From an uncultured Candidatus Saccharibacteria bacterium (GTDB taxonomy: Bacteria > Patescibacteriota > Minisyncoccia > 2-02-FULL-40-12 > GWA2-44-9): a DNA stretch of 64,000 nucleotides. Position numbers and translations under genes: made by a program. Below the pieces are notes generated by a model that saw only the letters and a list, made by a program, of their open reading frames with translations, had not been told where the DNA came from and ran no database searches. Positions 1 to 64,000 of this stretch are shown here, in pieces; within the stretch, counting starts at the first letter, position 1, and every line of letters begins with the position of its first letter. The stretch lies in contig CAYTBY010000001.1 in the NCBI GenBank assembly GCA_964436165.1, positions 73,452-137,451 of the forward strand. Reading direction: 5' to 3'.

Positions 1-2373
1 TTGGGCCTTAGCGTGGGGTGTATAAACCATGATGGAAGCTACTTGTATGACGAAGGTCATACAACAAATCCCAAATCCCAAATCCCAAATTCCAAACAAA
101 TTCCAAATTCCAATGATCCCTCCTTCGCTGAAGCTTCCACCGTCGCTAAAGCTATGGCGGACAAGTCGGCGGGCAGGCAAAATTCAAAAGAAGAAAAATT
201 GGATAAAGAAAGAGATTTAACCGGAAGTTTCCATGTTGTTCATGAATTTTTGCGGCCGGTGACGAAGAAAGAGGCTTATGGCGCCGATATTACCTATGGT
301 ACTAATAATGAATATGGATTTGATTATTTGCGCGACAATATGGCCTACGATTCAAATCAGATGGCCCAAAGAACCGAGCACTCATTTGCAATCGTTGACG
401 AAGTCGATTCTATTTTAATTGACGAAGCCAGAACCCCGCTTATTATTTCCGCTCCCGACATTGATTCCGGAAAACTATACGAGACATTTTCCAGGGTTGT
501 CCCGAGTTTAAAAGAGAATGATGACTACAACGTTGATGAAAAACTCAAAGCTGTTTCTATAACTGAAAGCGGAATTGAAAAAGTTGAGAAAATGCTCGGT
601 CTTTCAAATATTTATGATGAAGGCGGAGTCCGTTATGTCCATCATTTGGAGCAAGCTCTAAAAGCCCAAATACTTTTTAGGCGGGATAAGGATTACGTGG
701 TCAAAGAGGGTGAAATTATTATTGTTGATGATTTCACGGGACGTTTAATGCCTGGCCGGCGCTGGTCGGAAGGTCTTCATCAGGCGATTGAGGCCAAAGA
801 GGGTGTCAATGTTCAGAAAGAGTCCCGGACTTTAGCCACTATTACTTTCCAGAATTATTTTCGTTTGTATAAAAAACTTGCCGGTATGACCGGAACGGCT
901 CGAACTTCAGCCGAGGAATTACACAAAGTATACAATATTGAGGTTATTTCCGTGCCGACAAATAAGCCGGCGATAAGAGGTGACTTAGCCGACAGGATTT
1001 ATAAAACAGAAATGGGCAAGTTCAAAGCAGTTGCCCGTGAAATTAAAGAACGAAACGAAAAGGGTCAGCCGGTTCTTATCGGGACGGTTTCTATTGAAAA
1101 AAATGAACTTCTCTCGATGCTTCTTCAGCGCGAAGGCGTTCAGCATAATATTTTAAATGCTAAAAATCATGAGAAAGAAGCAGAAATTATTGCTCAGGCG
1201 GGGCGCTTAGGTGCGGTGACGGTGGCGACCAACATGGCTGGCCGCGGCGTTGACATAATTCTTGGCGGCAACCCTGTTGAAGTCAAACTTCAACAGGGGG
1301 TGCGGGAGGCGGGGGGACTGCATGTAATTGGCACGGAGCGGCATGAAGCCCGCAGAATAGACGATCAGCTTCGCGGCCGTTCCGGCCGACAGGGCGATCC
1401 AGGTTCTTCTCAGTTTTTTGTTTCGACCGAAGATGATGTTATCCGCGTTTTTGGCGGTGACCGTCTGACGAATCTAATGAATACCCTTGGGATAGGGGAA
1501 GACGATGTTATAGAAAATCGTTTTGTTTCTCGGGCGATTGAGCAGGCCCAGTCAAGGATTGAAGGCCATAATTTTGATATTCGCAAATACGTTCTTGAGT
1601 ATGATGATGTGATGAATAAACACCGTGATGCCATCTATCGTTTGCGCAAAGAAATTTTGTTTTCTGATAATATTAAAGAAACTGTTTTGGGTTATGTTCT
1701 TGATGTCGTTAATCAAATAGTTATTCTCCATGCCCCTGAAGGAGAAACGGCCGAGTGGAATTTAGAAGAAATAGCCGAATCAATCAAAGCCCTTGTTGGT
1801 AGTCCGTCATCCGCCCCTTCTGGCGGAGGCGGAGGTTCTTTGCATTCTGAACTTCTGGAAGTTTCAAGCGATAAGAATTTTCATAAATTGTCAGAATATA
1901 TTCTTGATTATGTGACCAAGACCTATGAGGCTAAAGAGGGGGAAGTTGGAATTGAGATGATGAGACAACTTGAAAAGTTTGTTCTCTTGAGAACAATAGA
2001 CGAACTTTGGATGGATCATATTGAAGCGATGGAGTCGTTGCGTGAGTCGGTTCGTTTACGGGCTTACGGCCAGCGTGATCCGTTGATAGAATATAAAATC
2101 GAGGGTCAAAAAATGTTTGAGAATCTGCAAAATACGATCAAAGGCCAAGTGGCTAACCTCATTTTCAAAGTTTCGTTTATCCAACAACCGTGGGAAGTTA
2201 AGATGGAAGAGCGGAGACCTGATATTGTGGATAACGAATTAAGAAGTAAGAATAATGGTTTGGATGCTCAAAACCAAAATTCAAAATCCCAAATTCGTAA
2301 TTCAGCAGTTGGCCGCAACGACCCTTGTCCCTGTGGTAGCGGGAAGAAGTATAAGAAGTGTCATGGGGTCTAG
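1..2373 (+). CDS. secA: Preprotein translocase ATPase SecA, 5'-partial (ORF enters from window edge)
   Basis: Motifs KEAYGADITYGTNNEYGFDYLRDNMA, MAGRGVDIILGGN and RGRSGRQGDPGSS. C-terminal zinc finger NDPCPCGSGKKYKKCHG. Stop at 2371-2373. Confidence 0.9.
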   Translation: MGLSVGCINHDGSYLYDEGHTTNPKSQIPNSKQIPNSNDPSFAEASTVAKAMADKSAGRQNSKEEKLDKERDLTGSFHVVHEFLRPVTKKEAYGADITYGTNNEYGFDYLRDNMAYDSNQMAQRTEHSFAIVDEVDSILIDEARTPLIISAPDIDSGKLYETFSRVVPSLKENDDYNVDEKLKAVSITESGIEKVEKMLGLSNIYDEGGVRYVHHLEQALKAQILFRRDKDYVVKEGEIIIVDDFTGRLMPGRRWSEGLHQAIEAKEGVNVQKESRTLATITFQNYFRLYKKLAGMTGTARTSAEELHKVYNIEVISVPTNKPAIRGDLADRIYKTEMGKFKAVAREIKERNEKGQPVLIGTVSIEKNELLSMLLQREGVQHNILNAKNHEKEAEIIAQAGRLGAVTVATNMAGRGVDIILGGNPVEVKLQQGVREAGGLHVIGTERHEARRIDDQLRGRSGRQGDPGSSQFFVSTEDDVIRVFGGDRLTNLMNTLGIGEDDVIENRFVSRAIEQAQSRIEGHNFDIRKYVLEYDDVMNKHRDAIYRLRKEILFSDNIKETVLGYVLDVVNQIVILHAPEGETAEWNLEEIAESIKALVGSPSSAPSGGGGGSLHSELLEVSSDKNFHKLSEYILDYVTKTYEAKEGEVGIEMMRQLEKFVLLRTIDELWMDHIEAMESLRESVRLRAYGQRDPLIEYKIEGQKMFENLQNTIKGQVANLIFKVSFIQQPWEVKMEERRPDIVDNELRSKNNGLDAQNQNSKSQIRNSAVGRNDPCPCGSGKKYKKCHGV
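61..115 (+). repeat. Tandem heptamer repeat (CAAATCC/CAAATTC x about 7) inside secA coding sequence, encoding NPKSQIPNSKQIPNS
   Basis: Direct reading: caaatcccaaatcccaaatcccaaattccaaacaaattccaaattcc. A related caaaatcccaaattc recurs near the secA 3' end at about 2263-2300. Confidence 0.6.
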
Positions 2374-2439
2374 CGGATTTGACCCATGGCTACTAATATT
2401 TTACAATCCCTCTTAGTTTTATTGAAAATTATAAGGGGT

Positions 2440-4572
2440 ATGACGATGGAATTTAGTGCGTGGATAGCCGTTGGTTTAGTAGCTATTTTCGCTGTTTTTG
2501 TAAATAAAGATTCTCATCCTATGCCTAAAACTAAAAAAGTAGAAGTTATTGATGACATTCATGGAATAAAAGTCTCCGATCCTTATCGATGGCTCGAAGA
2601 AAATACTTCTCCTGAAGTGCAAGCTTGGGTTGACGAACAAAATGTCCATACCCGCTCACTCATTGACAAGATTAAATCGCGTGATGCGATCAAAGTGCGC
2701 ATGCGTGAACTTTTCAATCTAGATACGGTTGCAGTCCCTTATCCAAAGAATGGTCATTATTTTTTCGTCGAGCGTAAAGGCGGTCAGGATCTTGGTGTAC
2801 TTTATGTCCAAGACGGATTACTGGCTTCGCCACGTGTTCTCATAGATCAAAACACTCTTTCACCGGATAAAAAGACAGTCCTTTCAGGATGGACACCTTC
2901 GGAAGATGGCAAACTTTTAGCATACGGACTTTCCAAGACTGCTAATGATCGCAATAGTATTCGGATTCTGGACGTATCTTCAGGTAAAGATTTGTCTGAT
3001 GAAATTCCGGAAACTGGATATCCGAGTTTTGGAGCTTGGTCGTATGACGGTACCGGATTCTGGTATGTCCGTAGAGATCCAAATGCTCCCGAAAATGGCG
3101 AAGAGAAGTTCTATAAACGGATTTTCTATCATAGGCTAGGTGATGATCCCAAAAATGATGTTATTGTTTTTGGTGACGGCCGTGAAAAAACCGACTATCT
3201 TGGAGCTCAGGCTTCAAAAGACGGTCGGTGGTTGCTCGTTAGTGCCTATGTTACTACCGGAGAAAAACCAAGAAACGAACTTTACTTAAAAGATTTGCAA
3301 GATATTCAAGGTGGATTCATAATCGTTGTTGAAGGGAAAGATGCTATTTTTGGAGCAACATTTCATCGCGGTCTTCTGTATATCCTTACTAATTATAAAG
3401 CCCCGAATTGGACTATCAGGTCTGTTTCGCTTGAAAATGTTGGTGGAGGCATGGTCCAATGGAATACGGTTATTCCGGAAAATGACAATGCGGTTATTGA
3501 AACTTTCCTTACAGTTAAAAATCGTCTTTTTGTGCAGACACTCGAAAATGTTCATTCGGTTCTGGGGGAATATAGGCTCGACGGTTCTGTATTACAGGAA
3601 ATTCCACTTCCGTCTCTGGGTACGCTTGGTGGTATAACCGGCGAAGACGAAGGAGAGGAAATCTTTTTTGGTTTTACTTCATTCGTGGTTCCGCACAATG
3701 TCTATCGTCGGGATCTTAGTAATGGGGCAGTGAGTCTTTTCAAGAAAGCTGAAGGCGGGATTCAAGAGTCAGATTTTCAAGTAGAACAGAGATGGTATCA
3801 GTCAAAAGACGGGACCAAAGTCCCGATGTTCATAGTTTCAAAGAAGGGATTACAGCGAGATGGTAAAAATCCAACCATGCTGTACGGTTATGGAGGATTT
3901 AACATTTCTATTACGCCAAGCTTTACTAAAACAACCGTTTCTTTCCTTGAAGCGGGTGGGGTATACGTAGAGGCTAATCTTCGTGGCGGATCAGAGTTCG
4001 GCGAAAAGTGGCACGAAGGCGGTATGCGTAAGAATAAACAGAATGTATTTGACGATTTTATTGTAGCGGCAGAATTTCTTATCAGTGAAAAATATACTTC
4101 GAAAAATAAACTTGCTATTTTTGGCTGGTCAAACGGCGGACTTCTTGCTGGAGCTTGCCTCACCCAACGGCCGGATCTATACAAAGCCGTAGTGATCGGT
4201 AATCCTGTCCTTGATATGCTTCGCTATCATTTATTTGATGGCGGGCGTCTTTGGATTCCAGATTATGGATCCGCAGAAGAAGCGGATATGGCGCCTTACC
4301 TATTAAGCTATAGTCCATACCACAATGTTCGAAAGGGGACTAAATATCCATCAACCCTAATTCTTACTTCGGATAGTGATGACCGGGTTCATCCTGGACA
4401 GGCGTATAAAACAGTGGCCAGGCTTCAAGAGGCAAATATTTCCAAAAACCCGATTCTATTGCGGGTTGAAACAAAAGCTGGACATGGCGGTGCGGCGGCT
4501 ATTTCTGCTACCATTGAACAGTACGCCGATATCTGGAGTTTTGTATTCTGGCAGTTAGGGGTTAAAAACTAA
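2440..4572 (+). CDS. Prolyl oligopeptidase (S9A serine peptidase) with N-terminal membrane anchor
   Basis: Catalytic-region motifs GWSNGGLL (Ser), SDSDDRVHP (Asp) and AGHGG (His). N-terminal hydrophobic helix. RBS taagggg before ATG 2440. An in-frame ATG at 2386 is an alternative start. Confidence 0.8.
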   Translation: MTMEFSAWIAVGLVAIFAVFVNKDSHPMPKTKKVEVIDDIHGIKVSDPYRWLEENTSPEVQAWVDEQNVHTRSLIDKIKSRDAIKVRMRELFNLDTVAVPYPKNGHYFFVERKGGQDLGVLYVQDGLLASPRVLIDQNTLSPDKKTVLSGWTPSEDGKLLAYGLSKTANDRNSIRILDVSSGKDLSDEIPETGYPSFGAWSYDGTGFWYVRRDPNAPENGEEKFYKRIFYHRLGDDPKNDVIVFGDGREKTDYLGAQASKDGRWLLVSAYVTTGEKPRNELYLKDLQDIQGGFIIVVEGKDAIFGATFHRGLLYILTNYKAPNWTIRSVSLENVGGGMVQWNTVIPENDNAVIETFLTVKNRLFVQTLENVHSVLGEYRLDGSVLQEIPLPSLGTLGGITGEDEGEEIFFGFTSFVVPHNVYRRDLSNGAVSLFKKAEGGIQESDFQVEQRWYQSKDGTKVPMFIVSKKGLQRDGKNPTMLYGYGGFNISITPSFTKTTVSFLEAGGVYVEANLRGGSEFGEKWHEGGMRKNKQNVFDDFIVAAEFLISEKYTSKNKLAIFGWSNGGLLAGACLTQRPDLYKAVVIGNPVLDMLRYHLFDGGRLWIPDYGSAEEADMAPYLLSYSPYHNVRKGTKYPSTLILTSDSDDRVHPGQAYKTVARLQEANISKNPILLRVETKAGHGGAAAISATIEQYADIWSFVFWQLGVKN

Positions 4573-4600
4573 GCAGTCATATTTGACTGCTTTTATTTTT
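4573..4600 (+). terminator. Rho-independent terminator after the peptidase gene
   Basis: gcagtcatatttgactgc hairpin followed by ttttattttt. Confidence 0.55.
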
Positions 4601-4639
4601 AACTGAAATAGTAATATAATAAACCCCATATCCTATTCG

Positions 4640-4869
4640 GCTAGGAGTTATGATATATCATAACAACTTGCGCCGCATGGGTTTAATAACTTTTCATGAA
4701 AACTACTAAAGTTAAAAATAAAAAAGAGAACAAAACCGATTGGAAATATTTTGATGATTGTCTGATCTGCAAAGCTATGGAAAAAGCTGATAAGCGGGGT
4801 AGAAATTTGTCTATGGAAGAATTAAAATCAGCATTTAAAGAACAGAATAAGAAAAATAATAAAACTTAA
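4640..4869 (+). repeat. Copy 1 of a duplicated module of about 230 bp (half-palindrome operator plus 57-aa CxxC gene); paralogous to 9380-9618
   Basis: About 85% nucleotide identity to 9380-9600, including gctaggagttatgatatatcataac, atgggtttaataa and the first approximately 90 nt of the small ORF. Confidence 0.7.
4696..4869 (+). CDS. Small lysine-rich CxxC protein (57 aa), hypothetical
   Basis: ORF MKTTKVKNKKENKTDWKYFDDCLICKAM... Its stop TAA directly abuts the ATG of the next gene (translational coupling). Paralog at 9436-9618. Confidence 0.5.
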   Translation: MKTTKVKNKKENKTDWKYFDDCLICKAMEKADKRGRNLSMEELKSAFKEQNKKNNKT

Positions 4870-6342
4870 ATGAAGAAGGGTACAATTGGAAAAGTTGTAG
4901 ATTACTATTTTTCAAATCCACAATATTTGAGGGAGGTTGAGGGGGCGATGATAGAATTTTTTGAGGTCGAATCAGCTCAAGCGCTAAGAAGAAGGAGTAT
5001 GGATGAAAAAGAACTTGGATTTTTTACCGAATGGTTTATCTTTGATTATCAATGGAGAGATGGGGGAACTACGTTGGAAAGTTTTTGTGATAACAATCCG
5101 CTTGGTTTTGAGAAGGCAGATTTACAAATATATAAAGATTTACAGGCAAATCTCTATGGCATGTGGGAAGTGGTCTCTGTCGAGCCTGGCAAAAGTCTCG
5201 AATTGGAAAATCTACAGACCGGTAAAAAGTTCAACGTCAAAGAATATAAAGCCACTTTCCAATTACGTCCCAAAGACATTTTTTATAATCGCCTTGCCTT
5301 CATAGATAGCCGTTGGGAAATCGTAGGAGCTGATTCGTTCAATCTTGGCATTAAATTCAATAAATCCGTTAAGGAAATATGGCGAAAAGATAGATCTTTG
5401 ATTACCCCAAAAGATGCTGTTAAGATGTGGGATAGTCATTCTGATAATGGTGTTGAGTCGCATGGTGATTTGCGATCAATAGAAGAAGTGGAAGAAAAAT
5501 TTTCCAGGATGCTGAAGAAATTTAAGATTGATACTTTTGTTACAACGGGGCTAGTTAAAAAATGGATATACAATCTTAAACGTAATGCTACGGCACATAC
5601 AGAGATTATCGATCGTCTAACCGGATTGGTAAATTTTAACGATCTCGGTGAATCGCTAGACATAGAAGATCTCATCGGTTCATATAATGATTTTTATAAT
5701 TTATGTCTGCAAAAAGGTTTAAAAAATAAATCGCCCGGCCAGCTTGTAGCCGAAAGGGATAATTCTTATGAACCTGATTTTGAAATGAACATTACGCCTA
5801 TTGGCCACGGCGAAGATTTGGATAAATTATATGAGAAGGCTTTTAACGAAATGAATTCGGGAGATTATTATAACGCGCTCAAGAGTTTCGATAGGTGTTT
5901 TAAAGAATTTTTAAAAAGGCGTACCACAGTATTTTATATTTATCGTTTATATGCAAATAAGGCAGTATCTCATTTTGCATGTGGACAAAGAGCTGAAGGC
6001 AAAAAGATGGTCGATATGGCCTTAGAATTAAATCCGAATTATGATTTTGGTCAAAAACTCTTGCGTCAATATAAGGATGGTGAGTTCGATTTTGATATTA
6101 AGAAAATATTAGGGATAAAATTGTCTACAAATTATCTTAAAAAAGACTCTTCAGAACTTTATTATGACTTCCTTAAAACATTGGGTATTAATTTTGCCAC
6201 GCCAACTCTAACTACTTCGGAGATTAGGATATACAATCCAAAAGGCGAGCTTGTGAAAGCTGGCCGGAATGATCCTTGTCCGTGCAAAGCCAAGCATCCC
6301 GATGGCCGTTTCAAAAAGTTTAAACATTGTCACGGCCGGTAA
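4870..6342 (+). CDS. SEC-C motif domain protein (490 aa) with TPR-like C-terminal region; function unknown
   Basis: C-terminal NDPCPCKAKHPDGRFKKFKHCHGR matches the SecA C-terminal zinc-binding (SEC-C) motif seen in this window's secA. The rest is unassignable. Confidence 0.55.
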   Translation: MKKGTIGKVVDYYFSNPQYLREVEGAMIEFFEVESAQALRRRSMDEKELGFFTEWFIFDYQWRDGGTTLESFCDNNPLGFEKADLQIYKDLQANLYGMWEVVSVEPGKSLELENLQTGKKFNVKEYKATFQLRPKDIFYNRLAFIDSRWEIVGADSFNLGIKFNKSVKEIWRKDRSLITPKDAVKMWDSHSDNGVESHGDLRSIEEVEEKFSRMLKKFKIDTFVTTGLVKKWIYNLKRNATAHTEIIDRLTGLVNFNDLGESLDIEDLIGSYNDFYNLCLQKGLKNKSPGQLVAERDNSYEPDFEMNITPIGHGEDLDKLYEKAFNEMNSGDYYNALKSFDRCFKEFLKRRTTVFYIYRLYANKAVSHFACGQRAEGKKMVDMALELNPNYDFGQKLLRQYKDGEFDFDIKKILGIKLSTNYLKKDSSELYYDFLKTLGINFATPTLTTSEIRIYNPKGELVKAGRNDPCPCKAKHPDGRFKKFKHCHGR

Positions 6343-6457
6343 AGTTGCTGCACGATTCACTAAGCGGTTATTGGGCCACAAGATAGTTGGCATCCTTTGA
6401 CACAATATAAACTAAGTGATAAGATAGTATATATCTACAAAAGACGCATAGACTTTT

Positions 6458-7588
6458 ATGAATATCGAAATCGGTAAGAATATAATACAAAAAGGAGGAT
6501 TTAAGGCCTTTATCCCTAATACCTTCCCCCCTAGGGGCATTTTTAACCTACCCCAAGATATTTTGATAAAAGCTGCCGAAGCCGATCGTTTAGTCGGTAA
6601 ATTAGATGGGGTAACTCATACACTCCCTGATGTCGATTTTTTTCTCTCGATGTTTGTGGCTAAAGATGCTGAATCTTCTTCCCAAATCGAAGGCACTAAG
6701 GCAACTATCATAGATGCCATGGAGATAAAAGCAGGCGTTGCTATAAAAGATACTGATGCCGATGATATTTTGTATTATATTAAGGCACTAAACTATGGAC
6801 TCAAAAGATTAGAAAAATTTCCTTTATCACTTCGTCTAATTCGGGAAATTCACGCACAACTTATGACTGGAGCTCGGGCAACACATTTTTCAGATCCGGG
6901 AGAGTTTCGTAAATCTCAAAATTGGATTGGCGGCACAAGACCTGATAATGCTTCTTTTGTTCCGCCGACCGTAGAAGAAATGCAATGTGCTCTCAATGAT
7001 CTTGAGAAGTTTTTGCATAATGAAAAATCTACTTTGCCTATTATTCATGTTGCTTTGACCCATGCTCAGTTTGAAACTATACACCCTTTTCTTGATGGAA
7101 ATGGAAGGACGGGCCGATTAATAATTACCATGCTCTTGTGCCACAGAAATATGCTCGAAAGACCAGTACTTTTTCTATCTTCGTATTTCAGGAAATATCA
7201 AAAAGTTTATTATCAAAAACTCCTAGGCTATCATTATGGTGAAGTTGGAGCTTGGCTGAACTTTTTTCTTGATGGCGTGATTGAGACAGCTAACAATGGC
7301 ATTTTAGTTTCAAAACAGATAACTAAACTTCGAGAAGATGATATGGCAAAAATTCTGGCGCTTGCCAAAAGAGAATCGGAAAGCGGTGTTTTGGTGTTGC
7401 AAAAATTATATGCTCAGCCAATTGTTTCAACTCGAAATATTATGAAATGGACTGGCTTCAGTCGGGCTGGCGCCCAAAAACTCGTTGATAGATTTATTAA
7501 TCTTGGTATTCTTGAGCTGAAGGATGAGAAAGAAACATATGACCGCACTTATATTTATGGGAAGTATGTTCAGATCTTTACTCAATAG
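6458..7588 (+). CDS. Fic/DOC family protein (class II, N-terminal inhibitory motif present)
   Basis: Fic core motif HPFLDGNGRTGRL. Putative inhibitory motif SSQIEG, matching (S/T)xxxE(G/N), upstream of the core. C-terminal wHTH-like region. Confidence 0.85.
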   Translation: MNIEIGKNIIQKGGFKAFIPNTFPPRGIFNLPQDILIKAAEADRLVGKLDGVTHTLPDVDFFLSMFVAKDAESSSQIEGTKATIIDAMEIKAGVAIKDTDADDILYYIKALNYGLKRLEKFPLSLRLIREIHAQLMTGARATHFSDPGEFRKSQNWIGGTRPDNASFVPPTVEEMQCALNDLEKFLHNEKSTLPIIHVALTHAQFETIHPFLDGNGRTGRLIITMLLCHRNMLERPVLFLSSYFRKYQKVYYQKLLGYHYGEVGAWLNFFLDGVIETANNGILVSKQITKLREDDMAKILALAKRESESGVLVLQKLYAQPIVSTRNIMKWTGFSRAGAQKLVDRFINLGILELKDEKETYDRTYIYGKYVQIFTQ

Positions 7589-7772
7589 AATCGTGAAAAC
7601 AAAAACTAAAAAAGAAATATATTATAAGTGCAGGAAATGTGGCGATGAGATTTATTGGAATACCCGCAAGAAAATGATCCACTGTAAATGTGGCGCTATT
7701 GCTGTAGACGGATGCGAAGATTATATAAGGCTGATTGGCGAAGAAAATGATTATAAGTCAATCAAAAAATAG
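7524..7772 (+). CDS. Small zinc-ribbon protein (CxxC...CxC), hypothetical; start uncertain and overlaps the fic 3' end
   Basis: ORF with YYKCRKCGDEIYW...HCKCGAIAVDGCEDY. No clear RBS; the start may be an internal ATG at about 7557 or 7566. Confidence 0.3.
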   Translation: MRKKHMTALIFMGSMFRSLLNRIVKTKTKKEIYYKCRKCGDEIYWNTRKKMIHCKCGAIAVDGCEDYIRLIGEENDYKSIKK

Positions 7773-7816
7773 TTTCCTAATCGTCTAATCATATCAAAAA
7801 GTGCTATGAGAAATAA
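7773..7816 (+). repeat. Left copy of an imperfect direct repeat of about 45 bp bounding the TA/GNAT cassette
   Basis: tttcctaatcgtctaa is identical at 7773-7788 and 8944-8959. The following approximately 28 nt are similar (…aagtgctatgagaaataa vs …aagtgtcatgggaaataa). Confidence 0.6.
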
Positions 7817-7834
7817 AAAAAATCGCAGAGCGAC

Positions 7835-7873
7835 TTGCATTTTTAAATTGATGTACGTTATAATGTACGTATG
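7835..7873 (+). promoter_or_regulatory. Sigma70-like promoter with direct-repeat operator driving a leaderless phd-relE transcript
   Basis: TTGCAT, then 18 nt, then TATAAT (7859-7864). ATGTACGT repeats flank the -10 element. The ATG at 7871 lies about 7 nt downstream of the -10 with no SD. Confidence 0.5.
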
Positions 7874-8251
7874 AATATAAAGACAACCATACCTATCTCA
7901 GAAGCTAGGAAAAATATATTTAAAATCTCAGAAAAGATTCAAAAACCTGGTGTTTATTTTACTTTCACTGAAAAAGGCAAACCCAAGGGTGTTATTATGT
8001 CAGCCGAAGAGTTTGAATCTTGGACAGAAACAATGGAGGTTATGCAGCAATTTCCCAACCTTGACAAGGATATTGCCGAAGCTGATAGAGCAATCCGGAC
8101 CGGACAATATAAGAGATATCCCACCCTGGATGATCTTAAGAAGGACTGGGGTTTTAAAGTTGCAGAAAAAGTAAATAAAAAAGATGCCATTTCAATTGTA
8201 TCTAAAACCAAAAGTAAGAAAAAAACTTCAAGATATTCGGGAAAAAGATAG
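7871..8251 (+). CDS. Type II antitoxin, Phd/YefM family
   Basis: N-terminus ISEARKNIFKISEKIQKPGVYFTFTEKGKPKGVIMSAEEFESWTETMEV resembles Phd/YefM. The 3' end overlaps the toxin start. Confidence 0.65.
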   Translation: MNIKTTIPISEARKNIFKISEKIQKPGVYFTFTEKGKPKGVIMSAEEFESWTETMEVMQQFPNLDKDIAEADRAIRTGQYKRYPTLDDLKKDWGFKVAEKVNKKDAISIVSKTKSKKKTSRYSGKR

Positions 8252-8435
8252 GAAACGCATTGTCGGTGCTTTTGATTCTATAGTAAATGATCCTTTCTTT
8301 GGGAAGCAACTTCATGGCGAACGAGTCGGTCAATATTCGGTTCGGGTTTGGCCCCATCGAATTATTTATCGTGTTGATAAAAATCGATTACTTGTCATTA
8401 TTATCGAATTTGGTCATCGTCAGGGAATTTATTAA
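8184..8435 (+). CDS. Type II toxin, RelE/ParE family
   Basis: MPFQLYLKPKVRKKLQDIREKDRKRI...YSVRVWPHRIIYRVDKNRLLVIIIEFGHRQ; characteristic RelE/ParE pattern. Confidence 0.8.
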   Translation: MPFQLYLKPKVRKKLQDIREKDRKRIVGAFDSIVNDPFFGKQLHGERVGQYSVRVWPHRIIYRVDKNRLLVIIIEFGHRQGIY

Positions 8436-8438
8436 AAA

Positions 8439-8939
8439 ATGACAGAAAAATTATCTTCAAAATCCGTTGAGAAGAAAGAAAATTTACCTAAAGCCGAAAC
8501 TATAACCGGACAAGAACTTTTTGATTTAATCTATAAAGGAGAATCAGAGCCTCAAGATGATCGCTTTTTAAACTCTAAGGAAGGCGGAGTTTTTAAATAT
8601 TTTAATATCTAAAATCTTATAAATATACATAAAAGTCGTGATAACTTTTTCTATCCTATAATTAAAATTGATAATAAGATCGTTGCCATCTGCGAACTCG
8701 AAAAGAGCCCCTATGAAGAAAATTTATATTGGATAACTGGTGTTTCCGTAGATTCTACTTATCGAGGCAAGCGTTATGCGTCTATGGTTTTAGAAGAGAC
8801 ATTTAGATTTGCCGAAGAAAAAGGCGTTGCATTATTGGGTTCGCGGTATTCTGAGGAAGGATCTGCGAAGTTAAAATCAGTTTGTGATAGATTGGCAGAT
8901 AAATACGGAGTAGAATTTAGGGAGAGTGAGCATCAATAA
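8439..8939 (+). pseudogene. GNAT-family N-acetyltransferase interrupted by an in-frame TAA (8611-8613)
   Basis: A 58-codon ORF (MTEKLSSKSVEKKENL...) and a 108-codon startless ORF (…ITGVSVDSTYRGKRYASMVLEETFRFAEEKG…) lie in the same frame, separated by a single TAA. The GNAT CoA-binding motif is in the second part. Confidence 0.5.
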
Positions 8940-8943
8940 AATC

Positions 8944-8986
8944 TTTCCTAATCGTCTAAAATTTTAAGAAGTGTCATGGGAAATAA
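8944..8986 (+). repeat. Right copy of the direct repeat bounding the TA/GNAT cassette; includes the start of the 8976 gene
   Basis: See 7773-7816. The left copy carries a 22-codon remnant ORF (atgagaaataaa...) resembling the 5' end of this gene (atgggaaataat...). Confidence 0.6.
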
Positions 8987-9263
8987 TATGGAAAATTTAG
9001 AGCAAAAAATCCAAAAAATTGAGGAAAGAAATCAGCGAGTCGAAGTTGATAAAGCATGGGAAACAAGCTGGACAAGGCGAGTTTTGTTGGCCATATTTAC
9101 ATATATTTCAATCGGAGTGTATATGTGGGCAATTGAGATAACGCGCTCGTGGTTGAATGCAGTAGTACCCGCTGTGGCATTTATGCTATCAACGCTCACA
9201 ATGCCGCTTTTCAAAAAATTATGGCTGAAAAACAAGGAAAAATCCCTGCGTGACAGTATTTAA
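8976..9263 (+). CDS. Small membrane protein (2 TM), hypothetical
   Basis: ORF with hydrophobic segments LLAIFTYISIGVYMWAI and VVPAVAFMLSTL. Its 5' end appears to have been duplicated at 7806. Confidence 0.45.
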   Translation: MGNNMENLEQKIQKIEERNQRVEVDKAWETSWTRRVLLAIFTYISIGVYMWAIEITRSWLNAVVPAVAFMLSTLTMPLFKKLWLKNKEKSLRDSI

Positions 9264-9379
9264 AGTGTAAAAATGTGGTCTTGCTTGTCCTGAGGTATTC
9301 GAAGGATAAATAGCTCGGAACATCAGCAGTTTTCCGGGTCGAGAATATAGAGTAAAATCATTTTTTTGAAAATAATAAC

Positions 9380-9411
9380 GCTAGGAGTTATGATATATCA
9401 TAACTCCTAGC
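9380..9411. promoter_or_regulatory. Perfect 32-bp palindrome (putative operator) upstream of the small CxxC gene, copy 2
   Basis: gctaggagttatgatatatcataactcctagc equals its own reverse complement. Contains a tatgatat -10-like core. Only the left half is conserved in copy 1 (4640-4664). Confidence 0.55.
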
Positions 9412-9435
9412 ACTGTATGGGTTTAATAATTTTTT

Positions 9436-9618
9436 ATGAAAACCACTAAAGTTAAAAATAAAAAAGAGAACAAAACCGATTGGGAATATTTTGATGATTG
9501 CGGAATCTGCCAGGCCATGAAAGTAGCCGATAAACAAGGAAGAAGTCTATCGGGAAAAGAATTAGCAGAGGCATTTAAGAAGCAGAACAAAAAGAATAAT
9601 GATGAAAAATATAATTAG
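9436..9618 (+). CDS. Small lysine-rich CxxC protein (60 aa), paralog of 4696-4869
   Basis: MKTTKVKNKKENKTDWEYFDDCGICQAM...; N-terminus near-identical to copy 1. Confidence 0.5.
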   Translation: MKTTKVKNKKENKTDWEYFDDCGICQAMKVADKQGRSLSGKELAEAFKKQNKKNNDEKYN

Positions 9619-9655
9619 TGAGGGGAAATATAAACGGTTTGAGCGAAAAAATTAA

Positions 9656-9874
9656 ATGTCTAAACCGATAATCTCTAGCGGGATGAGACCAATAATTTGG
9701 GGATTGATATTTTTCGGGATAGGGGCGGTGGGCTGGGTATTCTCGGTTGTTCTGGCGGTTATTACTCTCGGGGCACTTAAATTTTTAACTTATATTTTTG
9801 GGTATTTATTTGCCTTGAGTTTGCCGGTGGCCGGTATTTGGGAACTCATCCGGTGGATTAAGAATAAAAAGTAA
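9656..9874 (+). CDS. Small 2-TM membrane protein, hypothetical
   Basis: 72-aa ORF, almost entirely hydrophobic (IIWGLIFFGIGAVGWVFSVVLAVITLGALKFL...). Confidence 0.4.
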   Translation: MSKPIISSGMRPIIWGLIFFGIGAVGWVFSVVLAVITLGALKFLTYIFGYLFALSLPVAGIWELIRWIKNKK

Positions 9875-9933
9875 GTTTATTAAATGAATCATCCGCGTCG
9901 AGCCTTATTTAAAAAAGTGATAAACTATATAAT

Positions 9934-11067
9934 ATGAAATTCGAATTAAGCCCTTTTCTCCAAGCCCTAGTCGCTATCCTAATTGTTGTCGGTGGACCCT
10001 TCCTTTTGTTCGGTCCCGGTCCGGTCCAAAGTCCTGTCCAAAATCCGGATACTAGCCCAAATACGGTTGAGCTTAATCTGAATAGTAAAATATACGTCGC
10101 TATTGAAGGAGAGGGCAAAATCTCGGTCATAGATCCCGTGGGACAGAAAGTCGTTAAGAACATCGATCTTTCCGGTTTTATGCCCCACAATGTTCAGGTT
10201 AGTCCGGACAATAAAACCGTCTGGGTTACCGGAAATGCCGCGGCTCATAGTCATTCCATCCGTCTTATTCAATCGGTAAATGCCGAGGGAGATAACCCGG
10301 ATGAAGTAATTGTGATTGATCCCTCTTCAGATAAGGTCATAAAAAGAATACCGATAAGACCGGGAATTCATTTGGCCCATGTTGTACTAACTCCCGATTC
10401 CAGATATGCCTATGTAACAGCTCAGACAGAGGGAGTCATCAATAAGATAGATGCGGTAAGTTTCAGATTGATAAAAAGTATTAAAACCGGAGAAGAAAGC
10501 CAGCCTCACGGATTAAGAATATCGCTTGATGAAAAATATGCCTATGTTGCAATGTTGGGCAGTAGGGCTTTGGGCATACTAGACCTTTCCAATGACAGCT
10601 TTTCTGAGATTTTCCTGGGCGGAGCAGCGGTACAGGCCGGCGTGACTCCGGATAATAAATATGCCGTAGTGTCTCTCTATGACACGAAGCGACTCGCCAT
10701 TTACGATGTTATCGGTAAAAAGATTAATTACGTTGAGCTTCCCGTAAGTGCCAAGGGGCCTATCCAGATGTACTCAACTCCTGATTCGCGTTTCATTTAT
10801 CTTGCCGATCAGGGATATTATTTTGAACAGCCGTCCAGCGAGTGGGTTTATAAAATTGATATGATGGCTAAAAAAGTCGTGAAAGAAATTAAAGCCGGAA
10901 AAGCGCCTCATGGCGTGGTCGTCTCCGGTGACGGAAAATTTGTTTATGTTACTAATCTTTTAAGTGAGGATGTTTCGGTGATAGATACTTCCAGCGATCA
11001 AGAAGTGGGACGGATCAAAGTTGGAAAAGAACCTAATGGTATAAGCGTGTGGAATAAAAATAACTAA
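9934..11067 (+). CDS. Secreted YVTN-type beta-propeller repeat protein
   Basis: N-terminal signal/anchor. Repeated units of about 40 aa, such as KIYVAIEGEGKISVIDPVGQKVV and KFVYVTNLLSEDVSVIDTSSDQEV, typical of the YVTN beta-propeller family. Confidence 0.6.
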   Translation: MKFELSPFLQALVAILIVVGGPFLLFGPGPVQSPVQNPDTSPNTVELNLNSKIYVAIEGEGKISVIDPVGQKVVKNIDLSGFMPHNVQVSPDNKTVWVTGNAAAHSHSIRLIQSVNAEGDNPDEVIVIDPSSDKVIKRIPIRPGIHLAHVVLTPDSRYAYVTAQTEGVINKIDAVSFRLIKSIKTGEESQPHGLRISLDEKYAYVAMLGSRALGILDLSNDSFSEIFLGGAAVQAGVTPDNKYAVVSLYDTKRLAIYDVIGKKINYVELPVSAKGPIQMYSTPDSRFIYLADQGYYFEQPSSEWVYKIDMMAKKVVKEIKAGKAPHGVVVSGDGKFVYVTNLLSEDVSVIDTSSDQEVGRIKVGKEPNGISVWNKNN

Positions 11068-11084
11068 TATAATACAATTAATAC

Positions 11085-11492
11085 ATGACTAATCAAAAAT
11101 TGTTTGAGTGGGCGTTGAGGATAGGCGTGGCCGGAGAATTTATCGGCCATGGGGTTTTTGCCTTGCAGGGCAAAAAGGATTGGATAGGATGGTTTGGAAA
11201 ATTTGGAGTTAATGATCCGGAGATGGCAAAGAATTTGCTATTTCTTATCGGTTTGACGGATTTGGCAGTGGCGGTGTTTGTTTTGATAAAACCGATCAGA
11301 ATTGCCCTTCTTTGGGCGGTGGCATGGGGATTCTGGACGGCGCTGTTGAGGCCGTTAGTCGGCATGCCCGTATGGGATTTTATCGAAAGGTGGGCGAACT
11401 GGGCGGCGCCGTTGGCATTGCTGGCTTTTTACGGATGGCCAAAGGGTTTGAAAAACTGGTTCAGGGTAAAGAATCAAGACATTGTTCAATAA
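11085..11492 (+). CDS. DoxX-like integral membrane protein
   Basis: 4 predicted TM segments. N-terminal LRIGVAGEFIGHGVFAL resembles the DoxX family signature. Low certainty. Confidence 0.35.
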   Translation: MTNQKLFEWALRIGVAGEFIGHGVFALQGKKDWIGWFGKFGVNDPEMAKNLLFLIGLTDLAVAVFVLIKPIRIALLWAVAWGFWTALLRPLVGMPVWDFIERWANWAAPLALLAFYGWPKGLKNWFRVKNQDIVQ

Positions 11493-11512
11493 ACTGTGAA
11501 GTAATATAAATT

Positions 11513-12001
11513 ATGTCCACCGAAAAAGAAAAAAATAAAAAACTGGCCCTCAAATTTTTAAAAGACCATAAAACGGCTGTGATTGCGACGGCCTCAAGAA
11601 GCGGGGAACCGGAAGCGGCGACACTTTTTTACGCTATCGATAATAATTTTACTTTTAGTTTCATGACCGATAAAGAAAGCAGGAAATACAAAAACTTAAA
11701 AGAAAATCCTCATGTTGCGATAGTAGTTGGTACCGGTCCGGACGTTATGTCGGTTCAATGCGGGGGTCATGCCGAAATAATTGATTATCTCAAAGATACG
11801 GATCGGGCCGAAAAGATAATAAGGAAGGTAATAGATAATACTAAACTGCATGGCGGTCCGCCTGCCTTGCCGGTGCTCATGAATCCAGATGTGGAGCTGG
11901 GTGTTTTTACGATAAAGCCGGAATGGATGACGATGCTTAATCTGGAGTATAAAAAAGACCCCGAAGGTTATAAGTCTGAATATTACAAGGTTCTTCCATA
12001 A
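11513..12001 (+). CDS. Pyridoxamine 5'-phosphate oxidase-like FMN-binding split-barrel protein (general stress protein 26-like)
   Basis: HKTAVIATASRSGEPEAATLFYAIDNNFTFSFMTDKESRKYKNLKENPHVAIVV resembles the PNPOx-like family. Confidence 0.55.
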   Translation: MSTEKEKNKKLALKFLKDHKTAVIATASRSGEPEAATLFYAIDNNFTFSFMTDKESRKYKNLKENPHVAIVVGTGPDVMSVQCGGHAEIIDYLKDTDRAEKIIRKVIDNTKLHGGPPALPVLMNPDVELGVFTIKPEWMTMLNLEYKKDPEGYKSEYYKVLP

Positions 12002-12127
12002 TTTAACTTAGGAACTGGCTCGGATAAAGAAGTGAGTTAAAGACCGTCTTTCGATTGATTTCGGGGCGGTTTTTGTCTGGACAAATAAAAAAATATAGGA
12101 TAGAACTCAGATAGTTTTCGGCGTTCT

Positions 12128-13279
12128 TTGAAAAGGCGGTTCAAATTGGACAACGTTAAAATTGCAGTCGAACTCCACGGGCATCAGCCTTTTTGGCAGC
12201 CTCGAAACATTATCGAGCAAATTTCCGGTGAATGTTACGATCCTATATTTAGTCTTGTGGAGGAAATCGACGGTTTTTGTTTCACGGTAAATACAAATCT
12301 CTGTCTCCTGGAACATTTGGAGAAATATCGTCTCGATGTCTTGGAAAAATTCAAAAGAATGGTTCAAGCTAAAAAGCTTGAGCTTGTGGCCTCAACGGCC
12401 CATCATCCCATTATGCCTTTGATACCAGAATCTGTTCAGATAATGCAGATAGAAGAGGATCTGAGAAAAAAGGAAGAACGTTTTGGCATTAAGCATACTT
12501 GTCAGGGCTTTTTCCTGCCCGAAATGGCTTTCTCGGCAAATATTGTCGAACTTTTAAAAAGCTATAAATATCGATGGACAGTTATCGACGATGTGCCGTT
12601 TGGGGCCCACTATGGTAAAAACTCGGTGCCGTTTAATAAAATAGTAAGTTTGAAAGGCTTTAAAGTATTCATGCGTTCTAACTATTGGAGCAATATGATA
12701 TCGTCGGGTAAATTTTCTTTTTGGGATATAAAAAACATGATGGAATCCCAACTTCCCAACTGGACGGGTAATGTTCCGGCGTATATCATCATTGCCATGG
12801 ATATCGAGACTTTCGGCCATCACCATCATCATTTGATAGATATGTTTTTAAGGCCGATGCTGAAAGAATGGGCGGGGAATAAAATTGTTTCCATCGAATC
12901 CCTTATTCCGGATTTCCAGGAAAGGAAGGTTCATTATCTGCCTGATGGTTCTTGGTCAACATCAATCGAGGATATCGAAAGAAACAATCCTTATCCTTTG
13001 TGGAGCGGTTTCAGCAGGAATCGTTACTTTCTTTGGAAGCTGGTCAATACCGCTCTTGAACATTTAGAGCAGGCTCCGGAGGATTGTCTTAAAATAACCA
13101 CTTCCTGTCATTGGTGGTGGATATCAAGGTCAGGCAACGAGCCGGACTTTATGAAAAAAGGCGCCGAGTTAGCCATGGATATCCTAAGAAAATATGGAAC
13201 CCAAGAAGAAAAGGCATCAGTTCAGGAGTGTTACGATAAACTGATGAAAGTTACGAAAGTTTTTGTAAATAATGATTAG
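12128..13279 (+). CDS. Glycoside hydrolase family 57-like protein
   Basis: GH57-like motifs: HGHQP near the N-terminus, LELVASTAHHP, FLPEMAFS (candidate nucleophile Glu) and AMDIETFGHH (candidate acid/base Asp). Confidence 0.45.
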   Translation: MKRRFKLDNVKIAVELHGHQPFWQPRNIIEQISGECYDPIFSLVEEIDGFCFTVNTNLCLLEHLEKYRLDVLEKFKRMVQAKKLELVASTAHHPIMPLIPESVQIMQIEEDLRKKEERFGIKHTCQGFFLPEMAFSANIVELLKSYKYRWTVIDDVPFGAHYGKNSVPFNKIVSLKGFKVFMRSNYWSNMISSGKFSFWDIKNMMESQLPNWTGNVPAYIIIAMDIETFGHHHHHLIDMFLRPMLKEWAGNKIVSIESLIPDFQERKVHYLPDGSWSTSIEDIERNNPYPLWSGFSRNRYFLWKLVNTALEHLEQAPEDCLKITTSCHWWWISRSGNEPDFMKKGAELAMDILRKYGTQEEKASVQECYDKLMKVTKVFVNND

Positions 13280-13321
13280 GACCTCTAATTTGCCATATTG
13301 GTTTTAAAAAATTTAAAAAGT

Positions 13322-13355
13322 AATCCACGGGACAGAAACCGTGGATTTTTATTTT
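13322..13355 (+). terminator. Rho-independent terminator
   Basis: aatccacgggacagaaaccgtggatt hairpin followed by tttatttt. Confidence 0.55.
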
Positions 13356-13377
13356 GTAAAATGTTTTAATTAAATTT

Positions 13378-14394
13378 ATGAAGAAAAAGAGAGAGATACT
13401 AGTGGCGATTAGCGGCGGTTTTGACCCAATTCATATTGGGCATGTTCGGTTAATACAGGAAGCTGGGAAATTAGGAAATAGACTGGTAGTAATTTTGAAT
13501 AATGATAATTGGCTCAAGAAAAAGAAGACCCATATTTTTATGCATCAAAAAGAGAGGAAGGAGATAATCGAATCAATTGAGGGAGTCGATGAGGTTATAA
13601 TCTCAAGCCATCCTAAAAACCCTAAAGATATGAGCGTCTCGAAGGAAATTTTAAAAATTAAACCCGATATTTTTGCTAATGGTGGAGATAGAAAGGAAGA
13701 AAAAGATATTTTGGAAGGAGAGGCCTGTCGTAAGGTCGGATGCAAGTTGGTTTTTAATGTTGGCCAGGGTGGAAAAATTCAGTCCAGTTCTTGGCTCTTA
13801 ACCAAATATGTCAACAAACTAAAGCCGGTTAGAAAATTAAATATTAATAAGATACTGAACGAACTGAGGATTGTATTTAGGAAATCCAAAATAAAATTTC
13901 CTGAAAAATTACGAATAAAAACATCGAAAATAATCCTTAGATTAATGAATCGTCGTCGGGGATTCGGTCTCTTTATAATTATCGGCTGGCAGGATAAGTG
14001 GCGTAAGTATACCGACTTGCCCGATTCAAGGCAGGATATTTATGTCAGGCACCATCAGAATATTTTAAAACACTACCACAGTCACAAACACGACATTGAA
14101 ACAACCGTTAATTTTGACGGAGCAATTCTTGTCGATAAGAGGGGCAACATTGTTCATTCCGGGATTATTATCGAGGGCTTAAGGCCGGGAGTAATTGCCG
14201 ATAAAATACGTCCTGGCCACTTTAAAGATCTTTCGGAGCAGTTTGGTTTTGGCGAAAAAGTCCACTCTCGGCACTTATCGGCCATAACTTGTTCCTATAT
14301 TTTTAAAGGAACAACGGTCATGACCGTTTCCGAAGAAAATGATTCTTTTCATGTCTTTGAAGGCGGGAGGATAATTTATAAAACTCACAATTAA
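13378..14394 (+). CDS. Fusion protein: N-terminal HIGH-motif cytidylyl/adenylyltransferase domain plus C-terminal diadenylate cyclase (DAC)-like domain
   Basis: N-terminus ILVAISGGFDPIHIGHVRLIQEAGKLGNRLVVILNND (HxGH nucleotidyltransferase). C-terminus GFGLFIIIG…FDGAILVDKRGNIVHSG…HSRHLSAITCS…TVMTVSEENDSFHVFEGGRI aligns with the DAC DGA and RHR(AA)…VSEETG motifs, with the second Arg replaced. Confidence 0.5.
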   Translation: MKKKREILVAISGGFDPIHIGHVRLIQEAGKLGNRLVVILNNDNWLKKKKTHIFMHQKERKEIIESIEGVDEVIISSHPKNPKDMSVSKEILKIKPDIFANGGDRKEEKDILEGEACRKVGCKLVFNVGQGGKIQSSSWLLTKYVNKLKPVRKLNINKILNELRIVFRKSKIKFPEKLRIKTSKIILRLMNRRRGFGLFIIIGWQDKWRKYTDLPDSRQDIYVRHHQNILKHYHSHKHDIETTVNFDGAILVDKRGNIVHSGIIIEGLRPGVIADKIRPGHFKDLSEQFGFGEKVHSRHLSAITCSYIFKGTTVMTVSEENDSFHVFEGGRIIYKTHN

Positions 14395-14457
14395 AATGTT
14401 TTGACTCCTGTTGTTTTTTATTGTATTCTCTAGCTCAAGAACCTTTACACTTAAAGG

Positions 14458-15975
14458 GTGTTAACTATGCAGGCTTTGGAACTATCGCGATGGCCGACCT
14501 TGCAGATTGGCAAGAGTCCGCCGGGGAAGTCGGTCGATATTTTTATTGTTGATTCAGCCAATATCCCACCCGATATTGAAAAGATGATCAAGAGTTCTAA
14601 GCTGTCTTGGAGTAATAAAGGTAATAATCTGATTGTTGCTAAGGATGTTGACTTCGTAAAGATCTTTGCGCCCATCAACTCTAAAAGTCCGAGGAGTCAG
14701 AGAGGAATTCTAAATAGGCTTCTTGAGAAATTTAAATTACTATGTCGGGAAGATTATGCTTTTGATGGATGTAATTTTGACATTCGAACCGATCTATTTA
14801 AGACGGAAGTGCTTGAATCATTCATGCTTGCTTTATATGAATTCTCGTGTTTTAAATCTGAGAAGAACTTGATCAAAGATATCTTTGTGTCTGGTGATCT
14901 GTCGGATGAGGAAATGAGAAGGATAAATAAAATTATTGCGATTCTGCCTTGGGTTTATTTCGTGCAAGATATGGTAAATTATCCTCCAAATTTCAAGCCG
15001 CCGGAAATTTTAGCTGAAACGATAAAAAAGCAACTTCGAGATTTGCCCGATATAAAAATAAATGAATGGGAAGGGGATTCTCTTCGGGATAAGTTTGATC
15101 CTGTTTGGAATGTGGGCAAGGGCTCAGATAATAAGCCGGTGGTTTTAAAAATAGAATATCTTTCCGAAAAACCCGTTAATGCTCAGCCGGTAGTTCTTGT
15201 AGGCAAGGGGGTTTGTTTTGATTCTGGCGGTATGAATGCAAAGATTAATGAAACTTTGGCAGAAATGAAGTTAGATATGGCCGGTGCTGCGGCTGTTGCT
15301 GGTATCTGCGGTTATATTGCTTCACAAAAATGGCCTGTCCATATAGTTGCTTACCTTCCTTTGGTTGAGAATCTACTCGATTCAAGATCCATCAAAGCCT
15401 CAGATGTCGTTTCCTTGCCTACCGTCGTCGACCCCAAAGATAAAAAGGATTTTGAATATATTGAAGTAGTAGATACTGACGCAGAAGGACGTCTTCTCCT
15501 GTGCGCTATGGTAAATCATGCCAGATTATACAACAACCCAGATTTAATAGTTACTGTTGCTACTCTTTGTGGAACGACCGAGGGCATGCTTGGCTCATAT
15601 GCCGCCGCCGCTGTTTCTAAGGTGAAAAAACTTCTAGAAGATATTGAAGCTGCCGGTGTAGCTACGGATGAGAATTATGCTTCTGTTCGGGTGAGTCCTG
15701 ATATGCTCGATGAATGCCAGACCGACATGGAAGGTGAAATTACAGACTGGAAAAATTATAGTAATTCTATTGATAGCGGCGATACCTTGATGGCGTTTGG
15801 ATTAATACAGCATTTTGCGGAAAATGTACCCTTTCTTCACCTAGATATATGTGGAGTAGCATTGTTGAAAGACAGTGTTATATATAAGTCAAAAAAAAGA
15901 AGGCCGAATGGCGCTTCTGGGTGGGGAGTGAGATCGGTTTCTGAGTTTTTAAAGAGACATTTTAACCTAACGTAA
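14458..15975 (+). CDS. pepA: Leucyl aminopeptidase (M17 family)
   Basis: VLVGKGVCFDSGGMNAK and VVDTDAEGRLLLCAM (NTDAEGRL signature). The start may be the ATG at 14467. Confidence 0.85.
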   Translation: MLTMQALELSRWPTLQIGKSPPGKSVDIFIVDSANIPPDIEKMIKSSKLSWSNKGNNLIVAKDVDFVKIFAPINSKSPRSQRGILNRLLEKFKLLCREDYAFDGCNFDIRTDLFKTEVLESFMLALYEFSCFKSEKNLIKDIFVSGDLSDEEMRRINKIIAILPWVYFVQDMVNYPPNFKPPEILAETIKKQLRDLPDIKINEWEGDSLRDKFDPVWNVGKGSDNKPVVLKIEYLSEKPVNAQPVVLVGKGVCFDSGGMNAKINETLAEMKLDMAGAAAVAGICGYIASQKWPVHIVAYLPLVENLLDSRSIKASDVVSLPTVVDPKDKKDFEYIEVVDTDAEGRLLLCAMVNHARLYNNPDLIVTVATLCGTTEGMLGSYAAAAVSKVKKLLEDIEAAGVATDENYASVRVSPDMLDECQTDMEGEITDWKNYSNSIDSGDTLMAFGLIQHFAENVPFLHLDICGVALLKDSVIYKSKKRRPNGASGWGVRSVSEFLKRHFNLT

Positions 15976-16007
15976 GGCCGGCCCAATAGGCCGGTTTTGT
16001 TTTTTAT
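15976..16007 (+). terminator. Rho-independent terminator
   Basis: ggccggcccaataggccgg hairpin followed by ttttgtttttt. Confidence 0.6.
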
Positions 16008-16016
16008 AATTTATTA

Positions 16017-16769
16017 ATGTACAATAATTTTATGTCCAAAGTTGGAACTCTTAAAATTTCACGGAGTGGGTTAAAGCTATTTCTCGAATGTCCGAGGTGT
16101 TTTTGGCTGGATTTGCACCACAAGATTAAAAGGCCGCCCGGATATCCGTATACTTTATCGGCGGCGGTGGATTACTTAGTAAAGAGGGAGTTTGATAAAT
16201 TTAGAGTGGAAGGGACCTTGCCCCCGGTTCTCACCCTGAGCGGAGTCGAAGGGTTAAAAGGTGCTAAGCTTTATGCTGGCGATAATCTTGCCGAGTGGAG
16301 AAATAATTTTAAAGGTATCTCATATTTTGATGAGTCGCTTAATGCAAATTTGTATGGCGCGGTTGACGATGTTTTAGAATTTAAAGACGGGTCATTGGCG
16401 GTTATCGATTATAAATCTTCCGGTTCAAAAGAGATAACTATTTACGATGACTATCAGAAACAGATGGATGTCTATAATTATATTCTTCAGCAGTTGGGCT
16501 ACGAAACATATCCCGAAGCATTTTTTGTTTTCTATCAGGTCATCAAAGAAGGGGAGGATGGTTTTCAAAACGCTTTAAAATTTAAAGAACAGGTAAAAGC
16601 GGTCAAGGTTAATAAGGATTGGGTGGGTCCGGCCTTTGAAGCGGCGGTAGAACTTGCCAGACAGGATTCGCCTCCGGCTCAAAGCGGAAATTCCCAAAAA
16701 CACTGCGACCATTGCCATTACGTCGAGCTGGCCTCTCAATTTAAAATGATCCCAGATTTGAATATTTAA
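16017..16769 (+). CDS. Cas4/RecB-like PD-(D/E)xK nuclease, standalone
   Basis: D…IDYK core (AVDDVLEF…LAVIDYKSS). QxxxY motif (YQKQMDVYNYI). Cys pairs at both ends (LECPRCFWL; HCDHCH) compatible with a Cas4-type Fe-S cluster. No cas genes adjacent. Confidence 0.55.
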   Translation: MYNNFMSKVGTLKISRSGLKLFLECPRCFWLDLHHKIKRPPGYPYTLSAAVDYLVKREFDKFRVEGTLPPVLTLSGVEGLKGAKLYAGDNLAEWRNNFKGISYFDESLNANLYGAVDDVLEFKDGSLAVIDYKSSGSKEITIYDDYQKQMDVYNYILQQLGYETYPEAFFVFYQVIKEGEDGFQNALKFKEQVKAVKVNKDWVGPAFEAAVELARQDSPPAQSGNSQKHCDHCHYVELASQFKMIPDLNI

Positions 16770-16793
16770 AAAAGCGTCCTCGCGGGACGCTTT
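16768..16793. terminator. Bidirectional terminator between convergent genes
   Basis: aaagcgtcctcgcgggacgcttt; a perfect hairpin with A/T flanks on both strands. Confidence 0.55.
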
Positions 16794-16799
16794 AGCAGC

Positions 16800-17474
16800 C
16801 TATCGATTAAAGTTTGCTATTTGTCGGTTAAGCCGAATTTCTTTCTTTTCTTCAGCTAAGTTTCGGCTTATCAGCTGATTAATTTCTTGGTGGGCTTTCA
16901 GGAGATCAACACCAGCTTGATGTTCGCTTGCCTTTAATTCTTCAACTTCGGATTGAAGTTCCTTGTTCTTGGCTTCGAGGGTTTCTTTTTGCTTTAAGGC
17001 CTCAAGAAGCTGCTCTCTAAGATTATTGTTATCAATCTTGGTTTGATTTAGTTTCGCCAGGCATTCAGTAAGGGTCTTTGCCAACTCCACATCGTCTCGA
17101 ACTTTCACACGGTGATTTCTCGGTTTTTCTGTCTCGTCAGAAGCCGTACCGACATTATCATTCATCCCTTTTCTTTTTAGGGCCGTTTTCCATGAATTGC
17201 CATCTTCGTATCCCTCCGCAAGGGCCAAGGATTTAGGCTGGCTGGAGCCTGGCACAAAATTTCCTCTCTTAAGAACAAGGATGTGGTGCTCCAAGAACTT
17301 CCTTAGGTTGATCGTAATTGACACCTGGGAAGCCCCTATAGCTTTTGCCAATTGTTTAGTGGTTGTTTCAAATCCGTTGCTAGACGAAACAGCACATTCT
17401 TTTCTCAAATAATTAATGATACTCTCGGCAACATTCTTGTGGTGTGTTTTCCTGGATGGCCGTGATTCTTGCAT
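16800..17474 (-). CDS. Putative DNA-binding protein: N-terminal wHTH-like domain plus C-terminal coiled coil
   Basis: N-terminus …LAKAIGASQVSITINLRKFLEHHILVLKRGNF (HTH-like). C-terminal heptad-rich region (LREQLLEALKQKETLEAKNKELQSEVEELK). Confidence 0.4.
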   Translation of the reverse strand: MQESRPSRKTHHKNVAESIINYLRKECAVSSSNGFETTTKQLAKAIGASQVSITINLRKFLEHHILVLKRGNFVPGSSQPKSLALAEGYEDGNSWKTALKRKGMNDNVGTASDETEKPRNHRVKVRDDVELAKTLTECLAKLNQTKIDNNNLREQLLEALKQKETLEAKNKELQSEVEELKASEHQAGVDLLKAHQEINQLISRNLAEEKKEIRLNRQIANFNR

Positions 17475-17583
17475 CAGATCCTCCTTGGGGAAGAGTGTTA
17501 AGGAACCCGAATCCTTATATTATACACGAGCTATAATATAAGTCAAGATCTATTGTCGGTGTAAATTGTGTTAAAATTCTACT

Positions 17584-19023
17584 ATGGCTAAAACACCTAA
17601 ATTATTTGCCGATCATTTTTATAAATTTTTCCAATGTCCGCATTGGATTTGGTACGACATCTATGCCGATGCGACCCAGAAAAAGAAAACCCCGGCGATA
17701 ATTGATATGATATATAAAGGCAAAGTTGCTAACGGAGCTAACATTCTGCGTGAGCATAAAAAATTCGAAGAAATAAAACCCGAGCTTTTACACGATCTGG
17801 AAGAAGCGTTTCTAGCTACTCTTGAAATGATGAAGCAAGGGAAAAATATTTATCATGGCGTCTTAATGCACGAGGATTGGGCGGGGATGCCGGATCTGCT
17901 TGAGGCAAGGCCAGGCAAGTCTAAACTCGGCGATTGGTACTATGTTGTCTATGATGTCCAGGCGTCTCTTGATCTTCGCGATGAGTATAAATTCCAATTA
18001 ATTTTTTACAGTTTAATTCTTGAACGTCTTCAGGGGGTCCGGCCAAAAGAGGCTTATGTTATTGATCCCCAGGGTAATGAGCGGTCTTTTAAAGTAGATG
18101 AATTTGTGGACCAGTTTCATCTGACCCGCGAGCAAATCGAAAAAATCTTGGATGGCGAGAAGCCGGCGCCATTTATTAAATCGACCTGCAAGAAAACCCC
18201 CTGGTATTCTCTTTGTTTCTCCGATGCCAAGGAGTGTAATGACGTTTCTCTGATATTTCGTTTGAGCCAGGCCGATCAAAGGCGATTATATGGTATTGGC
18301 ATTAAAACGGTTAGTGACTTGTCGGGAGCTGATGTGAATGAACTTCAGAATAAGCTAGAGGATTGGTCTTTTGATAAAATTGTCCGCTTTGTAAATCAAG
18401 CCAAAGCCCTTACAAATTATCAGCCGATGGTTTTGCGGAAGCCAATTTTTCCAGAGGTTGAACATGAAATATATTTTGATATCGAAGCCGATCCGACCAG
18501 GGACATCGATTACTTGTTGGGCTATTTGGTGAAAAGCAAGGACGGGGTTAAGTATAATTATTTCTTAGCTAATGATAAAAGCGAAGAAGAGGTGATTTGG
18601 AAAAAGTTCTTGGATTTCTTGGCCAAGCTCGATAATTTCGTTATTTATCATTATGCTTTTTATGAAAGGCAGGTTTTTGACCGCCTCGTTCTTAGATATG
18701 GCGCCCCCACGGTTTTAATCGAAAAATTTAAAGAAAACACTATAGATCTTTATAATAAAACAGTTGATACGGCTGTTCTGCCATTGTATTTTTATAGCCT
18801 AAAAGATGTGGCCGGATACCTCGGCTACAAATGGGATGATCCTACAGCCGGCGGAGCCGAATCTGTTGTCTGGTACAATGATTGGTTAGATAAGCGTGAT
18901 CCCGTGATTATGAAAAAAATCTTAAAATACAACGAAGACGATGTCCGGGCGACCCTCTTGATCAAAGAGTGGCTCGTGAACCAGAAACCCTCAAAACGAA
19001 GGGAAAAGCTGGACGAAGAATAA
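17584..19023 (+). CDS. TM0106-family RecB-like nuclease (N-terminal Cas4-like PD-(D/E)xK domain plus C-terminal RNase-H-like exonuclease domain)
   Basis: N-terminal FQCPHWIWYDIY and Cys cluster CKKTPWYSLCFSDAKEC. C-terminal YFDIEADPTRDIDYLLGY is a DnaQ/YprB-like exonuclease motif. Confidence 0.5.
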   Translation: MAKTPKLFADHFYKFFQCPHWIWYDIYADATQKKKTPAIIDMIYKGKVANGANILREHKKFEEIKPELLHDLEEAFLATLEMMKQGKNIYHGVLMHEDWAGMPDLLEARPGKSKLGDWYYVVYDVQASLDLRDEYKFQLIFYSLILERLQGVRPKEAYVIDPQGNERSFKVDEFVDQFHLTREQIEKILDGEKPAPFIKSTCKKTPWYSLCFSDAKECNDVSLIFRLSQADQRRLYGIGIKTVSDLSGADVNELQNKLEDWSFDKIVRFVNQAKALTNYQPMVLRKPIFPEVEHEIYFDIEADPTRDIDYLLGYLVKSKDGVKYNYFLANDKSEEEVIWKKFLDFLAKLDNFVIYHYAFYERQVFDRLVLRYGAPTVLIEKFKENTIDLYNKTVDTAVLPLYFYSLKDVAGYLGYKWDDPTAGGAESVVWYNDWLDKRDPVIMKKILKYNEDDVRATLLIKEWLVNQKPSKRREKLDEE

Positions 19024-19074
19024 ATTTAATCATTACATTAAGTATAGAGTCCTGCAACGGGACTTAAATTTTAT

Positions 19075-19103
19075 TTGACAAAAATATAAAAATAGAGTAT
19101 AAA
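19075..19103 (+). promoter_or_regulatory. Sigma70-like promoter for the 19143 gene
   Basis: TTGACA, then 17 nt, then TATAAA. RBS ggaaagagg 11 nt before ATG 19143. A hairpin-plus-T terminator of the upstream gene lies immediately before. Confidence 0.5.
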
Positions 19104-19142
19104 AATATAGATTGTATTGATATGGAAAGAGGTCTTTAACAC

Positions 19143-19739
19143 ATGGGTTCAAATAAAAACCTGCAAGCCGTAGGCAATCTATCCGGGCATGAAATTATCG
19201 GGACGAGGCAGTTGGGTGAATGGCCGAAAGATGAGATGGTGCGCCTTTGGGTCAGCGTATCTTCCGGAATCGTAAAGTATGGATTTACGATAGAGTATCG
19301 TGATCTAGAGTCGCCTCGCACGGGCATATTCGATGGAATAAGAATAGTCATCGACCCAGACGTGGGGTTTGAGATGCAGTGTTTTCTTCTTCTGCACCTT
19401 TTTGGTCATTCAGTTCAATGGGTTGCTCCATCGCTTGAACATAAGCTTGGAGAACTGCAGAATACGCAGGACCAGAAGCGCTTTATGCAAGTCTTGCACG
19501 ACTACGAGTTCGAAGCGGCTAGCTTTGGTATGCAGCTTATTCGAGAGGTTGGTGTCAAGGGTCTTGATCAATGGTACAGTGATTTTGTAGCAACTGACTG
19601 GAGATATGTCGAGGGATATTATCAAACAGGTTCGTTGCCAGATTGGAAAACTTGCATAGTCCGCGACTGTCCTACTATCTTGCCGGCGCCGATTCCGAAA
19701 CTACGGCATCGTCAAGTTGAAGTACGATTTGCTTTTTAA
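19143..19739 (+). CDS. Hypothetical protein (198 aa), first gene of a GC-rich island
   Basis: ORF with clear RBS. Contains LLLHLFGHSVQW but no recognisable HExxH. GC content visibly higher than flanking genes. Confidence 0.4.
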   Translation: MGSNKNLQAVGNLSGHEIIGTRQLGEWPKDEMVRLWVSVSSGIVKYGFTIEYRDLESPRTGIFDGIRIVIDPDVGFEMQCFLLLHLFGHSVQWVAPSLEHKLGELQNTQDQKRFMQVLHDYEFEAASFGMQLIREVGVKGLDQWYSDFVATDWRYVEGYYQTGSLPDWKTCIVRDCPTILPAPIPKLRHRQVEVRFAF

Positions 19740-19842
19740 ATAGCCGCTGCTTGGTCAAGCAGCTTTTTGTTTCGGTTGACAAAAATCTTTATTTAATTTA
19801 TTATATTATTGGTTCATTTCCAAACAAAACGAAGGAGAAGCT

Positions 19843-20463
19843 GTGAAGAAGATCATAGTGTGTCTCGTTGCGGCGGTCGGAATTCTTTTGGCGGATCAGG
19901 CGCCGGCTCAAGTTCTGGCTACCGCCGAAACCGGCGGTAAAGGCAATCACGCAGTATTAGTTTCTGCTAACGGTCTTTACCCTGAAGGCCTCACTCTTTT
20001 CAACGCCTATGGGCAATATGTTTACGGACTGACTGACTATATTGATGTGACAGTAGCCTACGGCAATATTTCTGCTTTAGGTGAAAGTCAAAATTATGTT
20101 GGCCTTGGATGGAATGCTGTTCTTCTTCGGAGAAGCCAGGCTTTCGTTGATGTTTCTTTTTTCAATGTTATTACTCTGCCCTTGAGCAACAGGAGCCAAG
20201 CCTCAACAGTTGTAATGACGCCTGCGGTTGTTGTAAGCAGGCCGATGACTGTGGCCGGAAAGTCCATAACCATCTATAGCGGATTGAACTCTCTGGTTCC
20301 AATCGGAGCTACACAAAATAAATTATTTACGCCGCCCGAAACCCTTTTTAATGTTCCCATCGGCATTTCGATGCCTTTAAGTAAGAAATGGATAGTTTGT
20401 GCTGAAGTTGATCCGGGTACTAACTTGAAAACATTAGGCCTTGGTGTTGTAAGGACCTTCTAA
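19843..20463 (+). CDS. Secreted beta-rich protein (signal peptide), GTG start, hypothetical
   Basis: RBS aaggagaag before GTG. N-terminus MKKIIVCLVAAVGILLADQAPAQVLA is signal-peptide-like. Own promoter (TTGACA-17-TATTAT) and terminator. Confidence 0.5.
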   Translation: MKKIIVCLVAAVGILLADQAPAQVLATAETGGKGNHAVLVSANGLYPEGLTLFNAYGQYVYGLTDYIDVTVAYGNISALGESQNYVGLGWNAVLLRRSQAFVDVSFFNVITLPLSNRSQASTVVMTPAVVVSRPMTVAGKSITIYSGLNSLVPIGATQNKLFTPPETLFNVPIGISMPLSKKWIVCAEVDPGTNLKTLGLGVVRTF

Positions 20464-20561
20464 CCAAAATCCCGACAAGTTGTCGGGTTTTTTATTCCTA
20501 GAATTGTTGGTGTTGACACCGTCCTAACCATATGCTATCATTCTAACCGCGTTAAGGTCCT

Positions 20562-21284
20562 TTGAAAATTCAACAGGAACCTGGGAGGGCACAAGAGATG
20601 GGATTGGTGGCATCTTTGCGTAGAAATTTTATGAAAGATGAAGATAAGAATCCGTCTGCGGTGACGGTAAATTCCGGTTTAGCCGGACTTCAGGCACCGT
20701 TAGCGGGTGTTACCCCTAGATCAATATTCTCGCCATTGTCTTCACCGGCAACTCAATATCAGTCCACCGTAAATACGGCCGAGGTTGATCCTCAACTTCA
20801 TGATGCATTGCTTTCAGCGATGAATAAAGTACCGGCCCCCGGACTTCAGGAGTTGTTACTTGTCATGGATGGGCTTGCAAATAGTCTTCCTCAAAATCAA
20901 CTTTGTCAAGTTGCTCTGAATGTTGTTGCGAAAAAGAACATTACATTAGCTCAAATTCAGGATGAATTATCTAAACGTCTGGCAGCACTCGATAAAGAAA
21001 ATGATGATTTTGTTGGAGCAGCTGAACGTCAATATAGTGTTGACATCGGTTCCAAAGAATCAGCCATTGCTTCAGATGATCAGCAGATAGCAGGCCTAAA
21101 TCAACAGATCATAAGTTTACAGGAAAAGATAAGAAATTTGGAAGGGCACAAAGCCAAGCTGCAAGAAGAAAATTCTGCTAGGAAGCAGGTAATTGACAAG
21201 AAAAAGGGCGGACTTGCCGCAGCCCATGCAAAGTTAAGGCAAGACGCGGCTTCGTTGCAAAACAGAATCTCTGGCGGAAGCTAG
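20562..21284 (+). CDS. Coiled-coil protein, hypothetical
   Basis: The C-terminal half is heptad-rich (QQIISLQEKIRNLEGHKAKLQEENSARKQ). The start may be an internal ATG (MGLVASL… or MKDEDK…). Confidence 0.4.
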   Translation: MKIQQEPGRAQEMGLVASLRRNFMKDEDKNPSAVTVNSGLAGLQAPLAGVTPRSIFSPLSSPATQYQSTVNTAEVDPQLHDALLSAMNKVPAPGLQELLLVMDGLANSLPQNQLCQVALNVVAKKNITLAQIQDELSKRLAALDKENDDFVGAAERQYSVDIGSKESAIASDDQQIAGLNQQIISLQEKIRNLEGHKAKLQEENSARKQVIDKKKGGLAAAHAKLRQDAASLQNRISGGS

Positions 21285-21300
21285 AGGAAAGGAGAGACAG

Positions 21301-22356
21301 ATGGAAACAGGAACGTCGAACCCGTCCTCTCTGTCCGACTTCGTCGGCGGAAAGGTAAAAGGATTTTGGGAGCGAAAAGAAGGAACTACCGGAATGGCAG
21401 TTGTCGCTCTCGCTGCCGTTGCAATTTTTGTGGGTTGGGGAGTGATCGTGCCATTCATTGTAGCGACTCTGCTCAATACTATTTATGCCGGGATTCTCAT
21501 CGTGGCGCTTGCTTTCATGTTAGCTACCCGTGGAGTATGGGTATCCATGTTCCAGAGTGCTTGTCGGGGTTTGACCCGCCTTTGGGCGAATATCGACCCG
21601 ATTGGTATCATGGAAGAAGATTTACGGCAGGATAAAAAAGAGCTTCTTGCTTTGGATAAGAATATGGACGAGCTTTCCGGTCAGGTTGAAGGTCTTCAAA
21701 AAGATGAAGAAAGTACAAAAGATAGTATTAATCAGGCTATGCGAGCTACTAAACAGGCAAGAGACAAGATTCAATCAGGAAAATTATCTTCTGCTGATCA
21801 GGAGGCGATGAATCGTCAGTTAATGCTTAATGGCAATGATGCCACTCGTAAGCAGGATTATCTCAAGTCTTTACTAAATCTCATGTCCACCCTGAAAGAT
21901 ATTTATAAGATGGCAGAGAAATGGCGTGGTCATCTTGATTATTTAATTCAGGATCGCGAAAATTTCATCACCATTTCAAAGAAAAAGCGTAGGATGTCAA
22001 TTACTGGCAATAACATCGTGAACAGGATGAAGGGTATTCTCCATGTCGATCCCGATCGGGTATATATGCTGAATGCAGCCATTGAAGCGCAAGCAGCACA
22101 ATACAATCAGCGTGTAGGTACGATCAAGAATTTTGTACGCACTTATCGAGACACTTTAGTTAAAGGTGACTTACAGAATGAAATGCATGCTCAGCAGGCG
22201 TTGCGCCAACTTGAAGAGTGGGAACGTCAACAGGGTGAGGCTGCTATTCAGCAGATCGAATCGAGAGATTTGAGTATGGCTGAGGTACATCCTCTTGCTG
22301 TATCGGCATCGGAAGTGAAAGCTTCCACTACGGAGCGGGCGAAGTATTTTCAATGA
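21301..22356 (+). CDS. Membrane-anchored (2 TM) coiled-coil protein, possibly PspA/IM30-like
   Basis: N-terminal TM helices (MAVVALAAVAIFVGWGVIVPFIVATLL; ILIVALAFMLA), then about 250 aa of predicted helix. WANIDPIGIMEEDLRQDKKEL loosely resembles the PspA N-terminus. Coupled RBS aggagag. Confidence 0.35.
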   Translation: METGTSNPSSLSDFVGGKVKGFWERKEGTTGMAVVALAAVAIFVGWGVIVPFIVATLLNTIYAGILIVALAFMLATRGVWVSMFQSACRGLTRLWANIDPIGIMEEDLRQDKKELLALDKNMDELSGQVEGLQKDEESTKDSINQAMRATKQARDKIQSGKLSSADQEAMNRQLMLNGNDATRKQDYLKSLLNLMSTLKDIYKMAEKWRGHLDYLIQDRENFITISKKKRRMSITGNNIVNRMKGILHVDPDRVYMLNAAIEAQAAQYNQRVGTIKNFVRTYRDTLVKGDLQNEMHAQQALRQLEEWERQQGEAAIQQIESRDLSMAEVHPLAVSASEVKASTTERAKYFQ

Positions 22357-22377
22357 GTCTTGGCGGCGGGCAGTAGT

Positions 22378-22407
22378 GTTTAGGGACAGAATCCTCTGTC
22401 CCTAAAC
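22378..22407 (+). promoter_or_regulatory. Perfect 13-bp-stem hairpin in the leader of the ABC transporter operon
   Basis: gtttagggacaga-atcc-tctgtccctaaac; not followed by a T-run. Lies 48 nt upstream of ATG 22455. Confidence 0.4.
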
Positions 22408-22454
22408 ATCGGAAACACGGCGGCGGAGAAAGAGAAAGAAAAAGGAGAAGGGCC

Positions 22455-24029
22455 ATGATCGACTGGACCAAACCAATTCCGAAATTCGGGCGCATCCTCG
22501 TAGCGGTGCTCGTTCTCGTTATGGGCGGGCGCTATCTGTTGAGCAAGACTGGTGTCACAACCAGTTCTGGCTCAACGTCAGCTATTCCGGCGGCACCGTC
22601 ATCAGGTGGTGCGTTGTCGGGCCTGACAAATCTGTTCAGCGGCAACAAGCCGTTGACGGTCTGCACCAATACCTGGGGCGGATATGCTGCGATGTACTAC
22701 TACAACGGCGGTAACACACCGTCCAAGGACTCCCGTTTCTATAAGGAGCAGGGCGTCCAGGTCGGTTTCGTGAATATCGATCCGCTTGGAGAATCGCGCG
22801 ATGCATGGAAATCTGACAGTTGTCAGGTTCTGTGGGTCACGGTTGACAGTTTTCCAACGGAATCGGCGGACTTGGCAGGGCTGAAGCCGAAGGTTTTCGT
22901 TCAGTATGACTGGTCGCGAGGCGGCGACGTTGTTATCGGCAGCGCCTCAGTTCGTTCGGTTCGGGACTTGCGCGGGAAGAAAGTCGCAGCAGCGACTGGC
23001 TCGCCTTCAATGACCCTTCTGGCCAAGCTCTTGGAAGCCGGTAGTCTTCGATATAGCGATATCGAGTTCATCGGTACTGATTCAGCTCCGCAAGCTGCGG
23101 AATTATTTAGGGCCGGGAAGGTTGATGTGGCCGTTGTCTGGTCGCCTGACGATCAGGATGCCCTAAAGGCAGTGTCCGGTTCTCGGGTATTGATGAGCAC
23201 GAAAGACGTGCCATATGCCATTGCGGACGTTTTGTACGCGAAGGAGTCGGTCATCAACGAACGCAGGGAAGATCTGGTCGGATTTACGGCCGGAGTTCTT
23301 ACGGCGTCGGCTGAACTGAATGCCAGTTCATCGGTTCGCAAACAGGCGGCGGCAGTTCTTGCCAAGGCAATGAAGCAGGACGTCGGATTCATGGAAGGCG
23401 CCGTTGAGAACGTGAGGTTCACGACTTACGGCGACAACCTTTCATTCTTCGAGATGACGGGTACCTCCAGAGGCTCTGTTACGGGCCAGGAGCTCTACAG
23501 TCAGATGGGCGCTACGTTTGCCGAACTTGGGTTAGCTCCCAATTCCTTGCCGAGCTGGCGGTCATTGACCGACACCTCGATCTTGGAAGCGGTGGGTACG
23601 AAGCTCAAGGCGACAGGTGATCAGGCGGCCGAAGGTGCCTTCAAGTTCTCGGCGCCGACTGCCGCAGAAGCGAGTGCGGAAGCATTTGCCACCAAGCACC
23701 TAACCGTTAACTTTGCAACAGATTCAGCCGAGCTTGATCTGGCTGCCAAGAAAACGATCGACAACGCTTTGGCGGGTACGGCTAAGTCATTTGCCAGTGT
23801 TCGGGCCCGTATCGTCGGCAACACCGACAATACCGGGTCGGCTGCCCATAACAGAGAACTGTCTCAACGCCGGGCTAATGCCGTGGCCGAATATCTTGTC
23901 AGAACTTATGGGTTTGACAAGAATCGATTTACGTCGCGGGGCGACGGTCCGGATAATCCGGTTGTGCCGAATACTACGCCTGAGGGAAGAGCCCAGAACC
24001 GCAGAACCGATTTCGAGCTAACCAAGTAA
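22455..24029 (+). CDS. ABC transporter substrate-binding protein (NitT/TauT-like) fused to a C-terminal OmpA/MotB peptidoglycan-binding domain
   Basis: N-terminal TM anchor. Periplasmic-binding-protein-like middle region. C-terminal NTDNTGSAAHNRELSQRRANAVAEYLV…RAQNRRTDFEL is an OmpA_C-like signature. Confidence 0.6.
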   Translation: MIDWTKPIPKFGRILVAVLVLVMGGRYLLSKTGVTTSSGSTSAIPAAPSSGGALSGLTNLFSGNKPLTVCTNTWGGYAAMYYYNGGNTPSKDSRFYKEQGVQVGFVNIDPLGESRDAWKSDSCQVLWVTVDSFPTESADLAGLKPKVFVQYDWSRGGDVVIGSASVRSVRDLRGKKVAAATGSPSMTLLAKLLEAGSLRYSDIEFIGTDSAPQAAELFRAGKVDVAVVWSPDDQDALKAVSGSRVLMSTKDVPYAIADVLYAKESVINERREDLVGFTAGVLTASAELNASSSVRKQAAAVLAKAMKQDVGFMEGAVENVRFTTYGDNLSFFEMTGTSRGSVTGQELYSQMGATFAELGLAPNSLPSWRSLTDTSILEAVGTKLKATGDQAAEGAFKFSAPTAAEASAEAFATKHLTVNFATDSAELDLAAKKTIDNALAGTAKSFASVRARIVGNTDNTGSAAHNRELSQRRANAVAEYLVRTYGFDKNRFTSRGDGPDNPVVPNTTPEGRAQNRRTDFELTK

Positions 24030-24043
24030 TGCCAGTAACAGTC

Positions 24044-24080
24044 GTAAAGATCAAAGGGGTAGGCGCCAACGGCCCTACCC
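24044..24080 (+). terminator. Intra-operon terminator/attenuator between the binding-protein and permease genes
   Basis: aggggtaggcgccaacggccctacccct hairpin followed by ctttttg. Confidence 0.5.
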
Positions 24081-24111
24081 CTCTTTTTGTAAGCACAGAA
24101 AGGAGACAGGT

Positions 24112-24918
24112 GTGGTGAAACAACTGCTGGCGGAATTGTTCGAACTCAGAGGGAATTTATCCGGTCAAAAAAAGATCATCATTGAAGTGGTGGGAGCTAT
24201 ATTCTTATTCTTGCTTTGGAAGGTAGTGGCAGATATGGAATTGATCTCGCCTTACATCTTGCCAAAGCCGCTAAATGTTTTCTCATCTTTTGGGGAATTG
24301 TACCGCAAAGATGATCTGATAAATAATATATTGTTCTCAGTTAAGTTGAACTTAGCCGGATGTTTGGAAGCGATCATCATCTCGTTGCCTATTGGATTCG
24401 TACTGGGGCTTTTCCCGGTATTCAAGGCCTTTAGCCAGAGATATCTGAGCGCAAGCCGATTTTTGCCTCTGCCGGCGGTACTTGGGATCTTTATCGCCGG
24501 ATTTGGCATTTACGTGAACATGAAAGTCCAATTCCTGGCAGTGAGCATTATTGTTTACCTTGTACCGGTTGTAGCTCAACGCGTCTCTGAAACGCCCCAA
24601 GTTTACATCGACACGGTCAAAACGCTCGGGGCTTCAAAATGGCAGACCATCCGCTGGGTTTTTATCCCGGATGTGTTTTCCAGGGTCTGGGCTGATATCG
24701 GAGTTTTGAGCGCCATCTCCTGGACCTACATTACTATTGCTGAAAAAATAAACGATAACGAAGGCGGGATAGGAGCTCTTGCAGAAATTTCCCGCCGACA
24801 GAGCAGAATAGATAAGGTGTATGCTGTTGTCATCCTTATTGCCCTTATCGGATGGTCATTTGATAAGGTCCATGCCTGGACGGACAAACGCATGTTTAAA
24901 TTCAAAAGGAGTGCTTAA
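24112..24918 (+). CDS. ABC transporter permease (NitT/TauT family)
   Basis: GTG start with RBS aaaggaga. 6 TM. Conserved TLGASKWQTIRWVFIPDV loop typical of this permease family. Confidence 0.75.
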   Translation: MVKQLLAELFELRGNLSGQKKIIIEVVGAIFLFLLWKVVADMELISPYILPKPLNVFSSFGELYRKDDLINNILFSVKLNLAGCLEAIIISLPIGFVLGLFPVFKAFSQRYLSASRFLPLPAVLGIFIAGFGIYVNMKVQFLAVSIIVYLVPVVAQRVSETPQVYIDTVKTLGASKWQTIRWVFIPDVFSRVWADIGVLSAISWTYITIAEKINDNEGGIGALAEISRRQSRIDKVYAVVILIALIGWSFDKVHAWTDKRMFKFKRSA

Positions 24919-24919
24919 G

Positions 24920-25726
24920 ATGGGTGTTATCCAATTTGCCAACACTGAACTGCCAGATATCCTTGAACTGCGTAATGTTACCCAGAGATATGATAACGGG
25001 AATGTGGTCATTGAGAACCTGGATCTTCTTATCGAAGACCAACCCAATGTAGGCCAATTTGAGGTCATTCTGGGAATGTCAGGATGCGGTAAATCAACCC
25101 TTCTTCGGTATTTCGCCGGCCTCCAAAAGCCAACTGCGGGCGAGGTGTTCATTAAAGGACAGCCCCGCAAAGATAACGATGCTATCAGCATGGTCTTTCA
25201 GCAATATTCATCGATGCACTTTCATACGGTAATGACCAACGTTATGCTGCCCCTGATATTCAGGGGGGTAAATAAAAAGGAAGCTCAACAAAGAGCGATG
25301 GAACTTATTAATGTTGTCGGTTTGGGAGGGCATGAGAAAAAATATGCCCAGTATCCGGCTCTTTCCGGAGGTCAACTCCAGAGGGTGGCGATAGCCAGAA
25401 GCTTGATTGCCAACCCCGAGATCGTGCTAATGGATGAACCATTCGGGGCTCTGGATATCCTTACCAGGACCGGAATGCAGTTGATGATAGCAGATTTGTG
25501 GCAACGGCTGCAATCAACCATTATCTTTGTTACCCACGATATTTCCGAAGCCGTTTTTCTTGCTCAGAACATCTACATCATGGGCGGAAAGCCGGCTAAG
25601 CTCATTGAGCGTATCTCGGTTGATATTCCGTTCCCCCGCACGGTAGCAACGAAACGTTCGTCCCAATTCACAAATCTGGTGGGACAAGTAGAAGATTTAG
25701 TTCTTAGAATGAATCAAGCGGTATAA
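24920..25726 (+). CDS. ABC transporter ATP-binding protein (NitT/TauT family)
   Basis: Walker A GMSGCGKSTL. Signature LSGGQLQRVAIARSL. Walker B VLMDEPFGALD. RBS aaaggag before ATG 24920. The longer ORF from 24821 is a frame run-in. Confidence 0.85.
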   Translation: MGVIQFANTELPDILELRNVTQRYDNGNVVIENLDLLIEDQPNVGQFEVILGMSGCGKSTLLRYFAGLQKPTAGEVFIKGQPRKDNDAISMVFQQYSSMHFHTVMTNVMLPLIFRGVNKKEAQQRAMELINVVGLGGHEKKYAQYPALSGGQLQRVAIARSLIANPEIVLMDEPFGALDILTRTGMQLMIADLWQRLQSTIIFVTHDISEAVFLAQNIYIMGGKPAKLIERISVDIPFPRTVATKRSSQFTNLVGQVEDLVLRMNQAV

Positions 25727-25735
25727 GCTACAAAA

Positions 25736-25764
25736 CAAAAAACCCGATCATCTGATCGGGTTTT
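25736..25764. terminator. Bidirectional terminator between convergent ABC ATPase and AAA ATPase genes
   Basis: aaaaaacccgatcatctgatcgggtttt. Confidence 0.6.
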
Positions 25765-25777
25765 ATATTGTCTTTAT

Positions 25778-27343
25778 TCAGGTTTTCTGGATCTGTCTTT
25801 GGGTGATATTCGTAAAATCTTCGGCAAAATCTTTCAGGAAGGGCGCCATGTTGGAAGTCTGGTCAAGGAGCAGCTGAGTTTTTAACTTATTTAGGACAGC
25901 GGCCCTGACATCATTTTTTGTAACTCCGGTTTTTGTTTTGTTTTTGCGGTCTCGTTTCATGGCATTGGATACGGCATCATCGGTCGTTCCGGCGATCATC
26001 GCTCCGTTGATAACATGGGACAGGTTGAATGTCAGTTTTTGTTCGTTGGCCCTGGTTACGTCGTATAGAACCCTATCAGCAGAATACATTTCTGAAGCGA
26101 TATGGTCGGCCATCTCATCAATGTTGCCTTCACCCGAAGCTATGGGCGTGTTTTTGAGATGAATTCTGGCAATTGACTTGCCGGCTTCTTGGTCTGGCCG
26201 GCCCACTTCGATGACGTGATTTATTCTTTTATCCCGGGTAACTGCTTCATCCAGTATTTCCGGTTTATTGGTGGCTAAGATTATAATTGAACGGGAACGG
26301 TTCATCTGGGTCAGAAATACTGTGACCAGGGGATCTGTGGCGTCTGAACTCTTGCCCGAGCCTCTTTTTCGGAAAATAGCGTCGGATTCATCAAAGGCAA
26401 TGATGGCCGGAAAGTTATACTTTTCGAAGTGTGATTCCCCGGCAAGGAATACCTGCTCGATAGTGTTTTCGGCAACGCCTACCAGGGGCTCAAGGATCTC
26501 GGCCCCATTGATGAGTAAAAATCCTCCGGCTGCTTTTTCTTGTCCATGTGTCCTGGCCATGGATGTGGCTGCGGCTTCTATAAGCATGGTCTTGCCGCAA
26601 CCCGGCGGGCCTATTAAAAGAAAGCCCTTTGGAACCTTCGCATTGTAATAAGCATGAAGATCTTTTTCGGTGTATGGAAGCTCAAAGGCTTCTCTTAGTT
26701 TCTCTTTAGCTTCTTCCTGGCCGCCGATGTCATCCCAGGTTATTTTAGCTTCCTGGCTGAAAAGGAATCGTTCTTCTGTTTTTCCGAGATTCAAAATAAT
26801 TATGCTGGCAGAGATATCAACGACTACCCTGTCGCCGGCCTCTATTTTACCGGCCATCATTCCGTTAAAGACAACCCGCCTCCCGTTGTTATAATTTATC
26901 TCGCTGGTCATTTCATCAATGACCCGGCGGACGGTTCCGACTTCACCATAAGGATAATTTTGCGCCGTATCGGTTATCTGCATTGTCTGGGATGAAATTT
27001 TAACTGTTGCTCCGGGCAGTATTTCTTTTTCTTTGGGCAAAAATACTTCAAGCAGGCGGCCGCCCTGGAGGATAATGGCAGTCGGGTCTTTCGGGTCGAG
27101 TTTGTTGACGGCGACGACGATCCCGAAAAGGAATGGCGGAGAAGAAAGTTTCCTTGCCTCTTCGACTTGTTTCTTGATGAGAAGTTTAATATTTCGCAGG
27201 TGATCTTTTAGCTCTTTGGGGTCATCGGTCTGGAGCATAGGATCCTCTTCCGGGGTTTTATACTCACCTCTTTTAACGAAATCAACGGCGTCTTTCCACT
27301 GACTCGGCAGAAGATCAGAGTCAAGAGAATCGAATAGGTCCAT
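25778..27343 (-). CDS. AAA+ ATPase (CDC48/PAN/ARC-like unfoldase architecture: N-domain plus single AAA module plus C-terminal extension)
   Basis: Walker A LLIGPPGCGKTM. Walker B IIAFDESD. Second region of homology present. No TM segment and no HExxH, so not FtsH. Confidence 0.7.
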   Translation of the reverse strand: MDLFDSLDSDLLPSQWKDAVDFVKRGEYKTPEEDPMLQTDDPKELKDHLRNIKLLIKKQVEEARKLSSPPFLFGIVVAVNKLDPKDPTAIILQGGRLLEVFLPKEKEILPGATVKISSQTMQITDTAQNYPYGEVGTVRRVIDEMTSEINYNNGRRVVFNGMMAGKIEAGDRVVVDISASIIILNLGKTEERFLFSQEAKITWDDIGGQEEAKEKLREAFELPYTEKDLHAYYNAKVPKGFLLIGPPGCGKTMLIEAAATSMARTHGQEKAAGGFLLINGAEILEPLVGVAENTIEQVFLAGESHFEKYNFPAIIAFDESDAIFRKRGSGKSSDATDPLVTVFLTQMNRSRSIIILATNKPEILDEAVTRDKRINHVIEVGRPDQEAGKSIARIHLKNTPIASGEGNIDEMADHIASEMYSADRVLYDVTRANEQKLTFNLSHVINGAMIAGTTDDAVSNAMKRDRKNKTKTGVTKNDVRAAVLNKLKTQLLLDQTSNMAPFLKDFAEDFTNITQRQIQKT

Positions 27344-27506
27344 GTTCCATCTCTCTCTGCAATGTTAAGGTTCTGATAAGTTATGCTAATATAATACATT
27401 TCTTGAATATTGTCAAAGAAATTCTTACCTTGTTTATTTTCTCATGGTGTTTGCTTTTTATTATTCAATATGTTTTAATTCTCAAAGTGATTTTGTTTAA
27501 TCAGCT

Positions 27507-28880
27507 GTGTCTAAGAATACTTACTTCCTAATAGCCATTCTCGTCGGATCTGTTTTTTTGTTTGCCTTTGTTTGGCCGGAGGCGGTCAATAAGGGCATTG
27601 ATTGGACTAACAAGCAATCGGAAAGCGTAGGCGGATTTAAGTTGCCTAAAGTTCCGGAAAAGGATTTCCAGCTGGGCCTCGACCTTCTGGGCGGAGTTCA
27701 TTTATTGTACGAGGCTGATCTGTCGAAAATTGAGGCATCGGGCAGGAATGATGCGATGCAGGGCATCCGGGATGTTATTGAACGGAGGGTTAATTTCTTT
27801 GGCGTTTCTGAACCATTAGTTCAGGTTTCGGGTGATAACCGCCTTATTGTTGAGTTAGCCGGCATAAGCGATGTTAATCAGGCGATTAAGATGATAGGCG
27901 AGACCCCGTTTCTTGAATTTAAAGAAGAGGCGCCGAATGCTCAGGAGCTGGTTGATGAATTTAAGGAAAAGCAATCGGCCGGCCAAACAAGCGAACTTGA
28001 CGGTTTTCTTCTGAATGAGCAACTATATGTTTCAACGGGGTTAAATGGCAAGCATTTAGAGCGGGCTCAGGTAGTCTTCGATCCTCAAACTAGCCAGCCC
28101 CAGGTCAGCTTAAAATTGAACGAAGAAGGGGCTCAACTTTTCGGAGAAATCACCACTCGAAATCTTGGTAAGACGGTGGCTATTTATTTGGACGGTTTAG
28201 CCATAAGTACGCCGGTTGTTCAAAGCGCGATTACTGATGGCAACGCGGTTATTACCGGCAAATTTACGCCTCAAGAATCAAAACTTCTGGCCAATCGGTT
28301 AAATTCCGGAGCTTTGCCGGTGCCTATTAAAATAATATCTCAGCAGACAGTCGGGGCTTCTTTAGGTAGCGAGTCATTGGCTAAAAGTCTAAGGGCCGGG
28401 ATTTACGGACTTATTTTTGTCGGGCTTTTCATGATAGCTTTCTATCGTTTGCCGGGATTATTCTCTGTTCTAGCCCTGTTTGTTTATGTTTTAATTGTTT
28501 TATCTATCTACAAACTACTTCCAGTTACTCTTACTCTGGCCGGTATTGCTGGTTTTATCTTGTCCCTAGGTATCGCCGTGGATGCTAATATTTTAATATT
28601 CGCCAGAATGAAGGAAGAGCTATCGGCTGGAAAAACTCTGGCTTCATCAATGAGGGAAGGATTCTCGCGGGCTTGGCTTTCTATTCGGGACAGCCATGTT
28701 ACCACTCTTCTTGGAGCAGGAGTGCTTTACATCTTTACGACCTCGATTGTAAAAGGTTTTGCTTTGACTCTCAGCATCGGCGTTCTGATCAGTCTGTTCA
28801 CGGCTATTATGGTCACCAGATCCTTCTTATTATTATGTACTAGCACTTGGTTCGAGTCTAAAAAGTGGCTGTTCAGATAA
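27507..28880 (+). CDS. secD: Protein translocase subunit SecD
   Basis: GTG start. N-terminal TM, large periplasmic domain, then C-terminal 5-TM bundle (…GIAVDANILIFARMKEE…). Confidence 0.85.
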   Translation: MSKNTYFLIAILVGSVFLFAFVWPEAVNKGIDWTNKQSESVGGFKLPKVPEKDFQLGLDLLGGVHLLYEADLSKIEASGRNDAMQGIRDVIERRVNFFGVSEPLVQVSGDNRLIVELAGISDVNQAIKMIGETPFLEFKEEAPNAQELVDEFKEKQSAGQTSELDGFLLNEQLYVSTGLNGKHLERAQVVFDPQTSQPQVSLKLNEEGAQLFGEITTRNLGKTVAIYLDGLAISTPVVQSAITDGNAVITGKFTPQESKLLANRLNSGALPVPIKIISQQTVGASLGSESLAKSLRAGIYGLIFVGLFMIAFYRLPGLFSVLALFVYVLIVLSIYKLLPVTLTLAGIAGFILSLGIAVDANILIFARMKEELSAGKTLASSMREGFSRAWLSIRDSHVTTLLGAGVLYIFTTSIVKGFALTLSIGVLISLFTAIMVTRSFLLLCTSTWFESKKWLFR

Positions 28881-28882
28881 TT

Positions 28883-29782
28883 ATGTCAAAAATTTACACA
28901 ATTATGTTTTTTGTTTCGATGGGTCTAACTCTAGGAGCAATTGTTTTGTTTTTAATTTTCGGTTTAAACTTTGGAGTTGATTTTCGGGGCGGCAGTATTG
29001 TGGAATTAGAGTTTTCGAATGAGAAACCGCCGGTTGCTGATGTCCAGGCATATTTAGAAAAAGGTTTATCACTCCACGACTTTAGCTTTAACGAAGTCGG
29101 AGAAATGGGATTGGTGATCAGGTCCGGTAATTTATCCGAAGAAGACCATCAGCAGTTACTAAATATTTTGAAAGAAAAATATTCTGACCAGACGATTGAG
29201 GAAAAGCGGTTTGATTCGGTCGGGCCGATTGTTGGCCAAGAACTTAAAGACATGAGCGTCCGGGGTATAATCATAGCCCTCTTGGTTATAATAATGTATA
29301 TCGCTTATGTTTTCAGGAAGATGTCAGTTGTTTTGTCTTCTTGGGCCATGAGCGTTTCGGCCATGGTTGCTCTTGCCCATGATATTATTATTCCGATTGG
29401 AGTTTTTTCTTGGCTGGGCTATTTTTATAATGTTGAAATAAGCGCCGTCTTCGTGGCTGCCTTATTGACAATCTTGGGTTATTCTGTTTCAGATACAGTA
29501 GTCATATTTGACAGGGTTAGGGAAAATGTTATAAGAAATAGATTGAGGGAGGATTTTGGCAAGGTTGTCCACAAGAGTATTTTTCAAACTCTCACCCGAT
29601 CCCTGAATACGACCTTTACTACCCTCCTGTCATTGATTGCTATTTATCTGTTCGGGGGAGAGAGTCTGAGATATTTTGCCCTGGCTTTGATAATCGGTAT
29701 TTTCTTGGGAGCCTATTCTTCGATATTTGTCGCTTCGCCATTGCTGGTTTGGTGGTCGGGATGGACAAAAAAGAATAGGTAG
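28883..29782 (+). CDS. secF: Protein translocase subunit SecF
   Basis: DFRGGSIVELEF, …VIFDRVREN…; immediately follows secD. An in-frame upstream ATG at 28865 overlaps the secD stop. Confidence 0.85.
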   Translation: MSKIYTIMFFVSMGLTLGAIVLFLIFGLNFGVDFRGGSIVELEFSNEKPPVADVQAYLEKGLSLHDFSFNEVGEMGLVIRSGNLSEEDHQQLLNILKEKYSDQTIEEKRFDSVGPIVGQELKDMSVRGIIIALLVIIMYIAYVFRKMSVVLSSWAMSVSAMVALAHDIIIPIGVFSWLGYFYNVEISAVFVAALLTILGYSVSDTVVIFDRVRENVIRNRLREDFGKVVHKSIFQTLTRSLNTTFTTLLSLIAIYLFGGESLRYFALALIIGIFLGAYSSIFVASPLLVWWSGWTKKNR

Positions 29783-29812
29783 ATTATAATAATTAGGTAT
29801 TATCTAACGGGA

Positions 29813-30961
29813 TTGACTTCTATAACTAATAATGCTATTGTATGTGGAGGTACAATAGACTATCATAGGGTCATGTCAAATCAAGCAGTAATAACCAAAA
29901 CGGTCGCTTCTTTGGTAAAAAATATATCAACTCGCAACAAGGATATTATATCCAGGCGTTTTGGTTTGAAAACAGGCAAAAAGGAGACTCTGGAGTCGAT
30001 AGGCAAGAGCTATGGAATTACCAGGGAAAGAGTAAGGCAGATAGAGGAATTTTCCATTAACCAGTTGTCTAAGGTTGTTGCTTCGACTCCCGATGTTTCA
30101 AAATACGTTTCTTTGGCCAAGGAAATACTAGGCGGTAACGGGGGGGTGATGAGGGAGGCTGAGTTATTTAAAGCATTTAGCGGAAACGATAAGGAGAGTG
30201 TTGTAAATGCCTCGCTTGTTTTTATTCTTTCTCTGGCCGGCGAGCCTGCCTCGCCGACTCGCCTCGCCGAAGCCTCCGGCGTAGCGCGGGCAGGCGGGCC
30301 GGTAAGATTCGGTGAAAACGAGTCATACTATTCCTTCTGGGGTTTAAATAGGGAAAGTGCCGATATGTTTAAAAATGGGATTTCTGCCCTGGTCAGTTCA
30401 TTTGCAAAAAACGGAAGCCCGGTGGCTTATACCGACTTGGTTTCTTTTGCCCAGGCTAACAGCATCTCAAATTCTAAAGACGTTGTGGTTTATTTGAATT
30501 TGAGCAAGGAGCTTGGAAGAAATGTTTTTGGCCAAATTGGTTTAGCCAGTTGGGCCGAAGTAAAACCAAAAGGAGTCAGAGATAAAGCCTATTTGGTTTT
30601 GAAGAAAGAGAAAAATCCAAAACACTTTACCGAGATTGCCAAACTTATAAACTCAACCGGTTTTTCTGATAAGAGAGCTAATGTTCAGACTGTTCATAAC
30701 GAACTGATTAAGGATAAAAGATTCGTTTTAGTCGGCCGTGGAATGTATGGGTTATCGGAATGGGGTTATCAGCCGGGTACGGTCAAAGAAGTGTTGGTCA
30801 GCGTTCTCAAGAACCATGGCAAGCCCTTAGCCAAGGCCGAACTTGTGGCCAAGGTTTTGGATACCCGAATGGTCAAAGAAAACACAATATTATTAAATCT
30901 TCAGGATTCTAAAGTTTTTTCAAAACGGGAAGACGGAACTTACGTCTTAAAAAAGGCGTAA
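29813..30961 (+). CDS. Putative transcription factor: sigma-70 region-4-like HTH near the N-terminus plus C-terminal HARE-HTH-like domain
   Basis: TLESIGKSYGITRERVRQIEE is a sigma-70 region 4.2-type motif. C-terminal WGYQPGTVKEVLVSVLKNHGKPLAKAELVAKVL…FSKREDGTYVLKK is a HARE-HTH-like pattern. The probable start is ATG 29873. Confidence 0.45.
   Translation: MTSITNNAIVCGGTIDYHRVMSNQAVITKTVASLVKNISTRNKDIISRRFGLKTGKKETLESIGKSYGITRERVRQIEEFSINQLSKVVASTPDVSKYVSLAKEILGGNGGVMREAELFKAFSGNDKESVVNASLVFILSLAGEPASPTRLAEASGVARAGGPVRFGENESYYSFWGLNRESADMFKNGISALVSSFAKNGSPVAYTDLVSFAQANSISNSKDVVVYLNLSKELGRNVFGQIGLASWAEVKPKGVRDKAYLVLKKEKNPKHFTEIAKLINSTGFSDKRANVQTVHNELIKDKRFVLVGRGMYGLSEWGYQPGTVKEVLVSVLKNHGKPLAKAELVAKVLDTRMVKENTILLNLQDSKVFSKREDGTYVLKKA
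30233..30305 (+). repeat. GC-rich palindromic element inserted in frame in the 29813 gene (encodes LAGEPASPTRLAEASGVARAGGPV)
   Basis: ggccggcgagcctgcc…cgccgaagcctccggcg…ggcaggcgggccgg has nested inverted repeats. About 75% GC inside an approximately 38% GC gene. Confidence 0.5.
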
Positions 30962-31061
30962 AGATAATGCAAATCAACGAATGACATGCGAATGCTACAA
31001 ATAAACATTCGCGGTATTCGCATATATTTGTAGATTAGCATTATGTAATGAGCTTCAGCGA

Positions 31062-32315
31062 ATGACTTCTTTTCTTTTAATACTAAATACTTTTAAGACG
31101 GTCTTTGTCCTCCTTATCTCCATTTGGTGGCTTTACTTACCTGTCTTTTTATTTTTACTATCCTATCTCGCCGTTAAAAACTATACTAATCTCAAATACC
31201 GCCTCTCTCTTGAGTGGACACTTCTTGAAATAAAAGTTCCAAAAGAAAATCGAAAAAGCCCCAAGGCGATGGAGCAGATTTTTGCCGGTTTACATGGCGT
31301 TTATACTATTAAAAAAAAGTGGCATAAGATATTTTTTAAGGGCGAGATGCTGGCTTGGTTCTCTTTTGAAATAGTTGGCAAGGGTGGTGAGACCCACTTT
31401 TATGTAAGAACTCAAACTGAATACAAGAATGTGGTAGAAGCCCAGATATATGCCCAGTATCCGGAGGCAGAAGTCGTTGAGTCGGTTGACTACATTAATG
31501 ATCTGCCCCTCTATTTGCCTGATGATAAATATGACCTGTGGGGAACTGAGCTAATTTTAAACAAGGAGGATGCCTATCCAATAAGAACTTATCCTGAATT
31601 TGAAGAAAAAGGAACCGGTCCGGAAGATGCAAAAAGAGTAGATCCAATGGCATCTATATCTGAGCTTTGCAGTACTCTTCACGCCGGTGAGCAGATCTGG
31701 CTTCAAATAATAGGTACTCCGATAGGAGATGATTGGATAAAGAAAGGCCAGGCCGTACTTGATAAGCTTATGGGTAAGGAAGCGGTCAAAAGCGGAAACT
31801 TTCTTTCTGATATGGTTTTTGCCATAGATAAGGCAATTAGCGGAATCGGCAGTGTTCCGGTTGATAAAAAAGAAGAAAGGAAAGAGAGAGTTAACTTAAG
31901 TCCAGGCAAAGAGGATATAATGAAGGCCATGGAAAAAAGCTGGGATAAGCTTGGGTATCAAACCGGCATCAGGTATTTATATATCGGACCTAAAGATAAT
32001 TTCCATCAATCCCACGTCGCCGGTATTAACGGTGCTTTTCGGCAGTTCTCTTCCCAAAATTTAAATGGTTTCAAATCGAATAAATACACCATAACTCACG
32101 CTAGAGGCTTATTTAAAAATTCAAAACTTTTAACGAGAAAGAAGGCCATTTATCAGGCATTTAGGGAGAGGCAGGTCATGCTTTTTAAATATGTGCTTAA
32201 TACTGAAGAATTAGCTACTATTTACCACTTACCGGATATTGGAGTCAGGGCGCCGTTATTGCCTAGAGTTGAGGCCAAGAGAGGTGAACCCCCGGTAGGA
32301 TTGCCAATTACATGA
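31062..32315 (+). CDS. Membrane protein (N-terminal 2 TM plus large soluble domain), partner of the downstream ATPase
   Basis: ORF overlaps the next gene by ATGA (32312). Hydrophobic N-terminus FVLLISIWWLYLPVFLFLLSYLAV. Confidence 0.45.
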   Translation: MTSFLLILNTFKTVFVLLISIWWLYLPVFLFLLSYLAVKNYTNLKYRLSLEWTLLEIKVPKENRKSPKAMEQIFAGLHGVYTIKKKWHKIFFKGEMLAWFSFEIVGKGGETHFYVRTQTEYKNVVEAQIYAQYPEAEVVESVDYINDLPLYLPDDKYDLWGTELILNKEDAYPIRTYPEFEEKGTGPEDAKRVDPMASISELCSTLHAGEQIWLQIIGTPIGDDWIKKGQAVLDKLMGKEAVKSGNFLSDMVFAIDKAISGIGSVPVDKKEERKERVNLSPGKEDIMKAMEKSWDKLGYQTGIRYLYIGPKDNFHQSHVAGINGAFRQFSSQNLNGFKSNKYTITHARGLFKNSKLLTRKKAIYQAFRERQVMLFKYVLNTEELATIYHLPDIGVRAPLLPRVEAKRGEPPVGLPIT

Positions 32316-34093
32316 TTAAAAAAGATAAAGATATTGTTGTTATCGGTGAGACGAATTTTCGCAATCAGCGTTGGCGATTTGGCATAAAAGAAGATGACCG
32401 TCGGCGCCATATGTATGTGGTTGGTTCAACGGGAATGGGCAAGACAGAATTCTTGAAGAATATGGCCATTCAGGACATTGAAGCCGGCCGGGGCCTTGCC
32501 TTTATTGACCCTCACGGCGATTCAGCCGATGCCCTTCTTGACTATATTCCAAAAGAAAGAATAAAAGATGTCATTTATTTGGATCCTGGCGATCTGTCTT
32601 TTCCGATTGCTTTCAATGTGATGGAAAAAGTTGATTTTGAGTTCAGGCATTTGGTTGCTTCCGGCTTGCTTGGTGTATTTAAGAAAATATTCGGCATTGA
32701 GGTTTGGTCGGGAAGGATGGAATATATTTTAAATAATACTATCTTGGCCTTGCTAGAATATCCAGATGCGACTCTACTCGGCATAAATAAGTTATTGTCC
32801 AATAAGGAGTATAGGAGAAAGGTGGTTGATAATGTAAAAGACCCGATAGTAAAGTCATTTTGGGTTGATGAGTTTGCAAAATATACAGAAAGATTTGCCG
32901 CCGAAGCGACGCCGGCTATTCAGAATAAGATCGGTCAGTTTATTTCTAACAATCTTATTCGCAATATCATCGGCCAAGTCCATTCGACTATTGATATCAG
33001 AAAGATAATGGATGAGGGCAAAATTTTAATAGTCAATATTTCCCGCGGTAAAATAGGGGAGGACGCTTCGCGTTTGCTTGGTGCTCTTTTAGTAACCAAG
33101 ATTCAGCTTGCCGCCATGTCGCGGGTTGATATTCCGGAGAACCAGAGAACGGACTTCTATCTGTATGTAGATGAGTTTCAGCACTTTGCCACAGAGTCAT
33201 TTGCTAACATTTTATCAGAAGCCAGGAAATACCATTTAAGTTTAATTATGGCTCATCAATATATAAAGCAGATGGAAGAACATGTGATGGATGCGGTTTT
33301 TGGCAATGTTGGTACGATTGTATCTTTTAGGGTTGGTGCGGAGGATGGCGAATTTTTGGAAAAATGGTTTCAGCCTGATTTCATGATGAATGATATTGTC
33401 AATCTTGGTAAATATAATATTTACATAAAGTTAATGATAGACGGCGTTTCTTCAAGAGGTTTTTCGGCGGCGACTATCCCGCCCCTTCCCGAGCTTGAAA
33501 AGTCGAATCGGGAAGAAGTGGTTGACTATTCAAGAAAAACATATGCTACCTCAAGAGAAATTGTTGAGAAAAGTATTGCCGAATGGGCGGGAATGGATGG
33601 TGAGGAGCATAAAAAAGAAGGCTACAGCGGACCAAGGCCGGACTCAAGACCTAGACAGCCATATGCGACATTTGAAAGACGGGGGGAACCGTCACAATTT
33701 CAAAATCAGCGTCCACAGCAGTCATTTAATCGGCCACCAGCTCCTCTCCCTAGTCAACTCATTAGGCCACAACCAGGGTCAGTTCAACCGCAAACCATAC
33801 CTCAGATACAACCTCAACCAGTGCAACCCAAGTTTGAACAGAAACCGCAGGTCCAGTTACAGTCTAAATCGGAACCAGCCCAATCACAACGACTGAGCGA
33901 AGAGCGAGGGAGTACTGAGCATAGAAATGCGAATGTACCCTCATCCGGGCTACCTTTAAATGAAGCCCTTAAAACCGGTCCGGTTAATTTTCGTGGCAGG
34001 AGGATAGAAGATAAAAGAGAAAAACCAAAAATTGAAGTTGATACAGATGCTCTCAAGAAGATCTTGGATGAGGCGATGGGAAAAAAGGAATAG
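32312..34093 (+). CDS. TraD/VirD4-like (type IV coupling protein / FtsK-HerA superfamily) ATPase with C-terminal P/Q-rich low-complexity tail
   Basis: Walker A VVGSTGMGKT. FIDPHGD, a DPxGD-type motif of TrwB/TraD-like proteins. Walker B LYVDEFQHF. …MAHQYIKQM. Confidence 0.55.
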   Translation: MIKKDKDIVVIGETNFRNQRWRFGIKEDDRRRHMYVVGSTGMGKTEFLKNMAIQDIEAGRGLAFIDPHGDSADALLDYIPKERIKDVIYLDPGDLSFPIAFNVMEKVDFEFRHLVASGLLGVFKKIFGIEVWSGRMEYILNNTILALLEYPDATLLGINKLLSNKEYRRKVVDNVKDPIVKSFWVDEFAKYTERFAAEATPAIQNKIGQFISNNLIRNIIGQVHSTIDIRKIMDEGKILIVNISRGKIGEDASRLLGALLVTKIQLAAMSRVDIPENQRTDFYLYVDEFQHFATESFANILSEARKYHLSLIMAHQYIKQMEEHVMDAVFGNVGTIVSFRVGAEDGEFLEKWFQPDFMMNDIVNLGKYNIYIKLMIDGVSSRGFSAATIPPLPELEKSNREEVVDYSRKTYATSREIVEKSIAEWAGMDGEEHKKEGYSGPRPDSRPRQPYATFERRGEPSQFQNQRPQQSFNRPPAPLPSQLIRPQPGSVQPQTIPQIQPQPVQPKFEQKPQVQLQSKSEPAQSQRLSEERGSTEHRNANVPSSGLPLNEALKTGPVNFRGRRIEDKREKPKIEVDTDALKKILDEAMGKKE

Positions 34094-34180
34094 GTTTTTT
34101 ACTTTAGCCTCAACTGTGGATTTGTTTTTGTATCTGCCTGTGCTATTTTTATCTTAGCACATTTCGTAGAGGAGGAATAA

Positions 34181-34525
34181 ATGGAAGACCAGAAGGCACT
34201 TAAGGCGGTGGGTATTTATGAGCAGTATTTTATAACTCATGATATTCCGAATATAAAACATCCTCATAATGAATTTTTTCGTAATGTGAATGAGGCATTG
34301 GCTCATTGTCACAGCATGATAAAGGGGATAAAAGACTTTCTTTCCATTGATGGTATGGAAAAAAGAGCCGCACAACGCATTGGTTTTATTGAGGGATGTC
34401 TTGCTACTGCTGGCAAGGTTACAGTAGAGACGTTGAAGGCGTATAATCGTCCCGAAGAAGGCACAATTAGCGAGATAACCCACGAGCCATTAACCTACGA
34501 AGATTTACATGATTGGGAATATTAG
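34181..34525 (+). CDS. Hypothetical protein (114 aa)
   Basis: Strong RBS gaggagg 7 nt upstream of the ATG. No recognisable motifs. Confidence 0.4.
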   Translation: MEDQKALKAVGIYEQYFITHDIPNIKHPHNEFFRNVNEALAHCHSMIKGIKDFLSIDGMEKRAAQRIGFIEGCLATAGKVTVETLKAYNRPEEGTISEITHEPLTYEDLHDWEY

Positions 34526-34661
34526 TCTCTCGTACTACAGCTCTTGCAAAATGCAGGGGCTTTTCTTTTATGTTTTAAAAATGTATTATTTTAGTATCAA
34601 CTTTTTAATTTTGAATTATAATTTTGCATTTTGATTTTTTAATTTTAAATTTATTAAAACC

Positions 34662-35927
34662 ATGCCCTCCAAATTCTATAAAAAATATATCCGTATTCCC
34701 CCCAGTGAATCAATAGATATTCGGGATATAATGCCTATCATCCACCATCCGCTTTTTCAGCGTTTGCTTCATATCTCTCAATTAGGCACAACATTGAATG
34801 TTTTTCCGGGAGCGACTCATAACCGTTTTGAACATGCTCTAGGCGTTTACGGTAAAACAAAAAGATTTTCGAAGAGAATGGTTGAGGACGGTTTTTTGAC
34901 ATCATATGAGGCCAAGAATGTGTCTCTTTTTGGCCTGCTTCATGACGTTGGCCATGGACCCTTTTCCCATGTTATGGAAGAATTAACGCCTCTTAGCGGC
35001 AACGAAGACGAGAACGGCCTGGTCGTTTTAAAGTTATTAAAAAAGGAGATAAAAAAAGCCGGCGGTGATTACGAATTTATTAAAAAGATCTCTTCCCACA
35101 AAAATCATCTTTATCGGATAGTAATGGATAAGAATGTCGGGATGGACAAGCTTGATTACCTGGAACGCGATGTTTATCATACCGGATTTGGCCAGAGACC
35201 GGATATCGAAAGTTTATTCAATTATCTCGTTTACTTAAAGGGCCATTTGGTTATTGACAAAAAATCTCTTGAAGCGGCCAAGCAGATGCAGAAACTGTAT
35301 CTCTATATGTATAAAGAGGTGTATCTTCATAAATCAGCGCTCATCAGCCAGAGGTTTCTCCAGAAAATGGTATCTATGCTTGCCCGCTTAATTAAGCTTG
35401 ATCTGGCTCAGCTTTGGCGTCTTAACGATAAAGAACTGATCGCCCTTATCTATACCAACCCCGATAAAAATCTGAAACTTCTCTACGATTGTTATAAAAA
35501 CAGGGCATTTCCCAGTACGGGAGTGGTGATACGACTCAAGAGCAGAGAGTTTAAAGAGAGAATTGCCGGCAAGAAAATAAAGGTTATCGGAGAGAACAAA
35601 GCGTTTTTTCAAAAGTTTATGAAGCATACTTCCCCGGAAGATCTTGAGAATCTTGAATCGAAAGTCGCAAAACTTATAAATGTTTCCTCTCACAAAGTGG
35701 TTATTGTTCCGACCCTAACTCCGTGGCGTTTTGTTCCGGAGGATATTTTATACCACGATGACGGCCGGATACTTTCGCTTAAAGACACTCAAAGAGAGTA
35801 TTTTGATGCTCTTCGATCTGAGATGAGTGACTATTTGGCTATTCGGGTTTGCATCGTCGGTGATAGGGGAGTATTATATAAAAATTCTTTGAAAATATAT
35901 AATCTTATCAAGAAGGAGACGCAATGA
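34662..35927 (+). CDS. HD-domain dNTP triphosphohydrolase (dGTPase/SAMHD1-like)
   Basis: RFEHALGVYGKT…LLHDVGHGPFSHVME; the H…HD…D metal-binding pattern of the dGTPase family. Confidence 0.65.
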   Translation: MPSKFYKKYIRIPPSESIDIRDIMPIIHHPLFQRLLHISQLGTTLNVFPGATHNRFEHALGVYGKTKRFSKRMVEDGFLTSYEAKNVSLFGLLHDVGHGPFSHVMEELTPLSGNEDENGLVVLKLLKKEIKKAGGDYEFIKKISSHKNHLYRIVMDKNVGMDKLDYLERDVYHTGFGQRPDIESLFNYLVYLKGHLVIDKKSLEAAKQMQKLYLYMYKEVYLHKSALISQRFLQKMVSMLARLIKLDLAQLWRLNDKELIALIYTNPDKNLKLLYDCYKNRAFPSTGVVIRLKSREFKERIAGKKIKVIGENKAFFQKFMKHTSPEDLENLESKVAKLINVSSHKVVIVPTLTPWRFVPEDILYHDDGRILSLKDTQREYFDALRSEMSDYLAIRVCIVGDRGVLYKNSLKIYNLIKKETQ

Positions 35928-36145
35928 CATGTGTTCGGAATGATGATTGGAACCCAGATCCGCAGATTATGGCGAAGATTAAAGAGGAAATATCTAAATT
36001 ACCGGCAGAACAGCTTAGGTACGGAAGGATAAGTTCGGGTGATAAGTTACTTACTTGGAGTGAATTTATAACAGAGATTGAGCTTGGGACAGAATTCGGC
36101 CGGATGATATATTACATATACGTTGATGACGACCCAGAGCAATAG
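35924..36145 (+). CDS. Small hypothetical protein, translationally coupled (ATGA overlap) to the dGTPase-like gene
   Basis: 73-aa ORF MTCVRNDDWNPDPQIMAKIKEE…; the start overlaps the upstream stop. Confidence 0.35.
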   Translation: MTCVRNDDWNPDPQIMAKIKEEISKLPAEQLRYGRISSGDKLLTWSEFITEIELGTEFGRMIYYIYVDDDPEQ

Positions 36146-36149
36146 GAAA

Positions 36150-36479
36150 CTATTGCTTTTTTTGTTTGTCCTCAATTTCATCCATTTCATCCATTATCTG
36201 ATTAAATAATTCTCCTCTTTGCTCATTCCAAGCCTGCTTACGAGCACTTTCAAGAGCTTCCAGCCCCTCCTGGATATAACCAGCCTCAATATAGAGCCTT
36301 GCCATTCTTTGGTTAAACTTAATAGCGTCTTCCGGATTAATTACTTGCCTTTCTTCTCGTTCAGTCCATTGTTGAAGAAGTTGATGAACTTCTGGGTCTT
36401 CGACTCCTTTTGATTTTAGAGCATCAATAAGTTTCTGGTCTGATACTTCTCTATTTTCTAGTATTGGAAACTCCTTCAT
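36150..36479 (-). CDS. Acidic helical hypothetical protein
   Basis: 109-aa ORF. Predicted all-helical and highly charged. Confidence 0.35.
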   Translation of the reverse strand: MKEFPILENREVSDQKLIDALKSKGVEDPEVHQLLQQWTEREERQVINPEDAIKFNQRMARLYIEAGYIQEGLEALESARKQAWNEQRGELFNQIMDEMDEIEDKQKKQ

Positions 36480-36528
36480 GTATAAGATTATATCCTAGAA
36501 AAACAAAAAGTGCGAAGGAGTCAAAGGA

Positions 36529-36804
36529 TTATTTAACTTTTCTCTCAACGGATGTAAGTCGGACATCTATAGATTCAACTTTGGTTTCCAGTCGTGAAAA
36601 TTCCTTTTTTGAAGGTATTTCTAAAACAACATCGAGAATAGTTTTCAGGGTGCCGTCCATTTTATCAAAGCGGGTATCCATAGCATCAAAACGCTCATCA
36701 ACTTTAGCGAACCGGTTTGCGGTTATTTGAGCCAGAGTATTGAAGCCGACGCTTCGGTCGGCTCCCCGACCTTTCAGCGTCGGGGTTGTCATTTTCTTTG
36801 GCAT
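36529..36804 (-). CDS. Hypothetical protein (91 aa)
   Basis: ORF MPKKMTTPTLKGRGADRS… The start codon directly abuts the conserved inverted-repeat motif (see 36806-36939). Confidence 0.35.
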   Translation of the reverse strand: MPKKMTTPTLKGRGADRSVGFNTLAQITANRFAKVDERFDAMDTRFDKMDGTLKTILDVVLEIPSKKEFSRLETKVESIDVRLTSVERKVK

Positions 36805-36805
36805 A

Positions 36806-36939
36806 CCCAGTAGTGAAACTTCCAGTTGCCTTTAATTTTTTCAATAAAAAGCTAAATAAGAAGTTATTCAATGTTATCTAGTCTTACCCATGATAGTAGA
36901 AATACTGGCTAGAAAAAATCTGGAAGTTCTACTACTGGG
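36806..36939 (-). promoter_or_regulatory. 20-bp inverted-repeat pair (arms 36806-36825 and 36920-36939) in the 5' leader, abutting the start codon
   Basis: cccagtagtgaaacttccag and ctggaagttctactactggg (18/20 complementary), 94 nt apart. The arm next to the ATG matches the motif upstream of ftsW (47846-47864). Confidence 0.5.
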
Positions 36940-37143
36940 CATATTTTAAGTATAAAAAATTGATTGTTAATGTCAAATACTTTTCCCAAAGTGCTTGCCA
37001 CGTGATTGCGTAGCAATTTTACGTGGTCCGTCCACTCACCCTTGGATGGAACACCATAGAACAGCTAGTTTTAAGGTGGCAGCAGGTTTTTAATAGTTTT
37101 GTACCTAGTTTAGCAAGTTAAGATTAATTACTCAAATAAAACG

Positions 37144-37185
37144 AAAGCCGCTCTTGGGGAGCGGCTCGTCGGTTTTTTGTGAGAA
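37144..37185. terminator. Bidirectional rho-independent terminator
   Basis: gccgctc-ttgggga-gagcggc, with T-rich tracts on both strands. Confidence 0.55.
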
Positions 37186-37208
37186 CCGACAAACTTGGGT
37201 TCGGTGGG

Positions 37209-37607
37209 TCACATATACTGATGGACGACCCACCCGAACAGCAGGGCGATGAGCGGATACAGGACTGCGAGAGCGACTCCTCTTGCGATAGCTTCTCCTG
37301 CCCCCTCCTCTTTCTTGGGTATGTCAGAGGTGTCGTGATACGTCAGAAAGCTGACGACCATCGCGATGCCGATTGCCTGCACCACGGAGAGGTGTGGTAG
37401 TCCGAGCGTCGGAACCATAAACCATCCCCATAACACGCTCAATGCGTAACCCCGCAACAGCGAGGAAAGAACCAACATGGCAACGATGCGACGGACGAAC
37501 CCACCCACGATTGCAAGGAACACCATAGCTTTTGCCTCCTTTAACCGATTTTTTTCTGAACTTGTCCTAATTATAGCAAATTTAGGGCACTTTGTCAAAT
37601 CAGCCAA
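37209..37607 (-). CDS. GC-rich small membrane protein, hypothetical (the likely start is the internal Met MVFLAIV…)
   Basis: Hydrophobic ORF directly 3' of tRNA-Lys. About 58% GC, against about 40% around it. Confidence 0.4.
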   Translation of the reverse strand: MADLTKCPKFAIIRTSSEKNRLKEAKAMVFLAIVGGFVRRIVAMLVLSSLLRGYALSVLWGWFMVPTLGLPHLSVVQAIGIAMVVSFLTYHDTSDIPKKEEGAGEAIARGVALAVLYPLIALLFGWVVHQYM

Positions 37608-37639
37608 AAACCTTGAAAAATCGGGTTATTTTAACATTG

Positions 37640-37712
37640 TCCGCCCGGCTGGGATCGAACCAGCGACCACTTGCTTAAAAGGCAATTGCTCTACCAACTG
37701 AGCTACGGGCGG
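37640..37712 (-). tRNA. tRNA-Lys (anticodon UUU)
   Basis: Reverse complement ccgcccgTAgctcagttggtagagcAattgcCTTTTAAgcaagTggtcgctggttcgatcccagccgggcggA. 7-bp acceptor stem, D and T arms, anticodon loop cUUUUaa. CCA not encoded. Confidence 0.85.
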
Positions 37713-37803
37713 GATAGATTGCTAGATAACTAGCAAATAATATCATAAAAAATTAGTATTTCCAAGCTCGTGATACGATAATAAAACAGGCATCCAGCCT
37801 GTT

Positions 37804-38265
37804 TTAATTCGGTTTGATACTGCTAATTGTAATATAAGTTCCGATTGCCGTCACGAATGCTCCGGTTAGGAATTTAAGCAAGAAAATATTTTTAGATTCG
37901 CCTAAAATTACAATGCCTATCAGTATGGATATTAACGGTGCGGCCATGGTAATACTGGAGGTTAATGCGACTGAACCACCTCTTAATGATAACGAAAGAT
38001 TTGATAACAAATATGAAGAGTTCATGACTAAACCGGCAATTACGGCAAGAACGATCGGTATGGCTGTTAACTTTCCGTAGTTTGCATTATCGGAATGTCC
38101 TTGAATAGCCAAGACTGTTAATCCGACTATAGCGCTACAAACACCATTAATAATAACGAATATTCTTGGATCAAGTCCGTAATTATTAACAGAAATTTTA
38201 GCGATTGGACTACCAAGGCCAAAGAGCAGAGTTGATATTAATGCAAATTTAATCCTAGGATCCAT
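37804..38265 (-). CDS. Small 4-TM membrane protein (EamA/SMR-like), hypothetical
   Basis: 153-aa hydrophobic ORF. Loose resemblance to a half EamA domain. Confidence 0.4.
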   Translation of the reverse strand: MDPRIKFALISTLLFGLGSPIAKISVNNYGLDPRIFVIINGVCSAIVGLTVLAIQGHSDNANYGKLTAIPIVLAVIAGLVMNSSYLLSNLSLSLRGGSVALTSSITMAAPLISILIGIVILGESKNIFLLKFLTGAFVTAIGTYITISSIKPN

Positions 38266-38420
38266 GTTGTCCCCCTTTTTTTGTAAATGTTCGATAGTCG
38301 GTATATTGTAGATTATTTTACATGATCCGTCAAATTATAAGCTTGATTTTTGAATTTTTTTGTTATATAATCTGGGGCAGTCAGTTGGTTCTTTTACCAA
38401 AGGTTAAAGGAGCGGTAAAC

Positions 38421-38816
38421 ATGGTTGTAACTAGGGTCTTGGCGCTACTATTTATTTTTGTTGCTGGTTTTGGCGTCTGGAGCAGTTGTCAGCACGGTCA
38501 AGATATTAGCAGGGCAGTGGAAATAAATCCGGAGGTTCATATTACAGGCGATATTAATAGCCGTTTGATGTATGTTGATGAAACCACCAAAGAGGTCCAA
38601 GTATTAACATTCGAGGATATAAAAAGAGATATTGTTTTTGAAGCGGATGATGGATTCCTCTATTTTTTAAAAGAAGAAAAGGTTAAAATTTTGCCCGTAG
38701 CTTTTATCTGCGGGAAAAAAAGAAATCTGGAATGTGATTTGACTAAACCTTATGTTTTATACGTTGCAACAAGGAAGGTTAAGCCATTGCTTGTACGCAA
38801 AAACGCGGCATCCTAA
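38421..38816 (+). CDS. Hypothetical protein with N-terminal TM anchor
   Basis: RBS aaaggag before ATG 38421 (MVVTRVLALLFIFVAG…). An in-frame ATG further upstream (38322) lacks an RBS. Confidence 0.4.
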   Translation: MVVTRVLALLFIFVAGFGVWSSCQHGQDISRAVEINPEVHITGDINSRLMYVDETTKEVQVLTFEDIKRDIVFEADDGFLYFLKEEKVKILPVAFICGKKRNLECDLTKPYVLYVATRKVKPLLVRKNAAS

Positions 38817-38893
38817 TAGCGGCTAATTCAGCCGTTTTTAATTTGCTATTTTTATGTTAAAATGAGGTCATAAATGGTCAAAAACATTTTCTG

Positions 38894-39667
38894 ATGAAGA
38901 TTATTGTTCAAAATTTAGCGACGGAATACCGTGATGAGGGCGAAGGACCGGTAATGCTTTTATTACACGGCTGGAAGGATAGTTTATATACTTTCGATGA
39001 TTTAATGCCGTCTTTGCTGGCCAGGTGGAGAGTTGTTCGTCTTGATTTGCCTGGATTTGGTGAAAGCGAAGCGCCGGGTGGGGCTTGGAATCTAGATGAT
39101 TATATCCATTTTGTTAATGAGTTTATTCAGAAACTTAATCTTCAAGTCGATGTTTTAGCCGGTCATTCATTCGGTGGCCGAATTGCCATAAAAGGCCAAG
39201 CCGTCAAACTTTTTAAAGCGAACAAACTTGTCCTGATAGCTCCGGCGGGTATTGCCAGAAAACAGAAATTACGTAAATCAATTTTAAAAGTTATGGCTAA
39301 AATCGGCGGGTTTTTAGCCGACATTCCGCCTTTAATTTTGTGGAGGCAGGAAATAAGAAAAAAGATGTATAATCTGATCGGCAGTGATTATCTTAATGCC
39401 GGGCCATTAAGGGGGACATTCCTAAAAATAATTGCCGAAGATTTAAGTGTAAAGGCAAGAGATATTACTGTCCCGACTCTGATAATCTGGGGAGCCAATG
39501 ATACTCAGACTCCTCTGGCTGACGGCCAGAAACTGTCTCGATTAGTATCTGGTTCAGAGTTTAAGGTAATCAACGGCGCCGGACATTTTGTCCATCGGGA
39601 GAAACATCAAGAAGTCGCAAAATTAATAGAAGATTTTTATGATAAGAAAATGGCTGTCTCGTTATAG
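38894..39667 (+). CDS. Alpha/beta-fold hydrolase
   Basis: LLHGWKDS, nucleophile elbow GHSFGG, C-terminal …GHFVHRE. Confidence 0.7.
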   Translation: MKIIVQNLATEYRDEGEGPVMLLLHGWKDSLYTFDDLMPSLLARWRVVRLDLPGFGESEAPGGAWNLDDYIHFVNEFIQKLNLQVDVLAGHSFGGRIAIKGQAVKLFKANKLVLIAPAGIARKQKLRKSILKVMAKIGGFLADIPPLILWRQEIRKKMYNLIGSDYLNAGPLRGTFLKIIAEDLSVKARDITVPTLIIWGANDTQTPLADGQKLSRLVSGSEFKVINGAGHFVHREKHQEVAKLIEDFYDKKMAVSL

Positions 39668-41072
39668 TTGGCGCTATCCGCGCTCTCTTGTTTACATGTT
39701 TCAATTAAGCGAATATAATATCCATGATTTTTGGGCTTGGTATAAAAGAACGGATGACTTTAGCCGGGTTGAACGGCGCAAACAGCTCGAGATGACCTTA
39801 AAGGCTGTTTTATTGATGGTAGTTGCTTTAGCCATGCTGACTCTTTCCTATCTCGCCGTAGCCGTTACATTATGGTTTTTCGCGAGTTCATATAAGTATA
39901 TATTGTTTTTTATTTTTGTTTTGGTTTCTCCTTATCTTTTAGCATATGAGCTGGTTGTCTCGTTACTGATGGTAAAATTTTTTATCCAACGGCCAATCGA
40001 GTATTTTATTATAAAAAAAGCACGGCAGAGGCTTCAAACGCACAAAGCCATCAGGATAGGCATTGCCGGCAGTTTTGGCAAAACAACGATGCGGGAAATT
40101 CTTAAAACCGTTCTGTCTGAAGGAAAAAAAGTAGCCGCCCCGCCCCACAGCTACAATACCATGCTGGGATTAAGCCGGTTCATTATGGATTTAAGGGGCG
40201 ACGAAGAAGTTCTTATTTTTGAACTTGGCGAATATTATCCGGGAGATGTCCGCAGATTGTGCGAATTAGTAAGACCGCAAATAGGTATTATAACCGGGGT
40301 CAATGAAGCTCATTTGGAAAAGTTCGGCAGTTTGGATAAAACGGCGGGTACTATTTTTGAACTGGCCGATTGGCTCAAAGAGAGCCTTATCTATGTTAAT
40401 GGAGAAAATAAACTAGCCAGAGAAAACGCTTCTGCTCGACACCTAATATATGGCAGAAATGGTTTTGGCCCTTGGAAAGTTGAAAATGCCGCCACTGACT
40501 TAACGGGTACAAAATTTACTTTGACAAGAGATGGCCAGAGATTAGAGGTTGGATCAAAACTCCTTGGCTTGCATCAGATTGGTCCTTTGGTAGTTGCGGC
40601 CGATATCGCAAATCATTTAGGAATTTCTCTTGATAAAATTAAAAAGGGAATTGAAAAAACCAAGTCATTTGACCATCGTCTTGAGCCAAGATTTGATTCA
40701 AGCGGGGTAATTACCCTCGATGATAGTTATAACGGAAACCCGGACGGAGTCAGGGCGGTAATCGAATTTCTCGCATCCTTAAAGGGTCATCGAAGATTTT
40801 ATGTGACGCCAGGATTGGTTGAAATGGGACCTCGGCTGAAGGAAGTTCACAAAGAAATAGGCCGGAACTTAGCAAAAGCGGGGATAGAAAAGGTGGTTTT
40901 AATTAAAAATTCTGTGACCGGTTATATAGAAGAAGGGCTTAGGGAATCCCACTATCTGGGCGAGGTGATTTGGTTTAATGATGGTTTGTCTGCTTTTAGG
41001 GCCTTGCCCCATTTAACTGTAAAAAATGACGTGGTTTTGCTTCAGAATGACTGGCCCGATCAGTACAAATAA
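39639..41072 (+). CDS. murF: Mur ligase, MurF-like (UDP-MurNAc-tripeptide--D-Ala-D-Ala ligase), with an unusual N-terminal transmembrane region of about 110 aa
   Basis: IGIAGSFGKTTMREIL (P-loop), …DDSYNGNPD…; immediately upstream of ddl. N-terminus with 3 hydrophobic helices. Exact start uncertain. Confidence 0.65.
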   Translation: MIRKWLSRYSWRYPRSLVYMFQLSEYNIHDFWAWYKRTDDFSRVERRKQLEMTLKAVLLMVVALAMLTLSYLAVAVTLWFFASSYKYILFFIFVLVSPYLLAYELVVSLLMVKFFIQRPIEYFIIKKARQRLQTHKAIRIGIAGSFGKTTMREILKTVLSEGKKVAAPPHSYNTMLGLSRFIMDLRGDEEVLIFELGEYYPGDVRRLCELVRPQIGIITGVNEAHLEKFGSLDKTAGTIFELADWLKESLIYVNGENKLARENASARHLIYGRNGFGPWKVENAATDLTGTKFTLTRDGQRLEVGSKLLGLHQIGPLVVAADIANHLGISLDKIKKGIEKTKSFDHRLEPRFDSSGVITLDDSYNGNPDGVRAVIEFLASLKGHRRFYVTPGLVEMGPRLKEVHKEIGRNLAKAGIEKVVLIKNSVTGYIEEGLRESHYLGEVIWFNDGLSAFRALPHLTVKNDVVLLQNDWPDQYK

Positions 41073-41078
41073 TATAAA

Positions 41079-42248
41079 ATGATAGATATGACTAAAACCA
41101 TAGCTGTTATTTTTGGCGGTCGGAGCGCTGAACATGATGTCTCGATTATCACCGCTCACACACCCATTATCCAATCCCTCCTAGCGGTGGGGGAGTTTGA
41201 TGTTTGGCCCGTTTATATTTCCAAAGACGGACTTTGGTATTCAGATAAGGCCATGAATGATATTTTGTATTTTAAAAATGATAACTTTGAAGCCAATCCG
41301 GCTAAACATAAAAAAATTCAGCTCTTATTTGATCAAGGATTAAAAATAATCTGGCCAGGTATTAGATCTAAAACGGTTAAGATTGATGTTGTTTTTCCGG
41401 CAATGCACGGCACTTTTGGAGAAGACGGCAGTTTAATGGGTCTTCTCCGGATGGCCGGTGTTCCTTTCGTTGGCTGTGATCTGTTTGCTTCGGCGGTGGC
41501 AATGGATAAGGTTTTAACGAAACAGGTTTTAGCCGTCGAAGGCATTCCGGTCGTGCCATATGTTTGGTTTACTAAATTTGATTGGAAAGAAAATAAAAAT
41601 GCCTGGAAAGAAAAAATTTCTAAGCTAAAATGGCCGGTTTTTGTAAAGCCAGTTCATCTTGGTTCCAGCATTGCCATTACCAAAGTCAAAGAAGAGAAGG
41701 ATTTAGAAAATGCAATCGAGGTAGCTTTTCATTATGACGATAAAGTTTTGGTTGAAGAAGGGGTGGCAAATCTTATAGAAGTAACTCTGCCAATAATAGG
41801 CAATGAAAAATTACAGCTGGCGGCGATAGAGCGGCCCCTGAATAAAACCGAATTTTTTGATTTTGAGGACAAATATCTTTCCGGCGGCAAAAAGGGAAGC
41901 GGGGTCAATAGCCAATACAGCGAGATCCCGGCCAATATCAGCTCCGAGCTCAAAGAACGGGTAGAGGATCTGGGCAGACAAACCTATAAGATACTGGGAT
42001 GCTCCGGCATTGCTCGGGTTGACTTTTTGATTGAGGGTTCGCTTAATCAGGTTTATGTAAACGAAGTAAACACTCTTCCGGGGAGTCTTTACTGCCATAA
42101 TTGGAGAAAGGTTGGAGTTTCAGACGCAGAACTTGTTACGAAGCTAGTCTCTTTGGCCGAAGAGCGTTTTAATTCCCGCAAAAATACAACCTATACTTTT
42201 AAATCGGATATTTTGAAGAAAACCGGCGGCCGGAAGATGGCGGAATAA
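41079..42248 (+). CDS. ddl: D-alanine--D-alanine ligase
   Basis: IAVIFGGRSAEHDVSI…; ATP-grasp motifs. Confidence 0.85.
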   Translation: MIDMTKTIAVIFGGRSAEHDVSIITAHTPIIQSLLAVGEFDVWPVYISKDGLWYSDKAMNDILYFKNDNFEANPAKHKKIQLLFDQGLKIIWPGIRSKTVKIDVVFPAMHGTFGEDGSLMGLLRMAGVPFVGCDLFASAVAMDKVLTKQVLAVEGIPVVPYVWFTKFDWKENKNAWKEKISKLKWPVFVKPVHLGSSIAITKVKEEKDLENAIEVAFHYDDKVLVEEGVANLIEVTLPIIGNEKLQLAAIERPLNKTEFFDFEDKYLSGGKKGSGVNSQYSEIPANISSELKERVEDLGRQTYKILGCSGIARVDFLIEGSLNQVYVNEVNTLPGSLYCHNWRKVGVSDAELVTKLVSLAEERFNSRKNTTYTFKSDILKKTGGRKMAE

Positions 42249-42271
42249 AATTTTTGTGATAATATCTAATT

Positions 42272-43714
42272 ATGCAGCGTAATAATATACTTGAGACTAA
42301 AGATCTTGTTGGAAAAGAAGTTCAGCTTTTTGGCTGGGTTAATGTCCGGCGTGACCACGGCAAAATAATTTTTATAGATTTGCGTGACCGTTCAGGCGTG
42401 GTTCAGGCTGTTTTTGGCCCCTGGACTCAAGGACTTTACGAAACTGCCAATCAACTTAGGAGTGAATGGGTGATTCGGATCAAAGGCAAAGTCAAAGAAC
42501 GTCCGGAAAAAATGGTTAATCCAGAGACCGAAACAGGAAAGATTGAAATTGAACCCTTGGAATTAGAAGTCTTGAACGAGGCTCTTACCCCGCCCTTTCC
42601 CTTGGATACTCCAGGTGATGATATTGACGAGGATGTGCGTCTCAAATTCCGCTATTTAGATTTGCGGAGGCCGCGACTTCAGAAAAATATAAAATTTCGT
42701 TCAGATTTTGTCGATAGAATAAGACAATTTTTATTTAAAAAAGGTTTTGTAGAGATAGAAACCCCGATCTTATCGGCTCCTACACCCGAAGGTTCAAGGG
42801 ATTTTGTTGTTCCTTCCAGGTTGAATCCAGGTAAATTTTTTGCCCTACCTCAAAGTCCTCAACAATATAAACAGCTTTTAATGGTTGCCGGTTTTGAAAA
42901 GTATTTTCAAATAGCCAGATGTTTCCGTGACGAAGACTTGAGAGCTGACAGAGGATTTGAGCATACCCAAGTTGATATTGAAGTAAGTTTTATAAATCAG
43001 GAGGAATTTATGGCTTTGGATGAGGAAATGATGATTACGGTAGTAGGGGGTATGGGTTATAAAATAAAACAAAAACCTTTCCCGGTCTTTACCTATAAAG
43101 AAGCAGTGGAAAAATTTGGAGCTGATAAATTTGATTTGCGAACTGAAGAAGATAAGGCGAATGGTGTTCTGGCCTATGCCTGGGTTAAAGATTTTCCATT
43201 TTTTGAAAAAGTGGATGCTGCGCACGAAGACAAAAGGAGCGAATCCTCCTTCGCCAAGGCTTCGGAGGACGATGGGAAGTGGACGTTTACTCACAATCCA
43301 TTTTCACACGCCAAACCGGAGCATGTCGATTGGTTATTAAAAGGAGAACATATTGGCGAAATACTCACAACTCAATATGATCTAGTTTGTAATGGATTTG
43401 AAGTTGGCGGAGGAAGTATTCGAGCTCACAAGCCGGAGATGCTTCATGCGGTGTTTAGGATAATGGGTTATGGCGAGAAAGAGATCGAAGAACAATTTGG
43501 TCATATGTTAGAGGCTTTCAAGTACGGTGCTCCGCCTCATGGCGGAATTGCTCATGGGATTGAAAGAAATTTGATGACCCTGACGGGTGAGTCATATTTG
43601 CGAGAAACTCAGGCCTTTCCCCAGACAAGTTCCGGCCGGACTTCAGTTATGGCTGCACCGAGTGAGCTAAGCAAAAAACAACTCAAGGAGCTCCATCTAA
43701 AGATAGAAAAGTAG
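42272..43714 (+). CDS. aspS: Aspartate--tRNA ligase (short archaeal/eukaryal-type, no GAD insertion)
   Basis: N-terminal OB fold. Class II motif FQIARCFRDEDLRADRGFEHTQVDIE matches the AspRS signature FRDED.RADRQ.EFTQ.D.E. Confidence 0.85.
   Translation: MQRNNILETKDLVGKEVQLFGWVNVRRDHGKIIFIDLRDRSGVVQAVFGPWTQGLYETANQLRSEWVIRIKGKVKERPEKMVNPETETGKIEIEPLELEVLNEALTPPFPLDTPGDDIDEDVRLKFRYLDLRRPRLQKNIKFRSDFVDRIRQFLFKKGFVEIETPILSAPTPEGSRDFVVPSRLNPGKFFALPQSPQQYKQLLMVAGFEKYFQIARCFRDEDLRADRGFEHTQVDIEVSFINQEEFMALDEEMMITVVGGMGYKIKQKPFPVFTYKEAVEKFGADKFDLRTEEDKANGVLAYAWVKDFPFFEKVDAAHEDKRSESSFAKASEDDGKWTFTHNPFSHAKPEHVDWLLKGEHIGEILTTQYDLVCNGFEVGGGSIRAHKPEMLHAVFRIMGYGEKEIEEQFGHMLEAFKYGAPPHGGIAHGIERNLMTLTGESYLRETQAFPQTSSGRTSVMAAPSELSKKQLKELHLKIEK
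43236..43268 (+). repeat. 30-nt palindromic repeat inserted in frame in aspS (encodes SSFAKASED); a second copy lies in the Mur ligase at 61529-61558
   Basis: tcctccttcgccaaggcttcggaggacg vs tcctctttcgcgcaaggcttcggaggacg: 27/29 identical, with TCCTCC/GGAGGA inverted arms. Confidence 0.55.
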
Positions 43715-43717
43715 CGT

Positions 43718-44656
43718 ATGAGATTAAAGCTTTACACTGTAACAATTACAATCATTGTTCTCTTTACCGTAAATATTTTTTTGGCTGTAAAAAATTCTCG
43801 TGATATAATTCTTAGCGAACCGGCATCCTTTAGCAATTATAATTATGATGACGAGGCTTACCTTCTTCCCATTTCTGAACCAAATTACATTCCTATTCTC
43901 AACGCTAATCTTCCCAGGCCGGTTCTAAGCGGTAAGTCAGCCCTGGTCTACGATACTCGTTCGAGCCGTTTTCTATACGAAAAAGATATAGATTTAAAAC
44001 TGCCAATCGCTTCGTTAACTAAAGTTTTGAGCGCGGTTATTGTTTTGGAAAAACTTAATTTGGAAGACATTGTAACCGTATCAGAGCAGTCTATAAAAGT
44101 CGACGGCGAGAAACAAGATTTATATTTAGGCGAAAAATTAAGCGTTAAAAATCTTCTCAAGCTGATGCTGATTGAATCATCCAATGATGCGGCTTATGCT
44201 TTGGCGGAATATGCAAAAACCAGAGATATTAACTTTATTGAAGCAATGAATGCTAAAGCCGCGGCTATTAGCATGAAGAATTCTTTATTTTTGGATCCAG
44301 CCGGTTTGGAGGATAGGGCCTATTCGACCGGAGAAGATTTAGTTAAACTGGTAGAATACTCCCTGAACTATCAGGAAATCTGGGATATATCTTCCGAGAA
44401 AACAGCGATAATAGAATCAAGCGACGAAAGGATAAAACATTCTGTGATTAGCACTAATCGTTTGCTGGGTTTGATAAAGGATATCGTCGGCGGTAAGACG
44501 GGTTTTACTGAAGGTGCTGGTCAGTGTATGATTCTTGTTGCCAGCGTACCAGAATACGACGGTAAGATTATTAGTATTGTTTTAGGTTCAGGCGATAGAT
44601 TTGGCGATACCCAGAAGTTAATAGAATGGACCAGAACGGCGTATAGGTGGAGATAG
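43718..44656 (+). CDS. D-alanyl-D-alanine carboxypeptidase (PBP5-like serine peptidase)
   Basis: SxxK (ASLTKVL), SxN (ESSND) and KTG (GKTGFT) motifs. N-terminal anchor. Confidence 0.75.
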   Translation: MRLKLYTVTITIIVLFTVNIFLAVKNSRDIILSEPASFSNYNYDDEAYLLPISEPNYIPILNANLPRPVLSGKSALVYDTRSSRFLYEKDIDLKLPIASLTKVLSAVIVLEKLNLEDIVTVSEQSIKVDGEKQDLYLGEKLSVKNLLKLMLIESSNDAAYALAEYAKTRDINFIEAMNAKAAAISMKNSLFLDPAGLEDRAYSTGEDLVKLVEYSLNYQEIWDISSEKTAIIESSDERIKHSVISTNRLLGLIKDIVGGKTGFTEGAGQCMILVASVPEYDGKIISIVLGSGDRFGDTQKLIEWTRTAYRWR

Positions 44657-44667
44657 ATCATTCAAAC

Positions 44668-44740
44668 GTAACTAGTAATTAGTAACTAGTAATTAGAAAA
44701 TTTAAGTATATTCAATTACCAATTACCAATTACCAATTAC
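44668..44740. repeat. Intergenic tandem repeats: 2 x TAACTAGTAATTAG, then 4 x CAATTAC (opposite orientation of the GTAATT core)
   Basis: gtaactagtaattagtaactagtaattag … caattaccaattaccaattaccaattac. Confidence 0.7.
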
Positions 44741-44743
44741 TCT

Positions 44744-45817
44744 TTGGCTGGAGACGTTTTCACAATCTTCAATGTTGTCCGTATTTTTGCCGTTGCAACG
44801 GTGGCTTTTTTTGTTACGCTTTTTATTACACCCTTTTGGACAAAAATTTTATATAAGTATCAGCTAGGCAAAGGAGTGGTCCGTCATGAGAATGCGCCTA
44901 TTTTTTCGGAACTTCACAAGAAAAAAGTCGGCATTCCCACAATGGGCGGAGTGGTTATTTGGGCGACGGTATCATTACTAACGATTGGCTATTGGCTGTT
45001 GGCAAAGCTATATCCCGATACGGCTATAGGCAGCATAAATTTTCTTTCCCGCGGCCAAACCTGGGTTCCTTTCGCCGCTTTAATAGTGGCGGCCTTATTT
45101 GGCTTATTGGATGATATGCTGGGTGTTTTGCGCAGAGGTCCTTGGGGCGGGGGATTAAGGATGCGCGACCGTTTGGTTATGTATGCAATTGTCGGGGCTG
45201 GTGGTGCCTGGTGGTTCTATGCCAAGCTCGGTTGGGATTTTATAAACATTCCTTTCCTTGGCGATTGGACCATCGGCTGGCTCTATATCCCGTTTTTTAT
45301 TTTTATAATTATTGCCTCGGCTTTTTCGGCTAATGAAACAGACGGCCTTGATGGCTTGGCGGCTGGAGTTTTTCTGACAATGTTCGGAGCCTATGCGGCT
45401 ATTGCTTTTGATCAGGGGAGAATGGATCTGGTTGTTTTTCTGGCGGCGATTATGGGTTCTTTGGTTGCTTTTTTGTGGTTTAACATCTATCCGGCCAGAT
45501 TTTTTATGGGTGATACCGGTTCAATGTCGCTTGGAATAACCCTTGGGGTCGTGGCGATGCTTACTAATGCGCCCCTGCTCCTTATCCCGATTGCCCTCGT
45601 TTTTATAATGGAATCCGGTTCGGTGATAATCCAGTTAACATCAAAAAAATTACGCCAGAAAAAAGTATTTCTCTCTACTCCAATCCACCACCACTTCGAA
45701 GCCCTCGGCTGGCCCGAAACCCAAGTTACAATGCGATTTTGGATGGTAAGTGCTATCGGGGCAATAATCGGTCTTATTATATTTCTCGTTGACTCCAAAA
45801 TCCCCCCGTTATTTTAA
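44744..45817 (+). CDS. mraY: Phospho-N-acetylmuramoyl-pentapeptide transferase
   Basis: DDMLGV, NETDGLDGLAAG, FMGDTGSMSLG; about 10 TM. Confidence 0.85.
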   Translation: MAGDVFTIFNVVRIFAVATVAFFVTLFITPFWTKILYKYQLGKGVVRHENAPIFSELHKKKVGIPTMGGVVIWATVSLLTIGYWLLAKLYPDTAIGSINFLSRGQTWVPFAALIVAALFGLLDDMLGVLRRGPWGGGLRMRDRLVMYAIVGAGGAWWFYAKLGWDFINIPFLGDWTIGWLYIPFFIFIIIASAFSANETDGLDGLAAGVFLTMFGAYAAIAFDQGRMDLVVFLAAIMGSLVAFLWFNIYPARFFMGDTGSMSLGITLGVVAMLTNAPLLLIPIALVFIMESGSVIIQLTSKKLRQKKVFLSTPIHHHFEALGWPETQVTMRFWMVSAIGAIIGLIIFLVDSKIPPLF

Positions 45818-45826
45818 TTGTCTTAT

Positions 45827-45866
45827 AATAGTTTCGTTCGAAACCATTATAAGACAATTTCAAAAT
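45827..45866. terminator. Strong hairpin after mraY (12-bp perfect stem with a nested palindromic loop)
   Basis: ttgtcttataat-agtttcgttcgaaacc-attataagacaa. Confidence 0.5.
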
Positions 45867-45981
45867 ATTCTTAATATAAGAAGAACCGAGTCGGTTCTTT
45901 GGCGAAAAACTTGACTATTTCTTGACTTTGTGTTATTAGTGGAAGATTACTCTTTGACAACTCAATAAGGAGACCCGCTAA

Positions 45982-47754
45982 ATGGTGAATTGGGCTAAGA
46001 GATTTCTGGATAGACGAATAACTAATCCCGGCGTCAGGTTGATGGTCAATGCCATAGGTCAAGAGAAGGGCGTAAAAAAGGTATTTTTAGTCAGTATCTC
46101 CGGCTCCATACTGGGCGCATTTGTGCCGCTGATATACGGAAAAGTTATCAGAATGGCCGGAGACCGAACCTTCACCGTAGAATATATCCTTCTTTTTGTG
46201 CTGATGTGGATGACTATTGATCAAATACGCAACTGGACCACCAGATATTCGGATAAACAGGGCGTTTATACTTCCTGGGACGCTGACTATAATCTTTTTA
46301 TGAAGTCCTTGGCTCATTTGGTCCGGCTTCCGATGTCTTATTTATCAGAGCAACGGCTTCATAAGACCGTAGAAAGAGCGGCGCGGGGAGCGGACTATCT
46401 GGGAAGAATGATAAGAGACGTTCTATTTTCGCTTATTCCCCACTTCTTGAGTTTAGTATTTTCTTTTGTTCTCATGTTCTGGCTTCAGTGGCAGCTGGGC
46501 GTCCTTGTTCTTCTAACCGTGATCCTTTATACCTTCGCGATGACATCCAATAACAAGAAAATAGTTACTCTGAACCGGGAGAATAGAAAAATTTGGGAAG
46601 AGGCCTGGGGTCATATGGGTGATGTGACGAGTAATATCAAAGCCGTTAAGGCCAATACCAATGAAGAGTTTGAGATAGAAAGGATCGAAATTAATTTCAG
46701 CAAGTGCTACGGCAATGAGAGAAAAGTTCAAGATCTAAGGAATAGAATTCAGGCCTATGAACATTTTATATTCGGCTGCGGTTCTGTAATAACCCTTGCT
46801 CTTGGTTCTCTGATGTTAAGGTGGGGGATGATCGATGCCGGCGGTTTGTTCTCTTTCCTTGGATATATTCAGCTGGCCTATACTCCGTTTAGCCGCTTGG
46901 CCCACAACTGGCGGTTTGTTCTGGAGACATTGGTTGTTGAAGAAAGAGTCGCCAAGTTTCTGGAAGTGGAAAGAGAGAATTATGAGAGCGGAGATGAAAT
47001 ACTGATCACCGGAGATATTGAGTTTAGGAATGTAACCTTTAAGTATGGAGAATCGGGGAGCGATGTTCTGAAAAATATTAATTTATCAATTAAAGAAGGC
47101 GAAACCGTAGCTCTTGTCGGAGGGAGCGGTGTCGGTAAAACAACCCTGATAGATCTGTTGTGCAGGTATTATGATCCTTCAGACGGACTGATAACAATTA
47201 ACGGCCTGGATATAAAAAAGTGGACGCTTAAGTCGCTCAGGTCTCAAATGGGCGTGGTTCCTCAAGACGTATCTCTTCTCAACGATACCATTAAACTCAA
47301 TATTGCCTACGGAGATATTGAAAAAATATCTGATAAGGCGGCCATAGAAGATGCGGCCAGAGCTTCTTATGCCCATAACTTTATTACCGGCGATAGATTC
47401 ACCAATGGCTATGATCAAATAGTGGGTGAAAGAGGCATAAAGCTTTCAGCCGGTCAGAAACAAAGAGTGGCTATTGCCAGAGCCCTGCTCCGAGACCCTA
47501 AAATTCTTATCCTTGATGAAGCGACTTCGGCTCTTGATTCTGAATCAGAGATGTACGTCCAGCAGGCCCTGGAAGTGCTTATCAAGAGCAGAACGACCTT
47601 GATTATAGCTCATCGTTTGAGTACGGTTAAAAAGGCGGACAAGATTGTTGTCCTTCACGATGGAGGAGTTGCCGAAATTGGCAAGCACTACGAGCTGATA
47701 GCCAGAGATGGAATATATAAGAAACTCATTAATCTGCAGAGTTTCAAGGAATAG
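45982..47754 (+). CDS. ABC transporter, fused permease/ATPase exporter (MsbA-like)
   Basis: 6 TM N-terminal domain. Walker A GGSGVGKTTL. Signature LSAGQKQRVAIARAL. Walker B ILILDEATSALD. Confidence 0.8.
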   Translation: MVNWAKRFLDRRITNPGVRLMVNAIGQEKGVKKVFLVSISGSILGAFVPLIYGKVIRMAGDRTFTVEYILLFVLMWMTIDQIRNWTTRYSDKQGVYTSWDADYNLFMKSLAHLVRLPMSYLSEQRLHKTVERAARGADYLGRMIRDVLFSLIPHFLSLVFSFVLMFWLQWQLGVLVLLTVILYTFAMTSNNKKIVTLNRENRKIWEEAWGHMGDVTSNIKAVKANTNEEFEIERIEINFSKCYGNERKVQDLRNRIQAYEHFIFGCGSVITLALGSLMLRWGMIDAGGLFSFLGYIQLAYTPFSRLAHNWRFVLETLVVEERVAKFLEVERENYESGDEILITGDIEFRNVTFKYGESGSDVLKNINLSIKEGETVALVGGSGVGKTTLIDLLCRYYDPSDGLITINGLDIKKWTLKSLRSQMGVVPQDVSLLNDTIKLNIAYGDIEKISDKAAIEDAARASYAHNFITGDRFTNGYDQIVGERGIKLSAGQKQRVAIARALLRDPKILILDEATSALDSESEMYVQQALEVLIKSRTTLIIAHRLSTVKKADKIVVLHDGGVAEIGKHYELIARDGIYKKLINLQSFKE

Positions 47755-47756
47755 AT

Positions 47757-47784
47757 CCGAGAGAAATCTCGGGTTTTTTGTTGT
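47757..47784 (+). terminator. Rho-independent terminator
   Basis: ccgagagaaatctcgg followed by gttttttgtt. Confidence 0.6.
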
Positions 47785-47800
47785 ATAATTAAGTTATGCC

Positions 47801-47864
47801 AGGTAGTAGAAGTTCCGAATACCTGGCTGGCGGCTTAAATTTATCGGAACTTTCACTACCTGGA
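47801..47864 (+). promoter_or_regulatory. Inverted-repeat pair in the ftsW leader (arms about 47801-47819 and 47846-47864), abutting the start codon
   Basis: ccaggtagtagaagttccg … cggaactttcactacctgg (17/19 complementary). Motif shared with 36806-36939. Confidence 0.5.
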
Positions 47865-48937
47865 TGGTTAAAGCGTTACTTTTCATAACCCTAGTCCTTC
47901 TTGTTTTTGGTTTGGTTGTTTTGTCGTCGGCGGGGATTGTCGAGGGTCAGAAGAAATTTGGCTCGTCATATTATTATTTAAATCATCAGCTGTTTGGAGT
48001 GGCCATCGGTCTGGCGGCGATGTTTATACTGTCAAAGATTGACTATAAATTTTGGAAGAAGGTTTCACTTCCAATACTGCTCGGAGCATTGTTTGTTCTG
48101 GCCCTAGTTTTTATTCCTCCTTTCGGTCATGGCCTTAAGGGAGCTAATCGGTGGATAAATGTGGCTGGTTTTTCTTTCCAGCCGTCAGAGCTTTTAAAAC
48201 TAGGACTTATTATTTACCTTGCCGCCTGGTTCGGTAACCGAGACGAAAGAATAAGAAACTGGACTTATGGCATGGCTCCGTTTTTTCTGGTTTTGTCTTT
48301 TGTGGCGGCTTTGCTGGCTCTTCAGCCGGATATCGGAACGCTCATAGTGGTAACATTAATCTCTCTGGCTATTTATTTCTTTGCCGGTTCAAGGTTAAAA
48401 CATCTAGCCATTATCGGAGTTGTTATCGCTGTTGTTTTGGTGGGGATGATATGGCTTGAACCGTATCGTTTTAATAGGATAAAGACATTTCTTGATCCGT
48501 CATTTGAACCACAGGGGATTTCTTATCAGCTTAATCAATCACTGATCGGTATTGGTTCAGGCGGGATGTTCGGTGTCGGATTCGGTAAAAGTACCCAAAA
48601 GTTCGGTTTTCTTCCCGAGGTTATTCACGATTCCATATTTGCTATTGTTGTAGAAGAGTTAGGATTTGTGGGGGCATCATTTTTGGTAGGACTGTTTTTG
48701 CTTTTTACTTTTTTGATGGTTTGGACGGCTAATAATATAAGCGATAAATTCGGCAAACTTTTGATTATGGGAATGGCAACTTGGGTTATCGGCCAGGCAT
48801 TTTTGAATATTATGGCTATATCCGGTCTGGCGCCTTTAACCGGCATCCCTCTGCCATTTGTTAGCTATGGCGGAACGGCAATGATGACGATTCTCGCCGG
48901 AATGGGGATTGTATTAAATATCGCCAGAAGAGCTTAA
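47864..48937 (+). CDS. ftsW: SEDS-family peptidoglycan glycosyltransferase FtsW/RodA
   Basis: 10 TM. Conserved …NIMAISGLAPLTGIPLPFVSYGGT… near the C-terminus. Sits in the cell-wall gene cluster. Confidence 0.8.
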   Translation: MVKALLFITLVLLVFGLVVLSSAGIVEGQKKFGSSYYYLNHQLFGVAIGLAAMFILSKIDYKFWKKVSLPILLGALFVLALVFIPPFGHGLKGANRWINVAGFSFQPSELLKLGLIIYLAAWFGNRDERIRNWTYGMAPFFLVLSFVAALLALQPDIGTLIVVTLISLAIYFFAGSRLKHLAIIGVVIAVVLVGMIWLEPYRFNRIKTFLDPSFEPQGISYQLNQSLIGIGSGGMFGVGFGKSTQKFGFLPEVIHDSIFAIVVEELGFVGASFLVGLFLLFTFLMVWTANNISDKFGKLLIMGMATWVIGQAFLNIMAISGLAPLTGIPLPFVSYGGTAMMTILAGMGIVLNIARRA

Positions 48938-49037
48938 TTATACTTGCTGGCCGTCTTTGGGATGAGTCTCCGCTCGAAAGCACAAACGGATTATTGTGAG
49001 TTCATTGTAGTTTGCAAGTTGTGAATTTTAAATCAAT

Positions 49038-49075
49038 ATGTTTATAATATGTCCGGTCGGACATATTATAAACAT
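49038..49075. promoter_or_regulatory. Perfect 18-2-18 palindrome (putative autoregulatory operator overlapping a TATAAT) upstream of the PaaX-like gene
   Basis: atgtttataatatgtccg-gt-cggacatattataaacat. Confidence 0.6.
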
Positions 49076-49104
49076 ATATATTCTGATATTAATATTAACC
49101 AAAA

Positions 49105-49623
49105 ATGAAAGGGGATTTTATTTTAAAATTTATAGAGGTAATGAGGGAAATCGGTTGCGGATTAAGCGAGAGCTGGGATCAGAGGCCGGTTTATAAAGGT
49201 TGTAGATTTGGCCGCTCGAAAAGGCGAGTTGATCAGGGTTTCAGAAATCTTAGAGAACGAGGGCTTATTGTTGAACGGCGAAGCGGTAAATTTAAGTTTA
49301 CGCCCGAAGGTCAGGAATGGTATCGTAGCGCATTGCTGAAATATTTCAGATCTACCGGCCAAAAGTGGGATAAGAAGTGGAGGGTGGTGATTTTTGACAT
49401 ACCGGAAGAATTAAGCAGAGAACGAGTTAAATTCAGAAGAAAATTAAAATCTCTAGGTTTCTATATGTTGCAAAAGAGCGTCTTTATATTTCCTTACCCC
49501 TGCGAAGAGGAAATAGCCGGTTTTGCTAATCAGCTAAAGGTCGGGGATTACATTAATGTTTTAATTGCCGAATCAGCCGGTTATTTGGACGAAGAGGTGC
49601 GAGGGTTTTACGGCTTTAAATAG
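49105..49623 (+). CDS. PaaX-like transcriptional regulator (N-terminal wHTH plus C-terminal Cas2-like ferredoxin-fold domain)
   Basis: The C-terminal KKWRVVIFDIPEELSRERVKFRRKLKSLGFYMLQKSVFIF has the Cas2/PaaX_C pattern beta-hh-D-helix-QxSVF. The N-terminal 90 aa are wHTH-like. No CRISPR array or cas1 anywhere in the window. Confidence 0.5.
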   Translation: MKGDFILKFIEVMREIGCGLSESWDQRPVYKGCRFGRSKRRVDQGFRNLRERGLIVERRSGKFKFTPEGQEWYRSALLKYFRSTGQKWDKKWRVVIFDIPEELSRERVKFRRKLKSLGFYMLQKSVFIFPYPCEEEIAGFANQLKVGDYINVLIAESAGYLDEEVRGFYGFK

Positions 49624-49649
49624 TAAAAATAGCCGCTTAAATAATTACA

Positions 49650-49682
49650 TTTATAAAGTGTCCGACCGGACATAGTATAAAC
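49650..49682. promoter_or_regulatory. Second, imperfect copy of the TTTATAA-N-GTCCG-N2-CGGAC palindrome, downstream of the regulator and upstream of the 49765 operon
   Basis: tttataaagtgtccg-ac-cggacatagtataaac; the centre is inverted relative to the site at 49038-49075. Confidence 0.55.
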
Positions 49683-49764
49683 GCAGATAATTTAATTAAT
49701 TGCGCTTGATTTTTATTAATGGTTTGGTAGAATGGGGTTTATTGTTCTTTTTATGGAGGATAAA

Positions 49765-50004
49765 ATGAAAACGGGACCATTAAATCAAGTTTCTAACAAA
49801 GCACTTATAGCCATAGATAGAATATCAAAAGTTTTACTAAAAACTCCGAACGATGAATGGGAGTTTGTACTTTTACAAGCCAAAGAAAAAACCAAAAAAA
49901 TTTCTTTTGATCAAGCTCACACGAGAATAGAAAATATGAAGTATAAATGGGCTAAAAGACTTGCAAATAAAAATCGTGCTTCAAGAAAAAGGGGAGTAAG
50001 ATGA
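49765..50004 (+). CDS. Small basic hypothetical protein
   Basis: RBS ggagga before ATG 49765 (MKTGPLNQ…). Its stop overlaps the next start (ATGA). Confidence 0.35.
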   Translation: MKTGPLNQVSNKALIAIDRISKVLLKTPNDEWEFVLLQAKEKTKKISFDQAHTRIENMKYKWAKRLANKNRASRKRGVR

Positions 50005-50357
50005 AGGCATTGTTGTGTGAGTATGGAGACAAAAGAAAAAATACTCATTCGGTAATCGTATTGTTGCCTTCAGGAAAAATTGAAGCGGGCATTGGCGATC
50101 TGATAAATGTTGCTCTCGAACTGGAAGGAGAGAAAATTCGAGTTTGGATAATACGCGCTGCCGAGATAGCCTCTTTTAAAACGATTAAGGAAGTTGAGGT
50201 TGGAGGTCGCTTTTTGTTAGAAGTTTTAGAGTATCGGAATGCTCGGGTTGAATATGAGCTTCAGAGTGTCCAATTGAAAGATCGGCTTATGCATCTAATG
50301 CTGACAAAAAACTCTGATGCCTTTACATTTTTAGACGTTGGCTCCGTTGTCCTATAA
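50001..50357 (+). CDS. Hypothetical protein (118 aa)
   Basis: ORF coupled to the upstream gene. Followed by a terminator. Confidence 0.4.
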   Translation: MKALLCEYGDKRKNTHSVIVLLPSGKIEAGIGDLINVALELEGEKIRVWIIRAAEIASFKTIKEVEVGGRFLLEVLEYRNARVEYELQSVQLKDRLMHLMLTKNSDAFTFLDVGSVVL

Positions 50358-50365
50358 ATAAAAAA

Positions 50366-50395
50366 ATCCGCTTATTGGCGGATTTTTAAATGGGC
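50366..50395. terminator. Rho-independent terminator
   Basis: aaatccgcttattggcggattttt. Confidence 0.6.
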
Positions 50396-50404
50396 TTTGT
50401 TGTC

Positions 50405-50767
50405 CTAAATGCAACCCGATGGCGGAATGGCCACTGTTTCTATCTTAAATTCTGGAAGGGGGTTTTTGTATATTTTAATATATGCTCCTGAAGGAGGAAA
50501 CTCACTAACGTTCATGACTATAGCCGTCCGGCCGTCTTTAAAAAATATAGTTGAGAATACCAGGCTTGATATGACAGTTTTTTTTCTTCTTATCCCAGAT
50601 TCAACTGCAAGATTAGTATTTTTGTGAACTACCTTAATGTATTCTCCTTCGGATACTAATTCCCACTTTTTTCTTAAGCTTTGTTCTCTGGTAGAAATAT
50701 AAAAATATAGCCATCCGGTTAATAGTAAAAGGGAGAGCGTAATAAAATAGCCCATGAGTACCGCCAT
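50405..50767 (-). CDS. Membrane-anchored hypothetical protein
   Basis: N-terminal TM MAVLMGYFITLSLLLLTGWLYFYI. Confidence 0.4.
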   Translation of the reverse strand: MAVLMGYFITLSLLLLTGWLYFYISTREQSLRKKWELVSEGEYIKVVHKNTNLAVESGIRRKKTVISSLVFSTIFFKDGRTAIVMNVSEFPPSGAYIKIYKNPLPEFKIETVAIPPSGCI

Positions 50768-50856
50768 TTCATCTCCTCTTTAACGTAAAGGAACTTCAGG
50801 GCTAATATATATTGAATTCGATTAAAATTCAATAATCCAAATCATCAAACAGGAGG

Positions 50857-51117
50857 TTATTTAGTTGGGGCGGCGAGGAGTCGTGCCGCTGAAGATTTCA
50901 GTCTTGAGGCCTTATTTTTTTTGATAACGCCGGTTTTAGCGGCCTTATCAATGGCTTTGTATGTCTTAGCTAATTGGCTCTGAGCCTCCTTGGGGTTGGC
51001 TACGGCCTTTTTGAGGTCCTTTATCGCTGATTTATAAGTATCTGCCCGCTTTAAATTCCTGGCTCTTCGCCCCACTGATTGTCTCAATGCTTTTTTAGCT
51101 GATGCTGTTATCGGCAT
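50857..51117 (-). CDS. rpsT: 30S ribosomal protein S20
   Basis: MPITASAKKALRQSVGRRARN…KAIDKAAKTGVIKKNKASRLKS; the typical S20 sequence. Confidence 0.85.
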   Translation of the reverse strand: MPITASAKKALRQSVGRRARNLKRADTYKSAIKDLKKAVANPKEAQSQLAKTYKAIDKAAKTGVIKKNKASRLKSSAARLLAAPTK

Positions 51118-51237
51118 AGTTTATGATATGATACTAAATTTTTATTTTTTATGCAAGGCCCTTGCTTTATATTTCCGCGAGTGTTAGTCTTGAAATACCG
51201 TTATTTGACAAGGGAAGCCCGTCTTCCCAAGGAGATG

Positions 51238-51660
51238 ATCATGAGAAAGATCATGGCATTGTTTTCTATTTATGCATTTCTTCTTTTGTTTGCATCATCG
51301 GTATTGGCTCAGGTGGCTCTACCCGATTATTCCGGTTGGGACAGCAGACCTACCTCATCTCGAGCGGTTCATAATGGCAATAATGTTGTACTTAGTGGTA
51401 CTTACTATTATCATCGTGATCAGTCAAATATGCGTGAAGAATCTATCAGTGTGTTAAATGATGAGAGTGGAAGAGAATGGCTTATTTTGTATGCATATTT
51501 CCAACATACTCCCGATCATGTGAATGAAAACCTTCCGCGTTATCATGTTTTTGAATATCAAAACGGCAGATGGGTTCATGTCCAGGATTTTTCTGACAGT
51601 ACTAATTTTAATGGTGATTTAAGTGACTTTTTAAAAAACCAATATAACCTCGTATTCTAA
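51238..51660 (+). CDS. Secreted hypothetical protein (signal peptide)
   Basis: RBS aaggag before ATG. MIMRKIMALFSIYAFLLLFASSVLAQ. Confidence 0.45.
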   Translation: MMRKIMALFSIYAFLLLFASSVLAQVALPDYSGWDSRPTSSRAVHNGNNVVLSGTYYYHRDQSNMREESISVLNDESGREWLILYAYFQHTPDHVNENLPRYHVFEYQNGRWVHVQDFSDSTNFNGDLSDFLKNQYNLVF

Positions 51661-51695
51661 TGTAGATTTTTTATGGCTCGCTTCTAGCGGGCCTT

Positions 51696-53807
51696 TTATT
51701 TGTTTAGGGGGGCTAGATCACTCTTTATTTTTCTTATCTGCTCCCTTAGCGTCAAAGCTCTGTCGTACTCCATTTTTTTGGCGGCCCGTTCCATCATTTT
51801 GGTAAGTTGAGCGACAATCTTGCCTTTACTGCTATTACCAAAAACAAAAACCGTATCATCTTCTTCCTGGCCCCAACGACGAGTTTTACTAGTTCCATTA
51901 TTGGAAATCGGGAGGTCAAAATTACTAATTGATTTTTGAATGGTTGTTGGCGTAATGTCGTTGGCTTTATTGTGCTCTTCCTGTTTGGTTCTTCGGCGCA
52001 TGGTTTCGCCGATCGAAGCTTTAATTGATTTAGTCAACTTATCGGCATACATAATAACATGCCCGTTAACGTGTCTGGCCGCTCGGCCCATAGTTTGGAT
52101 TAGCGTCGTGGTATTGCGGAGGAATCCTTCTTTATCGGCGTCGAGGATGGCGATCAGTGAAACTTCAGGCAAATCCAAGCCTTCTCGCAAAAGATTTACT
52201 CCAACTAAGACATCATGGTGGCCCAGGCGGAAGTCCTTTAATATTTTTAATCGTTCAAGGGTTTTAATCTCAGAATGAATGTAGTTAACTTTTATTTTGG
52301 CATCGGCCAGATACTCCGATAAATCTTCGGCCATTCTCTTGGTTAAAGTGGTAACGATAACCCTTTCTTTATTCGCAGTCCGCTTTTTAATTTCTGAAAG
52401 CAGGTGTTCCATCTGATTTTTGCTAGGTTGTATTTCTATAGTCGGATCTAAGAGTCCTGTCGGCCGGATAAGCTGTTCGGCAATATTTGCTTTACCGGCC
52501 TTTTCAAGTTCATATATTCCGGGTGTGGCTGAAACATAAACTGTTTTCTGTATTCTTTTATTAAATTCTAAAAACTTTAACGGCCGGTTATCAAGGGCTG
52601 ACGGCAAGCGGAAACCGTAGTCAACTAGGGTGCTTTTTCTGGAATGATCCCCGTTAAACATTCCCCTGATCTGGGGAATAGAAATATGCGACTCGTCCAT
52701 AATGGTCAGGAATTCCCCCTTTGATCCGCCTTTGGCGGAAAAGAAATCAATCAGGGTATAGGGCGGTTCGCCAGGTTTGCGGAAATCAAGATGCCGCGAG
52801 TAGTTCTCAATGCCGTGGCAGTAGCCGGTTCGTTTCATCATGTCAATGTCGTACATTGTTTTTTCGTAAAGCCGGGCCGCTTCCTGGAGTTTTTTGGCTT
52901 TCTTTAAAACTTTCATTGTTTGCTGAAGTTCGCCTTTTATATTTTCTATAGCGATGGCAATTTTACTATCCGAAGTCAGCCAGTATTTTGCCGGTAGAAT
53001 TGTGGTTTCGACTATTTTTTCAAACTCAGGTTCTTTGGTTTCAAGTTCTTCCGGTTCAGAGATAGTGGCATGCATGACTTTGATCCCGTACGAAGTAGCC
53101 GCGCTGCGGTCCTTAGGACTCGCGACGAAGTCGCGAGCGCGACTTCGTACGGGATTATCCATGCTATTATTCGGAAACGTTATTTTAAAAATATTCTGGC
53201 CATCGGGGCCCATCAGTTCTATTTCATTTCTTGTTTTTCGGAAACATCCGCGCTTCAATTCTATATCTTGGGCATACTGGAGCCGTATCAATCCGCGGAT
53301 AAGTTCGTCCGGTTTTATTTTCTGGCCTTCAAATATGTTGAGGCCCATGTTTCTATATTCTTCCGGTGAGCCAAGGTTGTAGATGCAAGAAACAGAGGCG
53401 ACAATAATTACATCATCTCGTGACATTAAGGCTTGGGTTGTGGCATGGCGAAGCCGGTCAAGCTCCTCGTTTATTTTAGAATCTTTTTCGATGTAGGTGT
53501 CAGTGTGAGGTATGTAGGCTTCGGGCTGGTAGTAGTCGTAATATGAAACGAAATAATGGACGGCGTTGTGCGGGAAAAATTCTTTGAATTCTTTATATAA
53601 TTGGGCGGCGAGGGTCTTGTTGTGGGAAATAATCAGAGTTGGTTTCTGGTACTGCTCAATGACTTTAGCCATCGTAAACGTTTTTCCGCTTCCGGTTACA
53701 CCCAAAAGCACCTGGTGTTTTTTCCCGGACTTTAATCCCTTGGCGAGTTGTTGAATCGCCTGTGGCTGATCTCCTGTTGGCGAATATTTTGATATCAGTT
53801 TAAACAC
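51696..53807 (-). CDS. uvrB: Excinuclease ABC subunit B
   Basis: GVTGSGKTFTMAKVIE, YFVSYYDYYQPEAY, …GYCHGIENYSRHLD…; full length, about 45 aa longer than typical in domain 2. Confidence 0.9.
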   Translation of the reverse strand: MFKLISKYSPTGDQPQAIQQLAKGLKSGKKHQVLLGVTGSGKTFTMAKVIEQYQKPTLIISHNKTLAAQLYKEFKEFFPHNAVHYFVSYYDYYQPEAYIPHTDTYIEKDSKINEELDRLRHATTQALMSRDDVIIVASVSCIYNLGSPEEYRNMGLNIFEGQKIKPDELIRGLIRLQYAQDIELKRGCFRKTRNEIELMGPDGQNIFKITFPNNSMDNPVRSRARDFVASPKDRSAATSYGIKVMHATISEPEELETKEPEFEKIVETTILPAKYWLTSDSKIAIAIENIKGELQQTMKVLKKAKKLQEAARLYEKTMYDIDMMKRTGYCHGIENYSRHLDFRKPGEPPYTLIDFFSAKGGSKGEFLTIMDESHISIPQIRGMFNGDHSRKSTLVDYGFRLPSALDNRPLKFLEFNKRIQKTVYVSATPGIYELEKAGKANIAEQLIRPTGLLDPTIEIQPSKNQMEHLLSEIKKRTANKERVIVTTLTKRMAEDLSEYLADAKIKVNYIHSEIKTLERLKILKDFRLGHHDVLVGVNLLREGLDLPEVSLIAILDADKEGFLRNTTTLIQTMGRAARHVNGHVIMYADKLTKSIKASIGETMRRRTKQEEHNKANDITPTTIQKSISNFDLPISNNGTSKTRRWGQEEDDTVFVFGNSSKGKIVAQLTKMMERAAKKMEYDRALTLREQIRKIKSDLAPLNK
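53088..53153 (-). repeat. 66-bp GC-rich nested-palindrome element inserted in frame in uvrB (encodes VRSRARDFVASPKDRSAATSYG)
   Basis: cgtacgaagt…gtccttaggac…tcgcgacgaagtcgcga…acttcgtacg. Outer 10-bp inverted arms plus two internal perfect palindromes. About 68% GC inside an approximately 40% GC gene. Confidence 0.6.
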
Positions 53808-53823
53808 GTGTTACTCTTAAGGC

Positions 53824-54447
53824 ATGATTAGTTATCTAGAGGGAAGAATTGAACATTTGGGTGATAAATACGTTATTTTGAGTACGGGCGGCATAGGGTA
53901 TAAGGTAATAGTAGTCCCCAAAGTACTTAATATTTTATCAAATTCAACTCCGCATGTCAACCCCCTTGACGATACCAATAACACAAAGGCAGCCTTTGTA
54001 CGGCTGTTTATTCATTCCCAATTGAATATGCGGGAAGGGACTTTTGATATGTATGGGTTTCAGAATAAAGAAGATTTAGAATTGTTTCACTTATTGACCA
54101 GTGTATCGGGTATCGGGCCCAAAGGGGCGATGAATGTTCTTTCGGTTGTTGAGCCAAAGCATTTGAAGGCGGCGGTGGTCAATGAAGATGCCGCCTATTT
54201 AAAAAGGGTGTCGGGGCTTGGGCCGAAGACGGCCTCGCGGCTTATTCTCGAACTTAAAAACAAAGTTGACCATATTGATATGGGGGATATGAAGGGTGTG
54301 GATTTGGGTCAGGATGGCCAGGCGACGGAGGCTTTGCTTGTTTTGGGTTATAGCGCCGGACAGGCCAAGGAGGCGCTGAAAGAAGCCCGGGGCAAAACAT
54401 TAGAAGAGCGGGTTCGCGAGGCATTGAGGTTGTTGGGAAAAAGGTAA
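53824..54447 (+). CDS. ruvA: Holliday junction DNA helicase RuvA
   Basis: MISYLEGRIEHLGDKYVILSTGGIGYKV…; HhH motifs …SGIGPKGAMNVLS… and …VSGLGPKTASRLILEL. Confidence 0.8.
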   Translation: MISYLEGRIEHLGDKYVILSTGGIGYKVIVVPKVLNILSNSTPHVNPLDDTNNTKAAFVRLFIHSQLNMREGTFDMYGFQNKEDLELFHLLTSVSGIGPKGAMNVLSVVEPKHLKAAVVNEDAAYLKRVSGLGPKTASRLILELKNKVDHIDMGDMKGVDLGQDGQATEALLVLGYSAGQAKEALKEARGKTLEERVREALRLLGKR

Positions 54448-54478
54448 ACTTTTGCTCTCGCAAAAGTTTTAATATTTT

Positions 54479-54808
54479 ATGGATAAAATTAGGAAAATAT
54501 TTTTAAATTCAATCCCTATTTTAGTGATGGTTAGTTTGATTCCGTTAATTTCTAATGATTTTATGCTGATGGGAGTTTTTGGATTGGTGATCGTCGGATC
54601 ATTTTTTATAAAAAGGGGCCAGAATGATTGGATAATATTTATAGCCGGATTTTGCTTAATGATATTTTTTGAATACATTTTTATCCTGACAGGAGTGGAG
54701 GTTTTTTATAGGAATACTTTATTTGGAATAATGCCAATTTGGCTTCCGTTGTTATGGGCATATGGGTTTGTCGCCATAGGCAGAGTTGTTAAAATTTTAG
54801 ATAAGTAA
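54479..54808 (+). CDS. Small membrane protein, hypothetical
   Basis: 109-aa ORF with 3 hydrophobic helices. Confidence 0.4.
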   Translation: MDKIRKIFLNSIPILVMVSLIPLISNDFMLMGVFGLVIVGSFFIKRGQNDWIIFIAGFCLMIFFEYIFILTGVEVFYRNTLFGIMPIWLPLLWAYGFVAIGRVVKILDK

Positions 54809-54810
54809 TA

Positions 54811-55827
54811 ATGAAATCATTCCTACAAACTAAAGAGTGGTTGGAGTTTCAGAAGGAAGTAGGCCACAAGACGTGGCGATTTTCGAATGGCCCTACTTCG
54901 CTAGGAAGCTTCGAAGGGCAAGGAAAAATAACGGCCAATATTATTAAACTGGGTTTGCCTTTGGGCAAGAGTTTTTTATATATACCTCATGGGCCGGAGA
55001 TTGATTTTAATAAGATTCAAAGCGGATTGAAAAATGAACTGGCGAATTTCGTAAAATATTTAAAGGACTTAGCTAAGGCGGAAAAAGCCATTTTTATAAA
55101 AATAGAACCTTTTTCGGACGTAGTCATTGAGCTTTTGCATGTCAAAGGAATGCGCCGGTCATCCAAACAAATCCAGCCGTATAAAACGGTGGTTCTTGAT
55201 TTAAGTTTACCTGAAGAGCATTTACTGGGGAAAATGCATGCTAAGACAAGGTATAATATTAAAGTTGCTGAGAACAACGGCATTGTTGTTAAGGACAGCA
55301 ACGATCTAGATACTTTTTGGAAATTATTAGGCAAGACGACAAAGCGTGATAGATTTGCCAGTCATCCTAAAGTTTATTATAAAAAACTGCTGGAGCATTT
55401 TCCCGCCGAAGGCGGATCCGCCTCTGGCGGAAATGATATGAAAGTCGATTTGGTTATGGCGTACCTGCCCGCCGGACAGGAGGGTCATAACGATCGGGCT
55501 GTGGCCGGAGCAATATTGATGACTTATGGTGATACCTGCTATTATCTTTACGGTGCTTCTGACTATGAGTACAGGTCGGTAATGGCCCCATATGCGCTTC
55601 ACTGGGAGAATATAAAGTATTTGAAAGGTCGAGGTATAAAATACTACGATTTTTGGGGGATTGATGCCCAGAAATGGCCAGGGGTGACGAGATTTAAACT
55701 TGGTTGGCTTGGCTCGCCGAAGTCAGACGAAGGCGGCGGGGGACTAAAAGAATATCCCGGTTCCTTTGATTTAGTTACCTCTAAATTTTGGTATTTTGTT
55801 TATAACATTGCCAGAAAAGTATTTTAG
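54811..55827 (+). CDS. FemAB-family peptidoglycan aminoacyltransferase-like protein
   Basis: N-terminus FLQTKEWLEFQKEVGHKTWRF resembles FemX/FemAB starts. Length and tandem GNAT-fold pattern are consistent. Contains a Gly-rich insert (GGSASGGND) over the DNA palindromes ccgccgaaggcgg/gcggatccgc. Confidence 0.5.
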   Translation: MKSFLQTKEWLEFQKEVGHKTWRFSNGPTSLGSFEGQGKITANIIKLGLPLGKSFLYIPHGPEIDFNKIQSGLKNELANFVKYLKDLAKAEKAIFIKIEPFSDVVIELLHVKGMRRSSKQIQPYKTVVLDLSLPEEHLLGKMHAKTRYNIKVAENNGIVVKDSNDLDTFWKLLGKTTKRDRFASHPKVYYKKLLEHFPAEGGSASGGNDMKVDLVMAYLPAGQEGHNDRAVAGAILMTYGDTCYYLYGASDYEYRSVMAPYALHWENIKYLKGRGIKYYDFWGIDAQKWPGVTRFKLGWLGSPKSDEGGGGLKEYPGSFDLVTSKFWYFVYNIARKVF

Positions 55828-55857
55828 GTGTGTTAATTAAGAAAAGTTGGTAATAAA

Positions 55858-55884
55858 TAACCCCGCCGTGGCGGGGTTATTTAC
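55858..55884. terminator. Bidirectional terminator
   Basis: aaccccgccgtggcggggtt followed by atttac. Confidence 0.55.
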
Positions 55885-55895
55885 GGAAAAAGTAA

Positions 55896-56153
55896 TTAGG
55901 AAAGATGTTTGGAAACGAGTTTGGTCATTTCAAACATGCTGACCGTTGCTTTGCCGCCGAACACCTTTTTGAGGGCTTCGTCAGCGTTGATATTCCTCCT
56001 GTTGACCTTATCCTGAAGGCCTTTGGACTTGATGTAAGCCCACAATTTCTTGACTACTTCCGACCTGGGCATGGGGCCCTGACCGACGACCACAGCTAGA
56101 TCCGAGCTGATGTTCATTGGCTTCATGAACGCAGCATTTGGTTTTCTTGCCAT
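55896..56153 (-). CDS. SWIB/MDM2 domain protein
   Basis: …MPRSEVVKKLWAYIKSKGLQDKVNRRNINADEALKKVFGGKATVSMFEMTKLVSKHL matches the SWIB domain pattern. Confidence 0.65.
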   Translation of the reverse strand: MARKPNAAFMKPMNISSDLAVVVGQGPMPRSEVVKKLWAYIKSKGLQDKVNRRNINADEALKKVFGGKATVSMFEMTKLVSKHLS

Positions 56154-56365
56154 ATGATTTATCGAAGTCACTTCAAAATCCTGTATTTTAAAGAGGACCT
56201 CAATGCGACTTCTTAGTTAGTTATTTATTTAGGCACCTTGCCTTTAAATAAACATACTATAATTTTTTACAAATTACCATACCCCCCCCTTTGTTCGGTT
56301 TTACGTTGGCATTTTTTACGGTGTTAATATAAGATCTATGTAATAGCTTTTTAACATTAATATGG

Positions 56366-57064
56366 ATGGATATGAGTGCATTCTTGAGATTCTGTTTGAA
56401 GTTTATAACCTCTTCTTTTGAATATTGTTTAAATTTGTTCAATCTTGCGGCTAGTGCCGTGTTCAGAGGTGATGGTGTTCATCGGGGAAACGGTCAGCCG
56501 GTACTTCTTATTCCGGGTTTCTTAATCGGAGATATTTCAATGGCCGTAATTAAATTTTGGCTTAAGAGAATGGGTTATTCAGCCTATCCCTCCAACGCTT
56601 CGGTAATGGGAGCTTGTCCGTATAAAACCGCTCAATGTCTTGAGCAAAAACTCGATGATATTTATCATAGAACTGGCCAGCCGGTCATTGTTATTGGCTA
56701 TAGTTTGGGAGGAGCAATAGCTCGTTTTCTTGCCCGTAAGTATCCGGCAAAGGTAGGTCAGGTTATTACGATAGGTACGCCCCCGTTATCCGATATCAAG
56801 GTTGATCCGTTTCTTTATAAGCTTTTTCAGAAGTTCAATCCGGAATGTATTAGTCGTTGCGATTGCGAAATGGTCAGAGGGCTTAGAAATCCAAATCCAG
56901 TTTTTGAAACACTTGTCTACTCTAAAGACGATGAAACTGTTTTGTCTGCTGTTTCGGAGGTTGTCACTAATGGAAGTTATCACCAAGTTTCTGGTTCTCA
57001 CGGTGGATTAGTGGTTAATCCCGAAGTTTATAAAATCATTGCCCTATGTTTAAGCCGTTCATAA
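56366..57064 (+). CDS. Lipase/esterase-like alpha/beta hydrolase
   Basis: Nucleophile elbow GYSLGG; …LIPGFLIGD…; start uncertain. Confidence 0.5.
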   Translation: MDMSAFLRFCLKFITSSFEYCLNLFNLAASAVFRGDGVHRGNGQPVLLIPGFLIGDISMAVIKFWLKRMGYSAYPSNASVMGACPYKTAQCLEQKLDDIYHRTGQPVIVIGYSLGGAIARFLARKYPAKVGQVITIGTPPLSDIKVDPFLYKLFQKFNPECISRCDCEMVRGLRNPNPVFETLVYSKDDETVLSAVSEVVTNGSYHQVSGSHGGLVVNPEVYKIIALCLSRS

Positions 57065-57077
57065 AAACGGCTTTTTG

Positions 57078-57106
57078 TTGACTTTTATTCTATTCTTGAG
57101 TATAAT
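57078..57106 (+). promoter_or_regulatory. Consensus sigma70 promoter producing a probable leaderless helicase mRNA
   Basis: TTGACT, then 17 nt, then TATAAT. The ATG at 57112 lies 6 nt after the -10; no SD. Confidence 0.5.
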
Positions 57107-57111
57107 ACATT

Positions 57112-58323
57112 ATGACACAAACATCTGGCCGCCGGGGTTTTAATGACCTTGGCATTTCTCCGGAATTCTTAAAAATTCTCGAGCAAAATAATTTTACTGT
57201 TCCGACGCCCATCCAACACCAGGCTATTAAGCCGGCGATGGAGGGTAAAGATATTGTCGGCATTGCCCAGACTGGAACGGGGAAAACTCTGGCTTTTGGC
57301 TTGCCGTTGCTCCAGCGTCTTCGAGGCGGAAATGGAATCGGTCTTATTCTTTTGCCAACTCGCGAGCTTGCCATTCAGGCCGACGAAATGCTACAGAAAA
57401 TCGGCCGTTCTCTTGGATTAGCAACCGCTGTTCTTATAGGCGGTGAATCGATGGGAAGGCAGTTAATGGCCTTGCGCCGCCGGCCCAATATAATCATTGC
57501 TACCCCTGGCCGTTTGGTTGATCATCTTGAACAGGGGAATTTAAAATTAGACCTGGTCCGGATAATTGTTTTAGATGAAGCCGATCGGATGCTTGATATA
57601 GGTTTTGCTCCTCAAATAAGAAAAATATTTTGTTTTGTTCCTGCTCAGCGCCAGACAATGCTTTTTTCTGCAACCATGCCCGCCGAGATAGTAGGAATTG
57701 CCGCTGAATATATGGCCTCGCCGGTTCGAGTTGAAGTTGCTCCGTCCGGAACTCCGGCTGAACTTGTGGATCAGGAAATATTTTTAGTAAAGAAAGAAGA
57801 AAGGGTAATGCTTCTAGGAAAAATTTTGGATGAGAATAAGGGGACAGTATTAGTTTTTGCCCGGACAAGACATGGGGCTCGCAAGATTTGTTCTGCTATC
57901 CGGAGCATGGGCCACAAAGTTGCCGAGATACACTCTGACCGTTCACTCGGCCAGCGCAAAGAAGCTCTAGCCGGATTTAAATCCGGTGTTTACCGGATTC
58001 TTGTGGCAACCGATATTGCCGCCAGGGGCATTGATGTAAAGAATATCCAACTTGTACTAAATTTTGATTTGCCCGATAATACTCAGGATTATGTTCATCG
58101 TATTGGCCGGACCGGCCGGGCCGGCGAAGAGGGCCGGGCGATATCGTTTGCCATGCCCGATCAAAGACGGGATGTCCGTGATATCGAACGTCTTATTCGC
58201 AAGGAAATTCCCGTTACTCCCCATGGTGATCAGCCGGTATCATTTGATACTCCCGCTGTCCGAAGTTTCGGTCCTAACAGACATTTGCGCCAAAGTCCTC
58301 GTCGTTGGCGCCGTCTCCGCTAA
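57112..58323 (+). CDS. DEAD-box ATP-dependent RNA helicase
   Basis: Q motif, AQTGTGKT, DEAD (VLDEADRML), SAT, HRIGRTGRAG. Confidence 0.85.
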   Translation: MTQTSGRRGFNDLGISPEFLKILEQNNFTVPTPIQHQAIKPAMEGKDIVGIAQTGTGKTLAFGLPLLQRLRGGNGIGLILLPTRELAIQADEMLQKIGRSLGLATAVLIGGESMGRQLMALRRRPNIIIATPGRLVDHLEQGNLKLDLVRIIVLDEADRMLDIGFAPQIRKIFCFVPAQRQTMLFSATMPAEIVGIAAEYMASPVRVEVAPSGTPAELVDQEIFLVKKEERVMLLGKILDENKGTVLVFARTRHGARKICSAIRSMGHKVAEIHSDRSLGQRKEALAGFKSGVYRILVATDIAARGIDVKNIQLVLNFDLPDNTQDYVHRIGRTGRAGEEGRAISFAMPDQRRDVRDIERLIRKEIPVTPHGDQPVSFDTPAVRSFGPNRHLRQSPRRWRRLR

Positions 58324-58475
58324 GCTCTTATTTTAAACTGTAAGTTTTTGACTTTTCATTCGTCTTTTAAAATAGTAAGGTAATTTATAATAAACTTTTA
58401 CGTTTGGCTATGTTCAAGGCCTAAAAGCCTTTTTGGGCAGGAGTTGAATTAAGCCAAGGTAAGGAAGGCAATAAA

Positions 58476-59321
58476 TTGTATAAATCGAAATCATTAATAA
58501 CGCTAGTTATCGGCGGCGTTCTTATGGTCGGTGTCGCCTTAGGTTCTTATATGTCAAGCGGATCGGTTCCGTTTGCTTTTGCCCATGATGATGACGATGA
58601 TGAGCAAAAAGTAGATAAAGAAGTTCTAGAGCAGTTATATTTGGCCGCTTTCGGCAGGCCGGTTGATGAGAATGGCAAGAAGTTCCATCTTGGTAAAAAT
58701 TTGAAACAAGTTTTAAGAGACATCAATAGCTCCGAAGAGCGAAGATACTATTCGGCTTTATTTAAGGCCGTAAAGGCCTATGAAGAAGCGGTGCGAGCGC
58801 CAGGTGATTTGAGCGCGGCTGATAAACAGAAATATCTTGATGCTATCAATACGGCTCTTGCAACTTTACTAGCCTGGGTTGAGACATTGCCTCAACAGCA
58901 CATTTGTAATGGAGTGGTCGGAATTATGGAGGCCCGTCAAGCTATTCAGGATGCGTATGATCGTATGAGCCCCACTGCCCAAGCTGCATCTCGAAAAGGA
59001 ATTTTCAATGCCCTGAAGCATATCGGTGGTCCTAAGAATATTGATTTACCGTTTAAGCGTTGTATAGATCCAAGCCCAACCCCGTCCCCATCTGTAAGCC
59101 CGACACCTTCAGTAACACCAACCCCAAGTGTAACTCCAACCCCGAGTGTAACCCCAACACCGAGTGCAACTCCAACCCCGACTCCTTCTGCAACTCCCAC
59201 TCCCACTCCCACGCCCTCCGCAACTCCCACCCCGACACCCGAAGTAACCCCGACTCCCACTCCGTCAGCTACCCCAACCCCGACTCCATCAGTCACTCCG
59301 ACTCCGACCCCTACTCCGTAA
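58476..59321 (+). CDS. Secreted protein with C-terminal Pro/Thr/Ser-rich tandem-repeat tail
   Basis: TTG start with RBS aaggaagg. Signal-like N-terminus. C-terminal (PTPS[VA]T)n for about 80 aa. Confidence 0.5.
59071..59318 (+). repeat. Coding tandem repeat (about 18-nt units) encoding the PT-rich linker
   Basis: ccaaccccgagtgtaactccaaccccgagtgtaacccc… repeated, degenerate. Confidence 0.7.
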
Positions 59322-59381
59322 TCAGATTTAAACTAAAAAACCATGTCTAGTCAGGCGTGGTTTTTAGGTTTAAAATAAAAG

Positions 59382-59588
59382 ATGCGGTATATAGTCAAGG
59401 TTAAATTAAATAAGGATTTTGTCGAGGTAAATGGCGACGAGATAACTGTCGGTATAAAGGCAAAACTGGAGAAGGGGAGGGCCAATGAGGAATTAATAAA
59501 AAAACTGGCTAGGTACTTTAAGATACCAGCTTCGTCGGTCAAAATTGTCTCCGGCCGGACATCCAGGAGAAAGGTGATTAGCTTCTAA
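59382..59588 (+). CDS. DUF167/YggU-family protein
   Basis: IVKVKLNKDFVEVNGDEITVGIKAKLEKGRANEELIKKLARYFKIPASSVKIVSGRTSRRK matches the YggU pattern (…GkAN.alI.fLak.l.v..s.v.i.sG.tsR.K). Confidence 0.6.
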   Translation: MRYIVKVKLNKDFVEVNGDEITVGIKAKLEKGRANEELIKKLARYFKIPASSVKIVSGRTSRRKVISF

Positions 59589-59670
59589 TTAATTGCCCAC
59601 AGGTATGATGTTGCCTTATTGTATTGGTTTGTTATAACGAGGTACGAGGTAAAAATAACTTTATATAACC

Positions 59671-60084
59671 ATGCCAAAAGAAACAATCGAAACGACGAAG
59701 TCGGCTAAAAAAACCAAGGCCTATCTTATGGTTCTCTTGATCGGAGTGGCTTTGACGGTCTGGTCAGTATTTTTTAAAAATAAGAATAGCGATAATGAGT
59801 TAGTCGGGAACAAAGAGATGTCAGACGAAGAAGGAGAAGATAGCGATTTGGGCAGCGAGGTGAGCAGTTATCTGGAAGGCAGGCTTGAGAATTCGGATAA
59901 TCTGGTGCAGGGTAATTATAAACTCATGTCGGCGCTTTCCCGTATTTATATAAAAACAAGCAGGGATTTTAGTTCTTTGGTTGGTTCTGATGTCCTTGTT
60001 ACCATTGATGGCTCAACGGAAAGTTTTACCCTCCTGAATATAGAAAAAAGAGTCGAGAAGGACGGCTATATTCAGTCGCGGTAA
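59671..60084 (+). CDS. Membrane-anchored hypothetical protein
   Basis: N-terminal TM LMVLLIGVALTVWSVFF; acidic linker. Confidence 0.4.
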   Translation: MPKETIETTKSAKKTKAYLMVLLIGVALTVWSVFFKNKNSDNELVGNKEMSDEEGEDSDLGSEVSSYLEGRLENSDNLVQGNYKLMSALSRIYIKTSRDFSSLVGSDVLVTIDGSTESFTLLNIEKRVEKDGYIQSR

Positions 60085-60091
60085 TCCCTCA

Positions 60092-60465
60092 ATAAAAAAA
60101 GCCCTCATCTATAGCTTCAAAAGCTAAAACTATAGATGAAGGCGGGAGAGATGAAACTCTCCCGTTGCTGGGGCGTTTAGGTCCCAGCTACCCACCGCCG
60201 GAAGGGTTGTTAACGCATAACCATCGCCACCTTTCTGATCGGCCGGACAAGCTATGAATGAGCTATCCGGGAAGCGCCCATTTGGCCTCGGCTTTTGGTA
60301 CTTGCTTATTTTTTAGGCGGACCTCTTGATCTGGCCACGTGAAATCCATTCGCGTAGCCCGTCCCGCGACATTGCGAGGACCGGGAATGTTGAGCCAGTC
60401 GGGGCTCAGAAAAGGTCTCTTCTGCTTATAGCAGTTTCGTGAGACCTTTTCTGAGCCTCTATTTG
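60092..60465 (-). ncRNA. Candidate structured non-coding RNA of about 375 nt (identity unresolved)
   Basis: No ORF of at least 60 codons. 17-bp perfect stem ggctcagaaaaggtctc/gagaccttttctgagcc with a nested ctgc-ttata-gcag. Further perfect hairpins: cgggagag/ctctcccg, gctggg/cccagc, gtcc…ggac. At the low-coordinate end, a hairpin plus U-run that is a terminator only on the minus strand. Confidence 0.3.
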
Positions 60466-60558
60466 TATCACAGGAAATTGACGTTATTTAAAGTATACCA
60501 TACTACATATTATCTGTCAATAGCTAAAATGGCCCAGAATATGCTATAAATTAAGTAA

Positions 60559-62016
60559 ATGCTCAAAGAAAGTAGTTTAGACAAAATACTTTATAGAGTC
60601 AAGAAGCTGATTCCGGGATCAGTTTTTAATTTTTTTCAGCCGTATTATCACGCTGTCTTAGCTTATGCCGGTGCGGCTTTTTACGGTTTTCCGTCAAGAA
60701 AATTAAAAGTTATTGGTGTGACCGGAACAAAAGGCAAGTCAACCGTTGTTTATCTGGCTTCTAAATTATTAGAAGCCAGGCTTCAAGGTGGACAGAAGCC
60801 TGGCTTCGGGAAGAGTGGAGTCGCCGCTTGCGGTTCCCTTGGTTTTAAAATAAAGAGTAAGGAATGGCCAAATACTTTAAAAATGACTATGCCCGGCCGG
60901 TTTCGTCTGCAGAAACTCATGGCCGAAGCGGTTAGGGCCGGCTGTGAATACTTTATTCTTGAAGTTACCTCCGAGGGCATCAAACAGAAAAGGCATTTGG
61001 GTATTTGGTTTGATTGCGCCGTTTTTACCAATCTTCACAAAGAACATATTGAAAGCCACGGTTCATTCGAGAATTATTATCAGGCCAAGCAGGAATTATT
61101 CAGGCGGACAAAAAATATCCATGTTATCAATGCCGATGACCAGTATACCAAATTATTAGGTGATTTTCCGGCTGAACATAAAATATTTTACGGTTTTACC
61201 AAAGGTGACTTGGTTGCCGGTAATTTAAAACTTTCTGATCTCGGTTCTTCTTTTGAGGTTTATGGTACGACTTATAATATCCACCTGGCCGGGAAGTTTA
61301 ATATTTTAAATTGTCTGGCTGTTTTATCGATCGGCGCGATGTATGGCATAGATCTGCCCTCGGCAAAACATATACTAGAATCAGTCAAATTTATCCCTGG
61401 CAGAATGGAGTTTATCCCTGCCTTCGTTAAAACTTCGGCGGGCGAGCAAAAAGAACCGTTCAAGGTGGTGGTGGATTATGCACATACACCCGAGTCGTTA
61501 CGAAGTGTTTATGAAACGTTAAAAAATAGTCCTCTTTCGCGCAAGGCTTCGGAGGACGCCCAAAATACAAAACGTAAGCTTATATGTATTTTGGGCGCTG
61601 CCGGGGGCGGGAGGGACAAGTGGAAGAGGCCGGAGTTTGGGAGAATAGCGGCGCAGTACTGTGATGAAATAATTCTGACGAATGAAGACCCCTATGAAGA
61701 AAACCCAGAAGCAATTCTGGAAGAAATTGCTTCTGGGTTTTCGCAAGCGCCAAATCACAAATCATCCCGATTTTATCGAGGATCCTCGATTGCAAAGCAA
61801 TCGGGACAAATCACAAATAAATCCCAAGCTCCAAATGTCCAAAAAATTATGGATAGAAAAGAAGCCATAAAGAAGGCCTTGACTTTAGCTCAAGAGGGTG
61901 ATACTGTAATCATCACGGGCAAAGGTTCGGAGACTTCAATGGCCGTATCGGGGAATAGGAAAATTCCCTGGTCGGACAAGGGAGTTATTGAGGAGTTTTT
62001 GACGACGAAATACTGA
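60559..62016 (+). CDS. Mur ligase family protein (MurE-like)
   Basis: VIGVTGTKGKSTV (P-loop), …DYAHTPESL…; carries two in-frame repeat insertions (61529-61558 and 61751-61818). Confidence 0.7.
   Translation: MLKESSLDKILYRVKKLIPGSVFNFFQPYYHAVLAYAGAAFYGFPSRKLKVIGVTGTKGKSTVVYLASKLLEARLQGGQKPGFGKSGVAACGSLGFKIKSKEWPNTLKMTMPGRFRLQKLMAEAVRAGCEYFILEVTSEGIKQKRHLGIWFDCAVFTNLHKEHIESHGSFENYYQAKQELFRRTKNIHVINADDQYTKLLGDFPAEHKIFYGFTKGDLVAGNLKLSDLGSSFEVYGTTYNIHLAGKFNILNCLAVLSIGAMYGIDLPSAKHILESVKFIPGRMEFIPAFVKTSAGEQKEPFKVVVDYAHTPESLRSVYETLKNSPLSRKASEDAQNTKRKLICILGAAGGGRDKWKRPEFGRIAAQYCDEIILTNEDPYEENPEAILEEIASGFSQAPNHKSSRFYRGSSIAKQSGQITNKSQAPNVQKIMDRKEAIKKALTLAQEGDTVIITGKGSETSMAVSGNRKIPWSDKGVIEEFLTTKY
61751..61818 (+). 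mobile_element. MITE-like element inserted in frame in the Mur ligase gene: 12-bp direct repeats flanking a 40-bp palindromic core
   Basis: caaatcacaaat | cat-cccgatt-ttATCGAGGATCCTCGATtgcaaagc-aatcggg-a | caaatcacaaat. Encodes HKSSRFYRGSSIAKQSGQITNK between duplicated SQAPN. Confidence 0.6.
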
Positions 62017-62125
62017 GGTCAGCAGACCGAATGTATCCGTGAACTTTTATCTCATTTAAATTGACGATTAAACTCGGAAGGAGTATTATCTCTTCAGCAT
62101 CTGTTCTTTAAAAGGGGATTAATTA

Positions 62126-62770
62126 TTGCTGATAACGGAAGATCTGTCCCTAGATCAAATCCGAAAAAAGTACGGCAAGGCATTCCCCGGGACCAGTCCC
62201 CATCACTTAGTTCCGAGAAGTAGAAATGGAAGCGGAAGTCAGTTCAATCTTTTTCCATATAAACGAGATGCCCATTCTGCCTATCATCACATTTTCTATA
62301 ACTTAAAAATTGATGAGGTTTGGAATAATCTTTCTCAAATCCATAATTCAATATTTAGTTCCGGCAATATATATATTTACCAATGGTGGATAGCTCCTTG
62401 TTCACTTGATAGGGCAGAAGATAAAGAAAGACAAGAGTTCGAAAAACAGAAACAAAAAAGAATAAATAAATTACTGCCAGCTTCTGATTTTAAGAAAAAA
62501 TGGATTAAGTGTTTCGGCAATGATTCATTGGATCATGCCAGGGTATATCTTAAATACATGATGCTCTTTATGGTTTTTGGCGTAAATATGATTAGTCCGG
62601 ATCAGCTTTTTGATAATGGTAATTTAGCAGAATTTTTTGAAACTTCTTCGTCGAAAGGCTATCGCTTATGGGCATTTGAGATATGCTTTGGGAAAAATTA
62701 TCCCAAGGTCCAAACTATTAAAGCTAAGATAAGGAAAATAATAAAAAAAGCTACCCACTCCTCTCCATAA
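62126..62770 (+). CDS. HNH endonuclease domain protein with C-terminal extension of unknown function
   Basis: TTG start with RBS aaagggga. HHLVPRSRNGSGSQFNLFPYKRDAHSAYHHIF fits the HNH pattern HH…P…GG…N…H…H. Confidence 0.5.
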   Translation: MLITEDLSLDQIRKKYGKAFPGTSPHHLVPRSRNGSGSQFNLFPYKRDAHSAYHHIFYNLKIDEVWNNLSQIHNSIFSSGNIYIYQWWIAPCSLDRAEDKERQEFEKQKQKRINKLLPASDFKKKWIKCFGNDSLDHARVYLKYMMLFMVFGVNMISPDQLFDNGNLAEFFETSSSKGYRLWAFEICFGKNYPKVQTIKAKIRKIIKKATHSSP

Positions 62771-62821
62771 CGGAGAGTTTTTATTTTTTAACTTTCTGTG
62801 ATAAAATGACCCCATACGCTG

Positions 62822-63268
62822 ATGTCCTTCTTTAAACGCAACTCATTTTCTGAAAAACGACCTAATCCGGCGGTGTTTTGGGTCATGATAATTATTCTCC
62901 TGTTGTTATTGGCCGGTTCGGTTAAAATGTTGGGCCGGTCAGATGATTTGGCGGCCAAAGTGCCGGCTCCGACACCTACCGAGAGCCGGGAACCCAGATT
63001 CTATACAGTTTCATATAAAAGCGGAGTTTTTAGTCCGACTAATTTGAGGATACATGCCGGCGATACGGTTAGATTTAAGAATGACGGTTTCTTCAGCATT
63101 CGGGTCATTTCCGATCCGCAAGTAGGGAGCAATAAAATCCCTTTGTTCGATAGTGTCGGCGATATACCCCAGGGCAGTTATTTTTCTTATACATTCGCCG
63201 AAAAAGGGATATTCGGTTATCATAATAGCAAGGACCCCGAAGAACAGGGGAGTATTATTGTAAGATAA
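62822..63268 (+). CDS. Membrane-anchored hypothetical protein (possible cupredoxin-like beta-sandwich)
   Basis: N-terminal TM. C-terminal …RIHAGDTVRFKNDGFFSIRVIS… is a beta-rich pattern. No metal-ligand Cys. Confidence 0.35.
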   Translation: MSFFKRNSFSEKRPNPAVFWVMIIILLLLLAGSVKMLGRSDDLAAKVPAPTPTESREPRFYTVSYKSGVFSPTNLRIHAGDTVRFKNDGFFSIRVISDPQVGSNKIPLFDSVGDIPQGSYFSYTFAEKGIFGYHNSKDPEEQGSIIVR

Positions 63269-63274
63269 ATTTCC

Positions 63275-63559
63275 GTGAAGAACCCCATTACATTTCGTGT
63301 CGAGTCATCTCTGGGGGCGGTATTTATATCGCTTCTGGCTTTCTTTTTTATTGGTTTGATGTTTATCGCCGTAAAAAACTTTGAGACCGATATTGATATT
63401 ATGACCGCTACCTCTGGCGGCAGTAAAATAACCCATCTTTCAGAATCAGAAAGATCGCTTATCTTGGAATGGGTTGAAAATAAAAATGTTGAGATTCCGG
63501 AAAGCAGCGGATATAAATATCTGGTGAGGAAATATCCCGATAGGCCTTGGCTGGACTAG
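63275..63559 (+). CDS. Small membrane-anchored hypothetical protein
   Basis: 94-aa ORF; TM AVFISLLAFFFIGLMFIAV. Confidence 0.35.
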   Translation: MKNPITFRVESSLGAVFISLLAFFFIGLMFIAVKNFETDIDIMTATSGGSKITHLSESERSLILEWVENKNVEIPESSGYKYLVRKYPDRPWLD

Positions 63560-63565
63560 AGAAGC

Positions 63566-63600
63566 TAGTAGTATGTAGTATGTAGTGGGTAGTAAGGAAA
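63566..63600. repeat. Intergenic short tandem repeat (TAGTA units)
   Basis: ctagtagtatgtagtatgtagtgggtagtaagg. Confidence 0.5.
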
Positions 63601-63607
63601 ATAAAGA

Positions 63608-64000
63608 ATGACTTTAAGATTAAATTTATTTTGGAAAGAGGTCGTTTTATTCGGCTTAACCCTGTTATTGGGTATTTTTTCTGCTTACAACTATACGCCG
63701 CTTATAGAAAAAAGCATTATCGAACCGTCGTCATTCTCCTGGGACAGCATCGTTATTTTTCTTATTTTTGCCGCCATATTTTCGCTAGTTGTTTTGAAAT
63801 TCAAGCGGATCGGCGCGGTTTCTTTCAGGTTTCTTCTTCTGCTGGTTGTTTTTTCCGGTTCTCAGACTATTTTTGGTTCTATTTTAGCCTCTCCCTGGGA
63901 TTTATTTACGGCTCTTCTGATGGTGTTTATTTTTATGTCCGTTAAAAATGTTCTTATCCATGATTTGGGGATGGTTCTGGGTATTGCCGGAATTTCGAGT
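63608..64000 (+). CDS. Polytopic membrane protein, 3'-partial (runs off window end)
   Basis: ATG 63608 gives MTLRLNLFWKEVVLFGLTLLLGIF… with at least 4 TM segments. The listed ORF 63631-63945 is in another frame of the same region. Confidence 0.45.
   Translation, partial: MTLRLNLFWKEVVLFGLTLLLGIFSAYNYTPLIEKSIIEPSSFSWDSIVIFLIFAAIFSLVVLKFKRIGAVSFRFLLLLVVFSGSQTIFGSILASPWDLFTALLMVFIFMSVKNVLIHDLGMVLGIAGISS

Follow-up and report, generated by a model that had tools for sequence, protein, structure and literature searches.

Direct repeats around a toxin-antitoxin block in a Patescibacteria genome: a conserved 16-mer joined to displaced secA 3' ends

How did a block of small genes come to lie between two direct repeats downstream of secA in a Patescibacteria genome? 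Patescibacteria (CPR) have tiny genomes with few recognizable mobile elements, and the way in which they gain accessory genes is poorly understood. In the stretch of DNA analyzed here (the window, 64 kb; all features given below lie on the + strand), the repeat copies R1 (7773..7816) and R2 (8944..8986) bracket a 1.17-kb block made of a toxin-antitoxin (TA) pair and a broken GNAT acetyltransferase gene. The order along the window is secA, S9/p490/Fic/zinc-ribbon, R1, TA-GNAT, R2, a membrane-protein gene, an older secA end and a 60-aa gene. The preliminary description of this locus saw in the block a single cassette that had either duplicated its target on insertion or moved by site-specific recombination. 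We propose that R1 and R2 are members of a family of junction elements of about 45 nt, and that the array arose through repeated insertion of cargo at the secA 3' end, a history that we consider probable, though far from certain. The related loci compared are designated by L-numbers, and the evidence base is a dozen short metagenomic contigs.

The repeats and their secA-derived part

The two-copy repeat first described at 7773 and 8944 is confirmed. The exact 16-mer TTTCCTAATCGTCTAA is found at 7773-7788 and 8944-8959 and at no other place in the window, and gapped similarity relates 7761-7816 to 8932-8986 (78.6% across 56 nt; BLAST E=3e-5, with 13 kb queried against 64 kb). The local alignment score of the two copies is 53, the best of 1987 random 141-mer pairs reaching 31. 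R1 begins immediately 3' of the TAG stop codon of a DUF7695 zinc-ribbon gene (7594..7772; PF24749, 43 bits), whose start is ambiguous (GTG at 7594 or an ATG within the Fic gene) and which is preceded, as further cargo upstream of R1, by a Fic/DOC-family gene (6458..7588; Pfam Fic_N and Fic). R2 begins 4 nt past the GNAT stop codon.

Behind the 16-mer, both copies contain a relic of a secA 3' end, decayed in R1 (7796-7816, AAA AAG TGC TAT GAG AAA TAA) and located at 8960-8986 in R2 (..TTT AAG AAG TGT CAT GGG AAA TAA). Read in frame, R2 gives KKCHGK-stop and R1 gives KKCYEK-stop, the end of the SEC-C zinc motif. The functional secA 3' end (2317..2373), which encodes the SEC-C motif NDPCPCGSGKKYKKCHGV up to the stop codon, is intact, with a Pfam SEC-C match at residues 772-789, and we propose it as the primary attachment or target sequence. 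Its segment AAGAAGTGTCATGGG at 2353-2367 recurs at 8966-8980 in R2 with 15/15 nt identical. An HMM of true secA ends matches R2 (E=0.002) as well as numerous relics located between genes of related loci. By a regex motif scan, SecA loci of other phyla nearly all have just their own secA end.

The 16-mer itself has no significant similarity to SEC-C codons. A derivation from decayed CPCGSG codons seems doubtful: the 16-mer shares the TTTCC start and the length with one relic type, but its middle 13 nt agree at only 4/13 positions, and the secA-end HMM aligns with the right half of the element only.

In the preliminary description, R1 was said to retain a 22-codon remnant of the membrane-protein gene and R2 was thought to include the real 5' end of that gene, with a start at 8976. 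Neither assignment survives comparison. Similarity between the copies ends after ATGrGAAATAA, and the 91-aa orthologues begin with MENLEQK, which corresponds to 8988. The ATG at 8976 falls within TGT CAT GGG AAA TAA, and its counterpart in L005 is out of frame. The gene, a conserved Patescibacteria membrane-protein gene (1652 homologues, modal length 91 aa), should be annotated at 8988..9263, a start also based on comparison of upstream sequences, and short ORFs called from the ATG inside the CATGG of relics are artefacts. What is duplicated is the conserved 16-mer joined to a displaced secA 3' end, not the beginning of this gene.

The closeness of start codons to the element is what would favor its being a conserved expression signal, either a translation-initiation region or a regulator site, held by selection and not a recombination scar. 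In several copies a start codon lies within the relic or at most 25 nt past it (an ATG or GTG is inside the relic in L103 and L130, and the membrane gene of the window starts 1 nt after it), and the purine-rich AAGAAG resembles a weak ribosome-binding site. Nevertheless, what follows R1 is a promoter and not a gene, the homology of the relics spans SEC-C codons as well as secA downstream spacers, and no conserved RNA structure, Rfam match or other known RNA family was found for the element. We regard the expression-signal explanation as very improbable.

Further displaced secA ends were identified in the window. The segment 9264..9435 holds an older secA 3' end of another type (KKCGL..INSSEHQQFSGSRI-stop) and the spacer behind it, a perfect 16+16-nt palindrome at 9380-9411, and decayed codons of the SEC-C 5' half. 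Alignments match this segment to the real secA ends of L126, L122 and L094 together with the sequence downstream of them, and also to displaced secA-end copies in L130 and L088. Because it is homologous to the real secA ends of relatives, the whole of 2353-9263 appears to sit within a former secA end. A nested 225-nt direct repeat has its first copy at 4640..4860 (self-BLAST, 80% identity to 9380-9600), which includes a partial palindrome, decayed SEC-C 5'-half codons and an ORF (4696-4869) paralogous to the 60-aa gene. A possible oldest relic, matched weakly by nhmmer (E=17), lies at 13306..13333, just 5' of a cytidylyltransferase-like gene at 13378, and it may mark the far end of the variable array. 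The backbone running from secA to CTP_transf is also present in L112, L097, L088 and L130. The GC content is 33-38% over 4400-9800, compared with 40-44% in the flanks.

Junctions of the same kind in related loci

The junction element consists of a 16-18-mer, TTTCCTAATCGTCTAA(CA), followed by the last 7-9 secA codons ([Y/F]-K-K-C-H-G-x-stop). Counting that of the window, at least 8 genomes contain the 16-mer with its relic, in 11 copies that each stand behind a different gene end. The copies sit 0-7 nt past stop codons, with no conservation upstream of them, and all are in direct orientation. At least four secA-end types are joined to the 16-mer (Y-KKCHG, F-KKCHG, KKCGLVNSPEHQ.. and KKCLPVRSF), and in L088 the similarity to the real secA end begins exactly behind the 16-mer. 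In six loci (L094, L097, L112, L122, L126 and L130) the array lies directly 3' of secA. The order in L130 is secA (ending KKCHGA-stop), GNAT, 16-mer, old end, spacer, a 258-aa gene, 16-mer, old end and CTP_transf, an arrangement that apparently shows two stacked events. The combination of 16-mer and KKCHG-stop relics may offer a signature by which such arrays could be recognized in metagenomic sequences. 

A pattern scan of metagenomes gave 22 matches, of which 18 were due to chance and four were true (L102, L103, L111 and L112), and the corresponding scan of viral sequences returned chance matches only. Among species-representative genomes, a SecA-anchored scan found no close relative (best secA identity 66%), and none of the 80 SecA loci from these genomes had the membrane gene or any cargo; these loci served as a negative control for relics. 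The preliminary description had allowed that the repeat might prove to be a common motif, which would count against its reading. The repeat does recur, at 11 junctions, and taken literally this is the outcome that was to count against the reading, but all of these are cassette junctions downstream of secA. Therefore, the idea of recombination at the repeat is reframed rather than refuted.

The extent of the relics bears on another explanation, according to which the repeats are the remains of several independent accessory genes with SEC-C tails that decayed in place, secA never having been a target. SEC-C-like 3' ends do occur outside SecA, on the 490-aa p490 (4870-6342), a non-SecA protein in the array, and on a 107-aa protein in L005 that ends in KKCHGH-stop. 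Against this, only 3' ends remain, always in the secA orientation and directly behind intact genes; the match between relics and real secA ends continues through about 100 nt of the noncoding spacer downstream; and the arrays of the six loci named above begin at secA. Decay of unrelated SEC-C genes therefore seems quite improbable.

The similarities among copies follow the upstream gene. R1 is 93% identical to the copy behind a zinc-ribbon relic in L103 and only 80% identical to R2, which suggests that each repeat moves with the gene upstream of it. Zinc-ribbon fragments precede the repeat both in L094 (85 nt, 87% identity) and in L103 (33 nt). The secA-derived part of R2 is of the KKF-KKCHGK type, and the same type stands behind GNAT in L122.

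These relationships are difficult to reconcile with a single TA-GNAT cassette inserted just 5' of the membrane gene with duplication of about 45 bp, whether as a target duplication or as attL/attR. It is true that direct repeats bracket a 1.17-kb block with its own promoter, and L094-96 have one repeat between remnants of the zinc-ribbon and membrane genes, as an unoccupied site would. However, had this insertion duplicated its target, R1 should not be closer to the L103 copy than to R2, nor should the two secA parts be of different types (Y and F), each tied to its upstream gene in other genomes. The repeat also excludes the coding 5' end of the membrane gene, its right half being a secA-end relic, and the same element borders unrelated cargo at nine further junctions. 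In addition, a repeat of 45-57 bp whose copies share an exact 16-bp core but only 79% identity overall does not resemble the target duplication of a transposon. The comparison of R1, R2 and L103 largely refutes the single-cassette model, which we now consider improbable.

Comparison with relatives yielded an arrangement resembling the empty site that the preliminary description had suggested looking for, and one with an alternative occupancy. In L094-96, a zinc-ribbon remnant is followed by one repeat and then by 19 nt left over from the 5' end of the membrane gene. L122 has the order secA, TA, GNAT and repeat, without the 5.4 kb that precede the TA pair in the window (2374-7832). Neither L094-96 nor L122 represents a close strain whose flanks are the same in all other respects, and an exact-protein look-up of the membrane protein returned the same arrangement only, with no presence/absence polymorphism and no strain-level empty site. 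What remains of the original cassette proposal is that the TA pair, with or without GNAT, behaves as movable cargo with repeats at its boundaries; the duplication of the membrane-gene 5' end does not.

Proposed array growth at secA and its possible mechanism

In this lineage of uncultivated Patescibacteria, what lies 3' of secA is a variable array of small cargo modules, among them TA pairs, GNAT, Fic and zinc-ribbon genes and a gene for a small membrane protein. We propose that DNA inserts repeatedly into the SEC-C codons of secA. The incoming DNA would bring a new secA end, so that the essential secA stays intact, and the former end would be displaced downstream and then decay. In many cases the right end of the cargo would carry the 16-mer. 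The window could then be read as a stack of such insertions. The repeats have sequence in common with the live secA end and might in turn be substrates for later gain, loss and shuffling of modules. If this is correct, a hotspot in the last codons of secA that always restores secA would constitute a compact route of gene flow in Patescibacteria.

No integrase, transposase or other recombinase was found in or beside any array by the Pfam lists of the related loci, and the 64-kb window contains no tyrosine- or serine-recombinase signature. The sequence relationships, the contexts and the module boundaries are seen directly; the mechanism is inferred, as no recombinase was found, and so are the order in which events took place and their direction, recombination at the repeat, a trans-acting enzyme and any regulation. 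The absence of a recombinase is also what one would expect if no dedicated system existed. DNA could enter by natural transformation and homology-facilitated illegitimate recombination anchored in secA, which is a good anchor because it is essential and conserved, followed by homologous recombination between short relics, and the 16-mer could be kept by descent from one old junction.

Several junctions fit such imprecise joining, as they do not all fall at one nucleotide: the membrane gene lacks the 16-mer, and the left flanks of the TA module vary by locus. R1 may include about 15 nt of another gene, in that it seems to include a few codons from the next gene in L103. The spacer between R1 and the TA module (7817..7832) is perhaps a 5'-end remnant of the cytidylyltransferase-like gene as in L103, a weak resemblance in which an A-run dominates the local score and which was equalled in 6/2000 shuffles. 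Some relics are unsplit, or distant from secA on the contigs at hand. Conversely, the 16-mer stands 0-7 nt past the stop codon of at least six different cargo genes, and on its other side it meets at least four secA-end types, each time at the same codon position. Neither random illegitimate joins nor descent from one ancestral junction would readily produce these two patterns. The 16-mer is also exactly conserved where its flanks have diverged. We consider recombination of this undirected kind unlikely.

A dedicated process may also be compared with known systems. Chromosomal integron arrays, such as the Vibrio superintegrons, resemble the arrays described here in their one-directional order, their small and mostly single-gene modules, and the short repeat that stands behind each module and moves with the upstream ORF. 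They likewise begin at a fixed site, their TA cassettes have promoters of their own, and acetyltransferase genes are among their typical cassettes. They differ in that here the coding 3' end of secA acts as the attachment site and part of each repeat is derived from secA. No IntI-like tyrosine-recombinase signature was found in the window or among the array genes of related loci, and no attC-type imperfect inverted repeats were apparent, as RNAalifold predicts 0 pairs for 8 repeat copies. To our knowledge, no integron has been reported from Patescibacteria.

Tandem accretion of islands by tyrosine integrases at the 3' end of tRNA, tmRNA or protein-coding genes offers a second parallel. There, too, the replacement 3' end keeps the target intact, displaced 3' ends form direct repeats, and older insertions lie farther from the gene. 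The direct repeats of the window are derived from the secA 3' end with secA itself intact, as in such islands, but no integrase or excisionase was found at an island end in the window or the related arrays. In contrast to those islands, the modules here measure 0.3-5 kb, have no integrase or excisionase remnants and carry an extra conserved 16-mer on the cargo side. In full-text literature searches, neither secA as an integration target nor cassette arrays in Patescibacteria turned up.

The Xer-dependent dif modules (pdif) of Acinetobacter plasmids are also small, lack an integrase, often consist of TA pairs and are bounded by short sites, and they are moved by the host recombinase in trans. 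However, pdif sites are 28 bp long with an 11-6-11 layout and alternate in orientation, whereas the repeats here are direct. A dif-like site was rejected after inspection of the alignment by eye, in which the inverted arm symmetry proved weak and unconserved, with 7/9 arm positions in one copy and 4-6/9 in the others. A transposon or insertion sequence was likewise rejected, as the repeat is about 45-57 nt long and imperfect, no terminal inverted repeats flank 7817-8943, and the block has no transposase.

It is conceivable, albeit doubtful, that the arrays represent an undescribed cassette system without its own integrase, served by an enzyme in trans, with the SEC-C end of secA as the primary site and the 16-mer plus secA-end mimic as the cassette site. 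It would be an integron analogue that builds TA-stabilized arrays of accessory genes in ultra-small genomes, and it might also add SEC-C tails to new proteins.

The TA module and the GNAT pseudogene

The pair described as Phd/RelE is confirmed as Phd with a ParE/RelE-superfamily toxin, both proteins exceeding their Pfam cut-offs. The antitoxin (7871..8251; 126 aa) belongs to the Phd/YefM family (PF02604, 52.4 bits, cut-off 29.8; TIGR01552, 28.2, cut-off 20.8) and has homologues of 126 aa with 85-92% identity. The toxin (8184..8435; 83 aa; PF05016, 38.6 bits, cut-off 23) is assigned at the level of the ParE/RelE superfamily, the YoeB and RelE models scoring under their cut-offs. The toxin gene overlaps the antitoxin gene by 68 nt, and the overlap is kept in L122. 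Type II Phd/YefM-ParE/RelE modules are alike in placing the antitoxin gene first, in the overlapping small toxin gene and in the palindrome over their own -10; the long 126-aa antitoxin, the extent of the overlap and the frequent third gene, GNAT (window and L122-125), set the present module apart.

The predicted promoter and operator lie at 7833..7870, with a -35 TTGCAT (7835-7840) and a -10 TATAAT (7859-7864). Similarity to TA modules elsewhere starts at 7833/7834, and in 5 loci the sequence hardly varies between CTTGCA and ATGAAT, with no conservation upstream of this block. The claim that the cassette has its own promoter is supported by this conservation, although a simple promoter scan did not flag it, because TTGCAT fits 3/6 positions and the spacer is 18 nt. 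The octamer ATGTACGT, proposed earlier as a direct-repeat Phd operator, is indeed present on either side of the -10 (7851-7858 and 7863-7870), but it is better read as part of a palindrome, ATGTACGTTATAACGTACAT, which is perfect in L097 and is represented in the window by the near-palindrome ATGTACGTTATAATGTACGT (7851-7870). Phd may autoregulate the pair through this operator over the -10. The Phd ATG at 7871 is only 6 nt past the -10 and has no Shine-Dalgarno sequence. The antitoxin is probably translated from a leaderless mRNA, as had been suggested.

Across loci the TA module (80-88% nt identity) has six different left/right neighbors. It is a self-contained unit from the -35 through the toxin stop codon, and its presence may stabilize the array.

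The GNAT gene (8439..8939; PF00583, 36 bits) is broken, as first reported: one nonsense codon, TAA at 8610-8612, interrupts its single reading frame. At this column, Q, G, H, E or N is found in intact homologues of 151-167 aa, with Q in the closest ones, which is consistent with a CAA-to-TAA change. The gene is a pseudogene unless the stop is read through. A reassignment of the stop codon was rejected. A second assembly (L001) has this TAA as well, and a Gln codon, as in the homologues, is one transition away, so a nonsense mutation is the simpler reading, and the gene should be annotated as a pseudogene.

Composition of the repeat flanking the toxin-antitoxin and GNAT genes

The window (GC 41.7%) is chromosomal DNA of a low-GC bacterium, with nearly all genes on the same strand. 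The order is secA (1-2373), an S9 prolyl oligopeptidase gene (2386-4572), a 57-aa ORF (4696-4869), a gene for a 490-aa protein with a SEC-C motif at its end (4870-6342), Fic (6458-7588), a DUF7695 zinc-ribbon gene (ending at 7772), Phd (7871-8251), ParE/RelE (8184-8435), GNAT (8439-8939) and a 91-aa membrane protein gene (8988-9263), followed by a 60-aa gene, a 72-aa gene and further genes. GC is 33-38% over 4400-9800, compared with 40-44% in the flanking core genes, as would fit acquired DNA. The zinc-ribbon gene (7524-7772) has an ambiguous start: GTG at 7594, 6 nt past the Fic stop, or ATG at 7524 or 7539 within Fic. In the related locus L094, the homologous fragment opens with an ATG that immediately follows the ParE stop.

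The repeat reported in the preliminary description on either side of the toxin-antitoxin (TA) pair and GNAT is confirmed. The 16-mer TTTCCTAATCGTCTAA has two exact occurrences in the window, at 7773 and 8944, which open copies R1 (7773-7816) and R2 (8944-8986). When gaps are allowed, the copies are similar over about 56 nt (78.6%; self-BLAST E=3e-5), and the local score of 53 exceeds the maximum of 31 among 1987 random pairs; the repeat is therefore real and not a chance match. Judged from its codons, the right half is the end of a SEC-C zinc motif, which terminates SecA. R2 reads AAG AAG TGT CAT GGG AAA TAA (K K C H G K stop) and R1 reads K K C Y E K stop, while the window's SecA ends in GKKYKKCHGV*. 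The stretch AAGAAGTGTCATGGG is identical between secA (2353-2367) and R2 (8966-8980). An HMM built from genuine secA 3' ends matches R2 (E=0.002) as well as a series of inter-gene relics on related contigs; it detects no derivation of the 16-mer from secA. In a motif scan, nearly all SecA loci of other phyla show just their own secA end. Neither a conserved secondary structure nor an Rfam match was found for the element.

R2 had been thought to include the real 5' end of the membrane protein gene. Homologues of this protein (1652 detected; named sources place them in Patescibacteria) contradict this, having a modal length of 91 aa and the N-terminus MENLEQK, which places the start at 8988. As for the ATG at 8976, its L005 equivalent is not in frame with the gene, and L003 has a stop codon in its place, so the repeat ends before the gene begins. 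In L005 and L006, the gene directly upstream of the membrane gene is secA, and a secA-end relic separates the two. The tail of the 490-aa protein, which has no Pfam domain, is a long-variant SEC-C motif (NDPCPCKAKHPDGRFKKFKHCHGR*) resembling the L005/L006 SecA tail (65% over 29 aa); it may have been acquired from a secA-end relic.

Junction elements and arrays downstream of secA

With a repeat profile and a single pattern scan of metagenomes, we collected the composite element, a 16-18-mer joined to a secA-end relic, at eleven junctions including R1 and R2. It follows zinc-ribbon sequence in the window (R1), in L094-96 (after an 85-nt 5' fragment) and in L103 (after a 33-nt 3' relic); GNAT in the window (R2), L122-125 and L130-132; two different Fic genes in L088-93 and L126; a gene with a weak DUF4325 match in L097; a 109-aa gene in L112; and a 258-aa gene in L130. 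At every junction the element lies 0-7 nt past the upstream stop codon. Sequence 5' of the 16-mer is unrelated from copy to copy. On its 3' side, secA ends of at least four kinds (Y-KKCHG, F-KKCHG, KKCGLVNSPEHQQFSGSKK* and KKCLPVRSF*) are joined to it, all at the same codon position. In L088, similarity to the real secA end of L094, whose "498-aa protein" is SecA, starts exactly after the 16-mer. Short relics of the form AAGAAGTGT[CT]A[CT]GG occur at further junctions in L003 (8025-8925) and L005 (1289-2031), beside NUDIX, HIT, glyoxalase and ASCH genes; at some of these, the next gene starts at the ATG within CATGG.

In all contigs extending far enough, the elements are positioned downstream of secA. 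There, L094 carries TA, a zinc-ribbon remnant, the repeat, a membrane-gene remnant and purD. L097 has two bare relics, TA, three genes, the repeat, a gene, a relic, a second TA and a cytidylyltransferase-like gene. In L122, whose SecA is 78% identical to that of the window, the order is TA, GNAT, repeat, 72-aa-gene homologue and GH57; in L126 it is a 131-aa gene, Fic, repeat, TA, 72-aa-gene homologue and GH57. L130 looks like two stacked insertions, judging by its order: secA (ending KKCHGA*), GNAT, the 16-mer with an old secA end and spacer, the 258-aa gene, the 16-mer with an old end, and a cytidylyltransferase-like gene. L112 carries a DGR-like reverse transcriptase module, two genes, the repeat, a gene and a cytidylyltransferase-like gene. 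This module (1797-4191, directly 3' of secA) comprises a reverse transcriptase (RVT_1), an opposite-strand bAvd-like gene and a DUF5674 gene, and the secA end is altered to KKCHLNRKD*.

The window also retains an older secA end. Positions 9264-9435 align with the real secA ends and non-coding downstream regions of L126, L122 and L094, and represent a secA 3' end, displaced and of a different type (KKCGL...INSSEHQQFSGSRI*), plus downstream spacer, with a 23-nt insertion. Thus, 2353-9263 sits within a former secA 3' end. Part of the old downstream region is present twice, along with a small gene, in a nested direct repeat of 225 nt (4640-4860 and 9380-9600, 80% identity). Each copy holds a palindrome (perfect at 9380-9411, 16+16 nt), a decayed 5' half of the SEC-C codons and a paralogous CxxC gene of about 58-60 aa (4696-4869 and 9436-9618). 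At 13306-13333, a weak secA-end-like relic (AAAAAATTTAAAAAGTAATCCACGGGAC) with a terminator-like hairpin lies just 5' of the cytidylyltransferase-like gene (13378) and may mark the far limit of the variable array.

Proposed origin of the array

As one explanation of R1 and R2, the preliminary description offered a target duplication by insertion of the TA-GNAT cassette. A fresh duplication does not hold, as R1 is closer to the L103 copy after the zinc-ribbon relic (93%) than to R2 (80%), and the two differ in type. In three of three copies linked to zinc-ribbon sequence, the secA-derived part is of the Y-type ('CATATCAA..'); in the copies linked to GNAT in the window and L122, it is of the F-type ('AA(A)TT(T/C)..'). 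It follows that each repeat moves together with the gene upstream of it, as attC does with its integron cassette. A configuration like the empty one predicted for related genomes occurs in L094-96, which have a zinc-ribbon fragment, a single repeat with an R1-like left part, and a 19-nt remnant of membrane-gene codons 2-8. This arrangement would be expected either of an unoccupied site or of an R1 x R2 deletion.

We propose, as the most economical model, repeated insertion of DNA into the SEC-C codons of secA. Each insertion would replace the secA end and displace the old one, the 16-mer and relic would act as a cassette-side recombination sequence, and homologous or site-specific exchange among element copies could later shuffle or delete modules. 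Since neither the window nor any of the arrays yielded a recombinase, and several junctions are imprecise, recombination of transformed DNA anchored on secA, with no dedicated enzyme, is a serious alternative. In architecture, the array is similar to those of integrons and to islands lying in tandem at the 3' ends of genes, but it lacks their defining features, having neither an integrase nor attC structure. In full-text literature searches, we encountered neither an account of insertions targeting secA nor one of cassette arrays in Patescibacteria. Taken alone, the TA pair and the pseudogenised GNAT are ordinary; what makes the locus interesting is the secA-end cassette array brought to light by the repeat.

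The TA module and GNAT

Nucleotide homology of TA between the window and L088, L094 and L097 (80-88%) runs from 7833/7834, just before the -35, to 8438-8451, at or just past the ParE stop. The module has six different left and right neighbours and thus moves independently of GNAT; TA-GNAT is kept as a three-gene unit in L122-125. By analogy with the TA cassettes of superintegrons, the pair might stabilise the array.

The CTTGCA...TATAAT...ATGAAT block is near-invariant in five loci, with no conservation upstream of it; a generic promoter scan did not flag this promoter. The Phd ATG lies 6 nt past the -10, a spacing consistent with a leaderless mRNA. Direct repeats around the -10 had been suggested as the Phd operator. 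Because the L097 -10 region is a perfect 20-nt palindrome (ATGTACGTTATAACGTACAT; window counterpart ATGTACGTTATAATGTACGT), and in keeping with what is generally known of Phd/YefM antitoxins, the putative operator is more likely an inverted repeat for dimeric Phd.

The GNAT gene forms one reading frame, broken by a single TAA at 8610-8612. Its intact homologues have 151-167 aa and the closest carry Gln at this column, so a CAA-to-TAA nonsense mutation is the simplest reading. L001, an independent assembly, shares both the arrangement and this stop codon. In L122 (2638-2757) and L126 (2970-3091), an identical site between the TA promoter and the Phd start is occupied by two different MITE-like inserts, which have terminal inverted repeats CCCGTTAGAGAC... 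and CCCGCACTTAATTAGG... and are each flanked by a duplicated ATGAAT.

Follow-up and report, generated by a model that had tools for sequence, protein, structure and literature searches.

A divergent diadenylate-cyclase-type domain fused to a HIGH-signature nucleotidyltransferase in bacteria of the Candidate Phyla Radiation

In Firmicutes, CdaA and GlmM link cell-wall metabolism with cyclic di-AMP (c-di-AMP), the product of diadenylate cyclases (DACs), of which Galperin's 2023 census is reported to distinguish 22 families. The DAC domains of CdaA/DacA and DisA (PF02457) are accompanied by transmembrane helices in CdaA, as in CdaM, and by a linker and HhH in DisA. CdaS, or DacB, is of the YojJ-DAC type (for example B. 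cereus 2fb5); it is small and soluble, has no membrane anchor and carries two N-terminal helices before the DAC domain. In a genome-reduced bacterium, Mesomycoplasma ovipneumoniae, the protein named 'NadD' has a CTP_transf_like (HIGH) domain fused to a c-di-AMP-metabolising domain (PMC12879401). Nucleotidyltransferases of the TagD, HldC/RfaE domain II and archaeal 3glv types have a common fold, a common size and HxGH...SS(S/T) motifs, and none of those solved has a DAC domain. For the Candidate Phyla Radiation (CPR), c-di-AMP signalling is essentially undescribed, and a full-text search of the literature gave no relevant paper on it.

The window, meaning the whole 64-kb stretch of DNA analysed, has on its forward strand a single, uninterrupted ORF for a 338-aa protein that, unlike the solved transferases just mentioned, joins a nucleotidyltransferase to a DAC-like domain (Table 1). 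There are at least 120 full-length homologs with 62-100% identity to it, all of about 335-350 aa, and the N-termini of homologs favour its ATG at 13378 as the start over the GTG at 13402 taken by gene callers, which is 8 residues later and gives a product of 330 aa. The fusion protein is soluble and cytoplasmic, with no transmembrane segment predicted in its 338 residues (the maximum Kyte-Doolittle score for 19 residues is 1.08), and by hydropathy and Pfam it is without the transmembrane helices of CdaA and CdaM and the linker and HhH of DisA. About 20 other species-representative genomes, and many metagenomes, have the same single fused ORF, and its recurrence in those genomes excludes an assembly artefact as the source of the fusion.

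Table 1. Positions in the window of the fusion gene, its domains and motifs, and flanking features
Feature	Position	Strand	Basis or remark
Whole gene	13378..14394	+	Stop codon included; ORF list and full-length homologs
HIGH-signature nucleotidyltransferase domain, residues 1-145, TagD/HldC/3glv-like	13378..13812	+	Pfam, TIGR, PDB, Foldseek
HxGH (H19-I-G-H22) nucleotide-binding signature	13432..13443	+	Conservation among transferase-containing relatives
S136-S137-S138, corresponding to the phosphate-binding C-terminal motif (ISTT/SSS) of the transferase group	13783..13791	+	Alignment to SSS of 3glv
Linker and two amphipathic helices, residues 146-192, equivalent to the N-terminal leader of standalone DAC-like proteins	13813..13953	+	AF2, homolog starts
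Core with DAC fold (residues 193-338), of divergent RH-L type	13954..14391	+	Pfam (sub-threshold); superfamily profile against PDB; Foldseek
DGA motif D247-G248-A249, ribose/metal site	14116..14124	+	58/58; aligns with hDGA of CdaA
F282, counterpart of adenine-stacking Tyr187 of CdaA	14221..14223	+	Profile alignment to 7l8n
H296-S297-R298-H299-L300, counterpart of G-T-R-H-R	14263..14277	+	Aligns to GTRHRAAI of CdaA
S318-E319-E320, counterpart of (V/I)SEE with Ser222 and metal-binding Glu224 of CdaA	14329..14337	+	58/58; aligns to VSEETG
Terminator-like hairpin between upstream GH57 gene and fusion gene	13322..13347	+	9-bp stem, 5 GC pairs, then T-run; consensus match only
M17 aminopeptidase gene, downstream	14458-15975	+	ORF list, Pfam
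Next strong terminator-like hairpin on this strand, after the M17 gene	15972..16000	+	12-bp stem, 6 GC pairs, then T-run

An earlier note, made from the letters alone, had read residues 1-140 as a cytidylyl- or adenylyltransferase, and profile searches of the N-terminal half agree, with CTP_transf_like (PF01467) matching at 50.5 bits (E 3e-13; gathering score, GA, 21) and TIGR00125 at 47.1 bits (cut-off 27.7). The equivalog level is reached neither for rfaE_dom_II (HldC/RfaE domain II; 66.7 versus 181.5 bits) nor for TagD (TIGR01518; 58.6 versus 165.4 bits). The sequence matches in the PDB are 3glv, 1coz, 2b7l and 3elb, and Foldseek gives target-normalised TM values of 0.69-0.76 to 3glv, the Fom1 CyTase, TagD and HldC, so that TagD, HldC/RfaE domain II and the archaeal 3glv type are the best matches in both sequence and structure. 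Conservation was counted over 29 transferase-containing relatives for this half and, for the DAC-like half, over 58 that share only about 50% identity. H22 is present in all 29 and H19 in 27; S137 and S138 are likewise in 29/29, and the serine motif is within a loop, residues 129-137, of low pLDDT in the AF2 model of the full-length protein (pLDDT 80.9). An invariant segment, NNDNW-x3-KK, is unusual and sets the domain apart from the described types. Judged by its sequence the domain is a member of the glycerol-3-phosphate cytidylyltransferase/heptose-1-phosphate adenylyltransferase group, with HxGH and SSS intact and the specific substrate left at group level.

Pfam DAC (PF02457) scores 20.5 bits against the full-length protein and 23.9 bits (E 3e-5) against the C-terminal half alone, below the GA of 27; the match spans profile positions 10-118 of 119, and a precomputed match to PF02457 is present in about a third of close homologs. 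The matches from single-sequence phmmer of this half against the PDB were all spurious, falling on His-tag and TEV-site sequence (against HYHSHKHDIETTVNFDGA), and the search was discarded; with the peripheral family member P0340 the same kind of PDB search found nothing. A narrow family profile (A2) returned DACs only, but at E 0.19-0.3, and was replaced by a broader superfamily profile of 79 sequences (A4), which matched 14 PDB sequences at E<=0.01, every one a diadenylate cyclase, with a best E of 3.9e-6. When the AF2 model of the half (pLDDT 87.7, pTM 0.86) was compared with the PDB by Foldseek, the top 50 matches were all DACs (DisA, CdaA, DacM or CdaS), at probability 1.00 and E about 1e-5. 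Because the superfamily profile matches only DACs and all of the top 50 structures are DACs, the homology of residues ~193-338 to diadenylate cyclases, with a DAC alpha/beta fold, is established despite the sub-threshold Pfam score. The alignment of this half with DACs in the earlier note is thereby significant by profile and by model, Pfam DAC alone being sub-threshold, and the union of a real HIGH nucleotidyltransferase with a DAC-homologous domain that it described has the agreement of Pfam, superfamily profile and Foldseek; its halves, far from being separate genes in all relatives, are fused in about 20 species. The note also took the known DAC architectures to be without a HIGH partner, which may be so.

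The fold, the collinear GALI-like, DGA, RH and SEE motifs and the listed ATP-site residues are common to this half and the DAC domains of CdaA/DacA and DisA, from which it differs in its sub-threshold Pfam score, in having Leu for the second Arg of RHR and in having His-x for the Gly-Thr before it. An insertion of about 15 residues (~266-281, with a helix at 270-277) is specific to the family and, in the AF2 model and the profile alignment, adjoins the adenine-binding loop. Preceding the core, AF2 has helices at residues 156-168 and 176-192 with an invariant S170, and standalone DAC-like homologs start at about residue 150 of the fusion numbering. In size, solubility and the two helices before the DAC domain, CdaS resembles both these standalone proteins (about 187 aa) and residues 149-338 of the fusion. 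CdaS 2fb5 is nevertheless of Foldseek rank 17 for the model of the C-terminal half with only about 16% sequence identity, and YojJ (PF10372) has no match in the 338-aa protein at E<=1, only an analogous helix pair being predicted; further, CdaS has RHR, as against RHL, the ~266-281 insertion and the transferase fusion in the protein considered here.

The motif positions proposed earlier hold, with GGFDPIHIGH at 13-22, GFGLFIIIGW at 195-204, FDGAILV at 246-252, HSRHLSAIT at 296-304 and VSEEND at 317-322. The CdaA residues that bind adenine, ribose and metal are kept in the DAC-like clade, as L198 (in GFGLF, where the Pfam match begins, and present in 55 of 58 relatives, with the GALI-type first strand matched by position only), D247-G-A, F282, R298, H299, S318 and E320. 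Position 282 is Phe in 54 relatives and Tyr in 4, Tyr187 of CdaA being the residue that stacks on adenine (PMC10167629), and V317-S-E-E320, with the equivalents of Ser222 and of the metal-binding Glu224 of CdaA (PMC7288161), is invariant. The phosphate-proximal positions are remodelled: Gly is replaced by an invariant His296, Thr by a variable residue (at position 297 Ser in 26, Leu in 13, Thr in 13 and Ala in 6) and the second Arg by an invariant Leu300, with Lys294 also invariant, and His296, Lys294 and Leu300 are specific to the clade. The pattern GxRHRxA is thus absent, the protein reading H-S-R-H-L-S-A with H296, R298, H299 and L300 each in 58/58. The replacement of the second Arg by Leu, which had been noticed as a feature of this protein, is real, though it does not belong to the fusion as such, since RHL is invariant across a CPR family of mostly standalone proteins.

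In a review of the CdaA-ATP structure ten residues of the ATP site are listed and the second Arg is not among them (PMC7288161), so that its loss alone is no argument for inactivity. The first Arg is essential in DacM, as judged by point mutation (bioRxiv 10.1101/2022.03.11.483894), and a change of RHR to AAA in M. tuberculosis DacA abolishes both ATP binding and activity (PMC3328451). That triple mutant also loses the Arg and the His that RHL keeps. The Thr contacts phosphate in S. aureus DacA (PMC6368335), and 19 of the 58 relatives have Leu or Ala in its place; binding of the triphosphate must therefore differ from that of canonical DACs, some of which accept ADP (PMC3328451; bioRxiv 10.1101/2022.03.11.483894).

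The DAC-like part is a small, distinct clade, mostly standalone in CPR bacteria, the typical product being the ~187-aa protein found across Paceibacteria. An exhaustive profile search gave only 109 representative clusters, to which DPANN archaea contribute some. RH-x is carried by almost all of them, just one of the 109 has RHR, and of 10 weak peripheral clusters checked 2 pass the Pfam DAC threshold. The fusion is found in a Yanofskybacteria-like clade of about 20 species, where it arose once, and in a neighbouring clade the two genes are separate but adjacent; to a separate 147-aa gene in L001 the transferase domain has 61% identity. In one relative the fusion partner of the DAC-like domain is a NUDIX domain. 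Some standalone members have already been automatically named 'diadenylate cyclase', and the fused form is annotated only as a cytidylyltransferase.

With terminator-like hairpins before the fusion gene and after the M17 aminopeptidase gene, it is possible that the two genes form one transcript that ends at the second hairpin. The order HPF-SecA-[transferase]-DAC-like-...-PDDEXK-Cas4/RNaseH is core-genome synteny common to the window and many genomes, and the 338-aa protein has no match among the defence systems of PADLOC, leaving a CBASS-like or other defence role unsupported. In the 64-kb window Rfam found one tRNA only and no c-di-AMP riboswitch, the main ORFs, scanned with Pfam, included no canonical DAC, DHH/DHHA1, PgpH-type HD, PstA/DarA or RCK_C, and neither a c-di-AMP phosphodiesterase nor a receptor was found. 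A conserved ORF of ~123 aa that follows standalone DAC-like genes was considered as a PII-like c-di-AMP receptor and set aside, as Pfam has no match for it, the window contains no homolog of it and its adjacency is inconsistent.

The explanation that we prefer, with a probability of roughly 0.55, is an active, though remodelled, DAC-type cyclase coupled to a nucleotidyltransferase of the cell-envelope type, both activities being predictions from sequence. The cytoplasmic protein, of a Yanofskybacteria-like bacterium (Paceibacteria, CPR), would be of bifunctional type, with transferase (1-145), two helices (146-192) and DAC fold (193-338) in succession; its DAC-like domain would be a catalytically active adenine-nucleotide cyclase whose product, formed by head-to-head dimerisation, would most probably be c-di-AMP, and could be the DAC, possibly the sole one, of the genomes that carry it. 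The two leader helices may have a role in oligomerisation or regulation like those of CdaS. More tentatively, joining the domain to a transferase that is normally dimeric and activates an envelope precursor might link synthesis of the signal with precursor supply, in a manner comparable, by analogy only, to the control of CdaA by GlmM in Firmicutes. The likeness to M. ovipneumoniae 'NadD' is one of architecture: there a NadD-type transferase is combined with an HD phosphodiesterase that degrades c-di-AMP, here a TagD/HldC-type transferase with a domain of DAC-fold synthase type. An enzyme is favoured over a degenerate binder because the acidic and metal residues of catalytic type are invariant at only about 50% identity.

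The divergent motif had also been taken as a possible sign of a nucleotide-binding sensor that regulates the transferase, the alternative offered being a divergent cyclase. The latter is the more likely of the two and the former the less, since in most cases no transferase accompanies the DAC-like domain. In its general form, in which a catalytically dead domain binds ATP, ADP or c-di-AMP, acts allosterically on the fused transferase and, when standalone, has other partners, the sensor reading is unlikely. It would account for the loss of the second Arg in 58/58, the poor conservation of the phosphate-contacting Thr and the sub-threshold match to the curated DAC model, and the NUDIX fusion, to another nucleotide-metabolising enzyme domain, would suit a portable regulatory module; degenerate GGDEF and EAL domains that serve as receptors provide a precedent (PMC7288161). 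Yet every listed adenine, ribose and metal contact of CdaA, including the metal-binding Glu and the Asp of DGA, is invariant or conservatively kept, whereas the typical degenerate sensor domain has lost residues of this kind, and in most lineages the domain is standalone with no adjacent enzyme to regulate. A degenerate DAC receptor is not known to have been described.

Equally to be weighed, and likewise improbable, is a DAC-fold enzyme that is active with altered chemistry, using another substrate (ADP or another NTP) or giving another product (a linear or mixed cyclic dinucleotide), so that the RH-x clade of CPR and DPANN would be a distinct family of signalling or metabolic enzymes. The systematic remodelling of the phosphate side (His296, Lys294, Leu300 and the variable 297) with the adenine, ribose and metal side kept, the family-specific insertion next to the adenine-binding loop, the use of ADP already seen in some canonical DACs and the nature of the partners, a nucleotidyltransferase and NUDIX, both enzymes of NDP-X chemistry, are all consistent with it. 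However, the stacking Phe/Tyr and the geometry of the adenine loop are retained, an indication that the base is still adenine, and parsimony points to the only reaction known for the family. That a chimeric assembly or frameshift joined two genes, or that the DAC motifs are a chance resemblance, might have been argued from the Pfam score below gathering and the spurious single-sequence PDB matches, but is effectively refuted, and its probability is negligible, in view of the same single ORF in some 20 independent species-representative genomes plus many metagenomes and of profile and fold searches that return diadenylate cyclases exclusively.

A broader proposition, doubtful at present though a little less so than either departure from the preferred cyclase, is that the RH-x clade, apparently confined to ultra-small host-dependent lineages (CPR and, distantly, DPANN), is unconventional as a whole, being either a degenerate DAC receptor, the first one in nature, or an enzyme for a different signal, with the Yanofskybacteria fusion a new direct link from envelope-precursor activation to nucleotide signalling.

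A Pfam/InterPro-style survey has gut Patescibacteria as 0% DAC-positive (PMC12901056). The RH-L family is one that censuses would miss, because it is just under the curated DAC threshold and its fused form is named only as a cytidylyltransferase; with standard annotation overlooking the DAC-like half, signalling of the c-di-AMP type may go unnoticed in CPR/Patescibacteria. If inactive, the domain would represent the first case of a degenerate DAC sensor. Should it be active, as is preferred here, it would be a new DAC sub-type for minimal genomes, the 'defining' RHR motif would prove able to do without its second Arg, and the fusion would be a Rosetta-stone link between precursor activation of the TagD/HldC type and c-di-AMP synthesis that parallels CdaA-GlmM in Firmicutes.

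The window protein, which the earlier note described as a HIGH nucleotidyltransferase fused to a diadenylate cyclase (DAC)-like domain with an altered RHR motif, is encoded by a single uninterrupted ORF (13378..14394, +; 338 aa), and every sequence block quoted for it lies at the residues assigned. Public gene calls start it at a GTG at 13402, giving a 330 aa product that is 8 residues shorter, and a purine-rich stretch, AGAGAGAG, is present upstream of that GTG. Agreement with homolog N-termini supports the ATG at 13378 as the probable start, from which the first beta-strand is complete. The protein is predicted to be soluble (maximum hydropathy 1.08) and has its nearest homologs in Candidatus Yanofskybacteria, Taylorbacteria and Paceibacterota MAGs, which places its source among the CPR/Patescibacteria. 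Two metagenome assemblies and an NCBI contig of 152 kb each carry an identical protein, called from the GTG, with the same neighbors.

The alignment of the window protein to Pfam DAC covers profile positions 10-118 of 119, scoring 20.5 bits at full length and 23.9 bits (E 3e-5) for the C-terminal half alone, so that GA 27 is not reached, and NCBIfam has no model for this half. A family profile of 30 sequences (A2) matched three PDB entries only, weakly (E 0.19-0.3) and all diadenylate cyclases, and when 1.84 billion representatives were searched exhaustively with it in HMMER, only 109 clusters came up at E<=1e-3; two of ten weak peripheral clusters scanned pass the Pfam DAC threshold. With a broader profile of 79 sequences that takes in the peripheral clusters (A4), 14 PDB sequences matched at E<=0.01, all diadenylate cyclases (best E 3.9e-6), in alignments pairing DGA with DGA, RHL with RHR and SEE with SEE. 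The AF2 model of residues 149-338 is confident (pLDDT 87.7, pTM 0.86), and its best 50 Foldseek matches in the PDB are all DisA, CdaA, DacM or CdaS with probability 1.00. From profiles and modeled fold we conclude that the C-terminal domain is a true, highly diverged DAC homolog, and the resemblance proposed in the earlier note is borne out. That it could be an artefact, a chimera or a chance match, is excluded by the DAC-only profile and fold matches and by the fused ORF recurring in about 20 of 55 species-representative genome loci. A trap in single-sequence searches with the window protein is its His-rich segment at residues 233-250 (14074-14127, YHSHKHDIETTVNFDGAI), which pulls in expression tags (His6 and a TEV site) from the PDB as spurious matches.

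In a review of the CdaA-ATP structure, the ATP site comprises the side chains of Leu131 (in GALI), Asp171, Thr202, Arg203, His204, Ser222 and Glu224 and the main chain of Leu188, Gly201 and Glu223, a list from which the second Arg of RHR is absent (PMC7288161); CdaA Tyr187 stacks on adenine (PMC10167629). Counterparts were taken from the A2 and A4 profile alignments and conservation was counted in 58 relatives, fused and standalone.

CdaA residues, their counterparts in the window protein and conservation among 58 relatives
CdaA	Window protein	Relatives
Leu131	L198	55/58
Asp171-Gly-Ala	D247-G248-A249	58/58
Tyr187	F282	F 54, Y 4
Gly201	H296	58/58
Thr202	S297	S26, L13, T13, A6
Arg203, His204	R298, H299	58/58
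Arg205 (second Arg of RHR)	L300	58/58
Ser222-Glu-Glu224	S318-E319-E320	58/58

Judging from these counts, constraint is strict on the side of the pocket that binds adenine, ribose and metal. The phosphate side is, on the same alignments, remodeled: the Thr varies, Leu takes the place of the second Arg, and Lys294 and His296 are invariant and the clade's own. In S. aureus the phosphate-contacting Thr is T207 (PMC6368335). An RHR to AAA triple mutant of a characterized DAC lost ATP binding and activity (PMC3328451), and the first Arg is essential by itself (bioRxiv 10.1101/2022.03.11.483894); no mutational test of the second Arg alone was found in the literature.

In many CPR lineages (Azambacteria, Yanofskybacteria, Wolfebacteria, Uhrbacteria and further Parcubacteria) residues 149-338 have a counterpart that stands alone, about 187 aa long; the motifs are invariant there too, and it includes the two leader helices, which resemble the regulatory helices of CdaS. 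Some copies carry the automatic names ‘diadenylate cyclase’ or ‘DisA’. Nearly all of the 109 representative clusters have R-H followed by L, I, T, S, Y, F, H or N, with RHR in one only. The fusion and motifs of the earlier note stand and its interpretation is partly supported. The RHR change is not peculiar to the fusion; across the 58 relatives and 109 clusters compared, it is a feature of the whole clade. Distant RH-x members include two named archaeal examples, P0289 and P0318, annotated as from one ‘archaeon’ MAG and one Candidatus Woesearchaeota MAG, so that CPR bacteria and DPANN archaea, which are both ultra-small symbionts, may share the clade. In one relative, P0243 (L062:61-1068, a single 1.8-kb contig), an N-terminal NUDIX hydrolase domain replaces the nucleotidyltransferase ahead of an RH-L DAC-like domain, and the gene adjoins one for sigma-70.

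The DAC-like domain is probably an active cyclase, with c-di-AMP the most probable product, because catalytic-type residues are invariant across ~50% sequence divergence and because the domain is normally standalone, unlike an accessory sensor. The remodeled phosphate site and the NUDIX fusion would also suit a DAC-fold enzyme with altered substrate or product, which we consider unlikely. They would equally suit a nucleotide sensor without catalysis, a reading that is improbable to a similar degree and that sits poorly with a domain normally found on its own.

Residues 12-104 match Pfam CTP_transf_like (50.5 bits vs GA 21), and the N-terminal half matches TIGR00125 (47.1 bits vs a cut-off of 27.7); its best specific models, RfaE domain II/HldC (66.7 bits) and TagD (58.6 bits), both score far under their equivalog cut-offs. 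Its sequence matches in the PDB are 3glv, ECT and TagD, and Foldseek with the full-length AF2 model (pLDDT 80.9) gave 3glv, the Fom1 CyTase, TagD and HldC at target-normalised TM 0.69-0.76, with no PDB chain spanning both halves. Among transferase-containing relatives H22, S137, S138, R60 and K50 are invariant, D43 and K49 are retained in 29/30 and H19 in 27/29. From these matches and conserved residues the domain looks catalytically competent, and no equivalog model assigns it a substrate. The analysis shows the window protein, then, as an apparently competent transferase joined to a DAC-fold domain that retains adenine, ribose and metal ligands.

Besides the fused loci, four (L028, L030, L035 and L038), and also L001, encode a transferase of ~150 aa in a gene of its own that directly precedes a standalone DAC-like gene, and ~30 have the DAC-like gene without such a transferase within flanks of <=6 kb. 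At L001 the two separate proteins share 61% and 56% identity with the corresponding halves of the window protein, the break falling near residue 145-153. In a neighbor-joining tree of DAC-like domains all fused forms make one clade and all split-adjacent forms another nearby.

Many Paceibacteria loci share the order HPF, SecA, (transferase), DAC-like, ..., PDDEXK_1, Cas4/RNase_H_2, with SecA counted in 23, PDDEXK in 25 and Cas4/RNase_H in 14. PADLOC gave no defense-system match for the window protein, and the DAC-like gene, set in this housekeeping block, looks like a core gene rather than a mobile or defense gene. The nuclease pair may be functionally linked to it (compare DisA and DNA integrity) or merely syntenic. 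From the hairpin positions, the fusion gene may be co-transcribed with the M17 aminopeptidase gene.

Conserved-block genes and terminator-like hairpins in the window
Feature	Position	Strand	Remark
SecA	1-2373		part of conserved block
Terminator-like hairpin	13322-13347		between GH57 gene and fusion gene; consensus match only
Next strong terminator-like hairpin	15972-16000	+	after M17 aminopeptidase gene; consensus match only
PDDEXK (PD-(D/E)XK nuclease)	16017-16769		part of conserved block
Cas4/RNase_H	17584-19023		part of conserved block

A conserved ORF of ~105-128 aa with no Pfam match (e.g. L001:6561-6947, L038:4242-4616, L035:6580-7104) carries the motifs W-T-x-H-V/S-K-x-K-M-x-Y-Y-G-I/L-S and I-I-S/T-A-W-R-Y-P-G; in the split-adjacent clade it comes directly 3′ of the DAC-like gene, elsewhere it is a few kb off, and no homolog of it occurs in the window. 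The interval from the SecA/S9-peptidase genes to the fusion locus contains genes for a Fic/DOC family protein and a Phd/YefM-type antitoxin (6458-7588 and 7871-8251, +); compared with other genomes, in which SecA adjoins the DAC-like gene, they look like insertions.

Most window genes are on the + strand, and GC is ~36-46% save in one segment, 22001-24000 (54%), which holds a 524-aa ORF (22455-24029, +) combining an NMT1/THI5-like periplasmic binding domain with an OmpA domain at the C-terminus, followed by ABC permease and ATPase genes; horizontal acquisition of this transporter is possible. Further + strand ORFs at 29813-30961, 32312-34093 and 49105-49623 are, in that order, Sigma70_r4 plus HARE-HTH, a TrwB/TraG-like type IV coupling-protein homolog and a PaaX_M/Cas2-like small protein. 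The 64-kb window has no canonical DAC, c-di-AMP phosphodiesterase or receptor; its only HD-domain phosphohydrolase (34662-35927, +; HD plus HD_assoc_2, 421 aa) is by Pfam not of the PgpH (7TM-HD) type. A literature search found nothing on c-di-AMP in CPR.

More tentatively, fusion of the probable cyclase domain to a TagD/HldC-type enzyme might, by analogy with GlmM-CdaA (PMC8573169; PMC6368335), couple signal synthesis to envelope-precursor activation. The family is a divergent sub-family of DACs, for the most part not annotated as such, in which the transferase fusion is specific to one lineage.

Follow-up and report, generated by a model that had tools for sequence, protein, structure and literature searches.

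Two genes for nucleases with Cas4-like domains lie close together in the window (the whole 64-kb stretch of DNA that was analysed), separated by a gene on the opposite strand and followed by a further open reading frame (ORF). The preliminary description had placed four ORFs in this region, and all four are real, at the positions it gave. The genes and signals are as follows.

16017..16769, plus strand: Cas4L, 250 aa, an intact, stand-alone Cas4/RecB-like Fe-S nuclease of the PD-(D/E)xK type, four Cys ligands (CxxC…CxxC)
16771..16793, no strand assigned: GC-rich hairpin GCGTCC-tcgcg-GGACGC with an A-run on one side and a T-run on the other, identified by reading the sequence directly
16800..17474, minus strand: 224-aa cargo gene, C-terminal half coiled coil, N-terminal half possibly HTH
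17519..17546, minus strand: strong promoter-like site of the 224-aa gene, TTGACT-16-TATAAT, 11/12 matches
17584..19023, plus strand: TM0106, 479 aa, a RecB-like nuclease with a Cas4-like Fe-S PD-(D/E)xK N-half and a DEDD/RNase-H-like exonuclease C-half
19047..19065, plus strand: terminator-like hairpin downstream of TM0106
19143..19739, plus strand: 198-aa ORF, function unassigned, opening a cargo block between TM0106 and secD

HMM searches upheld the domain calls made earlier for both nucleases. The best Pfam model for Cas4L is PF12705 (E=1.2e-11, 45.5 bits, cutoff 22), and the protein stayed under the curated cutoffs of TIGR00372 (23.8 vs 65 bits) and PF01930 (16.5 vs 22.7 bits). It was also matched by PADLOC Cas4 models (E=6e-9 to 8e-6) and by phrog_31195 (E=2.3e-19). 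C25-P-R-C28, D117/D118, D131-Y-K133, Q149…Y153 and C230-x2-C233 are invariant in 38 Cas4L orthologues; a score above the PF12705 cutoff is therefore combined with motifs II and III, QxxxY and four cysteines, as in the PF12705 branch. Because annotated homologues begin at M6, the true start of the gene is probably 16032. In an AF2 model (pLDDT 82.6), Foldseek identified the AdnA nuclease domain (top match, E=5.6e-6), ACE1, Cas4, MGME1 and Exo5 as the best PDB folds, and the nearest solved folds are those of end-processing nucleases (AdnA, Cas4, MGME1, Exo5 and lambda exonuclease). The predicted structure confirmed a PD-(D/E)xK fold of the Cas4-like branch. Distant relatives with 27-33% identity, likewise belonging to PF12705, are carried on viral contigs; in one of these a recT annealase gene (PF03837, E=9e-43) precedes the relative by about 600 bp. 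Members of the wider type-B Cas4L family occur on their own, in other housekeeping surroundings.

TM0106 matches TIGR03491 over its full length (E=3.8e-97, 326.1 bits, cutoff 97.45; protein residues 12-464, model positions 6-462 of 462), and its C-terminal half matches PF13482 (RNase_H_2; residues 296-465, E=3.8e-34). The FDIE motif that had been pointed out in this half is present and corresponds to D299/E301. Across 62 orthologues, D299, E301, D303 and Y449-N-E-D-D453 do not vary. When the N-half was compared in the same 62 orthologues, the residues of interest were C18, D104, D124-x-Q126, C202, C211 and C218. D104 and D124 are invariant, and the canonical PD-(D/E)xK triad is broken by Q126 in place of the motif-III lysine (D124-V-Q126). 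The DxK core named in the preliminary description thus holds for Cas4L (D131-Y-K133) but not for TM0106. In other CPR clades the motif-III position is K or R, and in plasmid-borne long forms it is K. With Q or R in the place of this lysine, and in some clades P in that of the Q of QxxxY, it is possible that the N-domain does not act as a conventional nuclease. Active Gln variants are known in the PD-(D/E)xK superfamily, for example BglII, and Q126 therefore does not exclude activity. On the Cas4 models, TM0106 scored below the cutoff of TIGR00372 (37.2 vs 65 bits) and barely passed PF01930 (23.8 vs 22.7 bits). HMM searches of both Cas4L and TM0106 gave no helicase, AAA or UvrD-like motor domain. 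Literature searches on TM0106 and TIGR03491 returned nothing on the family and no characterised member, and an RNase-H or DEDD fusion goes unmentioned in a phylogenomic study of Cas4 (Hudaiberdiev et al. 2017, PMC5704561).

Gene order was compared across 66 related loci, with 60 species-level GTDB loci as the evaluable set. In 38 of the 60 genomes a Cas4L gene is the immediate upstream neighbour of TM0106, and the pairing of the nucleases given in the preliminary description is borne out. In 35 of these the upstream gene is a type-A Cas4L on the same strand, while in the other three (L006, L011 and L018) it has been swapped for an inverted type-B paralogue, 32% identical, at the same position. 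A search anchored on Cas4L added four metagenome loci with the same order. The gap between type-A Cas4L and TM0106 is 2-187 bp in 17 of the 35 genomes and below 50 bp (2-48 bp) in 15 of those 17; the tightly spaced genomes encode a TM0106 that is 60-80% identical to that of the window. In 18 further genomes, 0.3-2.5 kb of unrelated cargo genes lies between the nucleases. Co-transcription of the pair is therefore not required, as cargo with its own signals separates the genes in half of the linked genomes. Cas4L is absent from 22 of the 60 loci, in each of which the sequence upstream extends for 3.3 kb or more, and in several loci without it the upstream neighbour gene (c9) abuts TM0106 directly. 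Cas4L and TM0106 are a conserved linked pair, and this linkage is clade-limited.

The slot between the nucleases is occupied in the window by the 224-aa gene. As had been described, this minus-strand gene is convergent with Cas4L, with the hairpin at 16771..16793 between them. The hairpin was left out by the consensus terminator scan because its T-run is short, but it looks like a bidirectional terminator serving both genes. On the other side, the promoter-like site lies within the 109-bp divergent spacer that the 224-aa gene shares with TM0106, and a Shine-Dalgarno sequence (AAGGAGG) is located 5 nt upstream of the ATG of the 224-aa gene. With a gene that has its own promoter and terminator between them, Cas4L and TM0106 are predicted to be separate transcription units in the window. 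The preliminary description had proposed a winged helix-turn-helix followed by a coiled coil. The coiled coil stands, with a confident helix at residues 125-223 in the AF2 model (pLDDT 80-94). The winged helix-turn-helix is unproven: the best HTH match is the weak HTH_Crp_2 (E=0.086), and the N-half, modelled at a pLDDT of about 43 from an alignment of two sequences only, shows three short helices and no wing.

Nor did the proposed role as a dedicated regulator of the nucleases survive the comparison. Among 5.8 billion proteins, the 224-aa protein has only one other homologue cluster (2 clusters in all). The gene is confined to the closest relatives of the window: P0242 fills the same inter-nuclease slot in loci L151-153, and L003 has a copy that has decayed. 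Elsewhere the slot is empty or holds unrelated genes. The distribution of the 224-aa gene identifies it as a recent, lineage-specific insertion that split Cas4L from TM0106. In five loci (L001, L008, L015, L023 and L039) the slot contains a same-strand PaaX-like gene whose product has a Cas2-like domain (PF20803, E=2.2e-22), and the identity of these copies drops with phylogenetic distance. Other contents are an N6/N4 methyltransferase (L022) and a weak DUF262/GmrSD-like protein (L063).

The window derives from a Yanofskybacteria-like member of the Patescibacteria (CPR), in which the pair is located in a core chromosomal region between secA and secDF. On the upstream side the conserved flank is SecA/HPF; on the downstream side it comprises SecD-SecF, a sigma-like protein and a T4CP-like ATPase. 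Measured against the window, median identity is 66% for TM0106, 63% for SecD, 56% for SecF and 53% for the sigma-like protein. The identities of TM0106 follow those of SecD (r=0.86), and those of Cas4L-A follow those of TM0106 (r=0.87, n=34). That TM0106 is as conserved as SecD and tracks its identity indicates vertical, housekeeping-type inheritance. These data contradict the earlier view of the nuclease region as an island: GC over 16-20 kb (0.41-0.435) equals background, and neither an integrase nor flanking repeats were detected around the nuclease genes, which keep the same position across the clade. The background GC, the lack of mobility genes and the constant position all speak against a mobile element or genomic island carrying the nuclease genes. 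Features of a genomic island are found only in the inserted cargo, that is the 224-aa gene and positions 19143-27343.

We also searched for signs of CRISPR, phage or defence association. The 64-kb window contains no CRISPR-like repeats, in agreement with the reported absence of a CRISPR array, and no Cas1 or Cas2 family match was obtained among its family-scanned ORFs. None of the neighbour clusters that recur in the 66 related loci resembles cas1 or cas2, a comparison that included HMM scans for a minority of these clusters. Phage records gave no tblastn match (E<=1e-3) to Cas4L or TM0106, and no TM0106 relative was found in IMG/VR viral contigs. PADLOC-DB 2.0 gave no system-specific defence match for the nucleases, only Cas4/Cas4b hits and weak hits to the DruK nuclease domain, and nothing meaningful for the 224-aa and 198-aa proteins.

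Compared with known systems, TM0106 has the architecture of the TIGR03491 family (a Cas4-like N-half with 1+3 Cys and a PF13482 C-half with DxE), but with Gln for the motif-III Lys that the plasmid long forms keep. Cas4L shares the RecB-like PD-(D/E)xK fold, QxxxY and four Cys with Cas4 and solo-Cas4 proteins (PF01930, TIGR00372; Hudaiberdiev et al. 2017, PMC5704561), and its model matches SSO0001, Pcal_0546 and the Cas4 subunit of Cas4-Cas1-Cas2 complexes. It differs from them in its CxxC…CxxC arrangement, as opposed to C…CxxCx5C, in its scores below the curated cutoffs, in having no cas1, cas2 or CRISPR array, and in its vertical inheritance in a core region. AddAB and AdnAB likewise combine two RecB-fold nuclease domains from neighbouring genes, and the Fe-S 'staple' cysteines of the AddB type have counterparts in both Cas4L and TM0106. 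However, the UvrD-like (SF1) motor is absent here, a DEDD exonuclease domain is added, and a complex is only hypothetical. In other phyla the ~480-aa TM0106 module forms the N-terminus of plasmid-borne proteins of ~1100 aa with an AAA_11/AAA_12 (SF1B) helicase, a Dna2-like nuclease-helicase layout. These long fusions are about 25% identical and occur in defence-type contexts (WYL, McrBC, HsdR, SbcCD-like), whereas the window encodes the helicase-less short form. The distant viral relative near recT recalls phage exonuclease-annealase pairs (RecE/RecT, lambda Exo/Bet), but no annealase gene lies near the pair of the window, and its gene is chromosomal and vertically inherited.

The interpretation we favour, and hold to be somewhat probable, is that Cas4L and TM0106 are two vertically inherited housekeeping-type DNA nucleases, ancestrally paired, that process DNA ends in a Yanofskybacteria-like Patescibacterium. 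Because they are inherited like housekeeping genes, they are more likely tools of DNA repair or recombination than a mobile defence island. In the ancestral lineage the two genes would have been co-directional and probably co-transcribed in the core secA…secDF region, and the pair of the window would have been split later by the lineage-restricted 224-aa gene. We infer that Cas4L could carry out 5'-strand resection or endonucleolytic nicking and that TM0106 could trim 3' tails and flaps with its DEDD 3'-5' exonuclease domain, the products of both serving as substrates for RecA-dependent repair and recombination. Unwinding would be provided in trans, since neither protein has a helicase domain. 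A recombination-type function is supported by the end-processing folds, the viral recT neighbour and the helicase fusions. Counting against this reading, a UvrD-type helicase fused to a PD-(D/E)xK domain that matches the AddB fold (SEML1_0364) is encoded by Southlakia epibionticum, a cultivated Saccharibacterium for which no PF13482 protein is tabulated (PMC10633639 supplement). Enzymes for end resection of the classical kind are therefore not missing from CPR bacteria as a group, nor do all of these bacteria have the pair.

How closely the two nucleases cooperate can be read in different ways. They may be independent housekeeping enzymes that are adjacent through inherited synteny without functional coupling, a reading we consider rather unlikely. 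It would agree with the wider Cas4L family never adjoining TM0106 outside this clade, with the 22 related genomes that retain TM0106 without an adjacent Cas4L, and with the cargo tolerated between the genes in 18 genomes and the terminator that each gene has in the window. It explains less well the 2-48 bp spacing in 15 genomes of clades with 60-80% TM0106 identity and the substitution of a divergent Cas4L paralogue at exactly the same position; the Cas4-like Fe-S nuclease fold common to both genes also fits related tasks. At the other extreme, Cas4L and TM0106 might assemble, in the ancestral state together with the PaaX-like wHTH/Cas2-like protein encoded between them, into a complex that has three nuclease domains but no helicase. 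This complex would be the principal machinery for resecting and trimming DNA ends in Yanofskybacteria-like CPR bacteria, and the intergenic gap would have become a tolerated landing site for diverse cargo. This proposal is speculative and slightly more doubtful than independence.

An anti-phage or anti-plasmid module, with both nucleases destroying incoming DNA and the gene between them regulating this, is improbable. Both proteins are Cas4-family members, the plasmid TM0106-helicase fusions adjoin WYL regulators, SbcCD-like genes, McrBC and HsdR, their helicase part resembles Mokosh MkoA, and the slot sometimes holds defence-flavoured genes (the L022 methyltransferase and the weak L063 match). 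Yet the short CPR TM0106 lacks the helicase of the defence-context forms, the supposed regulator is limited to a few close relatives, and vertical inheritance, SecD-level conservation, a core position, background GC and the lack of mobility genes all argue against defence. Between the two functions suggested in the preliminary description, DNA-end processing is the better supported, while no defence profile was matched beyond generic Cas4 and DruK-like ones. Even less probable is nucleotide salvage, in which a host without nucleotide synthesis would break down imported or damaged DNA to mononucleotides, starting at both ends. The putative 5'-3' Cas4-type and 3'-5' DEDD activities would suit complete degradation, but Fe-S Cas4-fold enzymes (Cas4, AddB, Dna2, Exo5) typically process ends and do not degrade DNA in bulk, and in none of the 66 loci is the pair linked to com genes or genes of nucleotide metabolism. 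Nucleotide biosynthesis is missing from CPR bacteria, which do have com genes, and DNA import for nucleotides has been proposed; however, comEC, comF and dprA made no fitness contribution by Tn-seq in the one CPR bacterium tested, and the authors concluded that DNA uptake is unnecessary for nucleotide supply (PMC10633639). We give least credence, and very little, to descent of the unit, as a relic or a derivative, from an adaptation-like module without Cas1, whose ancestral order of Cas4-like, wHTH+Cas2-like (PaaX-like) and Cas4-like/DEDD parts would echo the prespacer-trimming components Cas4, Cas2 and Cas2-DEDDh. The same-strand PaaX-like gene in the slot of five loci recalls such a module, and the falling identity of its copies fits old residence. 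Against this, the gene is present in only 5 of the 35 linked loci, its Cas2-like domain is a transcription-factor domain and not CRISPR machinery according to the Pfam description, the window has neither cas1 nor a CRISPR array, and neither nuclease reaches the curated cutoff of a Cas4 equivalog.

Downstream of TM0106, the 8-kb block at 19143-27343 between TM0106 and secD is specific to the window. The 198-aa ORF that opens it had been counted as part of the arrangement and placed at the edge of a GC-rich island. The GC-rich stretch (0.53-0.56) lies about 2.3 kb further on, at 22-24 kb, and the ORF is missing from all 66 related loci and thus linked to the pair in none of them; it is not part of the nuclease pair. 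Its product gave no Pfam or PDB match; it is a member of a real protein family, comprising 287 clusters, in which the motif HLFGHxVQW…YE is conserved.

All four open reading frames (ORFs) claimed in the preliminary description were present in the window, and the genes that frame them could be placed as follows:

1-2373, secA, which opens the window
16017-16769, plus strand, Cas4L, a stand-alone Cas4/RecB-like nuclease of 250 aa
16800-17474, minus strand, a 224-aa protein
17584-19023, plus strand, TM0106, a 479-aa protein with a Cas4-like N-terminal and a DEDD/RNase-H-like C-terminal half
19143-19739, plus strand, a 198-aa protein
19143-27343, a window-specific block of 8.2 kb between TM0106 and secD, of which the 198-aa ORF is the first gene
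from 27507, secD
from 28865, secF

The domain-level description of the two nucleases was largely correct. Cas4L matched PF12705 (E=1.2e-11), while Cas4 models were matched only below their curated cutoffs. TM0106 matched the NCBIfam model TIGR03491 ('TM0106 family RecB-like putative nuclease') over its full length and above the cutoff (E=3.8e-97), and an HMM search identified its C-terminal half as an RNase_H_2/PF13482 domain (E=3.8e-34); an identical protein is the representative of its cluster (P0001). A sequence search against the PDB gave nothing meaningful for Cas4L, TM0106 or the family of the 198-aa protein, and neither the 224-aa nor the 198-aa ORF reached a meaningful E-value against Pfam, NCBIfam, PADLOC or PHROG. 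The nearest relatives of both nucleases are found in Candidatus Yanofskybacteria, Paceibacteria and other Patescibacteria MAGs. In agreement with the earlier statement that a CRISPR array is absent, no CRISPR-like repeats were detected in the 64-kb window. The designation as an island could not be maintained: the GC content at 16-20 kb (0.41-0.435) equals the background, so that the nuclease genes lie outside any compositional island, and the GC-rich stretch (0.53-0.56) is located at 22-24 kb. Elsewhere the window encodes UvrB, a class II (Asp/Lys/Asn-type) aminoacyl-tRNA synthetase, Mur ligases and one tRNA.

Cas4L has kept all expected motifs (CPRC, DD, DYK, QMxxY and the C-terminal CxxC). 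Its structural model (pLDDT 82.6) gave the best fold matches with the AdnA nuclease domain, ACE1, Cas4, MGME1, Exo5 and lambda exonuclease. In TM0106, no variation was seen at C18, C202, C211, C218, D104, D124 or in the DEDD motifs. At the position of the canonical lysine of its N-terminal domain, the window has Q126, other CPR clades have K or R and long forms encoded on plasmids have K, and the glutamine of QxxxY is replaced by proline in some clades. The residues that surround these variable Lys/Gln sites (residues 124-142) are invariant, as are the four cysteines. We considered whether the loss of the motif-III lysine is offset by the adjacent intact Cas4L; this was rejected because K-, Q- and R-type TM0106 proteins all occur with and without a Cas4L neighbour.

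To compare gene order, 66 species-representative loci anchored on TM0106 were analysed by tblastn, HMM search and clustering, 60 of which could be evaluated for an upstream Cas4L. A Cas4L of the window type (type A, 53-88% identical to that of the window) was found directly upstream of TM0106 and on the same strand in 35 of these 60 loci. Three more (L006, L011 and L018) carry an inverted paralogue (type B, 32% identical) in the same position, and the other 22 have no upstream Cas4L. The linkage of the two nucleases, for which the preliminary description had proposed a comparison of related genomes, is therefore conserved. The flanks of the 66 loci are conserved housekeeping genes, with SecA/HPF upstream and SecD-SecF, a sigma-like protein, an unknown protein and a T4CP-like ATPase downstream. 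The type-B genes that replace type A (L006:9198-9953, L011 and L018:8318-9073, minus strand) are 60-66% identical to a solitary metagenome family, and the exchange looks like an in-situ gene displacement. In a second scan of 80 metagenome loci anchored on Cas4L, TM0106 was located downstream in four (L071, L074, L075 and L078), all among the matches of more than 50% identity. The other matches belong to the type-B family (32-47% identical) and are solitary in housekeeping contexts, for example next to SerS, HPF, SecA or MsrA. Pairing is thus a lineage-specific trait of a Yanofskybacteria-like clade and does not characterise either family as a whole.

The distance between the paired genes is 2-187 bp in 17 of the 35 type-A loci, with junctions of 2-48 bp in genomes such as L002, L005 and L009, and 309-2498 bp in the remaining 18, where the gap is filled by unrelated genes. 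Those with a significant family match encode an N6/N4 DNA methyltransferase (L022), a DUF5674 protein (L018) and, recurrently, a PaaX-like wHTH plus Cas2-like protein of about 175 aa (PF20803, E=2.2e-22), which was found in five loci:

L001:9358-9891, PaaX-like protein
L008:3996-4601, PaaX-like protein
L015:9300-9833, PaaX-like protein
L023:7543-8061, PaaX-like protein
L039:4584-5102, PaaX-like protein

In these five scattered lineages the gene lies on the same strand as Cas4L and TM0106, and a wHTH is possible at the N-terminus of its product (HTH_45, E=0.023). The identities of the copies drop as phylogenetic distance grows. The PaaX-like gene may be an ancestral third member that was lost or replaced in most genomes, including that of the window. 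Other gaps contain a weakly DUF262/GmrSD-like gene (L063), an ORF that by eye resembles an aldehyde dehydrogenase (L007), or genes for small secreted or Pro-rich proteins.

In the window this position is occupied by the 224-aa gene, which had been described as a dedicated wHTH plus coiled-coil regulator. Among 5.8 billion proteins only a single further cluster of homologues of its product exists (P0242, 57% identity), which occupies the same position on the opposite strand between PDDEXK_1 and RNase_H_2 genes (L151-153); a decayed, split copy is present in L003. Together with the unrelated genes found at this position elsewhere, this does not agree with a dedicated regulator, and the 224-aa gene is cargo. 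AlphaFold predicted a long C-terminal helix (residues 125-223) with confidence and the N-terminal half with low confidence, and the HTH match was not significant (E=0.086). The coiled coil is therefore supported, while the wHTH is unproven. The gene has its own strong promoter-like site and Shine-Dalgarno sequence, and shares a hairpin terminator (16771-16793) with Cas4L; a spacer of 109 bp (17475-17583) lies between it and TM0106. The two known copies, the window protein and P0242, are 83% identical in the C-terminal coiled-coil half and 31% in the N-terminal half, an unusually sharp contrast.

The 198-aa ORF, which had been described as following the nucleases at the edge of a GC-rich island, is likewise cargo. 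A homologue was absent from all 66 related loci, which rules it out as a component of the system. The whole block at 19143-27343 has no counterpart in any of these loci, and in 21 of them secD directly follows TM0106. In addition to the 198-aa ORF, the block contains three unknowns (one with a signal-peptide-like N-terminus and two with coiled coils), a minus-strand AAA ATPase and one ABC transporter, consisting of a permease, an ATPase and an NMT1-type binding protein that carries a fused OmpA domain (GC 0.53-0.56). The 198-aa family comprises 287 clusters (E<=1e-3) and is uncharacterised. Its conserved HLFGHxVQW…YE motif, with H85, G88, H89, Q92, Y121 and E122 near-invariant, suggests a putative metal site.

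The preliminary description had named defence, alongside DNA-end processing, as a possible role. Across the loci, the median identity to the window is 66% for TM0106, 65% for Cas4L, 63% for SecD, 56% for SecF and 53% for the sigma-like protein, and the identities of TM0106 are correlated with those of SecD (r=0.86) and of type-A Cas4L (r=0.87). Judged from these identities, the pattern is one of vertical inheritance under strong purifying selection and not the patchy, fast-turnover one that would be expected of defence genes. Neither nuclease matched a system-specific PADLOC model, no match to Cas4L or TM0106 was obtained by tblastn in phage records, and IMG/VR contained no relative of TM0106. 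Viral relatives of Cas4L are distant (27-39% identity), apart from one 60% match located terminally on a contig that is classified as viral. One lies downstream of a recT gene at a distance of about 600 bp (L163:4345-6678) and another one gene upstream of a PCNA-like clamp gene (L162:5914-8226); these neighbourhoods are recombination/replication modules of phages or archaeal viruses. The TM0106 family does occur in defence-type contexts elsewhere, in a different architecture. Long forms of about 1100 aa on proteobacterial and cyanobacterial plasmids (L067:5968-9267, L068:5974-9321, L069:5818-9207 and L070:5761-9168) fuse a TM0106 module, about 25% identical, to an SF1B helicase (AAA_11/AAA_12) related to the helicase region of Mokosh MkoA, and their neighbours encode WYL regulators, an SbcCD-like pair, McrBC and HsdR. 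In two of these long forms the Cys ligands have been lost. For the window pair, the evidence points to a housekeeping role in the core genome, and a role in defence is unlikely. The practical value at present lies in a correction: a Cas4-like gene that occurs without CRISPR need not serve in defence.

The best-supported reading is that the pair would be a former two-gene operon of DNA-end-processing nucleases. Assisted by a helicase supplied in trans, an intact Cas4-fold nuclease and a bifunctional Cas4-like/DEDD enzyme would trim DNA ends or make them ready for recombination and repair. The fold matches of Cas4L, its RecT-linked viral relative (L163) and the Dna2-like fusions of TM0106 modules to helicases lend indirect support to such a role. 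Of the earlier interpretation, the conserved pair and a plausible function in end processing thus stand, while the island, the regulator and the link to the 198-aa ORF do not, and defence is unlikely. Substrates, polarity and cooperation of Cas4L and TM0106 are what we infer here. A literature search on TM0106, TIGR03491 and YprB returned nothing on the TM0106 protein family, and no characterised member of either subfamily was found. Both nucleases belong to families that have already been annotated; what is modestly new is their lineage-specific pairing and the cargo slot. If the pair cooperates, it would open a first functional approach to the uncharacterised TM0106 family and to DNA-end processing for repair and natural transformation in some ultrasmall CPR bacteria, and it would illustrate in compact form how a conserved gene pair can tolerate repeated insertion of cargo between its members. 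That the pair substitutes for missing AddAB in CPR bacteria in general cannot be asserted, because the cultivated Saccharibacterium Southlakia epibionticum encodes a protein with an AddB-like fold in which UvrD is fused to PD-(D/E)xK. This fusion is listed in the organism's Tn-seq and annotation tables, which contain no PF13482 protein (PMC10633639 supplement). Natural transformation is functional in Saccharibacteria (PMC10633639).

Further features were observed elsewhere in the window. In a 338-aa protein (13378-14394), the N-terminal domain is cytidylyltransferase-like and the C-terminal part gives a weak DisA/DAC-like match below the cutoff (E=3.8e-4); in 22 related loci its gene keeps a syntenic place upstream of the two nucleases. 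Downstream of secF, a block kept in most related loci (29813-34093) encodes a Sigma70_r4 plus HARE-HTH protein, a 417-aa unknown that by eye looks membrane-bound, and a 593-aa T4CP/VirD4-like (TrwB/TraG/DUF87) ATPase. In CPR genomes, orphan homologues of VirD4 have been reported to be common (bioRxiv 10.1101/2025.01.22.634366). Finally, ACTCC/AACCCC-rich tandem repeats, which overlap one another and have periods of 18, 24, 30 and 48 nt, are located at 59112-59312 at the 3′ end of an ORF (58476-59321), where they probably encode a Pro/Thr-rich repetitive C-terminus.
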